From: Vicingaceae bacterium
Lineage (GTDB): Bacteria; Bacteroidota; Bacteroidia; Flavobacteriales_E; Vicingaceae
Reading direction: 5' to 3'
DNA length: 64,000 nt
Assembly: GCA_036567945.1 (NCBI GenBank)
Contig: DATCTM010000020.1
Span: forward strand, 72 to 64,071
Shown: piece by piece, positions 1 to 64,000 of the stretch
Position numbering within the stretch: position 1 is the stretch's first letter
Layout of the letters: the number at the start of each line of letters is the position of its first letter
Position numbers and translations under genes: made by a program
Notes under the pieces: generated by a model
What the model was told of the DNA's origin: nothing
Database searches by the model: none
What the model saw: the letters and a program-made list of their open reading frames with translations, nothing else

Positions 1-602
1 GCAATGCGGGTTGGCTAGCCACAATAGATTGGGGAACAGCAACAGCCCCAATTTACAAGGCATTTTTAGCGGGAATTGAAGTGCATGTTTGGGTAGATGA
101 AACCCGACCAAGAAACCAAGGAGCAAGCCTTACCGCTTTTGAATTAAATCAGCAAGGTGTAAAACACACCTTAATTGCAGACAATACCGGAGGCCATTTA
201 ATGCAACACGGTTTAGTAGATTTAGTAATTGTCGGTACCGATAGAACAACCAGAAATGGTGATGTCGCCAACAAAATAGGCACATATTTAAAAGCACTTG
301 CTGCCTATGATAATCATATTCCATTTTATGTTGCAGCTCCTTCATCGTCCATAGATTTTTCTATTGCTGATGGCGTTAAAAATATTCCAATTGAAACGCG
401 TAATGAAAATGAAGTGAAATACATTCAAGGATTATTAGACAATGAAATAAAATCCGTATTAATTTGTCCTGAAACAACACCCGCTGTAAACTATGGTTTT
501 GATGTTACTCCGGCAAGATTAATTACAGGTTTAATAACCGAAAGAGGAGTATGTGCTGCTGCTGAGGAAGGACTAAAAAAACTATTTCCAGAAAAATATT
601 AA
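1..602 (+). CDS. mtnA: S-methyl-5-thioribose-1-phosphate isomerase (eIF-2B alpha/beta/delta family), 5' end cut by window edge
   Basis: The frame of ORF 81..602 stays open back to base 3 ([30 protein letters not shown]...). Motifs VDETRPxxQGA, GTDRxxxNGDxANKIGTY and FDVTP are typical of MtnA. Confidence 0.85.
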
Positions 603-611
603 TTAGGAATT

Positions 612-1211
612 ATGACAAAGAAAATTGACGAAGGCTATATTAAATTTAATTGCGACTGGACTTTTAAACCACTTCAAATAAATATTCCTGAAGATTTACT
701 TTTTTACAGAGATAAACTTCATGAACTAAAACTCATAGGTCATTTTGAAGACTTAAACATTGGCTATGGTAACATCAGTGTAAAAACGAATGATGGCATT
801 ATTGTTTCAGGAACACAAACAGGCAACATTTTCCCTATAAACAAAGAATCTTTTACTCTTGTAACCAACTATGAAATAGCCAAGAATAATGTGGTTTGCG
901 AAGGCCCTGTTAAAGCATCATCTGAAACGATGACACATGCCGCTATTTACGAAGTAGATGACAGTATAAAAGCCATTATTCATGTTCATAATAAAAAAAT
1001 GTGGGAAAAATTAATACATAAATTTCCAACTACCAACGCAAAAACTGCCTATGGAACTCCTGAAATGGCTAAAGAAATAAAACGTCTTTTTAATGACTAT
1101 AACTTCAATAAAACAGACAATATTATAATTATGGCAGGACACGAAGATGGCATAATTTCATTTGGAAAAGATTTAAAAGAAGCATATAATATTCTTTTAA
1201 AACACTTTTAA
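612..1211 (+). CDS. class II aldolase/adducin-domain protein, plausible methylthioribulose-1-phosphate dehydratase (MtnB-like)
   Basis: About 200 aa with an HxH (IIHVHNKK) plus a later GHEDG His, like the Zn ligands of class II aldolases. It starts 10 nt after mtnA. The MtnB assignment is inferred from neighbourhood. Confidence 0.6.
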   Translation: MTKKIDEGYIKFNCDWTFKPLQINIPEDLLFYRDKLHELKLIGHFEDLNIGYGNISVKTNDGIIVSGTQTGNIFPINKESFTLVTNYEIAKNNVVCEGPVKASSETMTHAAIYEVDDSIKAIIHVHNKKMWEKLIHKFPTTNAKTAYGTPEMAKEIKRLFNDYNFNKTDNIIIMAGHEDGIISFGKDLKEAYNILLKHF

Positions 1212-1245
1212 GAATACAATAATACTTGTCAATTCGTTTTTTTTT
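1212..1245 (+). terminator. possible intrinsic terminator after the aldolase gene
   Basis: GAATACAA / TTGTCAATTC stem with a 2-nt bulge, followed by a T9 run (1237-1245). Confidence 0.4.
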
Positions 1246-1261
1246 ATCTCAAAGTGTAGTT

Positions 1262-1269
1262 TACATTTG
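1262..1269 (+). promoter_or_regulatory. candidate Bacteroidota sigma-A -7 box (TACATTTG)
   Basis: Exact match to TAnnTTTG about 60 nt upstream of the 1332/1350 start codons. Confidence 0.35.
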
Positions 1270-1331
1270 GTTTCTGAAATATCATTTTCAACACAAGGCA
1301 ACTGATAATTAGATAATTCGTCTCTGTGTTG

Positions 1332-1769
1332 ATGATAAACAAAAAACAAATGCAAAAAACCATACTTCTTTTAATTCTTTCAGTTCTACTTTTAACAAAT
1401 AGCAAAGTATTTTCATCAATCCCGTTATTTTCTTTTTCTGAAAAAGAAGTTACCATAGACTTCAAAACAAGTTTAGAGGATGTACTTAAAATCAAAAAAG
1501 AACTTTCATTTTTACTTATTGCCGATTTTACCGATAAAGAGCTAAAAGCTTGGAAAAAACAAGTAAAGTCTGATGAAAATGTAAAAGATATTAAAATAAG
1601 TAAATCAGCTAAAAATGAAGGCTGGGATGTAGTTTTAGTCTTACAAAATGAAATTAACAGGAACAATGCTAAAATACTTTTTTCATTTTCTATTAAAGCC
1701 GATTACATAATTATTGGAAACGAAAAAATATTATTTAATGTATTTGTTTCTAAACATATACCAAATTAA
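1332..1769 (+). CDS. hypothetical secreted protein
   Basis: ORF 1326..1769. First ATG is at 1332, with an alternative at 1350. Signal-peptide-like N-terminus (KTILLLILSVLLLTNSKVFS). No recognisable domain. Confidence 0.55.
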   Translation: MINKKQMQKTILLLILSVLLLTNSKVFSSIPLFSFSEKEVTIDFKTSLEDVLKIKKELSFLLIADFTDKELKAWKKQVKSDENVKDIKISKSAKNEGWDVVLVLQNEINRNNAKILFSFSIKADYIIIGNEKILFNVFVSKHIPN

Positions 1770-1789
1770 ATTTTGTCACTAAAAAAAAC

Positions 1790-4700
1790 ATGATGTTTAG
1801 GTTCATATTAGTTTTAGCTCTTTTATTTACATTCATAGAAAGTTACACTCAATCAACTTGTAACAACTCTGCACCATTTTGTACTTCTACTGGTGTTAAT
1901 TTTCCAGCATCAACTAACACAACAGCTCCTGTTGGACCAGACTATGGATGTTTAGGATCTCAACCTAATCCGGCTTGGTATTATTTAAATATTTCAACTG
2001 GTGGAAATATAGACATAACACTATCTAATAGTGCTAATGTTGATATTGATTTTGCTGCATGGGGTCCATTTGCATCTCAAGCCGCAATGCAAGCGGCTGT
2101 TTGTGGTGGTACAAGTGGCAGTCCAATTGACTGTAGTTTTTCAACTGCTGCCAATGAAATTGTTTCTTTGCCTAATACACAACCTGGAGAGTGGTACATG
2201 TTACTTATCACCAACTTTTCCGGACAACCAACTAACATTACTGCCACACAAACTGGTGGTTCTGGAGCAACTAACTGTGCTATACTCTGTAATATAACAG
2301 GTTTAACTGCTGTTCCAGGAGCTTGCAATCCTGCTAACAATCAATATGATGTTACTGGAACAATTAATGTTACTAACCCTCCCGCAACAGGCACACTAAC
2401 CATCACCAATTCTTGTGGGGGAAGTACAGTCATTAATCCACCATTTGCCACAAGTATTAATTACACCATTCCCGGAGTTACCGCAAATGGGGCTAACTGT
2501 ACAATAACAGCTACTTTTTCTGCCGACCCAACTTGTACATTTACTCAAAACTATACAGCTCCTGCCAGTTGCACCGTTACTTGTAATATAACAGGCTTAA
2601 CTGCTGTTCCAGGAGCTTGTAACCCAGCAAATAATCAATATGATGTTACTGGAACAATTAATGTTACTAATCCGCCAGCAACAGGCACACTAACTATCAC
2701 TAATTCTTGTGGAGGAAGTACGGTCATTAATCCCCCTTTTGCTTCAAGTATTAATTATACTATTCCCGGAGTCACCGCAAATGGTGCTAACTGTACAATA
2801 ACAGCTACTTTCTCAGCCGACCCGGCATGTACGCTCACACAAAACTATACAGCTCCTGCCAGTTGTACTGTTTCTTGTAATATTAATAACTTTACTGCAA
2901 ATATTGGTGCTTGTCAGCCAAATAATACATATACTGTAAACGGTACTATTGATTTTACAACAGGAATAACAACCGATTCACTTGTAATTACTATAAATGA
3001 TGGAATAAATACATACGATACTATTATCTATCCTCCTTATGTTTCTCCAATGAATTGGAGTATATCAGGAATGAACTCAAATGGAAATAACATTACTATT
3101 ACCGCTACTTTTGCTGCCGACCCTTCTTGCACGGTTTCCCTCAACTCTACTGCTCCTGCTGCGTGTGGGTGTGTAGCTCAAATTGGCAACTTCAATATAA
3201 ACATGACAGGAAATGGAACAACCAACTACATTTTATGTTTTGGAGATCAAATAAACATTGCTTCCAATATAGGTTATAATCCTCCAGCAGTTGCTAACAA
3301 CCCTCCCGGACCGGCTTACAACCCCGGAATTGGTTATTTAATATATAGCTGTCCACCAACAATAGGAACTGTACCAAGCAATGTTCCTCCTCATGATGAC
3401 ATTACCAATGACCCTTGTTTTGTTGGCGTGGTAGGATTTGGTAGTAGTTTTAATGATATTAATTCTAATGGACAACCTAGTTGGGTGGGACCATGGACAA
3501 ATAATACTTTATATTATGTTCCCATAACATTTTATGACACCATTAGTGGAACATATAGTTATGTTAATACCACCATGCCATGTTATGATATGGGCAACCC
3601 TATCGCTGTTCAATATTTACCTGAAATTGTTAGTTCCAACCCTACTGAAGATTGTCTAGATAGTTCATTTACCATTACTATAACTGGAGGTCTCCCAGCA
3701 ATTAACGGTTCTAATTTTACTGCCTCTAATTTATCTCCTGCAAATGCAAGTTTTGTAAATACAACAACGCCTAACGGTGGTACTATACAAATTAATGGCT
3801 TGCTAAATGGAGACATGTATAGTTTTGATGTGGTTGACGATAACGGCTGTCCGATAACTATCTCAGGTGGTCCGTTTGTTGGGTTACCAAATGCTAATGC
3901 TGGAGTAGATGACACGTCTTGTGTATTAACTTATGCTTTAAATGCCATTCCAAGTATAGGAACTGGCAGTTGGTCAGGACCTGCAGGTGTTGTGTTTAAT
4001 CCTGTTAACTCTCCAACGGCAACTGTAACAGTTCCATCAGCAGGAACTTATAACTTTACTTGGACAGAAACCAATACTGCTGCTTGTGTTACAAGTGATG
4101 TAGTTACTATTACCTTTTCAAACCTTTCTGAAAGTACTGTTACCACTCCTGCAACTTGTTCAGCCAATGATGGAACCATAACTATAACTGCCATTGATGG
4201 AGTATCTCCTTATCAATACAGTATTAATGGCGGTACTACGTTCCAAGCTGGCAATACATTTTCTAACTTAGCTGCAAATACATATAACATTGTTGTAGAA
4301 GACGTTGTTGGTTGTCAGGTTACAGCTTCTTATACAGTTAATAGCATTGCAGGACCAACCATCAATTCATCTAATTTTACTGATCCAACATGTAACGGAG
4401 ATTGTGATGGAACAATTACTGTAACTGGAACTTCTCCTGCAGGTGGTGAGCAATACAGCATTGATGGTATTAATTTCCAAGCATCAGGAACATTTAATAA
4501 TTTATGTGCAGGAATTTATACAGTTACTATTAGTGATTCAAACTCATGCATAGATACTGTTTCTTTAACATTAACCAATCCAGACTCTGTAACCATAAGT
4601 GCATCAGATATAACTATTTGTACTGGACAATCGGCTACCCTTACTGCTACTGCAGGTGGTGGTTCAGGAAGTGGTTATACTTATAATTGGAACAACGGAG

Positions 4701-5857
4701 CTTCAACTACTTCTACATATACAGTTTCTCCTCCGGCAACAACAAGTTACCCCGTTTTTGCTATTGATGGAAATGGATGTACTTCACCAACCATTAATGT
4801 TACCGTAACTGTTACTCCACCATTATCGGTTGTAGCTAGTCCTTCAGACACTAGTATTTGTCCGGGAGAGTCTGTTATTATTTATGCCACTCCTTTCTTT
4901 GGAAATGGTGGCCCTTATACTTACCAATGGAGTAATGGCTCAACAGATTCTAGTCAAGTAGTTTCTCCTGCAACAACAACTGTTTACACCGTTACATTAA
5001 ACGATGGTTGTTCTCCTCCAACTACAGGGACAGTAACTATTAATATTATGCCTTTACCACAAATAAGTTTTACTGCCGACAAATATGAAGCTTGTGAAAC
5101 TCCTGTAGAAACCTTTACTTTCTACAATACTACAGATACCACTGGTGGCATGGTTAGCTCTTCTATTTGGGATTTTGGTGATGGTAGTTCAGCTGTTGGA
5201 GATACTGTTACTCATGCGTACAATAGTACTGGAACTTATGATGTAACCCTTACCATTACTTCTTCTGCTACTGCAGGAGGGTGTACCAATAGTGTTACTT
5301 ATCCAAATTATATTACCATACATCAAAATCCTACTGCTGATTTTTACATGAAAGATAATCCTGCCAACATGTTAAATCCAATAGTAAGTTTTCATGATCA
5401 ATCTTATTTTAATATTGTAGGTTGGGCTTGGGATATTGGTGGTTTAGATTCAAGCTATATACAAAACCCAATGTATGAATTCCCTGTAGATACCGGGCAT
5501 TACCCCATAACACTTACCGTTATTGATGATAATGGATGTATTGGAACTATTACAAAAATATTAGAAGTAGAGGGTGAATTTGGTATTTACATCCCTAACG
5601 CCTTTACTCCTGATTTTGATTTCTTAAATGAAGGTTTTGGTCCGAAAGGGTTTGGTATTAGCGAAGTAAATTACTCTTTCTTTATTTTTGACAGATGGGG
5701 CGAAATTATTTATGAATCGCATACGCTTTTTGAACCTTGGAATGGTACCTACAAAGGCAAGTTAGTACAAAATGGTGTTTATGTTTGGAAACTAGAATTT
5801 CAAGATATAAATGGTAAAAAACATTCCAAAATTGGACATGTAAATGTAATTAGATAA
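1790..5857 (+). CDS. giant cell-surface adhesin-like protein with T9SS type B (gliding-motility-associated) C-terminal sorting domain
   Basis: 1355 aa with a signal peptide and a Cys-rich N-terminal domain. It has 98-aa tandem modules, SprB-type repeats (CSANDGTITITAIDGVSPYQYSINGG), and a PKD domain (WDFGDGS...HAYNSTGTYDVTL). The C-terminus IPNAFTPDFDFLNEGF...FIFDRWGEIIYES...WNGTYKG...GVYVWKLEF is typical of the type B sorting domain. Confidence 0.85.
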   Translation: MMFRFILVLALLFTFIESYTQSTCNNSAPFCTSTGVNFPASTNTTAPVGPDYGCLGSQPNPAWYYLNISTGGNIDITLSNSANVDIDFAAWGPFASQAAMQAAVCGGTSGSPIDCSFSTAANEIVSLPNTQPGEWYMLLITNFSGQPTNITATQTGGSGATNCAILCNITGLTAVPGACNPANNQYDVTGTINVTNPPATGTLTITNSCGGSTVINPPFATSINYTIPGVTANGANCTITATFSADPTCTFTQNYTAPASCTVTCNITGLTAVPGACNPANNQYDVTGTINVTNPPATGTLTITNSCGGSTVINPPFASSINYTIPGVTANGANCTITATFSADPACTLTQNYTAPASCTVSCNINNFTANIGACQPNNTYTVNGTIDFTTGITTDSLVITINDGINTYDTIIYPPYVSPMNWSISGMNSNGNNITITATFAADPSCTVSLNSTAPAACGCVAQIGNFNINMTGNGTTNYILCFGDQINIASNIGYNPPAVANNPPGPAYNPGIGYLIYSCPPTIGTVPSNVPPHDDITNDPCFVGVVGFGSSFNDINSNGQPSWVGPWTNNTLYYVPITFYDTISGTYSYVNTTMPCYDMGNPIAVQYLPEIVSSNPTEDCLDSSFTITITGGLPAINGSNFTASNLSPANASFVNTTTPNGGTIQINGLLNGDMYSFDVVDDNGCPITISGGPFVGLPNANAGVDDTSCVLTYALNAIPSIGTGSWSGPAGVVFNPVNSPTATVTVPSAGTYNFTWTETNTAACVTSDVVTITFSNLSESTVTTPATCSANDGTITITAIDGVSPYQYSINGGTTFQAGNTFSNLAANTYNIVVEDVVGCQVTASYTVNSIAGPTINSSNFTDPTCNGDCDGTITVTGTSPAGGEQYSIDGINFQASGTFNNLCAGIYTVTISDSNSCIDTVSLTLTNPDSVTISASDITICTGQSATLTATAGGGSGSGYTYNWNNGASTTSTYTVSPPATTSYPVFAIDGNGCTSPTINVTVTVTPPLSVVASPSDTSICPGESVIIYATPFFGNGGPYTYQWSNGSTDSSQVVSPATTTVYTVTLNDGCSPPTTGTVTINIMPLPQISFTADKYEACETPVETFTFYNTTDTTGGMVSSSIWDFGDGSSAVGDTVTHAYNSTGTYDVTLTITSSATAGGCTNSVTYPNYITIHQNPTADFYMKDNPANMLNPIVSFHDQSYFNIVGWAWDIGGLDSSYIQNPMYEFPVDTGHYPITLTVIDDNGCIGTITKILEVEGEFGIYIPNAFTPDFDFLNEGFGPKGFGISEVNYSFFIFDRWGEIIYESHTLFEPWNGTYKGKLVQNGVYVWKLEFQDINGKKHSKIGHVNVIR
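2288..2875 (+). repeat. two tandem 294-bp (98-aa) coding modules inside the adhesin
   Basis: Units 2288-2581 and 2582-2875 both start with TGTAATATAACAGG. By hand count there are 4/98 aa differences but about 33/294 nt differences, almost all synonymous. Confidence 0.9.
2876..3169 (+). repeat. third, strongly diverged copy of the 98-aa module
   Basis: Same length and the same Cys spacing (CNI...GAC...ITATFAADPSCT...APAACG), but most other residues are changed. Confidence 0.7.
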
Positions 5858-5863
5858 TTTTTC

Positions 5864-7081
5864 CTAAACCACCTCAGCAACCACAAAGGTACTTCCTCCG
5901 ATAAAAATCAAATCTTGGGCAGTAGCATTTTGTTGAGCCGCTTTGTAAGCTGCCTCAACAGATGAGAAAATTGTGCCTGACAAACCAACTACTGTTGCTT
6001 TTTCTGCTAAAATGTTTACATCTAACGCTCTTGGAATGTTGGCCTGACAAAAATAATAAGTAGCATTTTTAGGCAGTAATTGAAGAATATTGGTAATGTC
6101 TTTATCGTTTACTACTCCCAACACAAAGTGTAATTTTTCAAACGATTGTTGATTGATTTGAGCTAAAATTAATTTTATTCCGGCTTCATTGTGTCCGGTA
6201 TCACAAACCGTTAGTGGTTGCTTATTTAATACTTGCCACCTACCCATTAATCCGGTATTTTTCACCACATTTAGCAAACCTTGTTTGATATGATTTTCAG
6301 CAATTTTCCAACCTAATTGTTGAAGGATTTGAATAGTAGCAAGTACTGTTTTTTTATTTTGTTGCTGATATACTCCTTTTAAATCACTTTCATATTCTTT
6401 AAGTGATAGTTTGTCGGCAAATTGGATAGTAGCGTTCAATTGGGTGGCTTTTTCAATAAAAACGTGTTTTATTTCGGATTGTGTTTCACCAATTATTACC
6501 GGAATAGTTGGTTTTATTATTCCTGCCTTTTCAGCAGCAATTTTGGCTAAGGTATTTCCCAAAAACTGCGTATGATCCATACTAATATTAGTAATTACAG
6601 CCACTTCAGGAGTAACTATATTGGTAGAATCGAGTCTGCCCCCCAAACCAGTTTCTATAATTACTATATCCACTTTTTGGTTGGCAAAATAATGAAACGC
6701 CAACCCTACTGTCCATTCAAAAAAAGAAAGCTGTATTTTTTCAAATTCATTTTTGTATTCCTTAACAAAGTCAATCACTTCATTTTCTGAAATCATAGCT
6801 CCGTTAATTTTTATACGTTCTCTAAAGTCCTTTAAATGAGGAGATGTGTAAAGTCCCACTTTATAACCCGCTTCTTGTAAAACAGATGCCAACATATGTG
6901 AAGTTGAACCCTTGCCATTTGTTCCTGCTATATGTACTGACTTAAATTGTTTTTCAGGATGATTTAATATTTCACTCAAACGATAGGTATTATCTAAATT
7001 GGCTTTATAAGCTGCATTTCCAATACGTTGATACATGGGCAACTGACCAAAAAGATAATCGAGTGTTTCGGGGTAATTCAT
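5864..7081 (-). CDS. folC: bifunctional folylpolyglutamate synthase / dihydrofolate synthase
   Basis: P-loop HIAGTNGKGST and overall Mur-ligase/FolC layout. The ATG at 7081 overlaps the tonB stop (TGATG). The ORF track's first codon, at 7084, is TTG. Confidence 0.85.
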   Translation of the reverse strand: MNYPETLDYLFGQLPMYQRIGNAAYKANLDNTYRLSEILNHPEKQFKSVHIAGTNGKGSTSHMLASVLQEAGYKVGLYTSPHLKDFRERIKINGAMISENEVIDFVKEYKNEFEKIQLSFFEWTVGLAFHYFANQKVDIVIIETGLGGRLDSTNIVTPEVAVITNISMDHTQFLGNTLAKIAAEKAGIIKPTIPVIIGETQSEIKHVFIEKATQLNATIQFADKLSLKEYESDLKGVYQQQNKKTVLATIQILQQLGWKIAENHIKQGLLNVVKNTGLMGRWQVLNKQPLTVCDTGHNEAGIKLILAQINQQSFEKLHFVLGVVNDKDITNILQLLPKNATYYFCQANIPRALDVNILAEKATVVGLSGTIFSSVEAAYKAAQQNATAQDLIFIGGSTFVVAEVV

Positions 7082-7863
7082 CAATTAAGAATGTAAACAA
7101 AAGTCATGGTACCTTTTTGTTCTGCTGGAGCATCTGCTTTTACATTGAAACGAGCTTCTAGTGCTGCTTCTTTAGAAATTTTATACAAGGTTGGGTTGGT
7201 AGTACTAGAACCTCTTGCTCCAGGTGTTGCTCTAATCACTTTTCCGTTTTTATCCACCACAATTTCTACCACCACTTTTCCATCTTCTTGTGTTGGATTA
7301 TTTGGTTTTTTCACTTTTACCATCGATCTTCCAGCCAAAGAAAAGTCAACACCATTACCTGTTCCTCCTCCCGTATAATTATTGCTGTTGGGGTCACCAC
7401 TTTCATCACCTTGATCTCCTGGAGTTCCTGTATTTCCATCTCCAGTAGAATTGTTATTAGGGTTATTCAAAGCATTTAAAGCATTAGATAAATTTTCATC
7501 CACTGTTTGCTCTGTTTGTTGCGTTGTTGTATTTTGATTAGTGGTAGTAGTTGTATTTTGCGAAGCATTCATTTCTACAGATTCTTCCGTAGTTGTTAAA
7601 GCATTTTCTTGAGCTGAACTTGGCGTAGTAGTTTCGCTTGTTGTAGTATTTTCTGAAGTAGTAGTAGTTTCTGAAGAAGAGGGTTGAGTATCGCCCATAC
7701 CTTCATCGGTTGTTCCAAAATTAATCACCATTCCTCCTGCATTTTCCTCAGGTGGGTCTTGGTAAGTCATCCCAAATTGAATAAACAGCAACAACAACAG
7801 CAAGTGAAACAAGATGGTTCCAATTACTCCGGTTCTACTATTTTTTTCTTGTAAGATTTCCAT
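7081..7863 (-). CDS. tonB: energy transducer TonB
   Basis: N-terminal TM anchor (VIGTILFHLLLLLLFIQF). C-terminal TonB-type domain (GKVVVEIVVDKNGKVIRATPGARGSS...EARF). It lies last in the exbB-exbD-tonB order. The linker is Thr/Asn/Gln-rich rather than Pro-rich. Confidence 0.75.
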   Translation of the reverse strand: MEILQEKNSRTGVIGTILFHLLLLLLFIQFGMTYQDPPEENAGGMVINFGTTDEGMGDTQPSSSETTTTSENTTTSETTTPSSAQENALTTTEESVEMNASQNTTTTTNQNTTTQQTEQTVDENLSNALNALNNPNNNSTGDGNTGTPGDQGDESGDPNSNNYTGGGTGNGVDFSLAGRSMVKVKKPNNPTQEDGKVVVEIVVDKNGKVIRATPGARGSSTTNPTLYKISKEAALEARFNVKADAPAEQKGTMTFVYILN

Positions 7864-7902
7864 TTATTCTGCTTGATGCATTAATTTTATTTATTCCATA
7901 AT

Positions 7903-8295
7903 TTATTTTGGAGAAGTAGCTAACACCAATTTCAATTTATTTCTATTCGCAATATCCATAATTACCACCACATTTTCTATCGGCACGCTTTTTTCTGCTC
8001 GCAATATAATTCCCGGATTTTCTTCATTAGCCGTTTGCGATAATAATAAGGTTTCTAATTCCTCAACAGCTACTTCATCTTTATTTACATAATACCTTAA
8101 ATCTTCAGTAATACTAACATTCACCGTTTGCGGACGAGGAGCTGAATGACTTGCTTTAGGCAAAATCACATCCAACGCATTAGGACTAATTAAGGTAGAA
8201 GCGATGATGAAAAACACCAACAACAAAAACACAATATCCGTCATACTAGACATATTGAAGTTGGTATTTACTCTATTTTTTGAACGTATAGCCAT
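7903..8295 (-). CDS. exbD: biopolymer transporter ExbD/TolR
   Basis: 130 aa with the N-terminal TM motif MTDIVFLLLVFF and typical ExbD length and context. Confidence 0.85.
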   Translation of the reverse strand: MAIRSKNRVNTNFNMSSMTDIVFLLLVFFIIASTLISPNALDVILPKASHSAPRPQTVNVSITEDLRYYVNKDEVAVEELETLLLSQTANEENPGIILRAEKSVPIENVVVIMDIANRNKLKLVLATSPK

Positions 8296-8372
8296 TTTTA
8301 TTAGTTAAAAGTTTGTAAAGTATAAAGTGTGACAGTTTGTAAAGTCTATTCTCTAATTCTCATATCCACACA

Positions 8373-9089
8373 TCAATTAGCTGGCTCATGTAAAATATCT
8401 AAAAATTCGGTAGTTCTAGCTTCCATAATAAAAACAATTTTCTCCACTTTTGCTACCAATGTATTGTAGCCAATATAAGCAACAATACCTACAATAAGTC
8501 CGGCTACAGTAGTGGTCATGGCTGTAAAAATTCCTTCCGAAAGGGTATTCAAATCAACACCTCCACCACCTTTAGACATTTCATGGAAAACCAAAATCAT
8601 TCCGATAACTGTTCCTAAGAAACCAATCATTGGTGCAGCACCAGAGATAGTTGCCAAGGTAGATAAATTTTTTTCTAGTTTGTTCAGTTCTAATTTTCCA
8701 GTAGTCTCTACAGCAGTTCCAATATCACTTAATGGTTTCCCAATTCTAGAAATACCTTTTTCTATCATTTTTGCCACAGGCGATGCATTAGATTTACATA
8801 ACGTTTTAGCTGCATCCATCTTACCTTCATGTATAAAATCTTTAATTTGATTCATAAAATTGGCATCTTCTTTACTGGCATTTTTAATAGCCAAGTATCT
8901 TTCTATTATAATATAAACTGCTAGTATAGATAATATCAACAGCGTTATCATAATAATTGCTCCACCTATTCCACCGGAGCTTACCAATTCCCATATAGAA
9001 AGTGTTTTTTCTTCAGAAACTGCTTCTTGAACCACTGTTGATGTTGTGTCAGCAGCCACATTTACTTGTAATAACAAAGATTGAATCAT
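8373..9089 (-). CDS. exbB: MotA/TolQ/ExbB proton channel protein
   Basis: Three TM segments and the conserved C-terminal region GAAPMIGFLGTVIGMI...EGIFTAMTTTVAGL. Confidence 0.85.
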   Translation of the reverse strand: MIQSLLLQVNVAADTTSTVVQEAVSEEKTLSIWELVSSGGIGGAIIMITLLILSILAVYIIIERYLAIKNASKEDANFMNQIKDFIHEGKMDAAKTLCKSNASPVAKMIEKGISRIGKPLSDIGTAVETTGKLELNKLEKNLSTLATISGAAPMIGFLGTVIGMILVFHEMSKGGGGVDLNTLSEGIFTAMTTTVAGLIVGIVAYIGYNTLVAKVEKIVFIMEARTTEFLDILHEPAN

Positions 9090-9220
9090 AATTTATAGAT
9101 TTTTATAGTGCTAAAATACGGTTGATTGATGATGATAGTAAGAACAAAAAATGTAATTTGTAAACAGCGAACTGTTAGCTTTTATTGTCCGGAATATCTT
9201 AAAACTTATTAAAAAAGCAA

Positions 9221-10642
9221 TTATTTACGCTCGAACAATTGTAAAAAAACGGTAGAAGAATTCAGCTCATGAATGGGTTTATAACCTGAATATAAAGCTT
9301 CTAATTCTGCATCGCTAAAACCATTAAACACATTGGAATAGAGTATATAATTATCTTTACCTATATTTTTTGGTTTGAATGAACGAATATCTTCTTCCAT
9401 AAAAATGATAGCATGGTTTCCTAAAACTGGAAAAGCAGCTCCTACTTCATGATATGGAATTTCATTAGCATCTAGATAGTCATTCATCTCTAACTGCAAA
9501 CTATAAAAAGGCAAGTGAGCCAAACTAGCATCCCAACCTTGGGCAATTCTATTAGGATACACCCAAAAATTGCCTGCTAAAAGTGAAACCGTTAACACTC
9601 CAAAAATACTTTTTTTAACTACCGAAGAGGTAATCACTTTATTTGCATAATAGCCTGCTGCTAACAAAATCAACAAATATAAAGGCAATAAATACCTATG
9701 TCCGGTAAGTTGCTGATAATACAAAAATGGAATAATGAAAATGAAGACACTAACTATTATCAATATTAATAATTGTAATGATGTTGATTCTCTCAACAAC
9801 TTTTTTCTATACATTATTGCCATAATTAAAAGAGCAAATACTACCAACACTCTTCCAAAATCTAGTATTCGCCAAGCAAATATTCCTATGTTATATAGCG
9901 CTCCGTTAAAATCATTAGCAATTCTACCTTCTTCCCAAGCAGAATTGGGATGCGACCAAAACCACCCTGTTGCCTTATAGTGATAAAAATGATACCCTAT
10001 AAAAAGTAGAAATGGAAAAGTATAAAACAATGATTTCATTAATAAAAGATGTAATGGGAAACCTCTAAAATGTTGTCTTCTTAATGAAAAAATAAAATCG
10101 ATTAAAAAAATGGTAAATGCTGCTACTATTCCTCTCATACTAATTAAAAACAAGCCAATAAGAGCAAACATTAAAAGCATTTTTCTATTTTCGAAAACAG
10201 CATTAAGTGCCAATAAAAAACAAAAAAGTAATACAATATCTGGAGAAACCATTGCTGCTTGACTTAAAAAAGTGGGATCAACCAGCATCATTAACATCGT
10301 TAATACCAACACATAAGAAGTTCCCATAAATCGTTTGGCTAATATATAAACCTGATAAACAATTCCCAACAAAAATGGCAACATAGCAAAATGAGCTATT
10401 GCCAACGATTTACCAAAAAACTGCCATACTTTAGCTATGTACATTGCCAATAATGGCACATGCCCCGTATCAATCTGATTAGGAAGAATAAAAGAACGAA
10501 AATTATTTTCATAAAAAAAAGTTGCCGGAGCAGCTACTAAATTAATGGTATCCCAAAAAAAGAAATTATTGGAAACATAAGCCGTAAAGAATATGAAAAA
10601 CAGAAAAAATGGAATTAATATTTGAACCTTTCGACTAATCAT
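9221..10642 (-). CDS. polytopic membrane protein, GT-C fold (ArnT/PMT-like) glycosyltransferase candidate
   Basis: 473 aa with more than 10 hydrophobic helices and a soluble C-terminal tail. The family assignment rests on architecture only. Confidence 0.45.
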   Translation of the reverse strand: MISRKVQILIPFFLFFIFFTAYVSNNFFFWDTINLVAAPATFFYENNFRSFILPNQIDTGHVPLLAMYIAKVWQFFGKSLAIAHFAMLPFLLGIVYQVYILAKRFMGTSYVLVLTMLMMLVDPTFLSQAAMVSPDIVLLFCFLLALNAVFENRKMLLMFALIGLFLISMRGIVAAFTIFLIDFIFSLRRQHFRGFPLHLLLMKSLFYTFPFLLFIGYHFYHYKATGWFWSHPNSAWEEGRIANDFNGALYNIGIFAWRILDFGRVLVVFALLIMAIMYRKKLLRESTSLQLLILIIVSVFIFIIPFLYYQQLTGHRYLLPLYLLILLAAGYYANKVITSSVVKKSIFGVLTVSLLAGNFWVYPNRIAQGWDASLAHLPFYSLQLEMNDYLDANEIPYHEVGAAFPVLGNHAIIFMEEDIRSFKPKNIGKDNYILYSNVFNGFSDAELEALYSGYKPIHELNSSTVFLQLFERK

Positions 10643-10680
10643 TAAGCTTTTTTAAGGTTCAAAGATAACAATGTGAATGG

Positions 10681-11265
10681 TTATTTCTTTTTGAGTGCGT
10701 TAAAATTAAATCCTAATCCGAAAGAAATTCTTACTTCATTAAGTGACACTGCTTTATAATTAGACAAGTGCCTTCCATGAATCAATCTACCATCTATAAA
10801 CAAATGAAACCACTTAGAAGCATAATAATTAAAGCCAAAAACACCAGAAATTAAAGGACTAACACTTGTTCCTGATGTAGTTTGAGGTAAGTTATCTAAT
10901 GATTTTTTAGAGCCATTAAAAGATTGCGACAAAGCCAATCCAGGTTGAAAACCAAAGTAAGGGTTAAAATTATTACCCGTTTTAATGTGATAAGATGCTC
11001 CAGAAAATAGCTGATGGTTTTTATTTAATATATTTTCATCATTTTTTAAAAAATGAAAAATATCTCCTCTTACAGAAATTTGCGAGCTAACATAATATTC
11101 TAAATTCCCTGTAAGAAAAATATTAGTTTCATCCATATCCAACAATTTCCCCACACTTATTGTTCCTTGAAATCTTACCAATCCTTTATCCACAACATTA
11201 TTGTTTTCTTGAGAAAAAACAATAAGAGGTATAAAAAATAAAATAAAAACTAACTGTTTTACCAT
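10681..11265 (-). CDS. small outer-membrane beta-barrel protein
   Basis: Signal peptide, alternating-hydrophobic strands, and a C-terminal ...GLGFNF motif near the end. Confidence 0.6.
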   Translation of the reverse strand: MVKQLVFILFFIPLIVFSQENNNVVDKGLVRFQGTISVGKLLDMDETNIFLTGNLEYYVSSQISVRGDIFHFLKNDENILNKNHQLFSGASYHIKTGNNFNPYFGFQPGLALSQSFNGSKKSLDNLPQTTSGTSVSPLISGVFGFNYYASKWFHLFIDGRLIHGRHLSNYKAVSLNEVRISFGLGFNFNALKKK

Positions 11266-11909
11266 AGGTTTCCTAATTTAAAATTAACACTAATTGTAAA
11301 TAACAAATGCCCCTCTAAAGTAGGATTATTATGACTTTCTTTTTCTATATGCAGTTCTTTTACCCCGTCATGTTCATGAATATCCGTATGAATATCATTA
11401 CCTAAATGAATCATGTATTGAGCTCCAAGTGAGATATCAAAATTATTTGTAATATTTAGATGTGTTCCTATCCCCAACTGAGTTGCAGAACTCAATCGAG
11501 ACTGAGCATCATCTACTGTTATATTTTCTGTTGTTTTAACAGGACTCACTTTAGTATAATCAAAACAATGTCCAGCTAAAATATAAGGTACAAGTTTTCC
11601 TTGAGTGTTTAAAGGGTAAAACATTACCGACCAACCAATATGTCTATCATTTCTATATGCTAAGCCATCAATATCTTCTGTAATAAAATCAGCAAACCAT
11701 TCAGTATTTATTCTATTGCTAATTCGTATTCTAAACTGACCTCCAAAACCAGTTCCCACATTGTTAGTACTACCAAAGCCACTTATGGTATTTCTAACGC
11801 CCAACTCAAACATTCCTGAAGTTTTTTTAGCACCTGAAGGACGCATATCTTCCTGTGCATAAAAAGTTATTGGAAATAATAAGGCTATAAATAAAATGAA
11901 TTTGCTCAT
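11259..11909 (-). CDS. small outer-membrane beta-barrel protein
   Basis: Best start is the ATG at 11909 (MSKFILFIALLFPITFYAQ signal peptide). The ORF track extends it to 11987. Beta-strand periodicity; the stop overlaps the next gene's start by 7 nt. Confidence 0.6.
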   Translation of the reverse strand: MSKFILFIALLFPITFYAQEDMRPSGAKKTSGMFELGVRNTISGFGSTNNVGTGFGGQFRIRISNRINTEWFADFITEDIDGLAYRNDRHIGWSVMFYPLNTQGKLVPYILAGHCFDYTKVSPVKTTENITVDDAQSRLSSATQLGIGTHLNITNNFDISLGAQYMIHLGNDIHTDIHEHDGVKELHIEKESHNNPTLEGHLLFTISVNFKLGNLW

Positions 11910-11993
11910 ATGTTTCAAAAATAATATAAATAACGTTTGTATTACTAAAAGATTATCTTGAAAATTATTTTTGGCACTAATAAACAAATAAAC

Positions 11994-12001
11994 TATTTTT
12001 G
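11994..12001 (+). promoter_or_regulatory. candidate -7 box (TATTTTTG)
   Basis: TAnnTTTG match 29 nt upstream of the ATG at 12030. A second identical match lies at 11966-11973. Confidence 0.35.
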
Positions 12002-12029
12002 ATGAATAATCATTTAAACTTTTAGAAAT

Positions 12030-13610
12030 ATGAAAAAATCTTTACTAAAAATTATTTTAGGTGTATTTACCTTAACATTTGGACTTAATGCAAGTGCACA
12101 ATGTCCAACAATAACATGCCCTTCAGACACAATAATCAATAATGACCAAGGTGATTGTGGTGCCATTTTCAGCTACACATCTCCTACAGGGGTTGATTTA
12201 TGTGCTAATGGAACTCAAACATTTAGCTATACTGGAAATGTTCAAACATTTACTGTTCCTACAGGGGTAACCTCTATTTCAATTCAAGCTTATGGTGCTC
12301 AAGGAGGTGATAATGGAACTTGGCTTGGTGGACAGGGAGGATATGCAGCAGGAGATTTAGCTGTAACACCTGGTCAAGTATTAAACATATATGTTGGAGG
12401 TAAAGGATCTAATGGAACTGGAAGTGCGGCTAATTGTGGATCACAAGGAGGCTTTAATGGTGGTGGAAACACAGGTGCTACATGTTGTAGTAATGCTGGT
12501 GGTGGTGCTGGTGCTGGTGGTGGTGCTTCTGATGTAAGATTAGCAGGAAACACTTTGAATGACAGAGTTATTGTTGCTGCCGGAGGTGGTGGTGCCGGAG
12601 ATAATGAAAATGGTGCTAACGGTGGTGGATTAGTAGGTGATGATGGTGGTACTTATAACGGAGTAACCTCAACTGGAGGGACCCAAACTGCTGGAGGTTT
12701 AGCTGGAGGAACTTATTTCCCAAACCATACCTGCTCACCAGCAACAGATGGAAGTTTTGGACTAGGAGGAGACGGAGACGCCAATGATGGTGGCGGTGGT
12801 GGTGGAGGCTGGTACGGTGGTGGTGGTGGAGCCAACAACGCACATGGTGCCGGTGGATCTTCTTATATAGGAGGAGTAACTAATAGCACAACTACTTCAG
12901 GAGGTAGAACAGGAGATGGAGAAATAGTTATAACATACCAAGGAGCCCCAGTATCAACTAATCAGACTAATGGATTGTCTTCTGGAACAACTTTCCCTAT
13001 AGGTATTACAACTAATACTTTTGTAGCTACTAATAACTTTGGATCTGCTACATGTAGTTTTAATGTTACTGTTGTAGATGTAGAAGCTCCAACCATTTCT
13101 TGTCCAGGTGACACAACTCTATGTGACACAACTGCTACAACAATAAACAATATTGCTCCTGTTACATCTGATAACTGTTCTGGAGAAACTGTAAGCTATA
13201 CATTAACTGGAGCTACTACAGGTTCAGGAACAGGTGATGCTAGTGGAACCACTTTCAATAATGGTGTAACTACCGTTAAGTATATTGTTGCTGATACTTC
13301 TGGAAATCTAGATAGTTGTACTTTTAATGTAGAAATATTAACTTGCGTAGGAATTAATGAAAATCAAGATTTACAAGGAATAGATATTTTCCCAAATCCT
13401 GCAACAGATTTTGTTACTGTTCAGGTTAATGAAAACTATTCTTCACTTAATGTATCTTTAACTTCTATCGAAGGTAAAGTCGTTTTTCAACAAAATAATA
13501 TGTCTAAAAAAATATTAAAAATTGATATCTCTAATTTTGATAATGGCGTTTACTTTTTAAAGGTAACTAATGGTGCAAAATCTAATGATTATAAATTAAT
13601 TAAAAATTAA
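12030..13610 (+). CDS. glycine-rich, HYR-domain protein with T9SS type A C-terminal sorting domain
   Basis: Signal peptide and a CPxITCP...DCG HYR-like segment. Glycine-rich block (FTVPTGVTSISIQAYGAQGG...GGGGGGGWYGGGGG). Second HYR segment (EAPTISCPGD...TVKYIVADTSGN). C-terminus IFPNPATDFVTVQ...GVYFLKVTNG is typical of Por/T9SS tails. Confidence 0.8.
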   Translation: MKKSLLKIILGVFTLTFGLNASAQCPTITCPSDTIINNDQGDCGAIFSYTSPTGVDLCANGTQTFSYTGNVQTFTVPTGVTSISIQAYGAQGGDNGTWLGGQGGYAAGDLAVTPGQVLNIYVGGKGSNGTGSAANCGSQGGFNGGGNTGATCCSNAGGGAGAGGGASDVRLAGNTLNDRVIVAAGGGGAGDNENGANGGGLVGDDGGTYNGVTSTGGTQTAGGLAGGTYFPNHTCSPATDGSFGLGGDGDANDGGGGGGGWYGGGGGANNAHGAGGSSYIGGVTNSTTTSGGRTGDGEIVITYQGAPVSTNQTNGLSSGTTFPIGITTNTFVATNNFGSATCSFNVTVVDVEAPTISCPGDTTLCDTTATTINNIAPVTSDNCSGETVSYTLTGATTGSGTGDASGTTFNNGVTTVKYIVADTSGNLDSCTFNVEILTCVGINENQDLQGIDIFPNPATDFVTVQVNENYSSLNVSLTSIEGKVVFQQNNMSKKILKIDISNFDNGVYFLKVTNGAKSNDYKLIKN

Positions 13611-13630
13611 AAGTTAATTAATTAGATATA

Positions 13631-13667
13631 AAAAAAGAGGCTATTCTAGGAATAGCCTCTTTTTTTT
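13631..13667. terminator. bidirectional intrinsic terminator between convergent genes
   Basis: 11-bp stem AGAGGCTATTC/GAATAGCCTCT with a 3-nt loop, an A-run upstream and a T7 run downstream. The T-run overlaps the radA stop. Confidence 0.8.
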
Positions 13668-15039
13668 ATCCAAACAATTTTGAAAAAATAGATTCTATTT
13701 TATTTACAAATACGATTTCTATTTTGTGCTGACTAACATCCAACCCTTTTTGGTTATATTTAGAAACGAAAATTTTTTCAAAACCTAATTTTTCAGCTTC
13801 TGTAATGCGTTGCTCTACCCTACTTATTGGTCTAATTTCTCCCGACAACCCTACCTCAGCAGCAAAGCAATATAATGATGGTATGGAAATGTTTTCTCCT
13901 GAAGAAAGTACTGCACTTACCACCGCTAAATCTACAGCCGGATCATCTATTTTTAATCCTCCGGCAACATTTATAAATACATCTTTAGCACCTAATTTAA
14001 ACCCACAACGCTTTTCCAATACTGCCAACAACATGTTTAATCGTTTAGTATCAAAACCTGTTGACGAGCGTTGTGGCGTTCCATAAGCAGCAGAGCTTAC
14101 TAAAGCTTGAATTTCTACTAACAAAGGTCTGTTTCCTTCCATAGTTGCAGCAACTGCAGCTCCACTAAAGTTTTCATCGCTGTTGCTTAATAGTATTTCT
14201 GAAGGGTTATCAACTTCTCTTAATCCTGCTCCATGCATTTCATAAATCCCTAATTCATTGGTGGAACCAAACCTATTTTTTACCGAACGCAACAGTCTGT
14301 AAATATGATTTCTATCTCCTTCAAATTGCAGTACAACATCTACCATGTGTTCCAAAATTTTTGGTCCGGCAATGGTGCCATCTTTAGTAATATGTCCCAC
14401 CAAAAAAACAGGCGTATTGCTTTCTTTAGCATATCGCATCAATTCAGCAGTACATTCTCTTACTTGAGAAATACTTCCCGGAGATGAATCAATAGTAGCA
14501 GTATGTAAGGTTTGAATAGAATCTATCACCAAAATATCAGGAACAATTTCATTTATATGATGAAAAATATTTTGCGTTGATGTTTCTGTCAACACATAAC
14601 AATCGGAATTTTTATTTCCTATTCTATCGGCACGCATTTTTAATTGCTGACCACTTTCTTCACCGGAAACATATAGAATTTTCTGTCCTTTTAATCTCAA
14701 AGACATTTGCAACATAAGTGTTGACTTTCCAATACCCGGATCTCCTCCAAAAAGAATTAATGAACCCGGTACTAAACCACCACCTAACACTCTATTTAAC
14801 TCTGTTCCCGGAAGTTTAATTCTAGGAATTTCTGCTAACTCAATAGTATCTACAGGAAGTGGTTTGTTATTCTTTTTTATATTAAAAGAACCTTTCACCT
14901 CGTTGGGATGAGGCTTACTAATAACTTCTTCAACTATGGTGTTCCACTCGTTACACGAAGAACATTTACCTACCCATTTAGGATATTGAGCTCCACAACT
15001 TTGGCAGAAAAAGGCTGTTTTTACTTTTGTTTTTGCCAT
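13666..15039 (-). CDS. radA: DNA repair protein RadA/Sms
   Basis: N-terminal zinc ribbon (CQSCGAQYPKWVGKCSSCNEWN), Walker A GDPGIGKST, KNRFG motif, and a Lon-like C-terminal domain. Confidence 0.92.
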   Translation of the reverse strand: MAKTKVKTAFFCQSCGAQYPKWVGKCSSCNEWNTIVEEVISKPHPNEVKGSFNIKKNNKPLPVDTIELAEIPRIKLPGTELNRVLGGGLVPGSLILFGGDPGIGKSTLMLQMSLRLKGQKILYVSGEESGQQLKMRADRIGNKNSDCYVLTETSTQNIFHHINEIVPDILVIDSIQTLHTATIDSSPGSISQVRECTAELMRYAKESNTPVFLVGHITKDGTIAGPKILEHMVDVVLQFEGDRNHIYRLLRSVKNRFGSTNELGIYEMHGAGLREVDNPSEILLSNSDENFSGAAVAATMEGNRPLLVEIQALVSSAAYGTPQRSSTGFDTKRLNMLLAVLEKRCGFKLGAKDVFINVAGGLKIDDPAVDLAVVSAVLSSGENISIPSLYCFAAEVGLSGEIRPISRVEQRITEAEKLGFEKIFVSKYNQKGLDVSQHKIEIVFVNKIESIFSKLFG

Positions 15040-15054
15040 AGCGTGTCACTTATA

Positions 15055-16863
15055 TTAAACTGTAGTTGAGCGTCTTGCTATTTTTTTATTTAAAGATTTT
15101 TGAATGTCGTCTATCTCTCCTTTAGGAATAGCATTAATCAATGATTTGGTATAATCAGTTTTTGGATTATTATAAATCTCATCTGCATAACCCATTTCTT
15201 TAACAACTCCCTCTTGCATTACTATCATTTTATCACTCATAAATTTAACAACCGATAAATCGTGTGAGATAAAGATGTATGTAAACTTAAATTCTTCTTT
15301 TAGTTCATTCAGCAAGTTCAGTACCTGTGCCTGAACAGATACATCTAATGCAGAAACAGACTCATCGCAAATAATGAATTTAGGATTTAACGCTAATGAA
15401 CGGGCAATACAAATACGTTGTCTTTGTCCTCCCGAAAACTCATGCGGATATCTGTAAAAATGATGCTCCGGTAAATCAACACGCTTCAATAATTCCATTA
15501 CTCTTTCTTTTCTTTCTGCATCACTATTAAACACATTATGTACACGCATGGGTTCCATAATCGCTTCGCCAATAGTAATTCTGGGATTTAAAGATGAGTA
15601 AGGATCTTGGAAAATAATTTGCATTTCTTTTCTGTACTCACGCATTTCCTTCACACTAAGATTCGTAATATCTTTCCCTTCAAAAATAATATTTCCGGCT
15701 GTTGGTTCCACCAATTTTAAAATGGTTCTTCCTAAGGTTGTTTTTCCACAACCCGACTCACCCACTAAACCTAAAGTTTCTCCGGGATAAACCTTAAAAG
15801 AAACATCATTAACTGCTTTTACATATTCTTTTGCTCTGCCAAAAACTCCTTTACTTATCGGAAAATAAGTTTTCAGGTTTTTAATTTCTAAAATGGGCTC
15901 TTGAGCATATATTTTCTCGTGCTTTTTAGCTGTCTCTTCCGGACTAATCACCAAATTTTCTGTAACTTCTTCTACCGATTTATTTTTTTCTTTCATCTCT
16001 CCGTTTTCATCTACACTCATAAAATCTGAAACGGTAGGTAGCCAGTGGAGCCTTCTATTTAATGGCGGACGACAAGCTAACAAGCCTTTGGTGTAAGGGT
16101 GTTGCGGATTAGTAAAAATATCCATTACTGTTCCTTGCTCCACAATTTTACCTTTGTACATTACCACTACTTTATCGGCCAATTCAGCAATAACACCTAA
16201 ATCATGAGTAATAAACATAATCCCCATATCTTGTTCTTGCTGCAATTGCATCATCAACTCCAAAATGGTTTTTTGTACAGTAACATCTAATGCTGTTGTA
16301 GGTTCATCAGCAATTAATATAGAAGGATTGCAAGACATTGCCATGGCTATCATCACCCTTTGTTTCTGACCACCTGAAATTTGGTGAGGATATGTATCAA
16401 ACATCACATCAGGACGAGGTAGTTCTACTTTTTTAAATAACTCTATGGTTATCTTTTTAGCTTCTTTTTTATTTACTTTTTGATGCAACATAATGGCTTC
16501 TGCCACTTGATCTCCACAAGTATAAACAGGGTTTAAAGAAGTCATCGGTTCTTGGAAAATCATAGCAATTTCATTCCCTCTTAAACTTCGCATTTGTTTT
16601 TCAGTAGCTTTTACCAAGTCAATTACGCCATCTTTACCATGAAATAAAATTTCTCCACTAGTAATTTCTCCTGGAGGATTAGGAATTAAACGCATGGCTG
16701 ATAGTGATGTAACCGATTTTCCTGAACCTGACTCACCAACTATTCCTATGGTTTCTCCTTTGTTTAACGTAAATGAAACGTTATTAACTGCTTTGGTAAC
16801 TTCTCCGTCCGAACGAAATTCTGTAACTAAATTTTTGATTTCTAAAAGCGTTCTATTTTCCAT
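15055..16863 (-). CDS. ABC transporter ATP-binding protein with two fused ATPase domains (Dpp/Opp/YejF type)
   Basis: Two Walker A motifs (GESGSGKS, GESGCGKT), two signature motifs (SGGQKQR, SGGQRQR), and PQHPYTKGLL-type oligopeptide C-terminal motifs. No permease gene is adjacent. Confidence 0.85.
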   Translation of the reverse strand: MENRTLLEIKNLVTEFRSDGEVTKAVNNVSFTLNKGETIGIVGESGSGKSVTSLSAMRLIPNPPGEITSGEILFHGKDGVIDLVKATEKQMRSLRGNEIAMIFQEPMTSLNPVYTCGDQVAEAIMLHQKVNKKEAKKITIELFKKVELPRPDVMFDTYPHQISGGQKQRVMIAMAMSCNPSILIADEPTTALDVTVQKTILELMMQLQQEQDMGIMFITHDLGVIAELADKVVVMYKGKIVEQGTVMDIFTNPQHPYTKGLLACRPPLNRRLHWLPTVSDFMSVDENGEMKEKNKSVEEVTENLVISPEETAKKHEKIYAQEPILEIKNLKTYFPISKGVFGRAKEYVKAVNDVSFKVYPGETLGLVGESGCGKTTLGRTILKLVEPTAGNIIFEGKDITNLSVKEMREYRKEMQIIFQDPYSSLNPRITIGEAIMEPMRVHNVFNSDAERKERVMELLKRVDLPEHHFYRYPHEFSGGQRQRICIARSLALNPKFIICDESVSALDVSVQAQVLNLLNELKEEFKFTYIFISHDLSVVKFMSDKMIVMQEGVVKEMGYADEIYNNPKTDYTKSLINAIPKGEIDDIQKSLNKKIARRSTTV

Positions 16864-17087
16864 ATTCCCTTTAAATCTTATTGTAGAATAATATTCATTT
16901 TATTAAAGGCAATAAAAATACATTTTTAATGCAAGTTGCACAAGATTTATAAAAAATATACACTCTTTTTTAGACGACCTCCTGATTTTAAACGACAAAA
17001 TTTAGATAACACTGTCTGTAACAGTTTGTTGTTAACTATTTCACAATAGACAAACTTGAAAAATTCCATATTACCCCATCCACAAAC

Positions 17088-17591
17088 TCACTCACTTAAA
17101 TCATAAATCTTAATAACGAAATAACCGTAACCATGCTTTTCGCTATCTTCTTTTAATGCTACCTCAACAGGTTTTTTGGTGATAGATGATGTTGTTCTCC
17201 AAGTGGTGAATCCATCTTGTTCTAACTTATTTTCCCCGTAATTATCGTTGTAATATTCGGTAAATTCCTGAGCTACTTTTTTAGCATCTTCTGCCAAATC
17301 AAAATAGGCTGCAATTTCAATTTCATAAAGTTTTTTTTCATAAAAATCGTAAGTAACGGTATAACTATTCCCCATGCTGATATCGTAGTCGTAATGCAAA
17401 TACTGCGGCTGATCATCTATCAAAAAAGCATTATCTTCAACAGCTTTTACAGTTGTCATGTCAGCCCCAATTTTAACTCCTCTAATATGTTCTTTTTCAG
17501 TTTTATTTATGGCTTTAAAGAAATCGCTACGCTTAGTAGTACAGGCAGAAATAACCGCCAAAACCATAATAATTATTGCTGTTTTTTTCAT
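17088..17591 (-). CDS. hypothetical lipoprotein
   Basis: Lipobox MKKTAIIIMVLAVISAC from the ATG at 17591. The ORF track starts 6 codons earlier, at 17609. Confidence 0.6.
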   Translation of the reverse strand: MKKTAIIIMVLAVISACTTKRSDFFKAINKTEKEHIRGVKIGADMTTVKAVEDNAFLIDDQPQYLHYDYDISMGNSYTVTYDFYEKKLYEIEIAAYFDLAEDAKKVAQEFTEYYNDNYGENKLEQDGFTTWRTTSSITKKPVEVALKEDSEKHGYGYFVIKIYDLSE

Positions 17592-17618
17592 ATTATTTAA
17601 GTTATCCATTAATTTCTC

Positions 17619-17640
17619 GCAAAGACGCGAAGACGCAAAA
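17619..17640. repeat. GC-rich tandem octamer (AAGACGCG AAGACGCA) in an AT-rich spacer
   Basis: CGCAAAGACGCGAAGACGCAAAA. AAGACGC occurs at 17622-17628 and 17630-17636. Confidence 0.5.
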
Positions 17641-17680
17641 AAGTTGTTTGTTAATCGTTATTGGTAATTCTTCCGGCTTT

Positions 17681-18403
17681 TTAGTTAAAAACAATATTCT
17701 CTTCTTTCACCAAATCTTCGTTTCTGTAACGTAAAAACAATTGTGTAAGTGCCACTACGTCTTTTTCACAATAAATTTTTATGCGTTCTACATCTTTCTC
17801 TTCCCAATATACTTGGTTTACCATACTTCCGTCAATATCGTCTTTTGGTGTTGGGATATTAAATATTGCCGTTAGCAACCCGAGCGAAGTATAATTTTTG
17901 TAATCACCAAATTTCCATAGCTGCAAGGTATCTAAATGAGCAACTTCCCAAGGTTTTTTGCCTGCCAAATCTAAAATAAATGGGATATTTAACCCGTTTA
18001 CCAAAGCTCTTCGGGCAATGTATGGAAAATCGAACTCTTTACCATTATGAGCACAAAGCAAATGGTCGGCTTGGTTGAAATAATTGTTAAGCAAATCGAA
18101 AAATTCTTCTAACAACAGTTTTTCATCATCGCCATAAAAAGATTTTAATCGGAGTTTTTTTTCGCTGCCTTCGTAAGTAATAAACCCCACAGAAATACAA
18201 ACAATTTTTCCGAATTCGGCATAAATACCGGCTCTGGAATAAGCTTCTTCAGGTGTTTCATCTGCAGCTATATACTTGGCTTTTTGTTCCCAAAATTTTT
18301 GTAGACGCTCATCCACCGAATTAAAATTGGGTTGTTGAGCTACTGTTTCTATATCTAAAAAAAGAATTTTTTCTAGTCGGATTTTTTCTAACATAAGCAC
18401 CAT
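17681..18403 (-). CDS. 3'-5' exonuclease, PolB-exonuclease-like (RNase H fold)
   Basis: LFLDIETV (Exo I-like DxE), HNGKEFDFPY (Exo II-like), YCEKDV (Exo III-like). Confidence 0.65.
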   Translation of the reverse strand: MVLMLEKIRLEKILFLDIETVAQQPNFNSVDERLQKFWEQKAKYIAADETPEEAYSRAGIYAEFGKIVCISVGFITYEGSEKKLRLKSFYGDDEKLLLEEFFDLLNNYFNQADHLLCAHNGKEFDFPYIARRALVNGLNIPFILDLAGKKPWEVAHLDTLQLWKFGDYKNYTSLGLLTAIFNIPTPKDDIDGSMVNQVYWEEKDVERIKIYCEKDVVALTQLFLRYRNEDLVKEENIVFN

Positions 18404-18563
18404 TTTAAAACCGACAATAAAAGTAAGGCTTTTTGAAAAGGTGTAAAGAATTTTTGAAGATTATTTTTTCGACCCTCCCAACAAACTTAAAAGTTATTGT
18501 CCAATAACACAAATTTCAATCAATTATAATAATAATGGAGAAGGTTCTAAGCAAAATTAGTTA

Positions 18564-19250
18564 TTAGTCTCCACAATATTTCTCAATTAGACTGACTGCA
18601 TCTTCATCTCCAAGCCCCCTAGCTTTCTCCCAATCTTCACAAGCTCCTTCAATATGATTCATTTTATATTTTGCAACCCCATTATTATATAAAGCATCAA
18701 CATGTTTATTATCAAGAGATATCGCTTTTGAAAAATAAAAAACACTTGTCAACAACCTGTTTTCTTGTAATTCTACAACCCCAAGATTATAATAGTAGTC
18801 TGCAGAATAAGAGGCTTCATAAAGAACTGTAGTTTTAATTCTTTCATCTTTCTCTTCACCACATGTCAAACATTTAAAACTAACAGGAAAGGTCATTCTC
18901 ACATCTACCTTTTTACCATTATGTTGTCCTGACAACCACATACCATCAGTTAAACTAATAACATTTATGGCCTCTTGAGCACACCCCTCTCCAATATCTT
19001 TTAAAATCTTAAAATCTTTTGTTTGCCCTAATGTATCCACTACAAATGAAATAAATACCTTCCCCTGAATATTATTCATTTTAGCTTCACTTGGATAAAT
19101 AATATTAGTACCTATAAACCTATATAGTTGTTCTTGTCCATAAACAAATAACGGCATAGAATCAACAATAGTATATACTTTAGACGAGTCTTGTCCATAA
19201 GTTTTTATTGTCTGAATTATTATAAAAGATATAAAAATTATTTTTTTCAT
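18564..19250 (-). CDS. secreted TonB-C-terminal-domain protein fused to TPR repeats
   Basis: Signal peptide; YPSEAKMNNIQGKVFISFVVDTLGQ is a TonB_C signature. The C-terminal half has TPR-like AxxYYNLG / ALYNNG repeats. No Pro-rich linker and no TM anchor. Confidence 0.6.
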   Translation of the reverse strand: MKKIIFISFIIIQTIKTYGQDSSKVYTIVDSMPLFVYGQEQLYRFIGTNIIYPSEAKMNNIQGKVFISFVVDTLGQTKDFKILKDIGEGCAQEAINVISLTDGMWLSGQHNGKKVDVRMTFPVSFKCLTCGEEKDERIKTTVLYEASYSADYYYNLGVVELQENRLLTSVFYFSKAISLDNKHVDALYNNGVAKYKMNHIEGACEDWEKARGLGDEDAVSLIEKYCGD

Positions 19251-19346
19251 TTTTGCTTAAGTATTTCAATTTAATAACCTAAAGTTGATAGCTAAATTAA
19301 ACCTGACTCATTAATTATTCTTAGCTTTTTAAAATTTTTTATCCCC

Positions 19347-21773
19347 CTAAAAAACCACCCCAAAACTCATTTTTACAGCAAAATTATCGAAAGTTTTATC
19401 AAAAGCATAAGGCCCGTAGCGATAGAAACCTCCTACTCCAAAAGTAGTACTGTTTAATTTGAAAATATTGTTGATGATTAATCCTGATTCGTAAAAACCT
19501 TTTTCCATGGTATTAAAAACCACTCCTTGGTGCAACTCGGCATGGTCTAATTTCCCAACTCCCGCACTAGTAGTAATAACAAACTCTGGTTGGAATTTTT
19601 TAATTTTCAGCAATAAACCTTTAAAACTATGTCGGAAATGAAAATGTACGTATTGGTTAGACAAAAACTCGTAAGGCAACATGGTTTCAAAAGCATTTTC
19701 GGTAGAAAGCAATAAAAAATCATCGGTTCTATTAACACCAATAGGATGGTTGAGCATGTGTTGCGGTACTTTACCATCTGTATAACCCACTTCAACTCTA
19801 AAATAAGGCTGACCAAAATTTCTGGTATTAAATTTTTTCTCTGTTCTAAAAGTATAACGTGTATAGGTATATTCTCCGTCATATTGATTAATGCCTCTTT
19901 CAATTTTGGCATACAAAATCGGATATTTGGTTGCTGTTCGGTAGCTATTAGAAAGTGTTTTTAATATCTTTTCTTTATAAGCATACCTCAACTCCACACC
20001 TACTTCATTAAACAGGTAATTTCTATCTCTGATAAAAGTGGAATTATCTATTTGCTTTACAAAATAATAATCATCGGTAACTTCTACTTTTTGTTGATTT
20101 ACAAAAGCGTAAGTTTTTAAATACCTCAACGTTCTGAAGCTTAATCGAGCTTGCATTTTTTCGTAATTATTCATTCTGTCTAAATACAGTACTCGAGTTC
20201 CTGCCGAAGAAATAAAAGGCACTTTGTAATCTCTAAAACCAACTACCCCCGGCTCAGCAACATCTTTATCGTAAGAAAAATTGATCGCTATATTGTTGTT
20301 TTTTTCAAGCAAGAAAGTGGCATCTCCACCATATTTTTCTTCTTTATCTTTAAATCCGTAAGCTCCATAACCACCAATAGAAAACCATTTAGAAAAATGC
20401 TGATTGGTATGAAATCCGGCACCTAGTCTAAACCCTTCGTAATTGTTATAGTTTACAAAACGGTTCAAATCTAAATCTACCACTCCCCACTTTAATTTTC
20501 CGGTTAAAATGGCTTCCAATCCACCTAATTTTTTATCAAAATTTTCTGCTCTACCAATACTATCAATTACCTGATAAGTTTTTTTCTCTTGAGCTGTTAA
20601 GGTATCACCACGGTATTCATCCCAAAAAGCTTCATCTCTTTTGTTAGCTTTTAAATCAATTTCGGTATCTATATGGCTAAATTCTTTGTTTTTTAATTCA
20701 GGATTAATCACCACATTTTTAATATAAGTATTGCTAATTCCCACCATACTAAATGAATTAATAGTTGCATTGTTCATAATAAATTTAGAACTCAACTGCT
20801 TAGGAAACCATTTACCTTCTATCTTTTCGTACTGTTGACGAATTTTAATGGTTAACGAAGCATCCTGCTCATAAGGTTCCGCAATAACATTTTGCAAAGC
20901 ATAACCATCTGTATTAATATAAAGCAATCCTTGTAAAGCATCAAAATTTTTACCCTTAAGTGGTGTAAAAGATATAATGTAAACCGAATCTGCTCCACTA
21001 ATAATAGTGTCTTCAATTATAAACAAATATTTGTTGTGACTATTGGTAGAGATAGGATTCAAATACGCTTTATCCATCACATAAATATTGGTGTTGTAAA
21101 AAGAGAACGATTGCAACTGTGTTCCCAGTAGTGCAAAAGTGGGATTTTGCAGACCCGAAACCCTTGAAGCAATAACTTTTTCATAATTTTTACTCGGTAC
21201 TTTATATTTACGTTGAGTGATGGATTCCATCATAAAAATATGCTGTGTTTTTAAAATACTATCTGTTCTAATCACCATAGAATCAGCTTTAGCTAATTTT
21301 TCGGGGTCGTTAACCAAAGCACTATCCATTTCAGCAGTCACATATAATTTACTATACGAATCGTAAGTAAAATCTATGCTTTTTTCCGGATTAAGCTGCG
21401 TACGATTATCTACCACTTTTTTAATAATTCTATGGGCAGGATTTTCTCCCGGAAGGATTTTTACCTCGTCCAACTGAAAAGTAGTTGCCGACATGTAAAT
21501 AATTAAAAAATCTTTTCCGCTAAGTTGTATTTCTTTAGATTCATAACCAACATAACTCAATTTAATTGATTGAATGGGTGACTTGGTATTAAAAACAAAA
21601 TTGCCGTCAATATCGGTAGTTGCTCCGTAATTTTTATCCGAAAGAATATTAACAAAAGCTAGTGGTTGCTTTGATTTATCATCCAACACCTTACCTTTAA
21701 AAGTGAATTGAGCAAGCGCACTTGAACACAATAAAAGCAAAAGCCATATAACACCTAATTGTTTACTCAACAT
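19347..21773 (-). CDS. carboxypeptidase-regulatory-like domain + DUF5686-like large outer-membrane-associated protein
   Basis: Signal peptide; FKGKVLDDKSKQPLAFVNI...TDIDGNFVF (CarboxypepD_reg-like); ILPGENPAHRIIKKVVDNR motif recalled for DUF5686 proteins; beta-rich C-terminus ending in F. Confidence 0.55.
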   Translation of the reverse strand: MLSKQLGVIWLLLLLCSSALAQFTFKGKVLDDKSKQPLAFVNILSDKNYGATTDIDGNFVFNTKSPIQSIKLSYVGYESKEIQLSGKDFLIIYMSATTFQLDEVKILPGENPAHRIIKKVVDNRTQLNPEKSIDFTYDSYSKLYVTAEMDSALVNDPEKLAKADSMVIRTDSILKTQHIFMMESITQRKYKVPSKNYEKVIASRVSGLQNPTFALLGTQLQSFSFYNTNIYVMDKAYLNPISTNSHNKYLFIIEDTIISGADSVYIISFTPLKGKNFDALQGLLYINTDGYALQNVIAEPYEQDASLTIKIRQQYEKIEGKWFPKQLSSKFIMNNATINSFSMVGISNTYIKNVVINPELKNKEFSHIDTEIDLKANKRDEAFWDEYRGDTLTAQEKKTYQVIDSIGRAENFDKKLGGLEAILTGKLKWGVVDLDLNRFVNYNNYEGFRLGAGFHTNQHFSKWFSIGGYGAYGFKDKEEKYGGDATFLLEKNNNIAINFSYDKDVAEPGVVGFRDYKVPFISSAGTRVLYLDRMNNYEKMQARLSFRTLRYLKTYAFVNQQKVEVTDDYYFVKQIDNSTFIRDRNYLFNEVGVELRYAYKEKILKTLSNSYRTATKYPILYAKIERGINQYDGEYTYTRYTFRTEKKFNTRNFGQPYFRVEVGYTDGKVPQHMLNHPIGVNRTDDFLLLSTENAFETMLPYEFLSNQYVHFHFRHSFKGLLLKIKKFQPEFVITTSAGVGKLDHAELHQGVVFNTMEKGFYESGLIINNIFKLNSTTFGVGGFYRYGPYAFDKTFDNFAVKMSFGVVF

Positions 21774-21909
21774 GGATAAAAAAGGAAAATCTGCCGTAAA
21801 AATACAATTATAATTGATGTTACAAAAAACGGTACTGTTTTACTTTTTTGTTGGATTATTTTTTTGGTGTTGTTGCTTGGTATTTGGTAAATCTTTATTT
21901 AAAATTAAG

Positions 21910-24117
21910 TTAGCCATTAAAACTCCAACGCAAACCAAACATAAACCTCCTAGTTTGTAAAGGTCCATAAGCGTAAGCTGTATCAAAATTTTCACCAAAT
22001 GGATTTTCAGGATCTACTAATGGTGAAGGCTGAGTATAATTAAACACATTCTTAACAGCTACATATAAATTAAGGCTATTTTTAAATTCCTTTGTAATTT
22101 GCAAATTGTTCAAGCTATACCAAGGGGAACGTGTTGGTCTTTCAAATGGGTGGTCATATTCAGGAAGTTTTTGAGGACTGTAAAATTTACCTGACCAACT
22201 CATTACTATTTTTGGTTTCTTAAATCTATATTCTACTCCTATTGTTCCACTAAAACGAGGTGTAAATTCTTGCTCTTCTTTTACCTGATTCCCATCAACA
22301 TCATTATACACTTGATACATTTCCATAAAGGTTCCTCCTAGACTTATTGACAATGGTTTTAAAAAAGAATGGTGAATGTTATATGAGACTCCTTTTATAA
22401 GAGCATAACCTTTTAAATTATCATAAACAATAAGATTGGGGTTCACGTCATAGTCAGGCAAAATTTTATTACTAAAATGAGTAAAAAACACGTCCATATC
22501 CAATGTGCCAGCACCACCTAGAGCACTATAAACATGATTAAGGTTAAGGTTGGCATTATAAGACTCTTCTGGTTTTAGGTTTTTTGTAATTTCCACTTTT
22601 CTTGCCCCAGAATAAAAAGCATGATCTTCTGTGAATAAATGAACCTGCCTAAACCCTGTTCCAATATTTAATCTTGCCGTGGTATATAAGCCTAATTTCT
22701 GTTTAACATTAAATCTTGGAGCAATAATAACTCCATGCTTTTCGTGATAATCTAACCTAGTACCAAAAAGCAAAGATGTTTTCTTAGTAATTGAATATTC
22801 ATCTTGAGCAAAAACACCTGGAATAAATTCATTCTCATTAGTATAAGATAGTGTATTGTCTTTATATGTTTGGTAGCGTGATGTTACGCCAACTATCCAA
22901 TCATGTTTGCCGTGGTGTTTACTCCATAATAAATTGGAATAAAAGATATTTTGACTTGCTTTGTAACGAGTACTACCATACCAACTGTCTTGAAAGTGAT
23001 TATTGAAAGAATAGTCAAATCTGATATGTTCTTTAAAAGGCAACTGATAAGAACCAATAACTTCGTATCGTTTTGTTTTAACAAATTCACCATACACATC
23101 TTCACTTCCTCTATCATCTTTTTCCCATTGTAGCGTACCACCAAATCTATCTTCAAAATAATATCTTAGTGCAAGATTTGAAATTCTTTTATCTTTTCGT
23201 TTAAAAGTCCATTTATTAAATAGTGTAATTCTGTTATTCAGAGGTATGTCAGTAAAGTTATCGTTATTGTCATCAATCTCCAACTGATTATTATACAAAT
23301 TTGTACTAAAGGTAGTTATAATTTTATCACTTAATTTTGATGTTAAAGCGGCATCTAAATTATATTGAGCATGAGTCGTACCAAATGCATGCACCATTAA
23401 TTTCTCCATATTTTCAGGATTTTTGGTTATTACATTAATCACCCCTCCCACCGCTTCGGTTCCATAAAGGGTTGATGACGGCCCTTTAATTATTTCAATT
23501 CTTTCAATCATTTCGTTTGGTATTCCATTAAGCCCATAAGTTGATGCTAAAGCACTCATAAGTGGCATTCCATCAATAAGCATTAATGTATATGCACCTT
23601 CCATTCCATTAATATGAATACAACTTGTCCCACAAACCCCACAACTCACTTGCTCTTGAACACCGTTAACCATCCCGATAGACTCCATAATGTTATTGCC
23701 AGTATTGTTTCTTAAAAATTTTGAAGTAAGTATTTCTACTTTTACTGGAGAGTCTGAAACTCTAGTCTCTTTCATCGTTCCGGTTACCACTATCTCGTCT
23801 AATTCAGCATGCGTTTGTTGAAGTTCTAAAGAAATAATCTTAATATTTCCTTTTTGTATTTCAATTCTTTTTTTAAAAGGAGCAAATCCTAAACATGAAA
23901 CCTTAAAAGTATATGTACCATCTGGGACATCTTTAATAATAAAATTCCCATTGTTATCTGTAGCAGTACCTAACTTAATTTCATCAATAAATATATTTGC
24001 GTATTGAACAGCCTTTCCTTCACTAACTACTTTTCCTTTTACATCAGAGGTAGGTTGTTGAGCTGTTACACAAATACCTGTAAAACCAATTAACGTTAAA
24101 ATTATAAATCTTTTCAT
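21910..24117 (-). CDS. TonB-dependent receptor with N-terminal carboxypeptidase-regulatory-like domain
   Basis: Signal peptide, CarboxypepD_reg segment, plug region (DEIVVTG...LIDGMP), and a 22-strand-type barrel ending RRFMFGLRWSFNG. Unusual CGVCGTSC insert in the plug. Confidence 0.85.
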   Translation of the reverse strand: MKRFIILTLIGFTGICVTAQQPTSDVKGKVVSEGKAVQYANIFIDEIKLGTATDNNGNFIIKDVPDGTYTFKVSCLGFAPFKKRIEIQKGNIKIISLELQQTHAELDEIVVTGTMKETRVSDSPVKVEILTSKFLRNNTGNNIMESIGMVNGVQEQVSCGVCGTSCIHINGMEGAYTLMLIDGMPLMSALASTYGLNGIPNEMIERIEIIKGPSSTLYGTEAVGGVINVITKNPENMEKLMVHAFGTTHAQYNLDAALTSKLSDKIITTFSTNLYNNQLEIDDNNDNFTDIPLNNRITLFNKWTFKRKDKRISNLALRYYFEDRFGGTLQWEKDDRGSEDVYGEFVKTKRYEVIGSYQLPFKEHIRFDYSFNNHFQDSWYGSTRYKASQNIFYSNLLWSKHHGKHDWIVGVTSRYQTYKDNTLSYTNENEFIPGVFAQDEYSITKKTSLLFGTRLDYHEKHGVIIAPRFNVKQKLGLYTTARLNIGTGFRQVHLFTEDHAFYSGARKVEITKNLKPEESYNANLNLNHVYSALGGAGTLDMDVFFTHFSNKILPDYDVNPNLIVYDNLKGYALIKGVSYNIHHSFLKPLSISLGGTFMEMYQVYNDVDGNQVKEEQEFTPRFSGTIGVEYRFKKPKIVMSWSGKFYSPQKLPEYDHPFERPTRSPWYSLNNLQITKEFKNSLNLYVAVKNVFNYTQPSPLVDPENPFGENFDTAYAYGPLQTRRFMFGLRWSFNG

Positions 24118-24313
24118 AACTATTTTTATTTAGACTAATTCTAAATTGTGGCAAAAATATTATTGAACAATTATTATAATTATGATTCTCCTCATATTCT
24201 GAAAAAAATTATTTAGCTATCGAAATAGTAACAATATAGTGAATAAAAAGCAAATTGTATTAATATAATAATTAAGTTGTTTGAACCCTACATTTAATCC
24301 ACCAAAGTTTTAT

Positions 24314-24321
24314 TACTTTTG
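24314..24321 (+). promoter_or_regulatory. candidate -7 box (TACTTTTG) for lysS
   Basis: TAnnTTTG match 17 nt upstream of the ATG at 24338. No well-spaced TTTG -33 element was seen. Confidence 0.3.
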
Positions 24322-24337
24322 CAGCCTTAATTTTTTA

Positions 24338-26050
24338 ATGATGAGCATACAATTATCGGAACAAGAACAAATTAGAAGAGCATCTCTGACAAAACTCAGG
24401 GAGCTAGGAATAGAGCCATATCCGGCAGCAAAATTCCCTGTTGATACGTTAACAAAAGACATAAAAGATAATTTTGAAGAAGGTAAAGAAGTAATTCTTG
24501 CTGGGAGAATTATGAGTAGAAGGATTATGGGAAAAGCTTCTTTTGCCGAATTGAAAGACAGTTCCGGAAGAATTCAAATTTATATTAACAGAGATGAAAT
24601 TTGTCCTGATGAAGATAAAACGCTTTACAATGAAGTATTCAAAAAATTACTTGATATTGGTGATTTTATTGGCGTGAAAGGAGTTTTATTTACCACTCAA
24701 GTTGGTGAACAATCCGTAAAAATTAAAGAAATTTCGGTTTTAAGCAAAGCTCTAAAACCATTACCTATAGTAAAAACAGATGATGAAGGAAAAGTACATG
24801 ATGCTTTTTCAGATCCTGAATTGCGTTATCGTCAGCGTTATGTTGACTTGGTAGTAAACGACCATGTGAAAGATATTTTTGTAAAACGTACCAAACTTTT
24901 TAATGCCATGCGTCAGTTTTTTAACGACAAAGGTTATTTAGAAGTAGAAACTCCTATTTTACAAGCTATCCCCGGTGGTGCTGCTGCCAAACCATTTATT
25001 ACTCATCACAATGCGCTAGATATTCCGCTTTATATGCGAATTGCCAACGAGCTTTATTTAAAAAGACTAATAGTTGGTGGTTTTGATGGTGTTTATGAGT
25101 TCTCTAAAAACTTCCGTAACGAAGGAATGGACAGAACCCATAACCCTGAATTTACCGCTATGGAAATTTATGTTTCCTATAAAGATTACCATTGGATGAT
25201 GGAGTTTACCGAAAACTTATTGGAGTTTTGTGCTACACAAGTAAACGGTACTACCAAAGCTAAATTTGGTAATCACGAAATTGATTTTAAAGCTCCGTAT
25301 AAAAGAGTAACTATGCGTCAGGCGATTATTGACCATACCGGCTTTGATATTAATGACAAATCTGAAGAAGAATTGCGAAAAGCTTGCTTAGACATGGGTA
25401 TTGAAGTTGATGACTCCATGGGCAAAGGCAAGTTAATTGATGAAATGTTCGGTGAAAAATGTGAAGGCAACTACATTCAGCCCACATTTATTATTGATTA
25501 TCCAAAAGAGATGTCGCCATTGTGTAAACAACACAGAGATAATCCGGAATTAACCGAACGTTTTGAGTTAATGATTTGCGGTAAAGAGGTAGCCAATGCT
25601 TACTCTGAGCTAAACGACCCAATAGATCAACGTGAACGTTTTGAAGAGCAGCTAAAACTCTCTGAAAAAGGCGATGATGAAGCTATGTTTATAGATAATG
25701 ATTTTATTAGAGCGTTGGAATATGGCATGCCACCTACAAGTGGCTTGGGTATTGGTATGGATAGATTAATCATGTTCTTAACCAATAACCAATCTATTCA
25801 AGAAGTGTTGTTTTTTCCACAAATGAAACCGGAAATTGTATCTACAAAAAAAGCATTGGAACTAAACGAAAATGAAAAAGCCATTTTTGACATACTTTCT
25901 AAAAATGGAAAAATGAACATGAACGACTTGAAAGATGCTGTGGGATTATCTAATAAACAATGGGACAAAGGAATTAAATCACTCAGTAAATTTGGCTTGA
26001 CTAAAGTTACCAAAACCAATGATGCCTTAATTGTTGAAGTAGCTGAATAA
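24338..26050 (+). CDS. lysS: lysine--tRNA ligase (class II) with ~75-aa C-terminal extension
   Basis: OB-fold N-terminal domain; class II motifs (FRNEGMDRTHNPEFT, GLGIGMDRLIMF). I prefer the ATG at 24338 to the TTG at 24281 in the ORF track. The tail after FFPQMKPE looks like a winged helix. Confidence 0.9.
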   Translation: MMSIQLSEQEQIRRASLTKLRELGIEPYPAAKFPVDTLTKDIKDNFEEGKEVILAGRIMSRRIMGKASFAELKDSSGRIQIYINRDEICPDEDKTLYNEVFKKLLDIGDFIGVKGVLFTTQVGEQSVKIKEISVLSKALKPLPIVKTDDEGKVHDAFSDPELRYRQRYVDLVVNDHVKDIFVKRTKLFNAMRQFFNDKGYLEVETPILQAIPGGAAAKPFITHHNALDIPLYMRIANELYLKRLIVGGFDGVYEFSKNFRNEGMDRTHNPEFTAMEIYVSYKDYHWMMEFTENLLEFCATQVNGTTKAKFGNHEIDFKAPYKRVTMRQAIIDHTGFDINDKSEEELRKACLDMGIEVDDSMGKGKLIDEMFGEKCEGNYIQPTFIIDYPKEMSPLCKQHRDNPELTERFELMICGKEVANAYSELNDPIDQRERFEEQLKLSEKGDDEAMFIDNDFIRALEYGMPPTSGLGIGMDRLIMFLTNNQSIQEVLFFPQMKPEIVSTKKALELNENEKAIFDILSKNGKMNMNDLKDAVGLSNKQWDKGIKSLSKFGLTKVTKTNDALIVEVAE

Positions 26051-26073
26051 TTAGAACTCCTATAAAAAACCTA

Positions 26074-26110
26074 AAAAGTGCTTTGATTTTCTTCATAGCA
26101 CTTTTTTTAT
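26074..26110 (+). terminator. intrinsic terminator after lysS
   Basis: Stem AAAAGTGCT/AGCACTTTT with a 14-nt loop, followed by a T-run. Confidence 0.65.
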
Positions 26111-26180
26111 GCTTTCATCTTTTAATTCTTATGTTTTTAATACCTTTACCGCTATTAAAGTCAATTGAATTTTTATAAAA

Positions 26181-27053
26181 ATGACAAGAATAGAAGTGCT
26201 AAAAACCTATAAAATATTTATAGACGGGAAATTCCCAAGGACAGAATCAGGAAGGTATTACATACCCGAAAATAAGTGCGGAAACATCTGTTTATCTTCT
26301 AGAAAAGATGTTAGAAATGCAGTTGTTGCAGCTGGTAATGCTACTTCCAAATGGCAAAGTGCTACAGCTTTTAACAAAAGCCAAGTGATTTACCGCATAG
26401 CAGAAATTTTAGAAGGCAGAAAAGCTCAGTTTATTGATGAATTAACGAAACAAGGATATAAAGCGAAAGAAGCCGAAAAAGAAGTTGTAACCGCTATAGA
26501 TAGAATTATTTATTATGCCGGATGGTGCGATAAATTTACACCTGTTTTCAGTTCGGTAAATCCTGTTGCCACACAACATTTTAACTTTACCGCTCCCGAA
26601 GCTGTTGGTACAGTTGCCATTTTAGCTCCTGAAAAGTCAGGGTTACTAGGACTAGTTTCTGCAATTATTCCGGTTATAGTTGGAGGAAATACCGTTGTGG
26701 TTTTAGCTTCAGAAAGTTTGCCACTTTGTGCCATTACATTTGCCGAAGTACTAAATACATCTGACGTTCCCAGTGGTGTAGTAAATATCCTTACGGGAAA
26801 AAGAAGTGAATTATCAGAACATTTTGCTACACACATGGATATAAAAGGGTTGTTGTATTATGGAAGTGACAAAAAAGAAATAAGTTCCATTCAAAAAAAT
26901 GCGGTAAACAACCTTAAAAGAATAACCATAAGAGAGGAAAACGATTTGTACAACGAATCGCACCAAACACCTTATTTAATTGAAGACTTTTTAGAAATGA
27001 AAACCACTTGGCATCCTATTGAAATAATTGGAGCTTCGGGTAGTGGTTATTAA
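26181..27053 (+). CDS. aldehyde-dehydrogenase-like protein lacking the catalytic domain
   Basis: 290 aa. It aligns by eye to the ALDH N-terminal/NAD-binding half (FIDGKF..., RxxILxxxA, GGNTVVVLASE, PSGVVNILTG, NLKRIT). It ends about 35 aa after the point where ELGGK and the catalytic Cys region would start. Confidence 0.6.
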   Translation: MTRIEVLKTYKIFIDGKFPRTESGRYYIPENKCGNICLSSRKDVRNAVVAAGNATSKWQSATAFNKSQVIYRIAEILEGRKAQFIDELTKQGYKAKEAEKEVVTAIDRIIYYAGWCDKFTPVFSSVNPVATQHFNFTAPEAVGTVAILAPEKSGLLGLVSAIIPVIVGGNTVVVLASESLPLCAITFAEVLNTSDVPSGVVNILTGKRSELSEHFATHMDIKGLLYYGSDKKEISSIQKNAVNNLKRITIREENDLYNESHQTPYLIEDFLEMKTTWHPIEIIGASGSGY

Positions 27054-27061
27054 TAAAGATT

Positions 27062-27856
27062 ATGAATAGAAATGAATTACTTTTAACAGCAATAAATGCT
27101 GCTATTGATGCAGGAAAAGAAATTTTAACGGTTTATTCTACCGACTTTCAAGTGGAAAACAAAGCAGATAAATCACCACTTACCGAAGCAGACAAAAGAG
27201 CACATGCTGCAATTGTAAACAAATTAAAAAGTACCAATTTACCTATTCTTAGTGAGGAAGGTAAATCCATCCCTTACGAAGAAAGAAAAGCCTGGAATCA
27301 ATTTTGGATGGTAGACCCTTTAGATGGTACCAAAGAGTTTATTAATAAAAATGGAGAATTTACCGTAAACATTGCATTAATTGAAAATCAACTTTCCACT
27401 ATGGGTGTGATTTATGTTCCGGTAACTAGAGAACTGTATTTTTCTGATGAAAAAGCATATAAAATAAATAACATTACTACTGCTGCTAACACACTTGCAG
27501 ATTTGATAACTACTGCTAACAAATTACCGCTTAAAACAGAAAGAACTGATTTTGTAGTAGTAGCGAGTCGCTCACACATGAGTGATGAAACTAAAACCTT
27601 TATTGAAGAAAAAGAAACTGAACACAATAGTATCAGTTTACTATCAAAAGGTAGTTCACTAAAATTGTGTATGGTAGCCGAAAATGCTGCCGATTGTTAT
27701 CCAAGATTTGCTCCAACCATGGAATGGGACACCGCTGCAGGAAACGCTATTATTAATGCCGCAGGAGGTATTGTAATAGATCAAACTACCCAAGAAAAAA
27801 TGAAATACAATAAAGAAAACCTGTTAAACAACTGGTTTTTAGCTCAATTAAATTAA
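27062..27856 (+). CDS. cysQ: 3'(2'),5'-bisphosphate nucleotidase
   Basis: Inositol-monophosphatase-family motifs SEE, WMVDPLDGTKEF and WDTAAG. Confidence 0.85.
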   Translation: MNRNELLLTAINAAIDAGKEILTVYSTDFQVENKADKSPLTEADKRAHAAIVNKLKSTNLPILSEEGKSIPYEERKAWNQFWMVDPLDGTKEFINKNGEFTVNIALIENQLSTMGVIYVPVTRELYFSDEKAYKINNITTAANTLADLITTANKLPLKTERTDFVVVASRSHMSDETKTFIEEKETEHNSISLLSKGSSLKLCMVAENAADCYPRFAPTMEWDTAAGNAIINAAGGIVIDQTTQEKMKYNKENLLNNWFLAQLN

Positions 27857-27878
27857 TCACTTCTAAAACTTTATTCCT

Positions 27879-28349
27879 ATGAAATATTTACTTTCTGTTA
27901 CCTTAATTGTTTTTTTATTTATAACTAGTTGCCAGCCTGAAGGTAGAGTTTTTGTTGAACATAAAGAACTTTCACCAGATTTAGAATGGCTAAAAAAAGA
28001 CAGCCGAGAATTTAAAGTATTGATTGAAGATAATTCTATCAATTACGATTTTAAAATCTCCTTTAGATATGCTAACGGCTATCAATATAAAACAGCCAAT
28101 ATTGTTATAAAAGAAATTTCACCAAGTGGAAAGGAAACCACCAATAACTATGAATTAACTATTAGAAATGAAAATGGCGAATATATTGGAGAAGCGGGTT
28201 ACGATATTTGGGATAGTGAACACTTAGTTGAGCCATCAAAAAAGTTTGAAGAAAGTGGAACTTACACCTATATTATCGAACATAATATGCCCAAAGATCC
28301 ATTACATTTCGCAATGGAAGTAGGCATTATAGTGGATAAAGCGAAATAA
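27879..28349 (+). CDS. gldH: gliding motility lipoprotein GldH-like
   Basis: 156 aa with lipobox (LFITSC) and the family-like layout VFxEHK...W.K....F...NYDF.ISFRY...Y.Y.N....I..P.G...H.M....L..ME.G. Recognised from memory of GldH, not searched. Confidence 0.55.
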   Translation: MKYLLSVTLIVFLFITSCQPEGRVFVEHKELSPDLEWLKKDSREFKVLIEDNSINYDFKISFRYANGYQYKTANIVIKEISPSGKETTNNYELTIRNENGEYIGEAGYDIWDSEHLVEPSKKFEESGTYTYIIEHNMPKDPLHFAMEVGIIVDKAK

Positions 28350-28394
28350 GCAACTGATTTTTAACAAAAAATTGTAAGGCATTAAAATCTTACT

Positions 28395-28402
28395 TATTTT
28401 TG
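28395..28402 (+). promoter_or_regulatory. candidate -7 box (TATTTTTG) driving the SAM riboswitch-metH transcript
   Basis: TAnnTTTG match about 43 nt upstream of riboswitch helix P1. Confidence 0.45.
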
Positions 28403-28444
28403 TACTTACGTTCTTTAGAAATAAAATTGTCTGCACGGATTCCG

Positions 28445-28570
28445 TGTTTATCAAGAAAGGTGGAGGGAATAGGCCCTGTGAAACCTTGGCAACCAACTAT
28501 AAGTCTTGCATAAGCGAGATTGGAAAATCGGTGCTAAATCCTATCCCGATAAATCGGGAAAAGATAAGTA
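28445..28570 (+). promoter_or_regulatory. SAM-I (S-box) riboswitch aptamer
   Basis: TTATCAAGAAAGGTGGAGGGAATAGGCCCTGTGAAACCTTGGCAACC...GGTGCTAAATCC...GATAAG matches the SAM-I core. P1 pairs 28445-28452 with 28563-28570. It sits upstream of methionine synthase. Confidence 0.88.
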
Positions 28571-28587
28571 GAAAAATATAAAAGAGA

Positions 28588-28625
28588 CCCTTCTGCTTAT
28601 CCTAACAGAAGGGTTTTTTGTTTTT
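28588..28625 (+). terminator. riboswitch expression-platform terminator
   Basis: Stem CCCTTCTG/CAGAAGGG followed by TTTTTTGTTTTT. The alternative antiterminator pairs GATAAGTAGAA (28563-28573) with TTCTGCTTATC (28591-28601): 11 bp including one G-U. Confidence 0.8.
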
Positions 28626-28632
28626 ATTAAAT

Positions 28633-29616
28633 ATGGCAAATATTAGAGACGAACTCAAAAAAAGAATATTAGTATTGGATGGTGCAATGGGCACTATGAT
28701 TCAGCAATACAAACTTACCGAAGAAGATTTTAGAGGCGAACGATTTAAAAATCACTCTTGTCCGCTAAAAGGAAATAATGATATCCTTTCTATTACCAAA
28801 CCTGAGGTAATTAAAGCTATTCATAGTAAATACTTAGCAGCAGGAGCCGACATTATAGAAACCAACTCTTTCGGAAGCACTTCTATCGCCCAAGAAGACT
28901 ACCAGTTGCAAGGTGCAGTTTATGATATTAATTACGCTTGTGCCAAAATTGCCAAAGAGGTTGCTGAGGAATTCACAAAAAAAACACCTGAAAAACCTCG
29001 TTTTGTAGCAGGTTCTATTGGCCCAACTACTAAATTGGCTTCTATGTCTCCTGACGTAAACGATCCCGGTTTTAGAAACATTTCTTTTGACGAGTTACGA
29101 ATTGCTTTTAAAGAACAAGCTAAAGGATTAATTGAAGGGGGCGCTGACTTATTATTGGTTGAAACCATTACTGACACATTAAATGCTAAAGCAGCATTAT
29201 TGGCAATCAACGAAATTCAACAAGAACTAAACACCAATTTACCTGTAATGATTTCAGGAACTATAACTGATGCCAGTGGACGTACACTTTCAGGACAAAC
29301 TACTGAAGCCTTTTTAATTTCTGTTCAACACTCCAAACCGTTAAGCATAGGGTTAAACTGTGCCTTAGGAGCAGCAGCCCTTCGTCCCTATTTGCAAGTG
29401 TTACGTAATAAATCTAATTTTCATGTTTCAGCACACCCTAATGCAGGTTTACCTAACGAAATGGGGGAATATGATGAAAGTCCCGAACAAATGGCTGCTC
29501 AAATTAAAGTTTTCTTAGATGAAGGCTTAGTGGATATTGTTGGTGGTTGTTGCGGAACAACTCCAGAACATATAAAAGCTATTGCTGAACTAGTGAAGAA
29601 ATATCCAAAAAACTAA
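28633..29616 (+). CDS. metH: homocysteine S-methyltransferase domain protein (N-terminal module of cobalamin-dependent methionine synthase, separate gene)
   Basis: [25 protein letters not shown], and [11 protein letters not shown] Zn-ligand cysteines. Start chosen at ATG 28633 ([10 protein letters not shown]). Confidence 0.85.
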
Positions 29617-29632
29617 AAAATTGTACTAAACC

Positions 29633-32359
29633 ATGAGTTTACACCCCGATTATAAAGGAAAATACACACATAAATGGGAACATCTTCCTCATTTAACATT
29701 GAGCGGATTAGAACCTTTGATTGTAACACCTGAAACCAATTTTGTAAATATTGGCGAGCGTACCAATGTGGCAGGATCGAAAATGTTTTTGCGTTTAATT
29801 AATGAAAACAAATTTGACGAAGCCCTCTCTGTTGCTCGTGAACAAGTAGAAAATGGAGCTCAAATTATCGACATCAACATGGATGATGGATTAATAGATG
29901 GAAAAGAAGCGATGGTGAAATTCTTAAAATTAATCGCTGCTGAGCCTGATATCTCTAGAGTTCCTATAATGATAGATTCTTCCAAATGGGAAATTATTGA
30001 AGCTGGATTACAAAATGTTCAAGGGAAAAGTGTGGTAAACTCTATCAGTTTAAAAGAAGGTGAACTGCAATTTATTGAGCAAGCCACCAAAATTTTAAAC
30101 TATGGTGCAGCAGTAATTGTAATGGCTTTTGATGAAGTTGGTCAAGCAGATTCTTATGAAAGAAGAATCGAAATTTGCGAAAAATCATATCGTATTTTGG
30201 TGAACAAAGTAGGTTTTCCTCCTCAAGATATTATTTTCGATCCAAATATTTTTCCTGTAGCAACAGGGATGGAAGAGCATAGAAAAAATGCGTTGGATTT
30301 TTTTAGAGCTACCCGTTGGATTAGAGAAAATCTTCCAGGAGCTCATGTTAGTGGAGGTGTTAGCAATGTTTCATTTTCATTTAGAGGAAATAATCCCGTT
30401 AGAGAAGCCATGCACTCAGCATTTTTATATCATGCCATAAACGAAGGAATGGATATGGGAATTGTAAACCCATCTATGCTTGGTGTTTATGATGATATCC
30501 CTAAAGATTTATTAGAACGTGTAGAAGATGTATTGCTCGATAGAAGAGACGATGCTACTGAACGATTATTAGATTTCGCTGAATCTGTGGTGGGTTCCAC
30601 CAAAGAAAAGAAAAAAGATGACGAATGGAGAAGTCAACCATTACAAGAAAGAATTACACATGCTTTGGTAAAAGGAAATGCCGATTTTATTGAGCAAGAT
30701 GTGGAAGAAGCTCGTCAAATAGTGGATAAACCAATAAATGTAATTGAACAACATTTAATGAACGGTATGAATGTAGTAGGAGATCTGTTTGGCTCAGGAA
30801 AAATGTTTTTACCTCAAGTGGTAAAGTCTGCCAGAGTAATGAAAAAAGCAGTAGCTTACCTCCTCCCATTTATTGAAGAAGAAAAACTATTGAATCCAAG
30901 TATTTCAGATAATAATGCAGTAGGAAAGATATTACTTGCAACTGTAAAAGGTGATGTACATGATATTGGAAAAAACATTGTTGGAGTAGTTTTGGCGTGT
31001 AATAATTATGAGGTAATTGATTTAGGTGTAATGACTCCCTTAGAAAAAATTATCCAAATAGCCAAAGACGAAAAAGTAGATATTATTGGACTTTCAGGCT
31101 TAATTACTCCTTCATTAGATGAAATGGTTTATGTAGCCAAAGAAATGGAAAAAGAAGGTATGAGCATTCCGTTATTAATTGGTGGAGCTACTACTTCTAA
31201 AGTACATACCGCAGTAAAAATAGATCAACATTACACTAGCGGACAAGCAGTTTATGTATTAGATGCTTCTCGTTCGGTAACTGTGGTAGAAAATTTATTG
31301 GGTGAAAAGAAAAATGCTTTTATTCAAAATGTGAAGGAAGAGTATGAACGATTAAGAGAAACTTACAGTAAACGTCAGCAAACTAAAGAAACGATTAGTT
31401 TGGCCGAAGCCCGAAAAAATAAATACCAAATTGATTGGGAAGCTCATCCCCCACAAAAGCCCAATTTTATTGGCACAAAGACTTTTTCAGAATACGATTT
31501 AAAAGAAATTTCCGAATACATCGACTGGACTCCTTTTTTCCGAACATGGGAATTAGCAGGAAAGTATCCTCAAATTTTAGAAGATGAAATTGTTGGAAAT
31601 GAAGCAAAAAAACTTTTTACCGATGCTCAACAAATGCTAGAACAAATTATAGCTGAAAAATGGTTGGAAGCAAAAGCGGTGATTGGTATTTGGGAAGCCA
31701 ACACAGAAAATGATGATATTATTAAAGTGTATGAAGAAAATAACCCAATTGGGCAGTTATATCAGTTAAGACAACAATCTAAAAAAGCAACTGGCGTTCC
31801 TAACATGAGTTTAGCAGATTTTATTGCTCCAAAAGAAAGCGGAATAAAAGATTATATTGGAGGGTTTGCTGTAACTGCAGGTATTGGTATAGAAAAACAC
31901 ATTACTCGTTTTGAAGCCGATCATGATGATTATCATGCTATCATGTTAAAAGCATTAGCAGATAGATTGGCAGAAGCTTTTGCAGAATTAATGCACTTAA
32001 AAGTACGTAAAGAATATTGGGGCTATGCCGCTAATGAAGTATTAGATAACAATGCATTAATTAAAGAAAAATATGTGGGTATTCGTCCGGCACCGGGCTA
32101 TCCTGCTTGTCCGAATCATACCTTAAAAACAGATTTATTTCAATTGTTAGATGCTACCAATAAAACAGGAATTGAGTTAACCGAAAGTTTAGCCATGTAC
32201 CCAACTGCAGCAGTAAGCGGAATGTATTTTTCCCATCCGGAAAGTAAATATTTTGGTGTAGGAAAAATAGACAAAGACCAAGTAGAGGCTTATACTAAAG
32301 CAAATCAATTAGACTTCGATATTGCTGAACGTTGGTTGGGGTCGGTGTTGAGTTATTAA
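29633..32359 (+). CDS. metH: methionine synthase, pterin-binding + B12-binding + AdoMet-activation modules
   Basis: LSGLEPL, pterin barrel ([10 protein letters not shown]), B12 motif [11 protein letters not shown], and activation domain ([10 protein letters not shown]...). The frame is closed by TAA two codons upstream of its ATG. Confidence 0.9.
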
Positions 32360-32384
32360 AAAAGAAGTCAAGATTTAAAGTCTG

Positions 32385-32406
32385 AGGTTAGAAATATTTC
32401 TAACCT
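32385..32406. terminator. perfect 22-nt palindrome, probable bidirectional terminator hairpin
   Basis: AGGTTAGAAAT|ATTTCTAACCT between the convergent metH and CBS genes. The flanks are only weakly U-rich. Confidence 0.4.
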
Positions 32407-32437
32407 TATGCCTTAATATCTCTGCACACCTAAACAA

Positions 32438-33811
32438 CTATTTACTACAAGAATCAATAGCTTTTATCATATCTTGTTGAGTAATGATATGGTATTTATC
32501 TTTATCATAACTTACAATAACGGCTTTTGCTCCCTGCTGAAAATGTTTTGAGACGCTTATTACATCAGTATTTTCATCCACCATCGGAAATGGCTCTCCC
32601 ATAATATTTTTTACAGGAAGTTCTTTTAGTTCAGGATTTTCAAGCAATTTAGCAAATAACTGATTATCAGTTAACGAGCCTACAAACTTGCCATCTTCAA
32701 TAACAGGTACTTGAGAAATGGCATATTGGTTCATTAAAATAATTACTTGAGAAACAGGTGTGTCAGTAGTTACGGTTACTAAATGTTTGCCTTTATGGTC
32801 TGAAATTAAATCTAACGCATTAGATTTTTCTTCCTCCAAAAAGCCTCTGTCTCTCATCCAATCATCATTAAACATTTTACCAACATAACGGCTACCATGA
32901 TCATGAAATAAAACTACTACCACGTCATCTTTTTTCAATTCATCTTTTAGTTGTAACACCCCTTTAATAGCACTTCCTGCTGAATTTCCAACAAAAATCC
33001 CTTCTTCTTTAGCTAATTTTCGTTGATAAACTGCTGCATCTTTATCGGTTACTTTTTCAAATTTATCAATTACGCTAAAATCAACATTTTTAGGTAAAAT
33101 ATCTTCACCAATTCCTTCGGTGATGTAAGGATAAATCTCATTTTCATCAAAAATTCCTGTTTCATGGTATTTCTTAAACACAGAACCGTAAGTATCTATT
33201 CCCCAAATTTTAATGTTAGGATTTTTCTCTTTTAAATATTTACCAACTCCTGAAACTGTTCCTCCTGTACCTACTCCTACCACAAAATGAGTAATTTTTC
33301 CTTCTGTTTGTTCCCAAATTTCCGGTCCGGTAGTTAAGTAATGAGCTTTAGTATTCGATGGATTATCATACTGATTTACATACCAAGAATTAGGAATTTC
33401 AGTAGCTAATCGTTTAGAAACAGAGTAATACGAACGAGGATCCTCTGGAGACACATTGGTTGGACAAACATGTACTTCTGCTCCAACTGCTCTTAAAATA
33501 TCCATCTTTTCTTTACTTTGTTTGTCGCTCAACACACAAATTAACTTATATCCTTTTATAATAGCTACCAACGCCAAGCCCATTCCTGTATTTCCAGATG
33601 TTCCCTCAATAATAGTTCCTCCCGGTTTTAGTCTGCCATCAGCTTCAGCATCTTCAATCATTTGCAAAGCCATTCTGTCTTTTACAGAATTTCCCGGATT
33701 AGTAGTTTCTACCTTTGCCAACACCAATGCATCAACATCTTTGCAGATTTTATTTAATTTAACCAATGGCGTATTTCCTATGGTCTCTAGTATGTTATTG
33801 TAATATTGCAT
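32438..33811 (-). CDS. cystathionine beta-synthase-type PLP enzyme with C-terminal CBS-domain pair
   Basis: PLP lysine motif NPGNSVKDR, GTSGNTG, GVGTGGT, and a C-terminal tandem CBS region of about 120 aa. Confidence 0.8.
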   Translation of the reverse strand: MQYYNNILETIGNTPLVKLNKICKDVDALVLAKVETTNPGNSVKDRMALQMIEDAEADGRLKPGGTIIEGTSGNTGMGLALVAIIKGYKLICVLSDKQSKEKMDILRAVGAEVHVCPTNVSPEDPRSYYSVSKRLATEIPNSWYVNQYDNPSNTKAHYLTTGPEIWEQTEGKITHFVVGVGTGGTVSGVGKYLKEKNPNIKIWGIDTYGSVFKKYHETGIFDENEIYPYITEGIGEDILPKNVDFSVIDKFEKVTDKDAAVYQRKLAKEEGIFVGNSAGSAIKGVLQLKDELKKDDVVVVLFHDHGSRYVGKMFNDDWMRDRGFLEEEKSNALDLISDHKGKHLVTVTTDTPVSQVIILMNQYAISQVPVIEDGKFVGSLTDNQLFAKLLENPELKELPVKNIMGEPFPMVDENTDVISVSKHFQQGAKAVIVSYDKDKYHIITQQDMIKAIDSCSK

Positions 33812-33843
33812 GAACTAATTTTTCTGAATTTTATAATTGACTG

Positions 33844-33851
33844 CAAAAGTA
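33844..33851 (-). promoter_or_regulatory. candidate -7 box (TACTTTTG on minus strand) for the CBS gene
   Basis: Reverse complement of CAAAAGTA; lies 32 nt upstream of the ATG at 33811. Confidence 0.4.
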
Positions 33852-34060
33852 ATAAATAGCTAATACAATAATACACTCTTTATTGTAATATTAATAGCCC
33901 TTCAGCTATCGCGAGTTTTTAACTCTTGATTTAGCAATTTATATTAAACGGAGCAAGTTATGCTACACCAAACTAGCACCAACAAGAAGAAGGTTGGGAA
34001 GAAAACAGCTACAAGCAGCAATTAATAATATGAAAACTATAAAAAGTCCGATTGAATTAC

Positions 34061-34068
34061 TACATTTG
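34061..34068 (+). promoter_or_regulatory. candidate -7 box (TACATTTG) for the 392-aa island gene
   Basis: TAnnTTTG match 64 nt upstream of the ATG at 34133. The 28-bp palindrome lies between the box and the ATG. Confidence 0.4.
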
Positions 34069-34084
34069 GGATAAAGATACAGTG

Positions 34085-34112
34085 CGGATAAACGTACCGG
34101 TACGTTTATCCG
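34085..34112. promoter_or_regulatory. perfect 28-bp palindrome (operator or leader hairpin)
   Basis: CGGATAAACGTACC|GGTACGTTTATCCG with no mismatch; GC-richer than its surroundings. Confidence 0.6.
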
Positions 34113-34132
34113 GTTGTTGTATATAATAAGTA

Positions 34133-35311
34133 ATGAGCTTTGACTTCATTGAACATAAAGAATCAAATAATCTAATTCCTCTCAAAATTGAGAATAAGGA
34201 AAGGTACTACCTAGACCTTTTAAATATTGAACATAGTTGGACAGGACGATTAGATGCTCAATTAGCGAATACTTTCATATTAGAATCAAATCAACTTCTG
34301 ATAAATGCTATAACTCTATTTGAACAGGGATACTTTGATTGTGCATACTATTCCTTAAGGCAGTCTCTTGAAGTATCAACTACAATGACATATTTGATTG
34401 ACAATGATGAGGAAACGAGAAGCAAAGAATTAAGAAAATGGAAAGATCAAGGTCATTTTCCAATGTATGGTCAGATGATAAAGTTCCTTGATGCTAATCA
34501 GACTGTATTCTCGGATATAAAGGAACAAATGTCTGAATACTTTGAGGATTTAAATACCGTAAAAAAGAAGCTAAATAAGTACGTTCATAAGCAAGGGTTT
34601 AATACATTCTACATATCAAAGAATCATCCTCTAAACAGAAAAAAAGACCAAAGCAATTTCATAGCAGAGTTTGAAAGCTTCATGAAAAAGTGTATCGGAG
34701 CGGTTGCCGTTTTCAGGTTAACAATTGATCCCTTCCCTATTTTACTAATGGATGAGGATATGTATTCAAGGACTGAAGACACCATGACAAAAGGATACAA
34801 TGACGATTTCATTGAGCAGTATATAGGGACAGAACATATCGAATGTTATAAAAAAACTGAGATGTATCTCAATCATTATAATTCTCTAATTCAGGAAGAA
34901 GCGAAAGAATCATACACATCTGATGTTGTAAAAAATCAATTCATTGATAAAGAGCATATTGACAATATTTTAAAACAAAAACATCTGCTTTCCCAACATG
35001 ATTTAGTAGCTGTAGTACTTTGTGGATTTTCAAAAAAGGTTTCAAAGATTTACTGCATTGGTGGCTTACATATGTATTTCTCTAGCACAAAATCAACTAG
35101 AGATAATTGGTCATGGAGTAGTGAGGATTTCAAGAATTTTGAATCAAGCAAAAACGCATTTAATCAAACTTATGATGAATCCTTTATCTCCTTTATTGAA
35201 TTATATGGTGAGTCCTATTTTATGGAGCATAATGAGAAGTTAGATGAAAATGAAATTAAGGAATTAGAAATATTAAAAATACTACACACAACAATGGCTA
35301 AAAAATCATAG
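34133..35311 (+). CDS. hypothetical cytoplasmic protein, N-terminal half with weak HEPN/AbiV-like features
   Basis: 392 aa with no signal peptide. Helical segment LINAITLFEQGYFDCAYYSLRQSLEVSTTMTYL and a later KKLNKYVHKQG resemble HEPN-type helices, but there is no canonical RxxxxH. The C-terminal half is unrecognisable. Confidence 0.6.
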   Translation: MSFDFIEHKESNNLIPLKIENKERYYLDLLNIEHSWTGRLDAQLANTFILESNQLLINAITLFEQGYFDCAYYSLRQSLEVSTTMTYLIDNDEETRSKELRKWKDQGHFPMYGQMIKFLDANQTVFSDIKEQMSEYFEDLNTVKKKLNKYVHKQGFNTFYISKNHPLNRKKDQSNFIAEFESFMKKCIGAVAVFRLTIDPFPILLMDEDMYSRTEDTMTKGYNDDFIEQYIGTEHIECYKKTEMYLNHYNSLIQEEAKESYTSDVVKNQFIDKEHIDNILKQKHLLSQHDLVAVVLCGFSKKVSKIYCIGGLHMYFSSTKSTRDNWSWSSEDFKNFESSKNAFNQTYDESFISFIELYGESYFMEHNEKLDENEIKELEILKILHTTMAKKS

Positions 35312-35375
35312 CTGCCCTATGGGTCAGCAACGCTTTTTAGCCGGAACGTTGGGTATAATTAAAAACGCATATTAA

Positions 35376-36053
35376 GTGAAATCAAAAAACAACTATGTAA
35401 TTATTATTTTTCTCAGTTTCGTAACATTAGTTGCCTGTAATAATTATTTAGAAAAAGAAGAAATTTCTGAACTTCTGGAATTTACAAATTCAAAAGACAT
35501 TGAGGTTTATGATGAAGGAAAAGATTTAGTTATAGATATTTCAGAAAGTAACCTTAAAGATTTTGAAGTTTGTCAATTATACTCTAGTTCGGTAGCAGTA
35601 ACAGTATTTAACATAACAAATAAATCAAAAAAGATCTTATTTCATGACGGCACTTGTATTGTAAACTTTCTTTCGTCAGACTCAATAAAACATACCTTTC
35701 GTTTTCCCTATACTGAATTATTTAAAATAGTAGACATTTATAAGACTAATCAAGAACTTCTGCAATTCATTTGTAATAAAGACAGAAAATTAGTTGAACA
35801 GAAGATCGACAATTCAGTTGTCAGTTCAAAAGACAAAGAATTAATCGTTGATGCTTTAATAAATAGTGATTTATGTATAAACAATACTGATTATATAAAT
35901 TACGGCTATTACATTGACAACGAAAATTCTCTAAACACAAATATGACAAGCCTTTATGTGAATTTTACTTACCCAAATGGAGATGTTAAAAATGTAATCT
36001 TTAACTATCTTGAAAAATCTAAAAAGCTTGTTGGTGTTGAAGAAATTACGTAA
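35376..36053 (+). CDS. hypothetical lipoprotein
   Basis: GTG start; lipobox LSFVTLVAC; 225 aa with no recognisable domain. Confidence 0.55.
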   Translation: MKSKNNYVIIIFLSFVTLVACNNYLEKEEISELLEFTNSKDIEVYDEGKDLVIDISESNLKDFEVCQLYSSSVAVTVFNITNKSKKILFHDGTCIVNFLSSDSIKHTFRFPYTELFKIVDIYKTNQELLQFICNKDRKLVEQKIDNSVVSSKDKELIVDALINSDLCINNTDYINYGYYIDNENSLNTNMTSLYVNFTYPNGDVKNVIFNYLEKSKKLVGVEEIT

Positions 36054-36117
36054 CAAAAACAACACCCAACAATCTGTCATATTGCATTTTGCTTGCGAGC
36101 AGCTTAGTTGTTTGTAA

Positions 36118-36150
36118 ATTTTGTAGGTAATTGCCATTCATTTTGTAGGT
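36118..36150 (+). repeat. two direct copies of ATTTTGTAGGT spaced 22 bp apart
   Basis: Copies at 36118-36128 and 36140-36150. An inverted 9-mer copy, CTACAAAAT, lies at 36238-36246. Confidence 0.7.
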
Positions 36151-36327
36151 GGTTATTTATAAGCTTTACAAATTGCATCTTTGCCTCAGACAGCGAACAT
36201 CTTCCCTATCTGAAAATGATTTGCTCTTTGTTACATCTACAAAATTTCATTACTTTGGTGCTATTAATAAACTGATTAAAACGCAACATACAGTTGTCGT
36301 TAAAATGCACAAAAAAAAATTAACCAC

Positions 36328-36354
36328 ATAAAAAAATCCCCAAGTTGGGGATTT
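36328..36354 (-). terminator. intrinsic terminator of the 148-aa gene (hairpin could also act on the plus strand)
   Basis: Stem AAATCCCCA/TGGGGATTT with a 3-nt loop. T7 run on the minus strand and ATATTTT on the plus strand. Confidence 0.8.
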
Positions 36355-36362
36355 ATATTTTC

Positions 36363-36809
36363 TTAAAAATCGAAATCAGGATCCGGAGCCTTCACATACG
36401 ATTTTTTCTTAGGTTTAATTTTCTTCACAAACAAAATGGTTATCAGTTCATCATCCACAGTAATCATGGTTCTGCTCATGCCATTAGTAATGTTAATTTC
36501 CTGATCGGGATACCTGAATTTTCTACTAATTTTCTCGAAAGTATTGTCTTCAAACTTTAAATACATTTCATTTACATTTATTTGTTGGTTTTTAACCAGC
36601 ACTTTTCCGTAATAGCATTCTGCCATACTTCCTTTTCTAAAACTTATGATAACATCATCATAAACACCATCTTCAACTTCATAAGCGCCTCTCGTCTCAA
36701 AAACTGTAGCGTATTTTTGATAACAAGTTACTTGATCTTCTTCTGTATCTTGAGCATAAAAAGCTCCTGCTATAAATAGTAAGGATAAACTGAGTAAAAT
36801 TTTTTTCAT
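36363..36809 (-). CDS. hypothetical secreted protein
   Basis: Signal peptide MKKILLSLSLLFIAGAFYAQ; 148 aa; no recognised domain. Confidence 0.6.
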   Translation of the reverse strand: MKKILLSLSLLFIAGAFYAQDTEEDQVTCYQKYATVFETRGAYEVEDGVYDDVIISFRKGSMAECYYGKVLVKNQQINVNEMYLKFEDNTFEKISRKFRYPDQEINITNGMSRTMITVDDELITILFVKKIKPKKKSYVKAPDPDFDF

Positions 36810-36873
36810 GTCGTAATTTTTTTATTGGTATAAAAGTAAAAATACTTTATTTATTATCTAAATTTAAAAGTTA

Positions 36874-36881
36874 TATTTTTG
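36874..36881 (+). promoter_or_regulatory. candidate -7 box (TATTTTTG) for gmhA
   Basis: TAnnTTTG match 25 nt upstream of the ATG at 36907. Confidence 0.4.
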
Positions 36882-36906
36882 TAACAAATTTGACAAATCG
36901 AACAAA

Positions 36907-37482
36907 ATGAGTATAAAACTAATCAAAAATAATTTTATAGAGGCAAAACAACTTTTAGACCATTTTATAAATGAGGAGAAAAATTTAGAAAAAATTGCTC
37001 AAGCAGGCGATTTGTTAGTGCAAGTTTTTAAAAACGGAGGCACTGCTTTTTCATGTGGAAACGGTGGTTCCATGTGCGATGCTATCCATTTTGCTGAAGA
37101 ATTAACAGGTAAGTTCAGAGAAGAAAGAATGGCTTTACCTGCTATTGCAATTTCCGATTCAGGTTACTTAAGTTGTGTAGGAAACGATTACGGTTATGAT
37201 GAAATTTTTGCACGTTTTATCTTAGGAGTTGCTAAAAAAGGTGATGTTTTGTTAGCCATTAGTACTAGTGGAAACTCTAAAAATATTTTAAGAGCGGCAG
37301 AAGTTGCTAAAAGTAAAGGTGTTTTTGTTATCGGACTTACAGGAAAAGATGGCGGTAAATTAGCTAATTTATGTGATGTGGAAATAAGAGTTCCTCACAA
37401 TGGCTATGCAGATAGAACACAAGAAATACACATTAAAATCATTCATTCATTAATTCATTATATTGAAGAAAAAATAATTTAA
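36907..37482 (+). CDS. gmhA: D-sedoheptulose-7-phosphate isomerase (SIS domain)
   Basis: [17 protein letters not shown] and ISTSGNS motifs; 191 aa. Confidence 0.85.
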
Positions 37483-37484
37483 AA

Positions 37485-39023
37485 ATGTTGGTAAAAACTT
37501 ACGGAAGTGCAGTTGTTGGTGTTGATGCTCTTACTATTACGGTAGAAGTAAATGTTGATAGAGGCATGAAATTTTTCATGGTAGGCTTACCCGATAATGC
37601 CGTAAAAGAAAGTCAACAACGTATTGAAGCCGCATTAAAAAATGTTGGCTACAGAATGCCCGGAAAAAAAATAGTAGTTAACATGGCTCCTGCCGATATT
37701 CGTAAAGAAGGTTCTGCTTACGATTTAACCATTGCCATGGGAATTTTGGCAGCATCCGGACAAATAGCCAATGAAGAAGTAAGTAATTATGTAATAATGG
37801 GAGAGCTTTCGCTTGACGGAAGTTTGCAACCTATAAAAGGCGCGTTGCCTATTGCTATTCAGGCACGAAAAGAAGGTTTTAAAGGCTTTATCTTACCCAA
37901 CGAAAATGCTCGAGAAGCGGCTATTGTTGATGGTATTGATGTTTTTGGAGTGAGTAACATTAGTGAAGTAATCAATTTTTTTAATGGAGAAACACAACTG
38001 GAATCAACTATAGTGGACACCCGAAAAGAATTTTATCAGAACCTTACCAAAGTAGATTTCGATTTTGAAGATGTAAAGGGGCAAGAAAATATTAAACGAG
38101 CTTTAGAAATTGCTGCTGCGGGAGGGCATAATGTTATTTTAATTGGTCCACCCGGAGCAGGAAAAACCATGTTGGCAAAACGTTTACCAACCATACTTCC
38201 TCCACTTTCTTTAATGGAAGCGTTGGAAACCACCAAAATCCATTCCGTTGGAGGGAAATTATCTAAAGAAACTTCTTTAATAAGCATAAGACCATTTCGC
38301 TCTCCACATCATACTATTTCTGATGTAGCCTTAGTTGGTGGCGGTGGATTTCCTCAGCCGGGAGAAATTTCTTTGGCTCATAATGGCGTATTATTTTTAG
38401 ATGAATTGCCTGAATTTAAACGAACAGTTTTAGAAGTGCTTCGTCAGCCAATTGAAGACAGGAAAGTATCTATTTCCAGGGCAAAATTTACGGTAGATTA
38501 TCCTGCAAGTTTTATGTTAGTAGCTTCAATGAACCCTTGTCCTTGTGGTTACTACAACCATCCTGAAAAAGATTGTGTTTGCTCTCCGGGTGTGGTTCAA
38601 AAATACCTCAGCAAAATTTCCGGTCCATTATTAGACAGAATTGATTTACATGTAGAAGTTACACCGGTAAGTTTTAGTGAACTTAGCACTACTGCTATTG
38701 GTGAATCGAGTGAGGTTATCAGAAATAGAGTAATTAAAGCGAGAGAAATCCAGTCTGAACGCTATAAAGACAAAGAGAGTGTTTATGCTAATGCACAAAT
38801 ATCCAGCAAAACCATTAAAGAAATTTGCGAAATTGATAACGTAGGTAAAGATTTACTTAAAAATGCTATGAATAAGTTAGGATTATCTGCTCGAGCATAC
38901 GATAGAATTTTAAAAGTTGCCCGAACCATTGCCGACTTAGAGGCATCTGAAAATATAAAAAGTGAACACCTTGCAGAAGCAATTCAATACAGAAGTTTGG
39001 ATAGAGAAGGTTGGGCAGGATAA
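37485..39023 (+). CDS. comM: YifB/ComM family Mg-chelatase-like ATPase
   Basis: Lon-like N-terminal domain; Walker [10 protein letters not shown]; Walker [11 protein letters not shown]; C-terminal ChlI-like region. Confidence 0.88.
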
Positions 39024-39101
39024 AATCTGTAAACCTCAAAACAACCATTTGCTATAGTTAATCGTCTGATTAATTGTTATAACACCAAGCAATAATTTAC
39101 T

Positions 39102-39632
39102 TTGGAACTAGATGAAATAATAGAAGGTTGTTACGAAAACAGCAGAAAGCATCAAGAAGCATTATATAATTTATATGCTGCTAAAATGCTGGGCGTTTGT
39201 TTAACCTATACCAAAGACAGAGATTTAGCTCAAGATATTTTGCATGATGGCTTTTTTAAAGTATTTAAAAAGTTTCATCAATACGATGCTTCATGGAGTT
39301 TACAAGGTTGGATTAGAAGAATTATTGTAAATACAGCCATCGATCATTTTAGAAAAACCAACCGCATTTCCCCAATGGATTTTCAGGAGGCAGTTTACCT
39401 TGTAGGAAGTTATAACAATGCCGCAGAAATCTCAAAAACAGCAGATTTATCTATGCTGATTAATATGTTACCTACAGGTGCCAGAACCATTTTTAATTTA
39501 TATACAATAGAAGGATACAAACACAATGAAATAGCTAAAATGCTTTCTATAAGCGAAGGAACTTCAAAATCTCAATTATCTAAAGCAAAAAGTGTTTTAA
39601 GAGAATTGGTGACTAAATATTACGAACGTTAA
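39102..39632 (+). CDS. ECF-type RNA polymerase sigma-70 family factor
   Basis: TTG start (TAA three codons upstream). Region 2 (DLAQDILHDGFFKVF...RRIIVNTAIDHFRK) and region 4 HTH (YKHNEIAKMLSISEGTSKSQLSKAK). Confidence 0.85.
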   Translation: MELDEIIEGCYENSRKHQEALYNLYAAKMLGVCLTYTKDRDLAQDILHDGFFKVFKKFHQYDASWSLQGWIRRIIVNTAIDHFRKTNRISPMDFQEAVYLVGSYNNAAEISKTADLSMLINMLPTGARTIFNLYTIEGYKHNEIAKMLSISEGTSKSQLSKAKSVLRELVTKYYER

Positions 39633-39649
39633 CCTTTTTTATATATCCC

Positions 39650-41047
39650 TTGAAAAACAAAAAAAACATAGAAGATTGGTACAAAAACGAACTGGAAAAC
39701 TTTAGCGTTGAGCCGGAAAAAGGCTCGTGGGATAAACTTTCTTCTTCAATGGATAACCCGAGTGAATTATCTGATGAAGCTTTTGATGATTTTGTGCGAG
39801 ATGAAGTGGAGCATATAAGAACAAACCCCGACAGAGCAGTTTGGGAAAAACTTTCAGAAAAATTAGATACTACAACTGTTTGGGAACGTTTATCAACTAC
39901 CTTAACCCGTTACGAACGATTTATTTGGTGGAGAAATTTTGCTTTTAAATCTACTGCTCTAGCTTTATTTTTTATGGGAGTTGGATTAAGTATTAATGAA
40001 TATTTTAATCAAGATACTCATCAAAACAATGAAAAAGTAAGCACTCCAACTGTTGCGGCAACTACTTTTGAGCGAGCAACAAAACAAGCTACAACCACAA
40101 GTATGTTAGCTTCAAAAGATGTATTAAACTCATCAACAGCTGAAAAAGAAAAAGTAAATCAGCACATTGTTAATCACACTTCAAAACAAACTAACAAACC
40201 CAAACCTATTGCTACAGATAAAAATGTTACATCAACAGCTAAAAAACAGGCATATATTGCCTCAAAAGAAGTTAATCAACAGCTTAATAATGATAAGGAA
40301 ATTCTATTAAAAAAATCTAATCATGAACTTAAAGAACAGCTTATCCAACCCAAAGAGTTTTTAATTAAAAAAGAGAATAACAAAATCATCTTCAACAATA
40401 AAAGATTTTCATCTCACTTTGCTTTTGGAATTTATGCCAAACGAATTTATATGGGTTTAAATGTTGGGGTTAAGAAACAAAGTATGATTACACAATTGAA
40501 AGATAATAGTGAATTTAATAGTCTTTCTCAAAACACCTTATTAGACCATGGAAGTAGTTTTGGAGCTACTGCAGGTATTATTCTTTCAGACAAAATGAAC
40601 TTAGAAACCAATGTAAACTTCTACTCTAGTAATGGCTTCAGAAAACAATATGCATCAAATGAAATTAGCTATACAGAAAATCTAAGCTTAGCCTATACTA
40701 ACGTTAGTATATTAGTTAAAAGAATGTATAACAAATCTACTTTTGACGATAAAAAATATTCCACAAATATTATTGGCGGATTGTATTTAGGATATCTTTC
40801 TAGTGCTACTTCAGTAATTAACGGAGTATCTTACAAAAATGAAGCTTATACCAATCTTGATTATGGCATCGTATTAGGCTTAGAACAAGATAGATACTTA
40901 ACTAAAGAATTAATTATTACTCCGGGAATTAGATATTACCAAGGAGCTAAAAATATAGCTAACGCAGAAAATCATTTTTCTTTTGCCTACAATTCTACTC
41001 TAGAATTTAATTTAGGCATAAAATATATTTTCTTAAAAAAACATTAA
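39650..41047 (+). CDS. anti-sigma-like membrane protein with C-terminal outer-membrane beta-barrel-like domain
   Basis: TTG start 18 nt after the sigma gene. No signal peptide. Three W-[DE]-[KR]-L-S repeats, one TM helix (STALALFFMGVGLSI), a T/K/N/Q-rich linker, and a ~200-aa C-terminal region with beta-strand periodicity ending GIKYIFLKKH. Confidence 0.6.
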   Translation: MKNKKNIEDWYKNELENFSVEPEKGSWDKLSSSMDNPSELSDEAFDDFVRDEVEHIRTNPDRAVWEKLSEKLDTTTVWERLSTTLTRYERFIWWRNFAFKSTALALFFMGVGLSINEYFNQDTHQNNEKVSTPTVAATTFERATKQATTTSMLASKDVLNSSTAEKEKVNQHIVNHTSKQTNKPKPIATDKNVTSTAKKQAYIASKEVNQQLNNDKEILLKKSNHELKEQLIQPKEFLIKKENNKIIFNNKRFSSHFAFGIYAKRIYMGLNVGVKKQSMITQLKDNSEFNSLSQNTLLDHGSSFGATAGIILSDKMNLETNVNFYSSNGFRKQYASNEISYTENLSLAYTNVSILVKRMYNKSTFDDKKYSTNIIGGLYLGYLSSATSVINGVSYKNEAYTNLDYGIVLGLEQDRYLTKELIITPGIRYYQGAKNIANAENHFSFAYNSTLEFNLGIKYIFLKKH

Positions 41048-41091
41048 CTTCTCCTACCAACCATTTATATACACTAAACGTTCTATATCCG

Positions 41092-41562
41092 ATGGAACAA
41101 CTCAAAAACATATTGCTTTATTTATTTGCCTTCTCGGTACTTTTACTTCACCCGAGTTTAAACAACGAAAAGAATCCTTTATCTTGTATTCATTACCTTG
41201 CTTATGGAAATACTTTCAAATTAAAATTTGATGATACTATTGATAAGGACAAGTTATACATTAAATGGACCTGCGAAAACCAAAATGCTGATTGCAAAGA
41301 ATTAGACATTTTTATAGGAGGAAAAAAGGTTAACACCATTCCTTTTGAATCTGGAAAACAAGAACTTATTGTGTATTACAACAATAAAATGATTGGGAAA
41401 ATAAAACAAACTAAAACTAAAGAGAAACATGCTCATGCCTACTTTGTAAACTTAAGTCGCGTCCACAATAATGCTATAGAATTTAAAGGTGAAATAACCG
41501 GGCCATCATCAGCTGTAGCAACTATGGTTACTACATTAAACAATTTAATTTCTCAGCATTAA
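41092..41562 (+). CDS. hypothetical exported protein
   Basis: 156 aa with a hydrophobic N-terminus. It follows the sigma/anti-sigma pair on the same strand. Confidence 0.5.
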   Translation: MEQLKNILLYLFAFSVLLLHPSLNNEKNPLSCIHYLAYGNTFKLKFDDTIDKDKLYIKWTCENQNADCKELDIFIGGKKVNTIPFESGKQELIVYYNNKMIGKIKQTKTKEKHAHAYFVNLSRVHNNAIEFKGEITGPSSAVATMVTTLNNLISQH

Positions 41563-41570
41563 TGCTTGGT

Positions 41571-42641
41571 TTAGATATTATAAATCCAATCAAATTGATC
41601 TGCTACTCTACCTCTTTTAATATCTTCAATTGATTTTGCAATTTTATTAGAAACCGTTCTGTTTTCGATTGGAGGCAACTCAAAACGTTCGTCTTCAAAA
41701 GTTATAGAAGCAATTTGTGCAATTGTAGCAGCAGTTCCTGTCCCAAAAGCATCTTGCAATTTATTATTTCTTGCTGCTTCAACAATTTCTTTTACAGCCA
41801 CTCTTCTTTCTTCTACTTCTAGCCCTAAATCTTTAGCTAATTTTATTACGCTATCACGAGTAATTCCTGACAAGGTAGTATTTAATGCTATAGAAGGCGT
41901 AATTAATTTATTATCAATCAAAAACATTACATTCATTGTTCCTGATTCTTCTATATATTCATGCGTTTTTGCATCCGTCCAAATCAATTGCTTATAACCT
42001 TTTTCTTGGCCTAATTTAGCCGGATAAAGTGCTGCAGCATAATTTCCTGCGGCCTTAGCAAAGCCTACACCACCTTCGGCTGCTCTAGAAAAATTCGATT
42101 CAATTTTAACATCTACAGGGCCTGTGTAATATGAACTTACCGGAGAGGTAATAATCATAAATTTATATTCTTCTGCCGGTCTTACTCCTAACAGTTCTTC
42201 GCTAGCAAAAATAAAAGGTCTTATATATAACGAACAACCTTCATTTTGAGGAACCCAATCTGCATCTAACTGCACTAATTGATGGATAGCATCCATAAAA
42301 AGCTCTTCCGGAACTTCAGGCATACAAAGCCTTTTGGCAGAAACATTTATTCTTTTTGCATTTTCTTTTGGCCTAAATAACAATACTTTTCCATTATCAT
42401 TTTTGTATGCTTTCATTCCTTCAAAAACTGCCTGACCATAGTGAATTGCTGCACAAGCAGGACTTAATGAAATTGGTGCATATGGCTCAATTCTTAAGTT
42501 TTTCCACTCACCATTTTTATATTCTGCCACAAACATGTGGTCAGAGAATTGTTTTCCAAATTGTATATTATTGAAATCAACCGACTGAATCTTAGATGTT
42601 TTTGTTTTCTCTATCTTAATATTACTTACTGCATCCATCAT
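41571..42641 (-). CDS. ilvE: branched-chain amino acid aminotransferase
   Basis: 356-aa class IV aminotransferase pattern (YGQAVFEGMKAY, EESGTMNVMF, GITRDS). Confidence 0.88.
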   Translation of the reverse strand: MMDAVSNIKIEKTKTSKIQSVDFNNIQFGKQFSDHMFVAEYKNGEWKNLRIEPYAPISLSPACAAIHYGQAVFEGMKAYKNDNGKVLLFRPKENAKRINVSAKRLCMPEVPEELFMDAIHQLVQLDADWVPQNEGCSLYIRPFIFASEELLGVRPAEEYKFMIITSPVSSYYTGPVDVKIESNFSRAAEGGVGFAKAAGNYAAALYPAKLGQEKGYKQLIWTDAKTHEYIEESGTMNVMFLIDNKLITPSIALNTTLSGITRDSVIKLAKDLGLEVEERRVAVKEIVEAARNNKLQDAFGTGTAATIAQIASITFEDERFELPPIENRTVSNKIAKSIEDIKRGRVADQFDWIYNI

Positions 42642-42774
42642 TTAAAAAATCCTTTTTTTTTGTAGGCATAAATTTACTATTTTTTATTGTATTGAATCAT
42701 GATTTTTATTTGGTTCTTTAGTTCTCGCACTAAAGAATTGTTTCTCTATACATTGTAAAGAAAAATAATTATTT

Positions 42775-43464
42775 TTATTCCAAAATTTTTTGTTGAGCCA
42801 ACTTCAAGGCATTTTGAAATTGTTCTTCTTGATTGATATGTGTATTATCTAACACAACAGCATTTTCAGCTTGAATAAGTGGGTTTTCTGTCCTACTGGT
42901 ATCATCACCATCACGAGAAACAATATTTTTCAGTACCTCATCGTAAGAAATATTATCTCCCTTAGCTTTGAGCTCTTCATACCTTCTTTGAGCTCTAACT
43001 TCAAAATCGGCAGTCATAAAAATTTTCAGTTCTGCATCAGGAAAAACTACAGAACCTATATCTCTCCCATCCATTACCAATCCTTTATTCTGTCCCATTT
43101 TTCTTTGCAATTCTACCATTTTAGTTCGTACTTGTTTTACTTTGGCTATTCTGCTTACTAAACTAGAAACTTCAATGCCTCTAATTTGTTTTTCTACATT
43201 TTCATTATTAAGACAAGTTTCTGAACTGTTTTTTTCTGCATTAAATGAAAAAGAAACATCAATGTTGTCCAAATCATCAATTAATTTTTTTTCGTCAAAA
43301 AAATCTTCTCCAATATATCCTTTTCGGAGAGCATATAAAGCAACAGCTCTATACATTGCTCCCGTATCAATATAAATATAGTTTAGTGCTTTAGCCAATT
43401 GTTTTGCCAATGTACTTTTTCCGCAAGAAGAGTAACCATCAATGGCTATAATAATTTTTTTCAT
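42775..43464 (-). CDS. cmk: cytidylate kinase
   Basis: IAIDGYSSCGKST P-loop, DTGAMYRA and GRDIGSVVFP motifs. Confidence 0.9.
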   Translation of the reverse strand: MKKIIIAIDGYSSCGKSTLAKQLAKALNYIYIDTGAMYRAVALYALRKGYIGEDFFDEKKLIDDLDNIDVSFSFNAEKNSSETCLNNENVEKQIRGIEVSSLVSRIAKVKQVRTKMVELQRKMGQNKGLVMDGRDIGSVVFPDAELKIFMTADFEVRAQRRYEELKAKGDNISYDEVLKNIVSRDGDDTSRTENPLIQAENAVVLDNTHINQEEQFQNALKLAQQKILE

Positions 43465-43496
43465 GTGTTTATATTTATTTATTTTTTATCGGACAC

Positions 43497-43557
43497 ATGG
43501 AACTCCCTTTATAATTATACTTCTGTGTGAGAATTTTTTACTCATGGTCGTTTCATT
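43497..43557 (-). repeat. bipartite conserved element, copy B (upstream of cmk)
   Basis: On the minus strand: AATGAAACGACCAT-N36-GGGAGTTCCAT-N32-ATG(cmk). The 14-mer overlaps the porQ stop codon. Confidence 0.85.
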
Positions 43558-44680
43558 CTTCGCTTTGTTTGTCTTTTTTTCTGTTTCGAGATTTTTTTGA
43601 AACTTTTTCTTCTGGGATTACTACCTGATTCTTCTTGAAATAATCGGAAATGGTGGTGGTAATGGTAAAATGATTAGAGGTACCTGCTAAGTGATAGCTT
43701 GCTCCTCCGTAACTTACATGAATTTTTTTGATTCTAAATCCTAATCCCCAACTAAATCCGATTAATCCGCCTTTGTTATCAAAAGCCAATTCAGCTCTTC
43801 GTTGGAAATTATAACCAAACCTCAACATAAAACTTGGCGAAAGCACAAATTCTGTCCCAACAACAACATGTCTAAAAAATTCACTTACCATTCCTGTTTT
43901 ATTTAATTCTTTTCTGGCTTCATCATCTAACGTATTATCTCTATTTGTTACCGAAGAAGAATCATTATAAGCTAAATTCCAATTATTTAAATGTATAAAA
44001 TCAACATTAAAACGAATAGGCGTATGAGCCAATTTTTTAGAAATTCCCAATTGCACTTCAAAAGGCAAGGGTTCTGTTTCTCTTTCTTCAATATAAGTAG
44101 AAAATTGTCGTCCGATGTTTTTAATTAATAAAGCGGTAGTCAATTGTTTTTTTGCATTATGATAAGTTGCAGACAAATCCATTGCCATGGCAAAAGAGCT
44201 ATATTGATAAAATTTGGAATAAATTGGTTTTAAGTTTGCTCCAACAGAAAAAGATGTGTCTATGCTTTTTCCCCAACCTAAAATAAAAGCATAATCTGAA
44301 GCTGAGAAAGAACCCAACTCATTTCCTCCTTCGTCTGTTTCTAAAAAATTTCCGTAATTAATGTATTTCACACCTCCGGAAAATGTTCCGTACTTTTTAA
44401 AATCATGGGTATAAGAAAAATGCCCTAAATTAACATCTGCAAAGTAATTTAAATAAGTAAATGAAAGAGCACTACTCATTTCTGCCGAAAGTAATGAAGG
44501 ATTATCTAAAGCAAAATTAGGATCGTCATCTTTTATTGCTATAGCACTACCTCCTAAGGCTCCCGTTCTGGCAGATACAGGAATATTAAGAAAGCTAAAA
44601 GCACTCTCTCCTCCTACTTGTGCTATTGACTCACAAAAAGTAAGGATAATAAAAATGAGTGTAATAAAAAATTTCATCAA
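43553..44680 (-). CDS. porQ: type IX secretion system protein PorQ-like outer-membrane protein
   Basis: Signal peptide, then GGESAFSFLNIPVSARTGALGGSAIA...DDDPNFALDNPSLL, which matches my memory of the PorQ N-terminal signature. Beta-barrel body and a Lys-rich C-terminal tail. Confidence 0.55.
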   Translation of the reverse strand: MMKFFITLIFIILTFCESIAQVGGESAFSFLNIPVSARTGALGGSAIAIKDDDPNFALDNPSLLSAEMSSALSFTYLNYFADVNLGHFSYTHDFKKYGTFSGGVKYINYGNFLETDEGGNELGSFSASDYAFILGWGKSIDTSFSVGANLKPIYSKFYQYSSFAMAMDLSATYHNAKKQLTTALLIKNIGRQFSTYIEERETEPLPFEVQLGISKKLAHTPIRFNVDFIHLNNWNLAYNDSSSVTNRDNTLDDEARKELNKTGMVSEFFRHVVVGTEFVLSPSFMLRFGYNFQRRAELAFDNKGGLIGFSWGLGFRIKKIHVSYGGASYHLAGTSNHFTITTTISDYFKKNQVVIPEEKVSKKSRNRKKDKQSEE

Positions 44681-44764
44681 CCGATTAATATTAGCAATGG
44701 ATGGCTAAATTACGCTTTTATCAATAAATTATTGTATTGCTGTTAGATTGTAAAAAAACTTAGA

Positions 44765-45115
44765 TTAATGATGATTAGCTTGTTCTTGAGAAATAGCAAT
44801 AATTACATCATTATAGATTTTTTCCATTTCTTCGGGATACATAGAATAATAAGCAATGTTGTTATTAAATTGCTCTTCAGTAATGTTATGTTTTTTAAAA
44901 ATATGTATGTAATGATTTTCTTGAAATGCTTTACTTCTAAACAAAGAATCATCTATTGAAGATTTAATTTTAAGATAGCCTTGAGCAATTTCAATATCTG
45001 TAAGTACAGGTACTAGTTCTTCATGGGTAAGAATTCCCTCCGGTAGTTCATTTTGAGAAGAACTACATGATAAAAATAATAAAATGGAAAGTATAAAAAT
45101 GAATTTATTAAGCAT
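44765..45115 (-). CDS. DUF4296-like lipoprotein
   Basis: Start chosen at 45115 (MLNKFIFILSILLFLSCSS lipobox). LTHEELVPVLTDIEIAQGY resembles DUF4296. Confidence 0.5.
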   Translation of the reverse strand: MLNKFIFILSILLFLSCSSSQNELPEGILTHEELVPVLTDIEIAQGYLKIKSSIDDSLFRSKAFQENHYIHIFKKHNITEEQFNNNIAYYSMYPEEMEKIYNDVIIAISQEQANHH

Positions 45116-45659
45116 CGGTTGCTGTTGAAGCGGCAGGTACATATCTGAGCGTTTTTACAGCTTTAATCATATCTTGAATCATTTTTTCTCCGAATTGCTC
45201 ACTTTGCAAATCTCTAATTTCATAAACATCATTGTTGACAGTTGCTTTATAGAAAAAATGATGTTGTGTTTTCACTCCTGATTCAGGAATATCTTGCTTA
45301 TAAACCAACAAATTTTCTTCTTCGGAAATAATTTCTGAAACAAAAACCAAGTCTTCTTCTAAATCCATCTTTAGCAACTGAATATCTCCTTCTCCATACA
45401 TAATTTCTATTCCGAATGAATTGCCAACCACTATTTCTAGCGCACCTCTATTGGTTAGAACTACTTGCGGTTCACCATGATTTTCAGCATCCGGAACCAT
45501 AATTACCATTGGGAAACCCCACTGATTTAAATCCAATTCTTCGTGTCCTTTCAGTTCAACTACTTCTTGATTTTCATCTGTTGTATTATTGTCATCACCA
45601 CACGCAACAAACAAGAAAGTTGAAAATATGGCTAAAAATATAAAGGTTGTATTTTTCAT
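45108..45659 (-). CDS. hypothetical lipoprotein
   Basis: Lipobox FLFVACGDD; 183 aa; overlaps the next gene's start by 8 nt. Confidence 0.55.
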   Translation of the reverse strand: MKNTTFIFLAIFSTFLFVACGDDNNTTDENQEVVELKGHEELDLNQWGFPMVIMVPDAENHGEPQVVLTNRGALEIVVGNSFGIEIMYGEGDIQLLKMDLEEDLVFVSEIISEEENLLVYKQDIPESGVKTQHHFFYKATVNNDVYEIRDLQSEQFGEKMIQDMIKAVKTLRYVPAASTATDA

Positions 45660-45739
45660 ATATTATAAATGCTTCTTAATAAAGAACAAATATAAAATAA
45701 AAAAATACAACCTTCAAAAATTAAAAATTTAATTTTTAA

Positions 45740-46612
45740 TTAGTGCTTGTGTTTAGGCTCGTAAATCAATCTAAAGAAAGTACTAAATCTTTGAGATTCT
45801 CTTTTTATTGGAACTCCTGCAACAATACCTACTAACAAATTATCTGTAATTCCTAACCTCATTTGTGGTCTAATTACCATATCAAAATCATCATATGTAA
45901 TTTCTTTATTAAACTCAAGACCAATAAAGTTTCTTGTCCCATCTATCATGTAATGAAAATTTGTATTAATTTGCCAAATGGTATGCATTGAGTTATCTGA
46001 AAAATGTTGCTGCATTTGTGGTCCTGTATAAATTAATGTATGAAAATTCTGTCCCCATCTTTTAGCAGCTACAAAAAACGGATTATAAACATTGCCTTCA
46101 ACAAAAGCCTCATTACCATAATGACTAAAATTAACAAACTCAAACTCATTTAAATAACCTATTGCCATAGATGTACTATGTTTTTCAGAAACAAAAAAAG
46201 AGTATTGAGCAGCTAATTTTAACCCATTAATTTTATTTTGAGGCATCATTGATTTATCCACATCATCTTCATTAGGGTAAAAGAAAGTAAATGGGACTTC
46301 GATTTCTAGACCTATCCTGTTAACTGGAGCCCATTCATATTCTACTAATGCCTCATAGGAATCAAACTTATTATTATCTGTCATTCCAAAACCAACATTC
46401 CATTCTTTTTCACCTTTTCTAGCTCCTAAATCTCTAATTAAATCAATAAAAAGTGGTTCGGCATGTAGTACTTTATCCAATTTACGTTTATTTTCAACTT
46501 CCTCAATATATAAACTATCTAATCTATCTTTTTCTATTTTTAGTGTATCTAAGTTTTGAGAAAAAACACTAACTGACATTAACAATCCAAAAATTAAAAA
46601 TAAATTTTTCAT
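45740..46612 (-). CDS. hypothetical outer-membrane protein
   Basis: Signal peptide and beta-rich sequence; directly downstream of the carbonic anhydrase gene on the same strand. Confidence 0.5.
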   Translation of the reverse strand: MKNLFLIFGLLMSVSVFSQNLDTLKIEKDRLDSLYIEEVENKRKLDKVLHAEPLFIDLIRDLGARKGEKEWNVGFGMTDNNKFDSYEALVEYEWAPVNRIGLEIEVPFTFFYPNEDDVDKSMMPQNKINGLKLAAQYSFFVSEKHSTSMAIGYLNEFEFVNFSHYGNEAFVEGNVYNPFFVAAKRWGQNFHTLIYTGPQMQQHFSDNSMHTIWQINTNFHYMIDGTRNFIGLEFNKEITYDDFDMVIRPQMRLGITDNLLVGIVAGVPIKRESQRFSTFFRLIYEPKHKH

Positions 46613-46618
46613 GTTATT

Positions 46619-47257
46619 TTAAAACTTTAACTGATAAACATTATCTAATTCATCATTATTAGTAAAATTAACCCCCAAATCTTTTATTAATCCGTTGCCA
46701 ATTCCATAAACCCAACCATGTATATGTAAGGTTTGTTTATTATTCCAAGCATTTTGAACTATAGAAGTTTTTGCTAAGTCGAACACTTGTTCTACAACAT
46801 TTAATTCAACATATCTGTCAAAACGTTGTTTTTCATCAGTGATAGCATCCAACTCTTCAGCATGAAAACGATAAACATCTTTAATATGTCTAATCCAATT
46901 ATCAATTAAACCAATATGCTGATTTCCCATTGCAGCAGCAACTCCTCCACAACCATAATGTCCACAAACAATTACATGTCTTACTTTTAATGCATTAACC
47001 GCATAATCAAGTACACTCAACATATTCATATCTGAATGGATAACCATATTAGCAATATTTCTATGTACAAAAACTTCTCCCGGTTGAGCTCCAATAATTT
47101 CGTTTGCAGGAACTCTACTATCTGCACAACCTATCCACAACACTGGTGGTTGTTGTCCATTAGCTAATTTATTAAAAAAATCCGGATCTAAATCCAATTT
47201 TGATTGAACCCACTCTTTATTGTTATCTAAAAGTTGTTTATAAAATTTATTTTCCAT
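46619..47257 (-). CDS. can: beta-class carbonic anhydrase
   Basis: CADSRVP and GHYGCGG zinc-ligand motifs. Confidence 0.9.
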   Translation of the reverse strand: MENKFYKQLLDNNKEWVQSKLDLDPDFFNKLANGQQPPVLWIGCADSRVPANEIIGAQPGEVFVHRNIANMVIHSDMNMLSVLDYAVNALKVRHVIVCGHYGCGGVAAAMGNQHIGLIDNWIRHIKDVYRFHAEELDAITDEKQRFDRYVELNVVEQVFDLAKTSIVQNAWNNKQTLHIHGWVYGIGNGLIKDLGVNFTNNDELDNVYQLKF

Positions 47258-47295
47258 TTTGTATATTTTTTTAATCGTTATAAAATTAATTAGTT

Positions 47296-48864
47296 TTATT
47301 TAAAAGCAACACCATCTATACCTTTTGTTTCTACCTGAATATTTTTTAATTTAGAAGTATAATTTACAAATTCTTGTATATTTTCTAAAACATCGTAAGC
47401 AACCGTATAGGATTTTGAAGCATCAATTATTAAAGTTGAATCTTCAGGTATTTTAGCTAATTCTTTTGCAACACTTGCTTTATTTAAAAATGTCACTTCT
47501 TCTGAAAGTGTTAAGGTATATTTAGTTTTACCATCAACTATTTCTTTTTTACAGTTTAAAGCGTTTTTATAATTCTTTCTTAAAATATAAAATACGGCCA
47601 CCACCATTCCTATTCCAATGCCTTTTAACAAATCTGTTCCCACAATAGCTATAACAGTTACTAAAAAAGGAACAAACTGCTCATGTCCTAATTTAAACAT
47701 ATCTCTGAATATTGATGGTTTAGCAAGTTTATATCCTACTAATAACAAGATTGCTGCTAAAGAAGCTAATGGAATTAGATTTAAAAAAACGGGGATAATA
47801 ATTGCCGATGACAATAAAATTACACCATGAAATATGGCTGACATTTTAGTTTTCCCACCAGATGTAATATTTGCTGTACTTCTAACTATTACTTGTGTAA
47901 TTGGCAATCCTCCAATCATACCGGAAACCATATTTCCTATACCTTGAGCTCTTAATTCTTGGTTGGTTGATGTTCTTCTTTTATATGGGTCTAATTTATC
48001 GGTAGCTTCCAGACACAATAAGGTTTCCAAACTTGCTACTATGGCTAAAGTTACAGCAACAACATAGACATGCGGATTACTAAATGCAGAAAAATCTGGA
48101 AACTTAAAAAAACTCAAGAACTCTTGTGGAGAAGAGGCTACTGGTAATTCAACCAAGTGTTTTCCACTTAAAACTAACTCTGGAGCCAGATTTAAAAATA
48201 GTGCATTAAGTAAAATACCTGTTAACACTACAAATAATGCTCCCGGTAAAAATTTAAATAACCCAATTTTTTTCATAAAATTAGTTTCAAAAAGAATTAG
48301 CATTCCCAGAGAAATAATACTAATGATTATTGCTCCCATACTGCTATATTTAAAGGCATAATAAATTTCGGTAACGGTATTATGACCATCCTTTTGAGCA
48401 AAATCGAAATCACCCATAAAATCTTCATCATAACCTAAAGCATGTGGAATTTCTTTAAGAATAAGGATTATTCCAATAGCGGTTAGCATTCCTTTTATTA
48501 CTGATGATGGAAAGAAATAGCCAATAATACCAGCTTTCATAAATCCAGCTAAAAGTTGCAACACTCCAGCTAAAACCACCGCTAATAAAAAGGCTTCAAA
48601 AGATCCTAAAGTTTCTATTGCTCCTAATACAATTACTACTAAACCAGCAGCAGGACCAGAAACTCCTAATTGAGAGTTACTTAAAGCTCCTACTACAATA
48701 CCTCCCACAACTCCGGCAATAATTCCGGAAAATAATAAATCGGAGCGACCTGTTGAGGCTAAGGCAATACCCAAACATAAAGGAAGGGCTACAAGAAAAA
48801 CTACTAATCCGGCAGGAAAATCTGATTTTAGATTAGCAAACATATTTAATTTTTTTGGTGTCAT
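47296..48864 (-). CDS. SulP family inorganic anion (sulfate/bicarbonate) transporter with STAS domain
   Basis: Multi-TM SulP core (GIALASTG..., NQELRAQGIGN) and a C-terminal STAS-like domain. Pairing with can suggests bicarbonate. Confidence 0.85.
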   Translation of the reverse strand: MTPKKLNMFANLKSDFPAGLVVFLVALPLCLGIALASTGRSDLLFSGIIAGVVGGIVVGALSNSQLGVSGPAAGLVVIVLGAIETLGSFEAFLLAVVLAGVLQLLAGFMKAGIIGYFFPSSVIKGMLTAIGIILILKEIPHALGYDEDFMGDFDFAQKDGHNTVTEIYYAFKYSSMGAIIISIISLGMLILFETNFMKKIGLFKFLPGALFVVLTGILLNALFLNLAPELVLSGKHLVELPVASSPQEFLSFFKFPDFSAFSNPHVYVVAVTLAIVASLETLLCLEATDKLDPYKRRTSTNQELRAQGIGNMVSGMIGGLPITQVIVRSTANITSGGKTKMSAIFHGVILLSSAIIIPVFLNLIPLASLAAILLLVGYKLAKPSIFRDMFKLGHEQFVPFLVTVIAIVGTDLLKGIGIGMVVAVFYILRKNYKNALNCKKEIVDGKTKYTLTLSEEVTFLNKASVAKELAKIPEDSTLIIDASKSYTVAYDVLENIQEFVNYTSKLKNIQVETKGIDGVAFK

Positions 48865-48884
48865 AATATAAATTATTGAACAAA

Positions 48885-48909
48885 TAATTAATTGATAATC
48901 AATTAATTA
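48885..48909. promoter_or_regulatory. 25-nt palindrome upstream of the sulP-can operon
   Basis: TAATTAATTGAT-A-ATCAATTAATTA with 12-bp perfect arms, 21 nt upstream of the sulP ATG. ATTGATAA recurs at 48921-48928. Confidence 0.4.
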
Positions 48910-49004
48910 AATTTGCATTATTGATAAATTAATCTTGAAAAAAAATATTTTTTCAATGATAATAAAAGAAACACTATAGCTTACTATAGCATTAATTCAA
49001 TAAT

Positions 49005-49289
49005 TTATACTAATTCGGGTGGAGGAGCAACAATTTCCTTATATGGAGGAAATAGCAAAGAAAATTCTACTTGATGTTCTAACTCTGTAGCTTGAAAAAA
49101 ACACCTGAAATCTGAATCTTCTGAAATATATTCTTGCATGGCGAAGGTTACAGTAGAACCACCACTATGTCTATTTTCTTCTTCAGCAATTTCAACAAAT
49201 TGATAAGTAGAAACAGAAAAATATGAAAACGAAAAGGTGCTTACTAAAAGTAGTAAAAAGAATATGGCTATTATTTTATGACCTTTCAC
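49005..49289 (-). CDS. hypothetical small membrane-anchored protein
   Basis: 94 aa with one N-terminal hydrophobic helix. Confidence 0.45.
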   Translation of the reverse strand: MKGHKIIAIFFLLLLVSTFSFSYFSVSTYQFVEIAEEENRHSGGSTVTFAMQEYISEDSDFRCFFQATELEHQVEFSLLFPPYKEIVAPPPELV

Positions 49290-49306
49290 AGTGGCGAAAT
49301 TACATA

Positions 49307-50875
49307 TTAAAAGCTACTTTTTCTTTTTTTAAAAATTAAAAGTGTGTTAAAATATGCAAAAAAAGTAATTCCCACTTGTGTTTCTAAGGTATCTTCGGTA
49401 AGCATGGAAAGCATTGAAATGGAAATAAAACAGAGATAAAGATAATCTCTATATTGTTTTAAAACAATGATGGGGTAAAGTAAAAAAATTAAAAAATAAA
49501 CTCCTCCTAAAATACCAAAACTCACAAAATAAGTTAAGTACTGATTATGTGCTCTTCTCCAATATTTTTCAGAAATAATATCTCTTTCTTCATGTTTTTT
49601 ATTGAAAGCATCCTGAACATCTCCTGTTCCAACACCAACAAACATATTATCTTTAACAATGTTGACAGCAGTATGCCAATACACCCACCTGAGCATTACA
49701 GAATGACCATCGGCAACATTATACTTATTGTACATTTCTATTTCCCAAAATATTTTATGCAACCTTAGCTCTATCCCATTCATATCAAGATACCTAAAAT
49801 TTGAAACTCCGTTTTCTATGGCTTTTATTTCTTCAGGTGTTAATTCATTAATAGCTTCTTCGGTTTTTAATTTACCCTGAGAAGTAATAAACCTTAATAT
49901 GGTAAATCTAATTTGTTGTCCTTTATTATCAAACCCATTAAAATTGATTTTACTTCTTTGGTTCCAAGCTTGTTCTATTTCTTGGTTGGCAATATTTCTA
50001 TAAATATAATTTCCATTTTCCATTCGAAAACTATTAGAACTTATAGTGTCATGAAAAAGTTTTTCACCCTTAGGTGAATATTCTTGAATAGGCAGCACTT
50101 CAACATCATTAAAAGACAAATATTCTTGATAACAACTTTTTATATAAAGTACTAATGAAACTGAAATTACAATAACTACTGTTACTGCCGATAATTTTAC
50201 AATGATTTTATTATATCTTATTCCGTAATAAAAAACCAATAAAATAATAGTAATAGCTGTAACAGCAATACCTGTTATTAAGTTAAGTAAAAACAGAAAA
50301 GCTACCAACCAACCAAAACTTAATATCCATCTGATTTTTTGCTTTTTATCTGTTGTTTTTATTGTATAATAAAATGCTCCAAAAATGGCTAACGATACTT
50401 CCAAACCAAACCTTATATGCGAGGTAAACCTTGATAAATCTCTCTTGTCAATAATTGCTTCATTAAGTCCTCCTAACATTACAAAAACGCTCCATAGAGA
50501 TGCTGTTATTACACCTCCAACATACACCGAAAAAATTAAACGAAATTCTTTATTGGTTAATGGTTTAAAGCTAACTATTAAAAAAGGCAATATAAAAAGC
50601 GGCAACTTTCTTCTGATATCATCAAACGCAAAATCGAAATTAGTAGTATTTAAAAGTCCTAAAAGAGTAAGCAGATACACAGAACTTAATATAAGTGCCG
50701 TTCTATTTTTAAAAAAGCGCTTTATTTTTTCTAGATGATTTCCTTCTAATAACCATAAAAACCCTATACAAAGCTCTCCTAAAGTTATAAGAGGTTTAGA
50801 CAATGAGAGTCCCACTGCAATAAACATCAAAAAAAACAAATACATGTTTCTTGAATAAGTGGAAACAAAACTCAT
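49307..50875 (-). CDS. O-antigen ligase (Wzy_C) family membrane protein
   Basis: Multi-TM protein with a large periplasmic loop, plus AHNQYLTYFVSFGILGG as found in O-antigen ligase/polymerase families. Confidence 0.65.
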   Translation of the reverse strand: MSFVSTYSRNMYLFFLMFIAVGLSLSKPLITLGELCIGFLWLLEGNHLEKIKRFFKNRTALILSSVYLLTLLGLLNTTNFDFAFDDIRRKLPLFILPFLIVSFKPLTNKEFRLIFSVYVGGVITASLWSVFVMLGGLNEAIIDKRDLSRFTSHIRFGLEVSLAIFGAFYYTIKTTDKKQKIRWILSFGWLVAFLFLLNLITGIAVTAITIILLVFYYGIRYNKIIVKLSAVTVVIVISVSLVLYIKSCYQEYLSFNDVEVLPIQEYSPKGEKLFHDTISSNSFRMENGNYIYRNIANQEIEQAWNQRSKINFNGFDNKGQQIRFTILRFITSQGKLKTEEAINELTPEEIKAIENGVSNFRYLDMNGIELRLHKIFWEIEMYNKYNVADGHSVMLRWVYWHTAVNIVKDNMFVGVGTGDVQDAFNKKHEERDIISEKYWRRAHNQYLTYFVSFGILGGVYFLIFLLYPIIVLKQYRDYLYLCFISISMLSMLTEDTLETQVGITFFAYFNTLLIFKKRKSSF

Positions 50876-50904
50876 TTTAGCAAAGAATTTAAATTAAACA
50901 AAAG

Positions 50905-52569
50905 TTAATCTTGCTTGGTATTGCCTGCAAAAACAGCTTCATATTTTTGTTTATCAGAAAGTACTTCAATAGCTTTTTCCATAACAGGGTCTGTTTTTAA
51001 AGATGCTTCCATTTTTCCTTTCTGATAGTAATATCTTGTAGCAATTTCTGTTTCCAAAATATACTTTATTTCTTCCTTAAAAGTATATAAATCTTCTTCT
51101 TTATTATGTTTTAATTTATTTAGTAAAGCATTGTATTCACTTTCTAAACTTTTAAAATATTTATCTGCTTTAGCTGCTTTTTCTAGTTTCTCTAATAACG
51201 CTTCACTATCTGTAGTATAGTCGTAGTCCTTACCATCAAGAAACTTAACAAACTTTTCATACTCTTCATCAGAAATAGTAAACGCATCTACAGCAGGAAT
51301 TGCATTGTTTTTTAACCTAAAATCTGTTGCATAATCAAACAAATGATTTTTTAGATACAAACTGGTAGCAATATCGCTAATTTCTTTTTTCTCTACTTTA
51401 ATATCGGGTTCAATTCCCATTCCATCAAATACAGGTCTATACGTTTTTAAAGTCTTAAACTCTCTTATTAAAGAATCCGGAATTGCATTTACTTTTCCAT
51501 CCTCATCTTTATGCGAATAATCTAATTTTTGGATACATCTTCCGCTTGGTGTATAATATTTAGCAACGGTAACTTTTAATTTTGAGTTATAACTCAATGG
51601 TCTTACTTGTTGCACCAATCCTTTTCCGAACGAACGATTTCCAATAATAACAGCTCTATCATGATCTTGCAATGCTCCCGACACAATTTCTGAGGCAGAT
51701 GCAGACATTTCATCTATCAACACTACAATAGGAATTTCTGTGTCAATAGGCATTGCTGTAGCTTTATACACTTTATCCCAATCGCTAATTTTTCCTTTAG
51801 TGCTAACTACTTCAGAACCTTTAGGAACAAAATAATTTACAATATCTATGGCTTCTTTCATTAGTCCTCCACCATTTCCTCTTAAATCTAAAATTAAAGA
51901 CTTAGCATTTTGCTCTTTTAATTTTGTAAAAGCTGCTTTTACTTCAGCACCGGCAGACTCAGTAAATCCGTTTAGCTTAATATAACCTATATCATTTGAA
52001 TACATTTTATAATAAGGTACATCGTCAATTTTAACCTCTTCTCTAACCACTTTCTTCTCAATTGGCTCTTCCGTTCCTGGTCTTTCAACTGTAATATTTA
52101 AGGTAGTTCCCGGTTGTCCTAAAAGTAAATCTCTAATTTCTGAAGTTGATTTATCAGTAACATCTTTCCCATCAATTTTTAACAATCTATCTCCTGCCCA
52201 CAAACCCGCTTTATGAGCTCCAAATCCTTCATAAGGTTCAGAAATAACTACATGCTCACCATGCTGTTGAATTAATGCTCCTATTCCACCATATTGCCCT
52301 GTAGTCATTAACTTGTAATCTTCAATATTAGATTCAGGAATATAGTTAGTGTAAGGATCTAACGATTCTAACATAGCATCAATTCCGGTTTTCATCAACT
52401 CTCCCGGATCGGTATCATCAACATAGTAAATATTTAATTCACGAAAAAGTGTTGCAAAAATGTCGAGATTTTTAGAAACTTCAAAATAGCTATCTACAAA
52501 ACCAACCGAGAAAACACTTGCTAATGTTATGCTTACTATTAAAATGTATTTTTTAAATTTTTGTGTCAT
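50905..52569 (-). CDS. S41 family C-terminal processing peptidase with PDZ domain
   Basis: PDZ segment (GLWAGDRLLKIDGKDV), LDLRGNGGG, and SASASEIVSGALQD (catalytic Ser region). Confidence 0.85.
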   Translation of the reverse strand: MTQKFKKYILIVSITLASVFSVGFVDSYFEVSKNLDIFATLFRELNIYYVDDTDPGELMKTGIDAMLESLDPYTNYIPESNIEDYKLMTTGQYGGIGALIQQHGEHVVISEPYEGFGAHKAGLWAGDRLLKIDGKDVTDKSTSEIRDLLLGQPGTTLNITVERPGTEEPIEKKVVREEVKIDDVPYYKMYSNDIGYIKLNGFTESAGAEVKAAFTKLKEQNAKSLILDLRGNGGGLMKEAIDIVNYFVPKGSEVVSTKGKISDWDKVYKATAMPIDTEIPIVVLIDEMSASASEIVSGALQDHDRAVIIGNRSFGKGLVQQVRPLSYNSKLKVTVAKYYTPSGRCIQKLDYSHKDEDGKVNAIPDSLIREFKTLKTYRPVFDGMGIEPDIKVEKKEISDIATSLYLKNHLFDYATDFRLKNNAIPAVDAFTISDEEYEKFVKFLDGKDYDYTTDSEALLEKLEKAAKADKYFKSLESEYNALLNKLKHNKEEDLYTFKEEIKYILETEIATRYYYQKGKMEASLKTDPVMEKAIEVLSDKQKYEAVFAGNTKQD

Positions 52570-52594
52570 ATTTGTTTCTTTAATCTTTATTTAT

Positions 52595-52816
52595 TTAAGG
52601 TACAGGATCGTGTCCATGTCCTCCCCAAGGGTGGCAAGATGAAATTCTTTTTATTGCCAACCAAGTTCCCTTAAAAGGGCCATACTTTTCAATTGCCTCG
52701 AGACTGTACTGCGAACAAGTGGGTGAGTACCTACAGTTTACTCCTAAAAATGGAGAAATACTTAGTTGGTAAACTCTTATTAGCAAAACAACTATTTTAC
52801 TTAACATCCACTTCAC
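52595..52816 (-). CDS. yidD: membrane protein insertion efficiency factor YidD
   Basis: [10 protein letters not shown]...RISSCHPW motif; 73 aa; overlaps the rnpA stop by 4 nt. Confidence 0.9.
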
Positions 52817-53223
52817 AAGGCATCTCTTAAACGTGATAAAATTACTTTTATTTTTTCTTCTATCTCTTTGTATGACAAAATTTGTTCCGAACTATAAATC
52901 ATCATCATATTAATTTCTTTCTGATTTTCAAGCAGCTTAATTTTTAAATCATGATTATTTAATCTGTAAGCTTCTCTAACCCTTCTTTTAATTAAATTAC
53001 GATTAACTGCTAGCTTAATTTTTTTCTTAGGAACGCTAATACCAAAGTTAATAGGAACATTATTTTTTTCGGTTTTGACCTTATAAATTAGCCTTATAGG
53101 AAACTGATTAATAGATTTTCCTTGTTTAAAAAGCAATTCAATTTCTTTTTGGCTTTTCAGTTTTTCTTTTTTGGAAAATTTATATGATATTGGCTTGGTC
53201 AATGTCAAAGATATTTTGAGCAA
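52813..53223 (-). CDS. rnpA: ribonuclease P protein component
   Basis: Basic 136-aa protein with [16 protein letters not shown] and [15 protein letters not shown] (RNR motif). TTG start in the ORF track; the exact start is uncertain. Confidence 0.8.
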
Positions 53224-53245
53224 AAATACGAAGAGAAAAACAATT

Positions 53246-54040
53246 CTATTCTTTTATTCTTTGTGGATGAGCGTAACATGTTGCTTTATTTTCTCTGCAA
53301 AAGCCAAGAAGCGTTATTCCTAATTCTTTAGCAAAATCAACTGCTAAACTTGATGGAGCCGAAACTGCTCCCAGTACCGGAATTTTAGCTGCATAAGCTT
53401 TGGCAACAATTTCATAAGAAATTCTTCCACTTACCACCATACATTTTGACTGTCTTAGTTGATTTGTGGCTACAAGGTTTCCAATAACTTTATCTACTGC
53501 ATTGTGTCTGCCAACATCTTCTTTTAACGAGAGTAAAGTACTATCTTTAGCAAATGCTGCTGCTGCATGAGAACCTCCCGATTGATGAAATGTAGGTTGA
53601 CCTTTTTTCATAATATCAAACATGGTATAAAGGTCTTTTATAGCAATAATTTGCTCTTGTTTTTCAATTTTTTCGCCACTGGAAAGTTCTAGTAGTTCTT
53701 GTCGTCCACAAATTCCACAGGAACTTACCGATAATAAATTCCTACTATTTTTATAACCATTGCCCAATTGATTTTCATCTATCTCAACAAAAGCTTTAGA
53801 AACAGCATTTTTTTCATCTTTTTCAAGAATGACTGAAAGCACTTGTTTTCCTCTATAAATATCTTCGGCATATAACAATCCTCTAACCAAGTCTTCATCG
53901 TCTCCAGGAGTTCGCATAGTAATAGAAAAAGTTTTGTTATTGATATAAATCTGTAAGCCTTCCTCTACTGTTAAATTATCTTCAACTAAATTACTATCAT
54001 TTTTACAAAACTTTTTTCCTTGATATTGGTGTATTTTCAT
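53246..54040 (-). CDS. fdhD: formate dehydrogenase accessory sulfurtransferase FdhD
   Basis: SSCGICG active-site loop, GGSHAAA, and GRHNAVDK. Confidence 0.85.
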   Translation of the reverse strand: MKIHQYQGKKFCKNDSNLVEDNLTVEEGLQIYINNKTFSITMRTPGDDEDLVRGLLYAEDIYRGKQVLSVILEKDEKNAVSKAFVEIDENQLGNGYKNSRNLLSVSSCGICGRQELLELSSGEKIEKQEQIIAIKDLYTMFDIMKKGQPTFHQSGGSHAAAAFAKDSTLLSLKEDVGRHNAVDKVIGNLVATNQLRQSKCMVVSGRISYEIVAKAYAAKIPVLGAVSAPSSLAVDFAKELGITLLGFCRENKATCYAHPQRIKE

Positions 54041-54073
54041 TTGACTTTAATCAGTAAAGTTGTAAAAATAGTT

Positions 54074-54112
54074 ATAAAAAAAATCCTGACTAGTAAAAAA
54101 CCAGTCAGGATT
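54074..54112 (-). terminator. intrinsic terminator after infB
   Basis: Stem AATCCTGACT/AGTCAGGATT with an 11-nt loop and a T8 run on the minus strand. Confidence 0.8.
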
Positions 54113-54132
54113 ATATTTTTCTTTTTGAGGGA

Positions 54133-56817
54133 CTATATTTTTTGTTTTACCTCAACTTGTTCATAAGCTTCAACAATGTCGCCTTCTTTTATATCATTAA
54201 ATTTATCAATGTTCAATCCACATTCGTAACCTTTAGCAACTTCTTTAACATCATCTTTAAATCGTTTAAGCGAACCTAGTTTTCCGGTATAAACTACAAT
54301 TCCGTCTCTAATAACTCTTATGTCGCTTGTTCTATAAATTTTTCCTTCTTGAACCATACACCCTGCAATTGTTCCTACTTTAGAAATTTTAAATATTTCT
54401 CTAATCTCAACTGTTCCGGTAATTTTCTCTTCAAATTTAGGAGCTAACATACCTTCCATTGCATCTTTAATCTCTTCAATAGCATCATAAATAATTGAAT
54501 ATAATCTAACATCAATTTGTTCTTGTTCTGCAATTTTCCTAGCATTTACTGATGGTCTTACTTGGAAACCAATAATAATAGCATCAGAAGCTGCTGCTAA
54601 CATCACGTCTGACTCAGAAATTTGCCCAACCGATTTATGTATAATATTTACTTCAATTTGATCTGTAGATAGTTTTTGTAAGGAATCAGATAGTGCTTCA
54701 ATAGAACCATCCACATCACCTTTAATAATTACATTAAGCTCTTTAAAGTCTCCAATAGCCAATCTTCTTCCTATCTCATCTAAAGTAATGTGTTTATTAG
54801 TTCTAGCTCCTTGTTCTCTTACTAACTGAAGTCTTCTTTCAGCAATGTTTCTAGCCTCTCTCTCATCTTCCATTACATAAAACTTATCGCCCGCACTTGG
54901 AGCTCCGTTTAATCCTAATAAAGATACGGGAGTTGATGGACCTGCTTCTGTAATTTTTGTACCACGCTCATTAAACATAGCCTTAACTTTTCCACTATAA
55001 CATCCAGCTAATAATACATCTCCAACTTTCATTGTTCCAGATTGAACCAACAAAGTAGATACATAGCCCTTCCCTTTATCCAATTCGGATTCTATAACTG
55101 TTCCTCTACCTTTTTTATTCGGATTTGCTTTTAATTCTAACATTTCTGCTTCTAGCAATACTTTTTCCAATAATTCTTCTACATTGGTACCAAATTTTGC
55201 AGAAATCTCTTGTGTTTGATATTTTCCTCCCCATTCTTCTACTAAAATATTCATAGCAGAAAGTTCTTCTCTTAATCTATCAACATTTGCTCCTTCTTTA
55301 TCAATTTTATTGAAAGCAAAAACAATAGGCACTCCGGCAGCTTGAGCATGATTAATTGCCTCTTTTGTTTGCGGCATTATATTATCATCTGCAGCAATAA
55401 CAATTATAGCAATATCTGTTACTTGGGCTCCACGAGCACGCATAGCGGTAAATGCCTCGTGACCAGGAGTATCTAAAAATGCTATTCTTTTACCATTGTC
55501 TAATGTTACCGAATAAGCTCCAATATGTTGCGTAATTCCTCCGGCTTCACCGGCAATTACATTCGCTTTTCTAACATAATCCAATAAAGATGTTTTACCA
55601 TGATCTACGTGCCCCATCACTGTAACTATTGGTGCTCTATCTAATAAATCTTTAGGATCATCTTCCTCTTCTTGTTCAAAATCTAAGTTTTCTGAAGCAG
55701 AAATAAATTGAACAGAATAACCAAACTCTTCTGCAATAATAGAAATGGTTTCTGCATCTAAACGTTGATTAATAGAAACAAACAAACCTAAGCTCATACA
55801 TGCTCCAATTACTTCATTAACATTTACATTCATTAATTTTGACAGCTCATTTGCTGTAACAAACTCAGTAATTTTTATTATTGATTTTTCTTTTTCTTCT
55901 CTTTCAACATTTTTCTGAGCTTCTTCACTTGCTGCTAATCTTTTGTCTTTTCTGTGTTTTACAGATTTACTTTTCCCCCCTCCTGTTAAACGAGCAAGTG
56001 TTTCTTTTACCTGATCTTGAATTTGTTTTTCTGTTAATTCTTGTTTTTTCTCTACTCTTTCGCCTTTTTGTTGTCCTTTTTTAGCGAATTTTTTTGGAGC
56101 GTCTGATAAATCAACTTTTTTACTAAGTCTTTTTCTTTTAGATTTACTTCCTGACTTATCATCATCATCAACATTTTTTTCTTTATTGGATGATGCTATC
56201 GGTTTTCTTTTTTCAAACTTTTTCTCAACGGGAAGGTCTATGGTTCTCAGAACCTTAATTTCATTTAGTTTTTCATATACTGTTTCAATACTTTGAGGAC
56301 CTTCTTTTTTAGGTTTTTCCTCTTTTTTAGCCTCCTCTTTAGCTTCTGCTGCTTTTGGAGCTTCTTCTTTTTTAGGTTCCTCTTTCTTTTCTTCCTGTTT
56401 TTCAGCAGTTTTTGCTTTTTTATCAGGTCTGGTTTTAGAGTTAATACTATCTAAATCTATTTTAGATATAATTTTAGGTCCTTTTGTTTCTTCTTCCTGA
56501 GCAGCTTCTTCTTTAACAACAGGTTCTTCTGATTTTTCCTCAACCTTTTCTTCTGCTTCAACCTTTTTTTCAATTGGTTTTATAGAAATTGTTTCTTTTT
56601 CAGACCCTATTGTTATCTTTTTGGATTCTTCTTTAGTGTTCTTATCTTGCTGAAACTCATCAAGTAAAACAGCATAAACGCCTTCATCTAATTTTGTATT
56701 AGGATTGCTTTCAATCTTAATATTTTTAGATTCTAAAAATTCAACAATGGTATGAATACCAATGTTAAATTCTTTTGCTACTTTACTTAATCGTTTTACT
56801 TGTGATCCGTTAGACAT
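54133..56817 (-). CDS. infB: translation initiation factor IF-2
   Basis: K/E-rich N-terminal region, then GTPase motifs [18 protein letters not shown] and NKID, then the C-terminal IF-2 domains. Confidence 0.95.
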
Positions 56818-56910
56818 ACTTTTATCCTTTTTTTACAATATTATTGATTATATTTTAATCGATAATTTTAATGTGCTACTAATATATGAAATACTGAGGA
56901 ATTTAAAAAA

Positions 56911-58149
56911 TTAATCTTCAAACTCTTCTTTCAATATACTCATAACGTCTTCTACAGTTTCTATTTCTAAATCTGTTCTTTTAACTAATTCTTCAACCGA
57001 TAAATCTAATACGCTTCTTGCAGTATCGCATCCGATAGATTTAAGTTCTTCCAACACCCATCCTTCTATTTCATCAGCAAATTCATCTAATGCAACATCA
57101 TCAGAATCATCATCAATATCTCTATAAACATCTATTTCAAAACCTACTAATTTTCCGGCTAATTTAATGTTATGACCTCCTTTACCAATAGCTAAAGATA
57201 TTTGATCTGGTTTTAAGAACACTTCAGCTTTTTTAGTTTCTCTATCTAATTTAATAGAAGTTGTTTTTGCCGGACTTAATGCTCTTTGAATGTATAATTC
57301 AATGTTATTAGTATAATTAATTACATCAATATTTTCATTTCTTAACTCTCTAACAATTCCATGAATTCTTGCTCCTTTCATCCCTACACAAGCTCCTACC
57401 GGATCAATTCTATCATCATAAGATTCTACAGCTACTTTTGCTCTTTCTCCCGGTTCTCTAACTATATTTTTAATGGTAATTAATCCGTCAAAAATTTCAG
57501 GAACTTCTAATTCAAATAACCTTTCTAAGAATAATGGAGAGGTTCTTGAAAGAATAATTGCAGGTTTGTTATTTTTCATATCCACACGAACTACAACTGC
57601 TCTCACGCTATCTCCTTTTTTAAATCTATCGCTAGGAATTTGCTCAGACTTTGGCAGAATAAGTTCATTGTCTTGATCATCTAAAATTAAAATTTCTCTT
57701 TTCCAAATTTGGTAAACCTCACCTGTAATTAGTTCTCCAACTCTATCTTTATATTGTTTGTAAATGTTATCTTTTTCTAATTCCATTAACTTAGACATTA
57801 AGTTTTGTCTAAGTGATAATACCAACCTTCTTCCAAAATCTTCAATTTTAACTTCTTCAGAAACTTCTTCACCAATTTCAAAATCAGGTTCAATCTTAAT
57901 AGCGTCAGAGTATGCAATTTCTTTATTTTCGTCTTCTACTTCACCATCGTGAACAATCTCTCTGTTTCTCCAAATTTCCAAATCTCCTTTATCAACATTC
58001 ACAATAAAGTCAAAGTTATCGTCATCACCATATTTCTTTTTAATAGTGCTTCTAAAAACATTTTCTAGTATATTCATTAGAGTTACTCTATCAATATCTT
58101 TAAACTCTTTAAACTCTTCAAATGAATCAATTAGGTTTACGCTTTCCAT
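56911..58149 (-). CDS. nusA: transcription termination/antitermination factor NusA
   Basis: N-terminal domain, S1, and two KH domains (GACVGMKGARI, AIGKGGHNIKLA). Confidence 0.93.
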   Translation of the reverse strand: MESVNLIDSFEEFKEFKDIDRVTLMNILENVFRSTIKKKYGDDDNFDFIVNVDKGDLEIWRNREIVHDGEVEDENKEIAYSDAIKIEPDFEIGEEVSEEVKIEDFGRRLVLSLRQNLMSKLMELEKDNIYKQYKDRVGELITGEVYQIWKREILILDDQDNELILPKSEQIPSDRFKKGDSVRAVVVRVDMKNNKPAIILSRTSPLFLERLFELEVPEIFDGLITIKNIVREPGERAKVAVESYDDRIDPVGACVGMKGARIHGIVRELRNENIDVINYTNNIELYIQRALSPAKTTSIKLDRETKKAEVFLKPDQISLAIGKGGHNIKLAGKLVGFEIDVYRDIDDDSDDVALDEFADEIEGWVLEELKSIGCDTARSVLDLSVEELVKRTDLEIETVEDVMSILKEEFED

Positions 58150-58161
58150 GGTTGGTTGTTT

Positions 58162-58623
58162 TTATTTAAATGAAATTATTATTTTAGTTTCTTTTATATT
58201 ATTAAAATTTATTTGCTCATTTTGTATTGAAATTTTCTTTTTCTTCCCTACTTTTTCTTTTATTTCTCTCTCAATGGTGATGTACTCATCTGTTACTTCT
58301 ATAAGCTTACCTTTTAACTGCTCATCATCATTAGTAGTAATTTTCAATTCTCTTCCAATATTTTTATCATATTGCTGTTTCACTCTAAGAGGCTTGTCTA
58401 ACCCCGGTGAAGAAACTTGCAATTCAAAATCTTCTGTTTCTCTATCTAAATTGTGCTCTATTGCTCTGCTAATATCAACACAATCACTAATTTTAACACC
58501 CTCTAAACTATCTACTTCTAATAAAATATTATTTCCGGGTCTAATGTCCAACATTACTATAAAGGCATTTTTTTCTTCAAGTGTTGGCGTAACCAAGGAT
58601 AATATTTGTTCTTCTGTTATCAT
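58162..58623 (-). CDS. rimP: ribosome maturation factor RimP
   Basis: 153 aa with LEVSSPGLDKPL-type motif (LQVSSPGLDKPLR), directly upstream of nusA. Confidence 0.88.
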   Translation of the reverse strand: MITEEQILSLVTPTLEEKNAFIVMLDIRPGNNILLEVDSLEGVKISDCVDISRAIEHNLDRETEDFELQVSSPGLDKPLRVKQQYDKNIGRELKITTNDDEQLKGKLIEVTDEYITIEREIKEKVGKKKKISIQNEQINFNNIKETKIIISFK

Positions 58624-58625
58624 TT

Positions 58626-58662
58626 TTAGATAAATAAAAGAGGGGACGCCTGTCCCCTCTTT
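58626..58662 (-). terminator. strong intrinsic terminator after rplI, 13 nt upstream of the rimP ATG
   Basis: 11-bp stem AAAGAGGGGAC/GTCCCCTCTTT with a 4-nt loop. On the minus strand it is followed by the U-rich tail TTTATTTAT. Confidence 0.85.
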
Positions 58663-58685
58663 ATCAATTCTTATTTATTTCGCTG

Positions 58686-58693
58686 CAAATATA
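58686..58693 (-). promoter_or_regulatory. candidate -7 box (TATATTTG on minus strand) upstream of the terminator/rimP
   Basis: Reverse complement of CAAATATA, located between the rplI stop (58705) and the hairpin. Confidence 0.35.
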
Positions 58694-58704
58694 GTAATTA
58701 ATTT

Positions 58705-59151
58705 TTATTCTTCAACTACTTCAAATTTAATTATTGCATCTACTTCTTTATGCAATTTAACTTCAGCTTCATAAGCTCCTAAGTTTTTAATTGCATCTCC
58801 TTTCAATTTAATTAATTTTTTATCTAATACAATACCTGCTTTTTCGGCTGCTTCAGCAATTTGTATGGTATTGATAGAACCAAAAATCTTTCCATTCTCT
58901 CCAGCTTTAGCGCCAATTTTCAAAACAGTTTTTGATAATTTGTCTGCTGCTTTCTCTGCTTCTTCTTTAATTTTTTGGTTTTTAACTGCTTGTTGTTTTA
59001 AGTTTTCTGCTAAAACTTTTAAAGCAGATGGAGTAGCTATTTTAGCCATTCCTTGAGGAATAAGGAAGTTTCTGCCATAACCGTTTTTCACGGTAACAAC
59101 ATCATTCTTAAATCCTAAGTTTTCTATATTTTCGTTTAATATGATTTTCAT
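58705..59151 (-). CDS. rplI: 50S ribosomal protein L9
   Basis: MKIILNENIENLGFKNDVVTVKNGYGRNFLIPQG is the canonical L9 N-terminus. Start taken at ATG 59151, not 59196 as in the ORF track. Confidence 0.93.
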   Translation of the reverse strand: MKIILNENIENLGFKNDVVTVKNGYGRNFLIPQGMAKIATPSALKVLAENLKQQAVKNQKIKEEAEKAADKLSKTVLKIGAKAGENGKIFGSINTIQIAEAAEKAGIVLDKKLIKLKGDAIKNLGAYEAEVKLHKEVDAIIKFEVVEE

Positions 59152-59183
59152 CTGTATATTTTTTAATGTTATTAAATTGTCAG

Positions 59184-59245
59184 ATGGAACTCCCATAATG
59201 TTTCTCTTTACTTTAAGAGAGACTTCAATTTATGGTCGTTTCATT
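59184..59245 (-). repeat. bipartite conserved element, copy A (upstream of rplI)
   Basis: On the minus strand: AATGAAACGACCAT-N37-GGGAGTTCCAT-N32-ATG(rplI). Both blocks are identical to copy B. Confidence 0.85.
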
Positions 59246-59281
59246 TTTCTAAAGTGTTTGTAGGTTTAAACTTAGTTTGAA

Positions 59282-59551
59282 TTATTTAAGCATATCAGCT
59301 ACATAAGGCATTAACGCTAAATGTCTCGCTCTTTTTACTGCTTGAGAAACTTTTCTTTGATATTTTAAAGAAGTTCCAGTAATTCTTCTAGGAAGTAATT
59401 TTCCTTGCTCATTTACAAATTGTAATAAAAACTTTTCGTCTTTATAGTCAATGTATTTGATTTTATGTTTTTTAAATCTACAATATTTTTCTTTGGTTAA
59501 CTCAATGTTTGGAGGAGTTAAATATCTAATTTCTGATGAATTTTCTGACAT
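59282..59551 (-). CDS. rpsR: 30S ribosomal protein S18
   Basis: [48 protein letters not shown]. Confidence 0.95.
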
Positions 59552-59573
59552 GATGTTTTGTTTTAAAAGTTAA

Positions 59574-59930
59574 TTATTCAGCTGTTGTTGGTTCAGCTTT
59601 TTTACTTCTGTTTTTTCTTGATTCCACGAAAGCAATAGCGTGCTTATCTAAAGCTACTGTTAGAAAACGCATTACTTTTTCGTCTCTCTTCAAAGCTACT
59701 TCAATATTTGCAATAGCCTCTCCTTCTATTTCGTACTCAAACAAATGGTAAAAACCTGTTGATTTTTTTTGAATTGGGTAAGCTAATTTTCTTAATCCCC
59801 AGTCTTCTTCGTGCATCAACTTAGCACCTGAATCTTTTAAAAACTTTTTAAAGTTTATTACTGTTTCCTTTACCTGATCTACAGATAAAACGGGAGTTAA
59901 AATGAAAACAGTTTCATAACGTTTAGTCAT
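59574..59930 (-). CDS. rpsF: 30S ribosomal protein S6
   Basis: YETVFILTP...EDWGLRKLAYPIQKK...GFYHLFEY. Confidence 0.95.
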   Translation of the reverse strand: MTKRYETVFILTPVLSVDQVKETVINFKKFLKDSGAKLMHEEDWGLRKLAYPIQKKSTGFYHLFEYEIEGEAIANIEVALKRDEKVMRFLTVALDKHAIAFVESRKNRSKKAEPTTAE

Positions 59931-59985
59931 TTTTTTAATGTTTTTTGTTTATAAATAATTGTTATCCTTCTTAAAAAAAGGACGG

Positions 59986-60016
59986 CAAAAGTAAACAAAT
60001 TTTCTTTATTTTCAAA
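59986..60016 (-). promoter_or_regulatory. candidate sigma-A promoter of rpsF-rpsR-rplI (TTTG-N19-TACTTTTG)
   Basis: On the minus strand, TTTG (60016-60013), a 19-nt spacer, then TACTTTTG (59993-59986). This is the best full -33/-7 match I found in the window. Confidence 0.55.
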
Positions 60017-60030
60017 TGCTTAAAGAAAAT

Positions 60031-60534
60031 TTATTCATTTGCAAAAATGGTTAATGCTAAAACACCATCTTCTTGCAGTGCATAATCTAATTCTATGGTA
60101 ATACTTTCGTCATTTTTTAACCATCTTGCCAAGCCATTAGCATCATCTTCTAATTTAAAACCTTTCAACTCATTAAACTGCTTAGTATAGGCTTCTTTTA
60201 ATACACCAAACTGCTCCTTGTTATTTACTTGGAAATCTATCCCTACTTCAAAACAACCCAGTTCATCAAACACATAGGTCAATTCGTAAAAATCTGATTC
60301 ACTTAATTCATATTTATAAACCAACAAATCGTCATCTTGCTCTATTAAATTCTTTTTCTTTTCTTTTTTAGCAACTTTATCAATAGATAAATTAATTCGT
60401 TGCAACAACTCCTCTACCGTGGCTTTTTTATTCATCTGCTCGTAATAACTATCCGATTTTTTATTCGACTGACACGACACAACAAACAATAACAACACTA
60501 ATATTGGGGAATACACTAATTTTTTCATCTGCAA
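60031..60534 (-). CDS. hypothetical lipoprotein
   Basis: Lipobox LLLFVVSCQS; 167 aa. Confidence 0.55.
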   Translation of the reverse strand: MQMKKLVYSPILVLLLFVVSCQSNKKSDSYYEQMNKKATVEELLQRINLSIDKVAKKEKKKNLIEQDDDLLVYKYELSESDFYELTYVFDELGCFEVGIDFQVNNKEQFGVLKEAYTKQFNELKGFKLEDDANGLARWLKNDESITIELDYALQEDGVLALTIFANE

Positions 60535-60727
60535 CTGTTTTTAAGGTGTAAAGGTACAAAGATCCTTTATAAAATAAAAAGTATATTTGTTTGGTGGTTA
60601 AATTATCAATAAGTTAAGCCATTAAACTCTGATTTGTTATTAAATAACAACTACAAAAAATAATAAAAAGTCCATACTACCAAAAAATTCATGACTTAAA
60701 TCATTTTACTATATCATGTTTCTTTTA

Positions 60728-60735
60728 TACATTTG
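60728..60735 (+). promoter_or_regulatory. candidate -7 box (TACATTTG) for the Cys-rich lipoprotein gene
   Basis: TAnnTTTG match 24 nt upstream of the ATG at 60760. Confidence 0.4.
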
Positions 60736-60759
60736 CTATGACATCATTATTTTTATATT

Positions 60760-61017
60760 ATGAAAACTAATCATTTGAAATACGCTCAACTTTTCAAAAG
60801 AAGCGTAACAATCGTTATCATTACTTTTATGAGTTTTGTATCTCTCACATTAACAGGATGCGCTAAAGAAAAACATTGTAACTCTGGTTATCCATTATAT
60901 TGTGCAAAAGTTAAAGTATGTTGCCCTGCTGGCTACCCTTATTATTGTGATGGCGTTTGTAAACAAGCACCATGTCCAAGTGGAACAGTAACAGTAGATG
61001 CTTGCGAACCTGAATAA
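60760..61017 (+). CDS. small cysteine-rich lipoprotein
   Basis: 85 aa with lipobox LTLTGC. The mature ~55-aa part has 8 further Cys and two GYP[LY]YC motifs. Confidence 0.6.
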   Translation: MKTNHLKYAQLFKRSVTIVIITFMSFVSLTLTGCAKEKHCNSGYPLYCAKVKVCCPAGYPYYCDGVCKQAPCPSGTVTVDACEPE

Positions 61018-61034
61018 AATTAATGGTAACCCTT

Positions 61035-61069
61035 AAAAAAACTTAGTTATGTTTAACTAAGTTTTTTTT
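61035..61069 (+). terminator. intrinsic terminator after the Cys-rich gene
   Basis: Stem ACTTAGTTA/TAACTAAGT with a 4-nt loop, flanked by an A-run and a T8 run. Confidence 0.8.
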
Positions 61070-61340
61070 ATAAACAAATATTTTCCAGCACCTTAGACAA
61101 GTTCACCAAATACAGAAATGAGATTTTGTAGCATATCTTACTAAAGAATAACTAACTCCACTATTAATTAAACATAAAACCTTAATTTAAACAAACATTT
61201 ATATCCAATAAAAATCTAACCAACAACTACTTAACACTATACAACCATCCTAGAAACTCCTAAAATTAAAAAAATTATACTCGTATTCATCAAATTTTTT
61301 ATACTTTAGCCAACTATTGTATAAAACAACCTATTACATA

Positions 61341-63341
61341 ATGAAAAAATTACTATTAACTACCTCATTATCAATAGCTACTTTTTTATCTGTGTTAGCT
61401 CAGAACATTGATTTTGACAAGAAAAACTTTAGCAACAACAAAGATGGTTTCAAACAAGCCTTAACAGACTTAAACGAAGGTAATATGGCTTATTTTAATG
61501 GTGTGTTTTCAAAAGCTATTGAACCTTTTGAAAGAGCCCAAAATTTCAATCCAAATAATGCTGAATTAAATGGAAAAATTGCTGATTGTTATTTTCAAAC
61601 GGACAATGCCCATAAAGCCAAACAGTTATTAGAAAGTGTTTTTAAATTAGATGCTCAACCAGACGGTTATTTTATTTATTTAAATGCTCAAATAAAACAT
61701 AGCGAAAATGAATTTGATGAAGCTATAAAACTCTATCGTAGTGCAAAAACAAAAGGATCTAATATCAAACCTAATGCTTTATACAATATTGATAAAAAAA
61801 TTAAAGAATGTACTTACGCCAAAAAACTCATCAAAACACCTGTAAATGTAGAAATTATAAATGTTGGAAAATCTATTAATTCATCAAATCAGGAATATGT
61901 TCCTGTTATTACTGCTGATGAATCTGAACTATTTTTTACCTCAAGGAGAGCTGATACAGAAGGTGGAGGAAGAGACAACCTAATTGATGACTTTTATGAA
62001 GATATTTACTACAGCACTAAAGACGAAAATGGTGAATGGCAACCTGCAACTAATTTAGGTAAACCCGTAAGTAGTGAATTCCATGACGCTACTGTTGGAC
62101 TATCTATCGATGGACAGAAACTTTTTATTTACAGAGATAACGAAAAAGGTATAGGGAATATCTATGTTACGGAGAAAAAAGGTACTGAATGGACTGAGCC
62201 TACTGAACTGCCAAAACCTATCACATCTAAATACCAGGAAACATCAGCAAGTTACGATTATACAGGAAAAACTATTTTCTTTGTTAGTGACAGACCTGGA
62301 GGAAAAGGTGGAAAAGACATTTATAAATGCACACAAGACAAAGAAGGTAACTGGGGTGATGCTATAAACTTAGGCAGCCCAATAAATACCGAATTTGATG
62401 AAGATGCTATTTTTCTTCATCCTGATGGAAGAACACTTTATTTCAGCTCTAACGGAAACAACTCTATGGGAGGGTATGATATTTTTAAAAGCACCTTAGA
62501 AAAAGAAAAATGGACTACCCCTCAAAATTTAGGATACCCTATAAATTCTGCTGGCGATGATGTTGCTTTTGTACTAACCGCAAATGGCGAACATGGGTAC
62601 TATACTTCTGGAAAAACAGGTGGCGAAGGCAAAAGAGACATTTACAAAATTGTATTCTTAGATGAAATTAAAAATAACAATCGTCCTAAACTTACCTTAC
62701 TAAAAGGAGTTGTTTTTGATAACAAAACCAAAGAGCCATTAAGTGCTTTAATAGAAATTTTTGATAATGATAAAAATGAAATGGTATCTTCTTACGAATC
62801 AAACAGTGCAACGGGGAAATACATGGTTTCTCTACCTGCCGGACATGATTACGGAATTAGTGTAAAAAAAGAAGGATACTTGTTCTATTCTGAAAACATC
62901 AATATTCCTGATACTGCTGCTTTTCAAGAAATTGAAAAAAACATTGGTTTGGATAAAATTGAAAAAGGTAAAAAAGTAGTCTTAATGAATATTTTTTATG
63001 ACTATAACAAGGCTAGTTTAAGGTCTTCATCATATAACGAATTAGACAAAGTAGTTGAGTTGCTTAACAAAAATGCTAAGATGAAAGTAGAATTAGCTGC
63101 CCATACTGACTCGAGAGGTGGTGATGCATATAATTTAAAACTATCTCAAGAAAGAGCTCAATCGTGCGTAGATTATTTAACTTCTAAAGGAATTGACCGC
63201 TCTCGGTTAATTGCTAAAGGTTACGGAGAATCTCAACCATTAGTAAAAGAAGAAGTGATAAACAAAATGGCAACTGAGCAAGAAAAAGAAGCTGCTCATC
63301 AGCAAAACAGGCGTTCGGAATTTAAGATTTTAGAGAATTAA
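61341..63341 (+). CDS. OmpA-family protein with TPR, TolB-like beta-propeller repeats and a CarboxypepD_reg-like domain
   Basis: Signal peptide from ATG 61341. Repeated E..P.....G..L.F.S.R.GG.GG.DIY motifs. C-terminal OmpA domain (NIFYDYNKASL...HTDSRGGDAYNLKLSQERAQS...GYGESQP...NRRSEF). Confidence 0.85.
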   Translation: MKKLLLTTSLSIATFLSVLAQNIDFDKKNFSNNKDGFKQALTDLNEGNMAYFNGVFSKAIEPFERAQNFNPNNAELNGKIADCYFQTDNAHKAKQLLESVFKLDAQPDGYFIYLNAQIKHSENEFDEAIKLYRSAKTKGSNIKPNALYNIDKKIKECTYAKKLIKTPVNVEIINVGKSINSSNQEYVPVITADESELFFTSRRADTEGGGRDNLIDDFYEDIYYSTKDENGEWQPATNLGKPVSSEFHDATVGLSIDGQKLFIYRDNEKGIGNIYVTEKKGTEWTEPTELPKPITSKYQETSASYDYTGKTIFFVSDRPGGKGGKDIYKCTQDKEGNWGDAINLGSPINTEFDEDAIFLHPDGRTLYFSSNGNNSMGGYDIFKSTLEKEKWTTPQNLGYPINSAGDDVAFVLTANGEHGYYTSGKTGGEGKRDIYKIVFLDEIKNNNRPKLTLLKGVVFDNKTKEPLSALIEIFDNDKNEMVSSYESNSATGKYMVSLPAGHDYGISVKKEGYLFYSENINIPDTAAFQEIEKNIGLDKIEKGKKVVLMNIFYDYNKASLRSSSYNELDKVVELLNKNAKMKVELAAHTDSRGGDAYNLKLSQERAQSCVDYLTSKGIDRSRLIAKGYGESQPLVKEEVINKMATEQEKEAAHQQNRRSEFKILEN

Positions 63342-63363
63342 TTAGTTTAACCAATAAAGGTTC

Positions 63364-64000
63364 TTACTTATTCGGAATAACAACCATTGTTTTCACTCTT
63401 TCTTCTTCATTTTTAATAGAAAAAAAAGCCTTTTTTCCATAAAGTAAATCCAACCGTTGTTTGGTATTTGCTAATCCAAAACCTGTTTCTGAACTAGCTT
63501 GCTCATCATAATGTCCGCTATTATAAATAATTACTTTTAGCTTATCAGCTTCTAATGAAGCTGATATTTCTACCGTCCCACCTTTTGGAAGTTTAGAAGT
63601 GCCGTGCTTTATAGCATTCTCAACTAAGGTTTGTATCATTAATGGCGGCACCAAAAAGTTTTTGGCGTTTTCATTTATTGCTAATTTAATGGTTAGCTTT
63701 TCTTCAAAACGCATTTTTTCCAAGCTCAAATAATCTTCTACCATTTTAAGCTCTTCAGAAAATGGAACTAGAGTCTTTTTCCCCATCAATAAAGAGTTTC
63801 TAAGCACATTCGATAGTTCTGTTACCGCTTTTTTTGCCAATAGAGGATTTTCATCAATTAAAGCTCTAATGCTATTCATGGAATTAAAAACAAAATGTGG
63901 ATTTAACTGAGAAATTAATCTATTCAGCTCAATTTCATTTTTGGCTGCTTGCCATTTTAAATTTTTAATTTCTTCCTTTTTATAATTGGTCACATAGTGA
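63364..64000 (-). CDS. sensor histidine kinase, LytS/YehU type (C-terminal part; N-terminus beyond window)
   Basis: LNPHFVFNSMNSIRALI (His_kinase H-box) and an HATPase_c region (LVENAIKHG...GFGLANTKQRL). The frame is still open at base 64000. Confidence 0.8.
   Translation of the reverse strand, partial: HYVTNYKKEEIKNLKWQAAKNEIELNRLISQLNPHFVFNSMNSIRALIDENPLLAKKAVTELSNVLRNSLLMGKKTLVPFSEELKMVEDYLSLEKMRFEEKLTIKLAINENAKNFLVPPLMIQTLVENAIKHGTSKLPKGGTVEISASLEADKLKVIIYNSGHYDEQASSETGFGLANTKQRLDLLYGKKAFFSIKNEEERVKTMVVIPNK

Follow-up and report, generated by a model that had tools for sequence, protein, structure and literature searches.

Within the 64-kb window (the whole stretch of DNA that was analysed, 64,000 nucleotides), two co-oriented genes with a gap of 64 bp between them stand between a CBS gene and a 148-aa gene, raising the question of whether they constitute a new two-gene defence system, as the original prediction proposed, or were brought together in another way. 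The pair itself is as it had been described: gene 2 starts with GTG and encodes a protein with a lipobox, and the two open reading frames are bracketed by long noncoding gaps of 321 bp (33812-34132) and 309 bp (36054-36362). GC content falls to 0.27 over gene 2, compared with ~0.34 in the surroundings. The reading that we favor, with a probability of roughly 0.68, is that the locus is an integron-type mini-array in a strain-variable hotspot, in which gene 1 would have an anti-phage or abortive-infection role and gene 2 would be an orphan Rhs immunity gene.

Table. Coordinates of the genes, insertion segments and putative recombination sites in the window.
Feature	Position	Strand	Remarks
CBS/PALP gene	32438-33811	-	flanking gene
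Strain-specific insertion, ~2.4 kb	33899-36321		between CBS promoter region and 148-aa gene terminator; blastn
Left-end noncoding segment	33899-34053		matched only in L024 (95.7% identity), in no other compared locus
65-nt leader or recombination-site element	34054-34118	+	repeated; -7-like box, palindrome, GTTGTT (34113-34118)
Cassette 1 5' boundary box, R' type GTTGTATATAAT	34116-34127	+	start of homology with L018
Gene 1	34133-35311	+	ATG start, 392 aa; cytoplasmic; HEPN-like N-terminal helical domain and alpha/beta C-terminal domain
Cassette 1 attC-like site	35281-35359	+	hairpin fold, homology breakpoints
R'' ACTACACACAAC	35281-35292	+	followed by spacer AAT
L'' GGCTAAAAAA	35296-35305	+	followed by 28-nt variable loop
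L' TTTTTAGCC	35334-35342	+	followed by spacer GGAAC
R' GTTGGGTATAAT	35348-35359	+	end of cassette 1 attC-like site
Cassette 2 as common to lineages	35349-36085	+	blastn against L010-L017 (homology over 35345-36085), 99.5% identity
Gene 2	35376-36053	+	GTG start, 225-aa lipoprotein, two NTF2-like domains
Cassette 2 R''-type box ACAACACCCAAC	36059-36070	+	followed by AAT; direct repeat D7 with cassette 1 R''
Window-specific distal array segment	36086-36321		GTT boxes at 36107 (GTTGTTTGTAAA) and 36293 (GTTGT)
148-aa gene	36363-36809	-	flanking gene
gmhA-like SIS gene	36907-37482		flanking block
comM	37485-39023		flanking block

The gene pair had been suspected to occupy an accessory slot, and close relatives bear this out. 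In seven conspecific metagenome contigs (L001-L007), whose flanks are 96.6-98.8% identical to those of the window, the whole segment is missing: blastn homology ends at 33898 and restarts at 36322, with 6-10 bp in place of the segment and only 134 bp between the CBS gene and the 148-aa gene. Because the two flanking genes adjoin each other in these contigs, we assigned 33899-36321 as an insertion. Flavobacteriales bacterium BRH_c54 (L024, 98% identical) has the insertion in common with the window up to 36085 and carries both genes, and the same end point recurs in X3, X12 and X16. Beyond it, L024 and X3 have 159-165 other bases in place of 36086-36321, a segment without a match among any of the compared loci, and a minor contig of run X1 joins 34118 directly to 36298. 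No GTT site was seen at the left junction, 33899, and a possible 8-bp direct repeat in L024 (TTAATAGC / TTAATAAGC) would be a better fit to transposition.

Inside the insertion, the two genes have boundaries of their own. Homology to L018, which encodes a 92% homolog of gene 1, begins at GTTGT, ends at ...ACGTT and covers only cassette 1. Homology to L010-L017, on the other hand, opens at AACGTTGGGT and is confined to cassette 2, which is 99.5% identical between the lineages as against 92.6-93.1% for the core flanks; in that lineage (in L013, for example) gene 2 sits after a different cassette with a 128-nt palindromic site. A third set of breakpoints is given by the 65-nt element upstream of gene 1. 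Copies of this element (6 differences) were seen on two or more additional contigs of the source-like run X1; they diverge exactly past 34118 and lead into other cassette starts, one of them reading GTT/AGCCATAAT...ATG. Breakpoints at GTT, as expected of a G/TT crossover, were thus found in the comparisons of the window with L018, with L010-L017 and with the X1 copies. The 65-nt element folds at -12.4 kcal/mol (z = -4.95), includes a perfect 28-bp palindrome (34085-34112) and provides, in TACATTTG, a -7-like box at 34061-34068, the lone plus-strand TAnnTTTG in the island.

The site that closes cassette 1 has the architecture of an attC hairpin. Both strands of 35281-35359 form imperfect hairpins (-14 kcal/mol, z ~ -4) with 7 bp in R, an unpaired spacer (AAT versus GGAAC) and 9 bp in L with one extrahelical T, and R''/R', L''/L', spacer and extrahelical base are all present. 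The R'' box of this site is complementary to the box at the 5' boundary of the same cassette at 10 of 12 positions. For cassette 2, the N6 core of the R''-type box and the sequence with which this cassette begins, GTTGGGTATAAT, are complementary at 5 of 6 positions, and no convincing complete hairpin was found at the remaining attC-like site of this cassette in the window (fold z = +1.4). The R boxes of the window are partly decayed, with complementarity between a cassette's own 5' and 3' boxes of 4/6 and 5/6. Compared with RYYYAAC/GTTRRRY, the core boxes keep the invariant AAC and GTT; the pair ACCCAAC/GTTGGGT fits, and the commonest pair, ACACAAC/GTTGTGT, deviates at one position. The long noncoding flanks of the gene pair are recombination-site material and array ends and not operon regulatory regions.

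The same logic is found in other Bacteroidota. Analogous attC-like sites are present in L013, L018, L026, L033, L035 and L045, and the gene-1 cassette recurs in L018, L026, L034, L035 and L045 with GTTGTGTGTAAT on its 5' side (at the position of the 34116-34127 box in the last four) and ACTACACACAAC on its 3' side, where an imperfect palindrome of 68-170 nt ends at GTT. In Bizionia hallyeonensis (L035), seven sites and cassettes stand in a row, the gene-1 cassette among them. Six of these cassettes show perfect complementarity between the 5' N6 core and their own 3' box (36/36 positions), and the L-box sequences vary from site to site yet remain paired, which together are the sequence signature of circular cassettes that would recombine at G/TT. 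A lone match of our structural attC scanner is not taken as evidence, since shuffled sequence also gives a few matches per 20-64 kb; the argument rests on the breakpoints and on R-box complementarity.

We then consider which recombinase may serve these sites. Using a tyrosine-recombinase HMM made from the integrases of the compared loci, we found no tyrosine recombinase or integron integrase among the ORFs of at least 150 aa in the 64-kb window. There is no IntI-type integrase in the related loci either; the integrases of L028, L034 and L079 score 40-49 bits on TIGR02249, whose cutoff is 265, and carry Arm-DNA-bind_5 domains. Because no integrase is nearby, we describe the array as CALIN-like or rAID-like. 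The insertion would be a satellite array lodged between the CBS gene and the 148-aa gene, in which cassette 1 would span G/TT at 34116 to G/TT at 35348 and cassette 2 would begin at 35348. Gene 1 would stand beside gene 2 for no other reason than that cassettes pile up at one recombination site.

The protein encoded by gene 1 matches Pfam DUF5677 (PF18928) at 27.5 bits over residues 51-153 (profile positions 10-114 of 166), just above the cutoff of 27.1, in line with the resemblance noted earlier; within the family, 21 of 28 proteins reach E<=0.01 with this profile. Since the match is borderline, we regard gene 1 as a distant DUF5677 subfamily. The canonical HEPN motif Rx4-6H, which had been reported as missing, is indeed absent from the family alignment: the segment reads L147-N-K-Y-V-H152, and the position of the expected R is variable or L. 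The invariant motif of the family is N148-K149-x-x-H152-K-Q-G, with R76/Q77/E80 on an earlier helix. Gene 1 has no match in PADLOC (the model for AbiV included), NCBIfam or PHROG, and none to Pfam HEPN_AbiV at E<=1. Its AF2 model has pLDDT 86.4 and pTM 0.80; a Foldseek search of PDB and BFVD gave no structural neighbour at E<0.5, and a sequence-profile search of PDB returned nothing. Weak partial Foldseek matches to HEPN (2hsb, 4nqf) and Roadblock/LAMTOR-like folds were not relied on.

The distribution of gene 1 suggests what it may do. We found ~850 homologs (at least 847) at 45-70% identity in many phyla and one archaeon, and in 156 stretches of a collection of 185,579 species; the hosts belong to Bacteroidota, Bacillota, Gammaproteobacteria, Planctomycetota, Spirochaetota, Nitrospirota, Elusimicrobiota, Fusobacteriota and Methanobrevibacter. 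The gene is essentially missing from phages, plasmids and IMG/VR. No conserved partner was found across 80 gene-1 loci. Immediate neighbours elsewhere include Avs4 (2071 bits), a Lit-type Peptidase_U49, SLFN_AlbA_2, AbiEi, Abi_C, HEPN_Cthe2314, Drt8/UG13b reverse transcriptases, RloB/AAA_21, and serine and tyrosine recombinases, and an Mrr_cat gene shares one cassette with a gene-1 homolog. DUF5677 has also been reported to be enriched beside serine recombinases that mark defence loci (PMC12632615). From these neighbourhoods we infer a candidate role for gene 1, as a stand-alone gene, in anti-phage defence or abortive infection. It would most likely be a single-gene effector that has spread horizontally over many phyla, in which infection would be sensed by the C-terminal alpha/beta domain and the activity supplied by the N-terminal helical domain through invariant R76/Q77/E80 and N148-K-x-x-H152. 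An origin in a Vibrio superintegron was considered and dropped: the homolog on chromosome 2 of Vibrio sp. F13 (L057) lies outside any VCR/attC array, and the 134-nt repeats there are not palindromic AAC...GTT sites.

Gene 2 belongs to a small family of its own. A word-indexed search gave only a 99% identical copy, and strict ORFan status was considered; this label was dropped because an exhaustive HMMER search of 1.84 billion representatives yielded 10 relatives, all of them lipoproteins of ~215 aa. The cysteine of the lipobox L-V-A-C (Cys21) is invariant in 10/10 family members. Gene 2 has no match in PADLOC, NCBIfam or PHROGs. Its AF2 model (pLDDT 86.9) finds DUF3887 and NTF2-like folds in Foldseek at E 2e-3 to 5e-2. 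Imm-NTF2-type immunity proteins were reportedly described by Zhang, Iyer and Aravind in 2012. In L114, a relative of gene 2 starts 12 nt past the gene of a 3072-aa RHS-repeat protein, and in L110 another lies 5 nt past an ORF that shares 54.5% identity with that RHS protein over its C-terminal 286 aa. The L110 ORF was also considered as a gene-1 relative, which was ruled out on comparison. No Pfam match was obtained for the toxin C-terminal domain upstream of the gene-2 relatives. Since distant relatives directly follow giant RHS-repeat proteins with a common C-terminal domain, gene 2 probably encodes an orphan lipoprotein that would give immunity to the C-terminal domain of an Rhs-type toxin. 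The position immediately 3' of the toxin, with the C-terminal domain conserved alongside, is seen for the relatives, and the gene 2 of the window is an orphan. The immunity reading rests on gene order. Facing the periplasm or envelope, the lipoprotein would neutralise the C-terminal domain of an Rhs polymorphic toxin delivered by competitors. In the overall picture, the insertion, the separate GTT boundaries, the hairpin sites, the array logic of the relatives and the genomic associations are seen directly, and the kind of recombinase, the anti-phage activity and chemistry of gene 1 and immunity through gene 2 are inferred.

These results bear directly on how the pair should be read. A single defence or stress module in which the lipoprotein works with the HEPN-like cytoplasmic protein, for example as envelope sensor and effector, is exceedingly improbable. 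Adjacency and the short gap, the presence of just one Bacteroidetes-type -7 box upstream of both genes, and their joint occurrence in the window and BRH_c54 would all suit a module, but no gene-2 relative adjoins any of the 80 gene-1 loci, gene 2 is found behind a different cassette in L013, its relatives follow RHS proteins unrelated to gene 1, and the genes differ strongly in divergence, each with recombination boundaries of its own. The original prediction had itself stated that failure to co-occur in other genomes would count against the pairing, and the two-gene module fails because the genes do not co-occur elsewhere; in place of a new two-gene defence system there are two independent cassettes with separate histories, and from the proposed defence module only a role of gene 1 in defence, which the genes around it elsewhere make plausible, survives. 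It is also highly improbable that the palindromes are merely terminators or REP-like sequences and that the island was brought in by ordinary homologous recombination or by transposition, and not by site-specific recombination of the cassette type. The lack of a nearby integrase, the possible 8-bp direct repeat at the ends of the L024 island and the few chance attC-like matches that a crude structural scan gives in shuffled sequence can be cited for this explanation, which leaves unexplained, however, why homology breaks exactly at GTT in four comparisons, why 5' ends and 3' boxes are complementary at 36/36 positions in L035, and why L boxes covary across sites.

Two further alternatives accept a mobile island and concern its cargo and its recombinase. 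Gene 1 might not be anti-phage at all: its product might work like an antitoxin or immunity protein against a delivered toxin, as in rAID arrays, keep the array stable as an addiction element, or be an enzyme of the stress response. We consider this unlikely. Bacteroidales arrays of such a kind carry immunity genes, one of which cassette 2 resembles, the catalytic HEPN motif is missing, and the sole DUF5677 ORF assayed gave no protection against six Enterococcus phages (PMC12632615). On the other hand, 45-70% identity across phyla and an archaeon does not resemble the fast evolution of immunity proteins, no toxin gene recurrently adjoins gene 1, and its neighbours are mainly phage-defence genes rather than polymorphic toxins. 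Somewhat doubtful is the proposal that the cassettes are real and belong to a Bacteroidota-specific integron-like system with a non-IntI recombinase (XerD-like, rAID-1-type or other) encoded elsewhere. It agrees with the 12-bp R boxes (GTT-N6-AAT / ACT-N6-AAC) and their conserved internal mismatch, with the GTATAAAA/TTATAC L boxes and unusual spacers, with IntegronFinder surveys, in which almost no integrons were found in Bacteroidetes, and with the rAID-1 arrays of Bacteroidales, which collect orphan immunity genes with integron-like repeats and XerD-like recombinases (10.1101/471110). Yet no recombinase can be linked to any array here, classical attC has the same G/TT crossover and R''-L''-L'-R' layout, and integrons have already been reported in Bacteroidota.

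In its broader form, the idea that Flavobacteriia, and perhaps Bacteroidota more widely, have an integron-like lineage of their own, served by a trans-acting recombinase that may not be a classical IntI, is offered tentatively. The GTT-N6-AAT / ACT-N6-AAC R boxes, the GTATAAAA/TTATAC L boxes and the promoter-bearing 65-nt hairpin that heads satellite arrays would be its marks. If it is true, the system would be mostly invisible to current integron finders, phage-defence and interbacterial immunity genes would be pooled in the same arrays, and the island in the window would be a satellite array with the DUF5677 protein among the most widely exported cargoes.

Under the integron-type mini-array that we favor, a speculative two-gene system gives way to a hotspot at which protective genes of unrelated kinds are stacked by site-specific recombination. 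Should the cassette system be confirmed, integron-type capture would extend to marine and environmental Flavobacteriia, where surveys show almost none, and one platform would pool phage defence with anti-toxin immunity; GTT-N6-AAT ... ACT-N6-AAC together with the hairpin would be a simple signature for mining the cassette metagenome of Flavobacteriia. The large, strongly conserved cross-phylum DUF5677 subfamily, found near Avs4, Lit, Mrr, DRT and Abi genes, is a good candidate for single-gene defence screens, and the lipoprotein family of gene 2 is a candidate immunity partner of an unannotated Rhs toxin domain.

Gene 1 is similar to AbiV/HEPN abortive infection proteins in its helical N-terminal domain (DUF5677 at threshold), its single-gene organisation and its sporadic, horizontally transferred distribution within defence islands; it differs in matching neither HEPN_AbiV nor PADLOC models, in lacking Rx4-6H, and in having an additional C-terminal domain of ~190 aa without a known relative. 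The relatives of gene 2, immediately 3' of RHS-repeat giants and with the C-terminal domain conserved jointly, resemble Rhs toxin/RhsI immunity pairs, and gene 2, a small lipoprotein with an NTF2-like fold and without a toxin gene in the window, resembles the Rhs orphan immunity genes. Unlike in named Rhs/RhsI pairs, the toxin domain beside the gene-2 relatives is unannotated, and gene 2 is likened to Imm-NTF2 by fold.

The array as a whole is comparable to classical integron cassettes in its co-oriented ORFs, each followed by an imperfect palindrome of the order R''-L''-loop-L'-R', in the unpaired spacer, the extrahelical base, the G/TT boundaries and the complementarity of a cassette's 5' end to its own 3' box, and also in its strain-variable content with small defence genes as cargo, which are abundant in integron cassettes (10.1101/2024.07.02.601686). 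It differs from a complete integron in that no intI, attI or Pc was found adjoining the array in the window, from classical attC in the R box extended to 12 bp, the GTTGTGT-like R' core (versus GTTRRRY) and spacers of 0-3 versus 4-7 nt that are shorter on the R'' side, and in its host class, Flavobacteriia, from which integrons are rarely reported. What defines an rAID-1 array is a XerD-like recombinase at its 5' end, with at least 44% identity to BF9343_RS08045, and then at least two co-oriented low-GC genes; no recombinase adjoins the array in the window, though co-oriented low-GC genes are present, and unlike rAID-1 the array carries a phage-defence-type gene too. By description, it nevertheless resembles the rAID-1 arrays of Bacteroidales (Ross et al. 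2019), which occur in the same phylum and pool small, low-GC, co-oriented orphan immunity genes between repetitive integron-like intergenic sequences, a cargo that cassette 2 fits.

Both plus-strand ORFs of the original prediction, gene 1 and gene 2, are real, and the long noncoding flanks around them measure 321 and 309 bp. The GC content drops to ~0.27 over gene 2. The exact 148-aa protein encoded beside the pair was found on seven metagenome contigs (L001–L007) with flanks 96.6–98.8% identical to the window. In all seven, the CBS gene lies directly next to the 148-aa gene with 134 bp between them, and the junction alignment against these contigs showed that the window segment 33899–36321 is an insertion in place of 6–10 bp. 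No GTT is present at the left junction, 33899.

Features of the window, box pairs of the Bizionia array (L035) and states of the locus
Feature	Position	Strand	Detail
CBS/PALP gene	32438-33811	minus	flanks the ORF pair on one side
Repeated element	34054-34118		contains TACATTTG box, perfect 28-bp palindrome, GTTGTT
Gene 1	34133-35311	plus	392 aa, ATG start
Cassette 1 attC-like site	35281-35359		order R'', spacer, L'', loop, L', spacer, R'
R'' of cassette 1 site			ACTACACACAAC, then spacer AAT
L'' of cassette 1 site			GGCTAAAAAA, then 28-nt loop
L' of cassette 1 site			TTTTTAGCC, then spacer GGAAC
R' of cassette 1 site			GTTGGGTATAAT
Gene 2	35376-36053	plus	225 aa, GTG start
148-aa gene	36363-36809	minus	flanks the ORF pair on the other side
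L035 cassette boxes			5' GTT-AGCCAC-AAT; own 3' ACT-GTGGCT-AAC
L035 cassette boxes			5' GTT-GGCAAC-AAT; own 3' ACT-GTTGCC-AAC
L035 cassette boxes			5' GTT-GTACAT-AAT; own 3' CT-ATGTAC-AAC
L035 cassette boxes			5' GTT-GTGTGT-AAT; own 3' ACT-ACACAC-AAC
L035 cassette boxes			5' GTT-GCAAGT-AAT; own 3' ACT-ACTTGC-AAC
L035 cassette boxes			5' GTT-GGCAAC-CAT; own 3' ACG-GTTGCC-AAC
Locus state 1			empty
Locus state 2			gene 1 + gene 2 + X (window)
Locus state 3			gene 1 + gene 2 + Y (BRH_c54, X3)
Locus state 4			other cassette + gene 2 + Y' (L010-L017)
Locus state 5			another content (X1 minor contig)

The proposal that the two genes form one system was not supported. For a 92% homolog of gene 1 (L018–L023), DNA homology begins at GTTGT, 17 nt 5' of the ATG, and ends at ...GCCGGGACGTT, 40 nt 3' of the stop codon, with nothing beyond; for an 85% homolog (L008), only the ORF is common with the window. 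Gene 2 also occupies this chromosomal locus in another lineage (L010–L017), whose core flanks are just 92.6–93.1% identical while 35345–36085 is 99.5% identical. There, gene-2 homology starts exactly at AACGTTGGGTATAAT and the gene is preceded by a different 128-nt palindromic site, not by gene 1. All-against-all clustering of the neighbours in 80 loci gave no conserved partner of gene 1. In both gene sets, contigs end at cassette boundaries, as would be expected of a forked assembly graph. These homology boundaries indicate that gene 1 and gene 2 are separate units.

The boundaries of the units resemble the attC sites of integron cassettes. Folding either strand of the cassette 1 site gave the imperfect hairpin that was expected, in which the spacer stays unpaired and a single T is extrahelical (-14 kcal/mol, z ~ -4); for cassette 2, fold analysis of the window gave no convincingly complete hairpin. 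The 5' and 3' boxes are complementary at 4/6 positions in cassette 1 (GTTGTATATAAT) and 5/6 in cassette 2 (GTTGGGTATAAT vs ACAACACCCAAC), so the window sites appear somewhat decayed. The gene-1 cassette ends alike in Psychroflexus (L026), Polaribacter (L034), Bizionia (L035) and Bacteroidales (L045), and partly in L095, with GTTGTGTGTAAT 25–45 nt 5' of the ATG, ACTACACACAAC as the last codons (LHTT) of the homologs, and a 3' imperfect palindrome of 68–170 nt closing in GTT. The L boxes vary among these sites (GGCTAAAAA, GTATAAAA, GCACTATAGCAA, GGTTTCAACGCGG), but every L box can pair with its counterpart. L035, a 6.4-kb Bizionia hallyeonensis contig with seven consecutive sites between co-oriented ORFs, shows the arrangement most plainly: six of its cassettes have a 5' box complementary to their own 3' box at 36/36 positions of N6, the six-base core of the 12-bp R box. 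Circular cassettes that recombine at G|TT leave such complementarity. Terminators or REP elements, considered as the source of the palindromes, would not yield it. In a Balneola sp. chromosome (OZ244952.1; L027 9946–9999), the start of the gene-1 homolog is immediately preceded by three copies of GTTGGGTGTTATACCAAA in tandem, an R'-type box whose repetition may reflect successive recombination events at a single site.

The content of the locus varies among close relatives. In Flavobacteriales bacterium BRH_c54 (L024, a 98% relative), the insertion is common to the window up to 36085 and is followed by 165 different bases, so the window comes from a close relative of the BRH_c54 MAG and not the same sequence. 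The L024 island is flanked by an imperfect direct repeat, TTAATAGC / TTAATAAGC. We aligned the Logan contigs of the source-like run X1 to the region. Two further contigs (depth 295 and 266 vs 337–407) carry a copy of 34054–34118 with six differences; both copies diverge on either side, and one runs on as GTT|AGCCATAAT...ATG, again the cassette-start pattern. In a minor contig (depth 21), 34118 of such a copy is joined to 36298, skipping both genes and 36086–36297, with GTTGT at both breakpoints. From these comparisons, the locus therefore has at least five states.

Further variation was seen nearby. Within the window-specific distal segment, 36111–36172 holds ATTTTGTAGGT in two direct copies with an inverted partner (inverted repeats I2, I4); the segment has no match anywhere outside the window and may be a decayed noncoding cassette. 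comM is a classic integration hotspot. It is intact in the window (37485–39023, 512 aa) and cut to 292 aa in the conspecific contigs L002 and L003 (locus 964–5325), with three additional genes after it (encoding 421, 247 and 413 aa, the last with a NOV_C domain), pointing to another island inserted into comM. In the 93% relatives L010 and L011 (locus 2038–3081), gmhA and comM, which lie 2 bp apart in the window (37482/37485), are separated by two additional genes that encode an HTH_3 protein of 53 aa and an unknown protein of 281 aa; this junction makes a third variable slot in a span of 4 kb. At the start of the BRH_c54 locus (L024 1–144), the first 116 bases match window 21731–21846 and not the collinear position, which indicates a rearrangement or indel of ~2.4 kb between close relatives, upstream of the studied region.

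The suggested DUF5677 resemblance of gene 1 was confirmed by a Pfam match over residues 51–153 (27.5 bits vs a gathering score of 27.1), and 21/28 relatives match at E<=0.01. A canonical Rx4-6H motif is indeed missing; one helix bears the invariant residues R76, Q77 and E80, and a second is followed by the invariant N148-K149-x-x-H152-K-Q-G. Neither gene 1 nor gene 2 has a match in PADLOC, NCBIfam or PHROGs. The AlphaFold model of gene 1 is confident (pLDDT 86.4, pTM 0.80) and places helices in the N-terminal half and an alpha/beta domain at the C-terminus; it has no significant structural neighbour in PDB or BFVD, and no sequence relative has a solved structure. The family has >847 members at 45–92% identity over full length and occurs in 156 stretches among 185,579 species (one genome per species), spanning Bacteroidota, Bacillota, Vibrio/Photobacterium/Shewanella, Planctomycetota, Spirochaetota, Nitrospirota, Elusimicrobiota, Fusobacteriota and a Methanobrevibacter, a distribution typical of accessory genes that spread horizontally. 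With 0 of 50,697 phage records, 1/72,556 plasmid records and 1/2.9 million IMG/VR contigs, it is essentially absent from phages and plasmids. Serine recombinases (9 loci) and tyrosine integrases (8) lie near gene 1, as do Fic (6), adjacent AbiEi (4), Abi_C (3) and HEPN_Cthe2314 (3), Drt8/UG13b reverse transcriptases (3), AAA_21/AriA-like ATPases with RloB, DUF4365 and ResIII. A full-length Avs4 (AVAST type 4, 2071 bits; L104 2591–7288, Logan SRR31802784) follows an 81% homolog by 94 bp on the same strand. Close homologs neighbour a Lit-type Peptidase_U49 (L008) and SLFN_AlbA_2 (L109), and an Mrr_cat nuclease shares the homolog's own cassette in L026. According to a preprint, DUF5677 is enriched beside defence-marking serine recombinases; the DUF5677 ORF that the authors tested was not one of the five active candidates (PMC12632615). 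We infer a defence role as the best reading for gene 1, at roughly even odds.

Gene 2 was correctly called a lipoprotein: the lipobox LVAC is present and its cysteine is invariant across the family. A word-indexed search returned only a 99% copy, and exhaustive HMMER ten relatives (24–49% identity), all lipoproteins of ~215 aa. The model (pLDDT 86.9) predicts two NTF2-like domains, with DUF3887 4hyz and NTF2-like proteins as best PDB matches (E 2e-3 to 5e-2). In L114, a 38% relative lies 12 nt 3' of a 3072-aa RHS-repeat protein and 5' of another RHS/Amidase_2 giant. In L110, a 49% relative lies 5 nt 3' of an ORF, unrelated to gene 1, that over its final 286 residues has 54.5% identity with the C-terminus of the 3072-aa protein. 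Polymorphic toxins and their immunity proteins are typically recognised by just such a conserved pairing, in which a small gene lies downstream of the toxin C-terminal domain. As the window holds no toxin gene, gene 2 is best read as a putative orphan immunity cassette. On the 3' side of the L110 relative (1640–1900; JGI 3300028029), an attC-like unit of ~110 nt (CCCTAAC-AGC-TTGCCAT...ATGGCA-TAGCG-GTTGTAG) occurs twice in tandem, and the loops of the two units are homologous, so gene-2 relatives also appear to travel as cassettes. The L114 giants (1–4988 and 5779–10675; GCA_044862235.1, JBIYRK010000003.1) stand in tandem, the first with PKD_6 and the second, of >2130 aa, with Amidase_2. No Pfam family matches the last ~400 aa of the first, which may be a new Rhs toxin domain whose immunity partner would be the gene-2 family.

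No tyrosine recombinase is encoded in the 64-kb window, so the array is CALIN-like, that is, without a nearby integrase; the integrases of related Bacteroidota loci belong to the Arm-DNA-bind_5 type and score well under the IntI cutoff. IntegronFinder surveys found almost no integrons in Bacteroidetes, although integrons have nonetheless been reported in the phylum. Defence genes are established integron cargo in Vibrio (10.1101/2024.07.02.601686), and the integron-like rAID-1 arrays of Bacteroidales carry orphan immunity genes, the same cargo type as gene 2 (10.1101/471110). The window layout works like an integron cassette array in both the structural and the crossover tests; it is not a complete integron, as no IntI was found. 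Its sites differ from classical attC by their 12-bp R boxes, GTTGTGT core and short R''-side spacers, and we therefore file the island as a variant of the integron cassette array that deviates in these respects.

Follow-up and report, generated by a model that had tools for sequence, protein, structure and literature searches.

Two copies of a bipartite element upstream of rplI and cmk

The window (the whole stretch of DNA that was analysed, 64,000 nt) carries two copies of a bipartite element on the minus strand, and all element sequences are given in the minus-strand reading. Copy A lies between the genes for S18 and L9, and copy B between those for PorQ and Cmk. In copy A, box 1 (AATGAAACGACCAT, 59245..59232) is followed by 37 nt, box 2 (GGGAGTTCCAT, 59194..59184), a further 32 nt and the rplI start codon at 59151. 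In copy B, box 1 (AATGAAACGACCAT, 43557..43544) is followed by 36 nt, box 2 (GGGAGTTCCAT, 43507..43497), again 32 nt and the cmk start codon at 43464. The first-pass annotation had described these boxes, spacers and distances, and its coordinates are exact at both loci; it had also placed the copies between co-directional genes (rpsR>rplI and porQ>cmk), with which the NCBIfam equivalogs agree. A pattern search found each box exactly twice in the window. A match to box 2 with one mismatch at 1051 is in coding sequence and has no box 1 close by. The covariance model R1 described below matched only copy A (65 bits, E 6.6e-11) and copy B (87.6 bits, E 1.5e-15) in the 64-kb window.

Two features had been overlooked. 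The hexamer ATGAAA stands on both sides of each copy, and box 2 extends into CAT(C/G)TG, the pairing partner of CA(G/C)ATG at the start codon; the C/G difference in this extension between copies A and B is compensated. The distance of 32 nt to the ATG is the same in both copies because that ATG is part of the repeat unit. The parts of the two copies are as follows.

Copy A (rplI)
59239..59244, minus strand: left ATGAAA; the original rplI start and Lys codon, now an orphan
59232..59245, minus strand: box 1, AATGAAACGACCAT; one flank base, the left target copy and the first 7 nt of the element
59152..59238, minus strand: element proper, 87 nt, CGACCAT...ATACAG; a clean gap in 7 relatives
59203..59220, minus strand: variable hairpin P2 (UCUCUU-AAAGUA-AAGAGA), from the fold and an inverted repeat
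59181..59194, minus strand: extended box 2, GGGAGTTCCATCTG, the internal 'splint', from the fold, the consensus structure and inverted repeats
59149..59154, minus strand: 3' strand of helix P3 (CAGATG); the last 3 nt of the element and the rplI start codon
59146..59151, minus strand: right ATGAAA; the functional rplI start (Met-Lys), where the L9 equivalog begins
Copy B (cmk)
43551..43556, minus strand: left ATGAAA; the TGA inside it is the porQ stop and the ATG is the orphaned former cmk start
43465..43550, minus strand: element proper, 86 nt, CGACCATGAG...AAACAC, from the alignment with empty sites
43493..43507, minus strand: extended box 2, GGGAGTTCCATGTGT; CAUGUGU pairs with ACACAUG at 43468..43462
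43459..43464, minus strand: right ATGAAA; the functional cmk start

The boundary register of copy A is ambiguous inside the duplicated hexamer. The left hexamer opens a four-codon ORF in copy A (ATG AAA CGA CCA TAA) and ATG AAA CGA CCA TGA in copy B, so that the orphan encodes MKRP-stop in both. In copy A, the 5' strand of helix P1 is made up of the AAA of the left hexamer and the C that follows it; GG..GUU of box 2 pairs with this left junction, and CAUCUG pairs with CAGAUG at the right junction (P3). The inverted repeat CAUGUGU/ACACAUG of copy B covers 10 nt and is 90% complementary. The two copies belong to different sequence variants, CATCTG/TAA for copy A and CATGTG/TGA for copy B.

Occupied and empty sites at rplI and cmk

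Seven contigs, from marine metagenomes and one NCBI MAG (GCA_002746095.2), encode an L9 identical to that of the window. The spacer between rpsR and rplI is 37 nt in all seven, compared with 130 nt in the window. The alignment is identical on both sides and contains one clean gap of 93 nt bounded by ATGAAA. The empty site of these relatives (L001-L007) reads AGAAAA-ATGAAA-ATT, and the filled site of the window reads AGAAAA-ATGAAA-CGACC...ATACAG-ATGAAA-ATC. No element copy was found anywhere in the seven 20-kb rplI loci. The exact Cmk had no match in the index, and ten near-identical contigs were reached through the neighbouring 125-aa protein. Among them, two cmk sites are empty, seven are filled as in the window, and one (L010) has an element with a 47-nt nested insert and a second, different copy in tandem. 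The empty cmk site (L016 and L017) reads GAAGA-ATGAAA-AAAATT, and there the porQ TGA overlaps the cmk ATG (ATGA). Copy B separates the formerly overlapping porQ and cmk, and copy A lengthens the spacer between rpsR and rplI.

The clean gaps at the empty sites indicate that each insertion consists of the element and a duplicated ATGAAA. The gain per insertion is 92-93 nt, made up of the 86-87-nt element and the second hexamer. The rplI and cmk copies are independent insertions of a short non-coding repeat that occurs in multiple copies in Bacteroidota. Neither an excision product nor a circular form was observed, and in principle precise deletion between the ATGAAA repeats could also yield the difference between presence and absence. 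An insertion at a Met-Lys start leaves the old ATGAAA upstream as an orphan, and an intact ATGAAA, preceded by the A-rich tail of the element, is rebuilt directly before the unchanged gene. The first-pass annotation had interpreted the two blocks as a structured leader and had named their absence from close relatives as a finding that would speak against it; this absence was observed in 7 of 7 contigs at rplI and in 2 of 10 at cmk.

A repeat family in Bacteroidota with a fixed target

The family was searched in one genome per species with the pattern CGACCATRA-N25-45-GGGAGTTMCATSTG, from which the flanks had deliberately been left out. The scan returned at least 113 loci in at least 47 assemblies, with about two matches expected by chance, and 46 of the 47 assemblies among the matches listed are labelled Bacteroidota. 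The matches listed come from Prolixibacteraceae, Mariniphaga, Geofilum, Saccharicrinis, Carboxylicivirga, Vicingaceae and several Flavobacteriales MAGs, with Draconibacterium as a further carrier genus; cultured carriers among them are Draconibacterium orientale DSM 25947, Maribellus sediminis and a Geofilum isolate. The single GC-rich Nitrospina match among those listed comes without the flanks and has the look of a chance match. One Prolixibacteraceae MAG contains 47 of the listed loci, and 56 copies were found there with a looser pattern. Dozens of copies in random contexts had been named at the outset as the mark of a repeat, and a family of this size, with 47 loci in one genome, is what was found. 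No element match was found on viral contigs (0 matches) or on plasmids.

Among the matches listed, 113 of 128 copies have ATGAAA as their left flank, which was outside the search pattern, and the exceptions mostly retain GAAA or AAA. The right junction is CAxATG followed by AAA in 95 of 109 copies. The left hexamer tends to lose ATG and to retain AAA, and the right hexamer retains ATG while its AAA drifts. This pattern of decay fits the fold of box 2, in which the 5' half holds the left junction and the 3' half the right junction. Insertion is specific for the hexamer ATGAAA. Tandem arrays are present at three loci (L024, L076 and L114), where neighbouring units share one ATGAAA, and sister subfamilies beginning with ATGAAACGAGCCATGA, ATGAAACATCCATGA and ATGAAACGAACATGA were found within the same arrays. 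Lengths range from 89 to 110 nt across the family.

Fold and covariation

Helix P1 consists of AAAC/GUU, a tandem G.A/A.G and CC/GG; it continues through AUGA/UUAU into the variable hairpin P2, so that the whole is one long irregular hairpin. Helix P3 is formed by CAUSUG of box 2 and CAS-AUG at the right junction. RNAalifold, applied to 91 distinct copies, returned P1 (AAC/GUU and CC/GG) and P3 (CAUSUG/CASAUG). When AUGA/UUAU and P2 were added, 91% of the cells in this alignment were paired, compared with approximately 40% when the partners were slid, although many box columns were fixed by the search pattern, which by itself accounts for part of the invariance of the boxes there. For this reason the covariance model R1 was built, and 127 matches, divergent ones included, were aligned to escape the fixed boxes. 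In this alignment 90.3% of the cells are paired, compared with 30-46% with slid partners, both sides change in 14 of the 21 pairs, and covariation as strong as that observed occurred in 0 of 500 shuffles.

The states of the variable P3 pair in the 127-match alignment are CG (61), GC (43), AU (4) and UA (1), and divergent copies have the P3 variants CATATG/CATATG, CATTTG/CAAATG and CATAC/GTATG. P1 varies between subfamilies from CGACC/GGGAG to CGAGCC/GGCGAG, which adds a G-C pair, and to CATCC/GGATG, in which A-U/U-A takes the place of the G.A tandem. The first base of the element also covaries (AAAU...AUU). The closing helix between box 1 and box 2 around a variable hairpin, proposed from the two window copies, is therefore borne out by minimum-free-energy folds, by RNAalifold and by covariation across the family, including the changes between subfamilies. 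The small spacer hairpins proposed at the same time, UCUCUU/AAGAGA in copy A and UUCU/AGAA in copy B, are present both in the minimum-free-energy folds and as inverted repeats.

Because box 2 pairs with both junctions, its sequence GGGAGUUCCAUSUG is complementary to the two ends when joined, CAS+ATGAAA+CGACC. Once the element is integrated, the 5' half of box 2 binds the left junction and the 3' half binds the right one, and the two helices meet at ATG^AAA. The fold is specific for the sense strand; three of its pairs are most often G.U. The consensus fold has an energy of -18.3 kcal/mol as RNA and of only -3.8 kcal/mol with DNA parameters, because P2 depends on G.U pairs. These energies weaken a purely single-stranded-DNA model and make a function at the RNA level conceivable. 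The element has no terminal inverted repeats (TIRs): its 5' end, CGACCATGAG, is not complementary to its 3' end, ...TATAAACAG, and the only inverted repeats are those between block and junction (P1 and P3) and P2.

Two other ways to read the conserved parts were rejected. A conserved internal ORF (MRKSF...) with an ATGA stop/start overlap fails because the CATGTGA and CATCTGA variants put a stop in box 2 and because length varies from copy to copy as given above. A hammerhead-like CUGA...GAAA arrangement has no stem II, CATGTG variants have no CUGA, and there is no Rfam match.

Gene context and possible effects on the host gene

Among the matches listed, the right-hand ATG opens an ORF of at least 60 codons in 69 of 108 resolvable copies; 11 of the others are followed by another copy, and about 28 are at non-genic ATGAAA sites. 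As a baseline, an open frame of at least 60 codons is found at 28% of all ATGAAA hexamers in these loci. Nineteen of 20 downstream proteins scanned match Pfam families, and these families are unrelated. The downstream genes and products include DnaN, RmlD, a DEAD-box helicase, MFS, OmpH, LptC, a sulfatase, MeaB and a LytTR regulator, among others. The simplest reading of this context is insertion specific for the hexamer, followed by loss of copies that disrupted genes.

The element is not a dedicated regulator of rplI or cmk but a passenger in the mRNA of the host gene. Each start codon is predicted to be placed in a weak helix by the element. Since P3 sequesters the start codon and the ATGA overlap of porQ and cmk is broken, the element may dampen or uncouple translation, a putative effect.

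A mobile repeat as the preferred reading

We conclude, with a probability of about 0.8, that the element is a mobile repeat specific for ATGAAA and not a leader. The best reading of the data is a new, TIR-less, structure-dependent, non-autonomous mobile element with this hexamer as its target. Family-wide, a selfish and non-autonomous repeat is expected to conserve mainly the features that it needs for being copied, and therefore the fold most likely marks both junctions. It would present them to a structure-specific enzyme acting in trans, which would cut and join within ATGAAA, and the moving form might be a single strand or the transcript of the element. We hold this mechanism only tentatively, at somewhat below even odds.

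A partner enzyme was looked for beside the copies. In the 8-kb flanks of the 113 listed loci, no recurrent transposase or recombinase and no full-length IS that shares the ends of the element was found. When the 881 flanking ORFs were clustered, the only recurrent families were paralogues of the SusC/SusD/FecR/ECF type, and Pfam searches of element-dense regions gave fimbrillin, fucosidase, GDSL lipase, an ECF sigma factor and OMP, but no transposase. No long LE...ORF...RE version with shared ends was found in the listed loci with flanks. Signatures of the left or right end alone ('LE-only' and 'RE-only'), considered as an autonomous partner, are degenerate minis or sister subfamilies. The one tail-less copy (L039), considered as a transposase carrier, has lost sequence by deletion and is joined in frame to a lipoprotein gene.

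A stronger version, which we think unlikely, is that the element guides itself, with GGGAGUUCCAUSUG pairing with the target ATGAAA and with both of its own ends. If so, a 90-nt RNA or single-stranded DNA would itself direct both its excision and its insertion at Met-Lys start codons. Such an element would represent a new class of micro-transposon, TIR-less and directed by a guide, perhaps with an RNA stage, as a SINE-like or bridge-RNA-like bacterial parasite of an unlinked enzyme. That this internal-guide logic marks a new mechanism is a minority possibility.

Other explanations

It is possible, though the odds are clearly against it, that the repeat is mobile but its fold is kept for a role in the mRNA. 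Paired to one splint, the former start region (AAAC) and the rebuilt start (CAS-AUG) would bring the two ATGAAA copies side by side, and ribosomes that end at the upstream gene or at the MKRP mini-ORF would re-initiate at the real start or be shunted to it; alternatively, the fold would tune access to the start codon or be an RNase processing site. The sense-strand specificity of the fold with its common G.U pairs, its far greater stability as RNA than as DNA, and the position of the start codon inside P3 in every copy are consistent with such a role. Insertions are also often within operons with a former stop/start overlap, such as porQ/cmk. Initiation in Bacteroidota uses no Shine-Dalgarno sequence and is sensitive to structure at the start. 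However, about a quarter of copies have no ORF after them, sister strains dispense with the element, and P3, with a loop of 21-24 nt, is thermodynamically marginal. A role in the mRNA would not by itself account for the specificity for ATGAAA. An RNA-level role and mobility are not mutually exclusive.

The mobile repeat could instead derive from an HUH (Y1) system, as a PATE- or REPIN-like unit moved in trans by a TnpA of the IS200/IS605 type or by a RAYT, and this we consider unlikely. Insertion would take place 3' of a target ATGAAA, the element's own ATGAAA would be the right-end cleavage site, and box 2 would guide both cleavages. Such a system would explain insertion of a TIR-less element at a fixed short motif, the apparent duplication can be read equally well as target plus element end, and the internal sequence that is complementary to both junctions covaries with them. 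Y1 subclasses specific to Bacteroidetes exist (PMC6006769). However, the element has one long hairpin instead of two similar subterminal hairpins, its guide is 3' of the hairpin and not 5', and its target is 6 nt rather than 4-5 nt. No Y1 gene was found beside any copy in the 8-kb flanks of the 113 listed loci or in the element-dense regions, and with DNA parameters the predicted fold has little stability. For the Bacteroidetes RAYT subclass 2.6, the REPs given (PMC6006769) are GC-rich GCTAG hairpins unlike the element, and the boxes are absent from the supplementary tables of that study.

Very little now speaks for the first interpretation, that the copies are a gene-specific structured RNA leader (a riboswitch or an r-protein or autoregulatory leader) or a two-site operator for rplI and cmk. 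Its closing helix is real and covaries, and both copies are in 5' untranslated positions of co-directional genes. The gene-specific part does not stand. Strains whose proteins are identical or near-identical lack the element at these loci. In about 46 other genomes among the matches listed it precedes unrelated genes or occupies ATGAAA sites outside genes, and it forms tandem arrays. The genes downstream do not form a functionally coherent set, and about 25% of copies have no downstream ORF at all. The Rfam scan that the first-pass annotation had suggested gave no match: in Rfam 15 nothing relevant, Flavo-1 and the ribosomal-protein leaders included, was found in the whole window at gathering thresholds or at both loci and consensus-like copies at E<=10. 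Chance likeness or a recent local duplication has a negligible probability, although the window holds two copies only and two or more matches to the 14-mer, at up to 2 mismatches, occurred in 23 of 100 shuffles, because the exact 14-mer and 11-mer recur with fixed spacing and the same flanks at more than 110 loci in 46 Bacteroidota-labelled assemblies and the two window copies are different variants; it is this recurrence of the family, and not window statistics, that excludes chance.

Comparison with known small mobile elements

The mobile repeat shares many features with bacterial MITEs that are transcribed together with genes, such as Correia/NEMIS of Neisseria, ERIC/IRU, RUP and MITEAba12. 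These are also non-coding, approximately 100 nt long, multi-copy and polymorphic between strains, have a short flanking duplication and a hairpin in the transcript, and lie in 5' regions, from where they can affect how the next gene is expressed. The duplication, the copy number and the insertion polymorphism were all observed here, and the empty sites carry one ATGAAA. In contrast to these MITEs, the element has no TIRs, which rules out a classical MITE, its duplication is a fixed 6-nt ATGAAA instead of TA or a variable sequence, and it has an internal block complementary to both junctions.

PATEs of the IS200/IS605 family are likewise TIR-less, insert 3' of a short motif and have a strand-specific structure, and the element has all three of these features, its motif being fixed and its structure a hairpin. 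PATEs also have internal guide nucleotides that pair with the cleavage sites and a circle-junction logic. The element differs in its single long hairpin, its 3' guide and its identical left and right cleavage motifs; no tnpA/tnpB partner was found near the copies, and its G.U-rich helices favour RNA. Like the element, REPs and REPINs of RAYT systems are short, structured and high in copy number, are presumably mobilised in trans by an enzyme present in single copy, and have a repeat and a structure that co-evolve. REPs, however, have a GTAG-type foot (GCTAG in subclass 2.6), are GC-rich and lie mostly after genes, and they have no ATGAAA target or association with start codons. An identity with REP/REPIN-RAYT was rejected, as the element has no GTAG or GCTAG foot and no HUH gene was found beside its copies in the flanks of the listed loci or in the element-dense regions.

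The attC sites of integrons, 57-141 nt in size, are recombined by IntI as a folded bottom strand and have the R''/R' pair RYYYAAC...GTTRRRY and extrahelical bases. Like PATEs and attC sites, the element is TIR-less, is defined by its structure and has a fixed crossover motif, but its architecture is different. Compared by eye with attC, the element has a similar layout of R'', unpaired spacer, L'', variable hairpin, L' and R' with an AAC/GTT core, and the structure of its middle part is conserved rather than the sequence. The boundary of the unit may be drawn between the A and the C of AAC, and its first arm is composite, consisting of the previous unit and its own C. In contrast to cassette arrays beside intI/attI, the copies are scattered single sites at gene starts, in ordinary operons. 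ATGAAAC/GTTCCAT does not fit RYYYAAC/GTTRRRY, there is an extra 30-nt tail with P3, and the structured strand is the sense strand. The Rickettsia palindromic elements (RPE) are also small mobile repeats tolerated because they are compatible with expression of the host gene; RPE lie in frame inside ORFs and are translated, whereas the element stays outside the ORF by duplicating the start. No description of the element was found in the open-access full-text literature, which was searched with the box sequences included.

Significance and further observations

The element matters for annotation in two ways. It creates false in-frame upstream starts, such as a 15-codon false extension of rplI in the window and a 242-aa cmk call in a further contig (L011), and it stretches 'intergenic' regions so that they look like leaders. 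As mobile DNA, it is a very small TIR-less repeat whose 6-nt target is the commonest way in which Bacteroidota genes begin and whose ends covary with an internal complementary block. To our knowledge, no transposition system has been documented to combine these features. For gene expression, dozens of genes per genome gain the same structured 5' region with the start codon in a helix, and structured starts in a phylum whose initiation is not led by Shine-Dalgarno sequences are a natural experiment in translational control. For population genomics, presence or absence at rplI and cmk separates otherwise near-identical marine Flavobacteriales strains.

GC skew on the strand that carries the element is positive in 77 of 106 cases, but 76% of the residues of neighbouring ORFs are encoded on the same strand, so that the skew says little about a link between element strand and replication. 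The positions of the copies form a suggestive pattern on one contig and a patchy one on the other.

Effects of the element on gene calls and coding sequences

Insertions of the element can mislead gene callers, as seen for rplI in the window and for cmk in another strain. An upstream in-frame ATG at 59196, within the element copy, lengthens the rplI ORF by 15 codons (MGVPSDNLITLKNIQ; window 59152-59196, minus strand), and cmk in the other-strain contig L011 was called at 242 aa with its start inside the element. A copy in a Draconibacterium MAG (L039 6613-6707, minus strand) lacks the A-rich tail, and its internal ATG, in CCATGAG, is the start of a 223-aa ORF. The N-terminus of this ORF, MRKFFIHTSMIMMGVPS, is followed by a hydrophobic stretch with a terminal Cys. 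This is apparently a case of exaptation, in which element sequence supplies a lipoprotein-like protein with its N-terminus.

Variant copies at the cmk site

The cmk site of other strains carries altered copies. In L010, a contig of another strain (5586-5830), box 2, the conserved internal block, is interrupted in the resident copy by a 47-nt insertion (GGGA[AACGCAAGTTCGTGAATACAATTTTAAAAAAATAATAAGGAATGAACAA]TTCCAT), and this interrupted copy is followed in tandem by a second, different copy of the element. The element in L011 ends at its 3' side in CAACAG, which is mismatched to its own CATGTG, and this end looks recombinant.

Promoter-like box in the tail

In Prolixibacteraceae copies (L109 3985-4078 is one example), the consensus tail when reverse-complemented (CTGTTTATAATTTTG) includes TAATTTTG, on a reading of the consensus only. 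TAATTTTG agrees with TAnnTTTG, the -7 promoter box of Bacteroidota. It is a candidate for such a box, which would be antisense and face the upstream gene. Both window copies, at rplI and cmk, lack this promoter-like box.

Orientation and spread among genomes

On the 3.16-Mb contig CAXXMN010000001.1 (loci L022 to L129), the element is in plus orientation at 50-130 kb, in minus orientation at 280-1750 kb and mostly in plus orientation at 1888-2907 kb. This pattern looks like a replichore effect, but the signal is confounded with gene orientation, and on the second contig the pattern of orientation is patchy. Draconibacterium orientale and Maribellus sediminis carry near-identical copies (L036 373-474 and L062 3658-3759) with identical 24-nt upstream flanks. 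The shared copy is either an old orthologous insertion or the result of a recent exchange between the genera.

Rfam matches elsewhere in the window

Rfam matches in the window outside the element copies:

28445-28570, plus strand, SAM-I riboswitch aptamer (RF00162), 79 bits, E 6e-17
58994-59053, plus strand, Pseudomonas sRNA P26, weak and sub-threshold (22.7 bits; gathering score 36), antisense within rplI

The P26 match in rplI is almost certainly due to chance. RF00162 is the sole Rfam family that exceeds its gathering score within the window.
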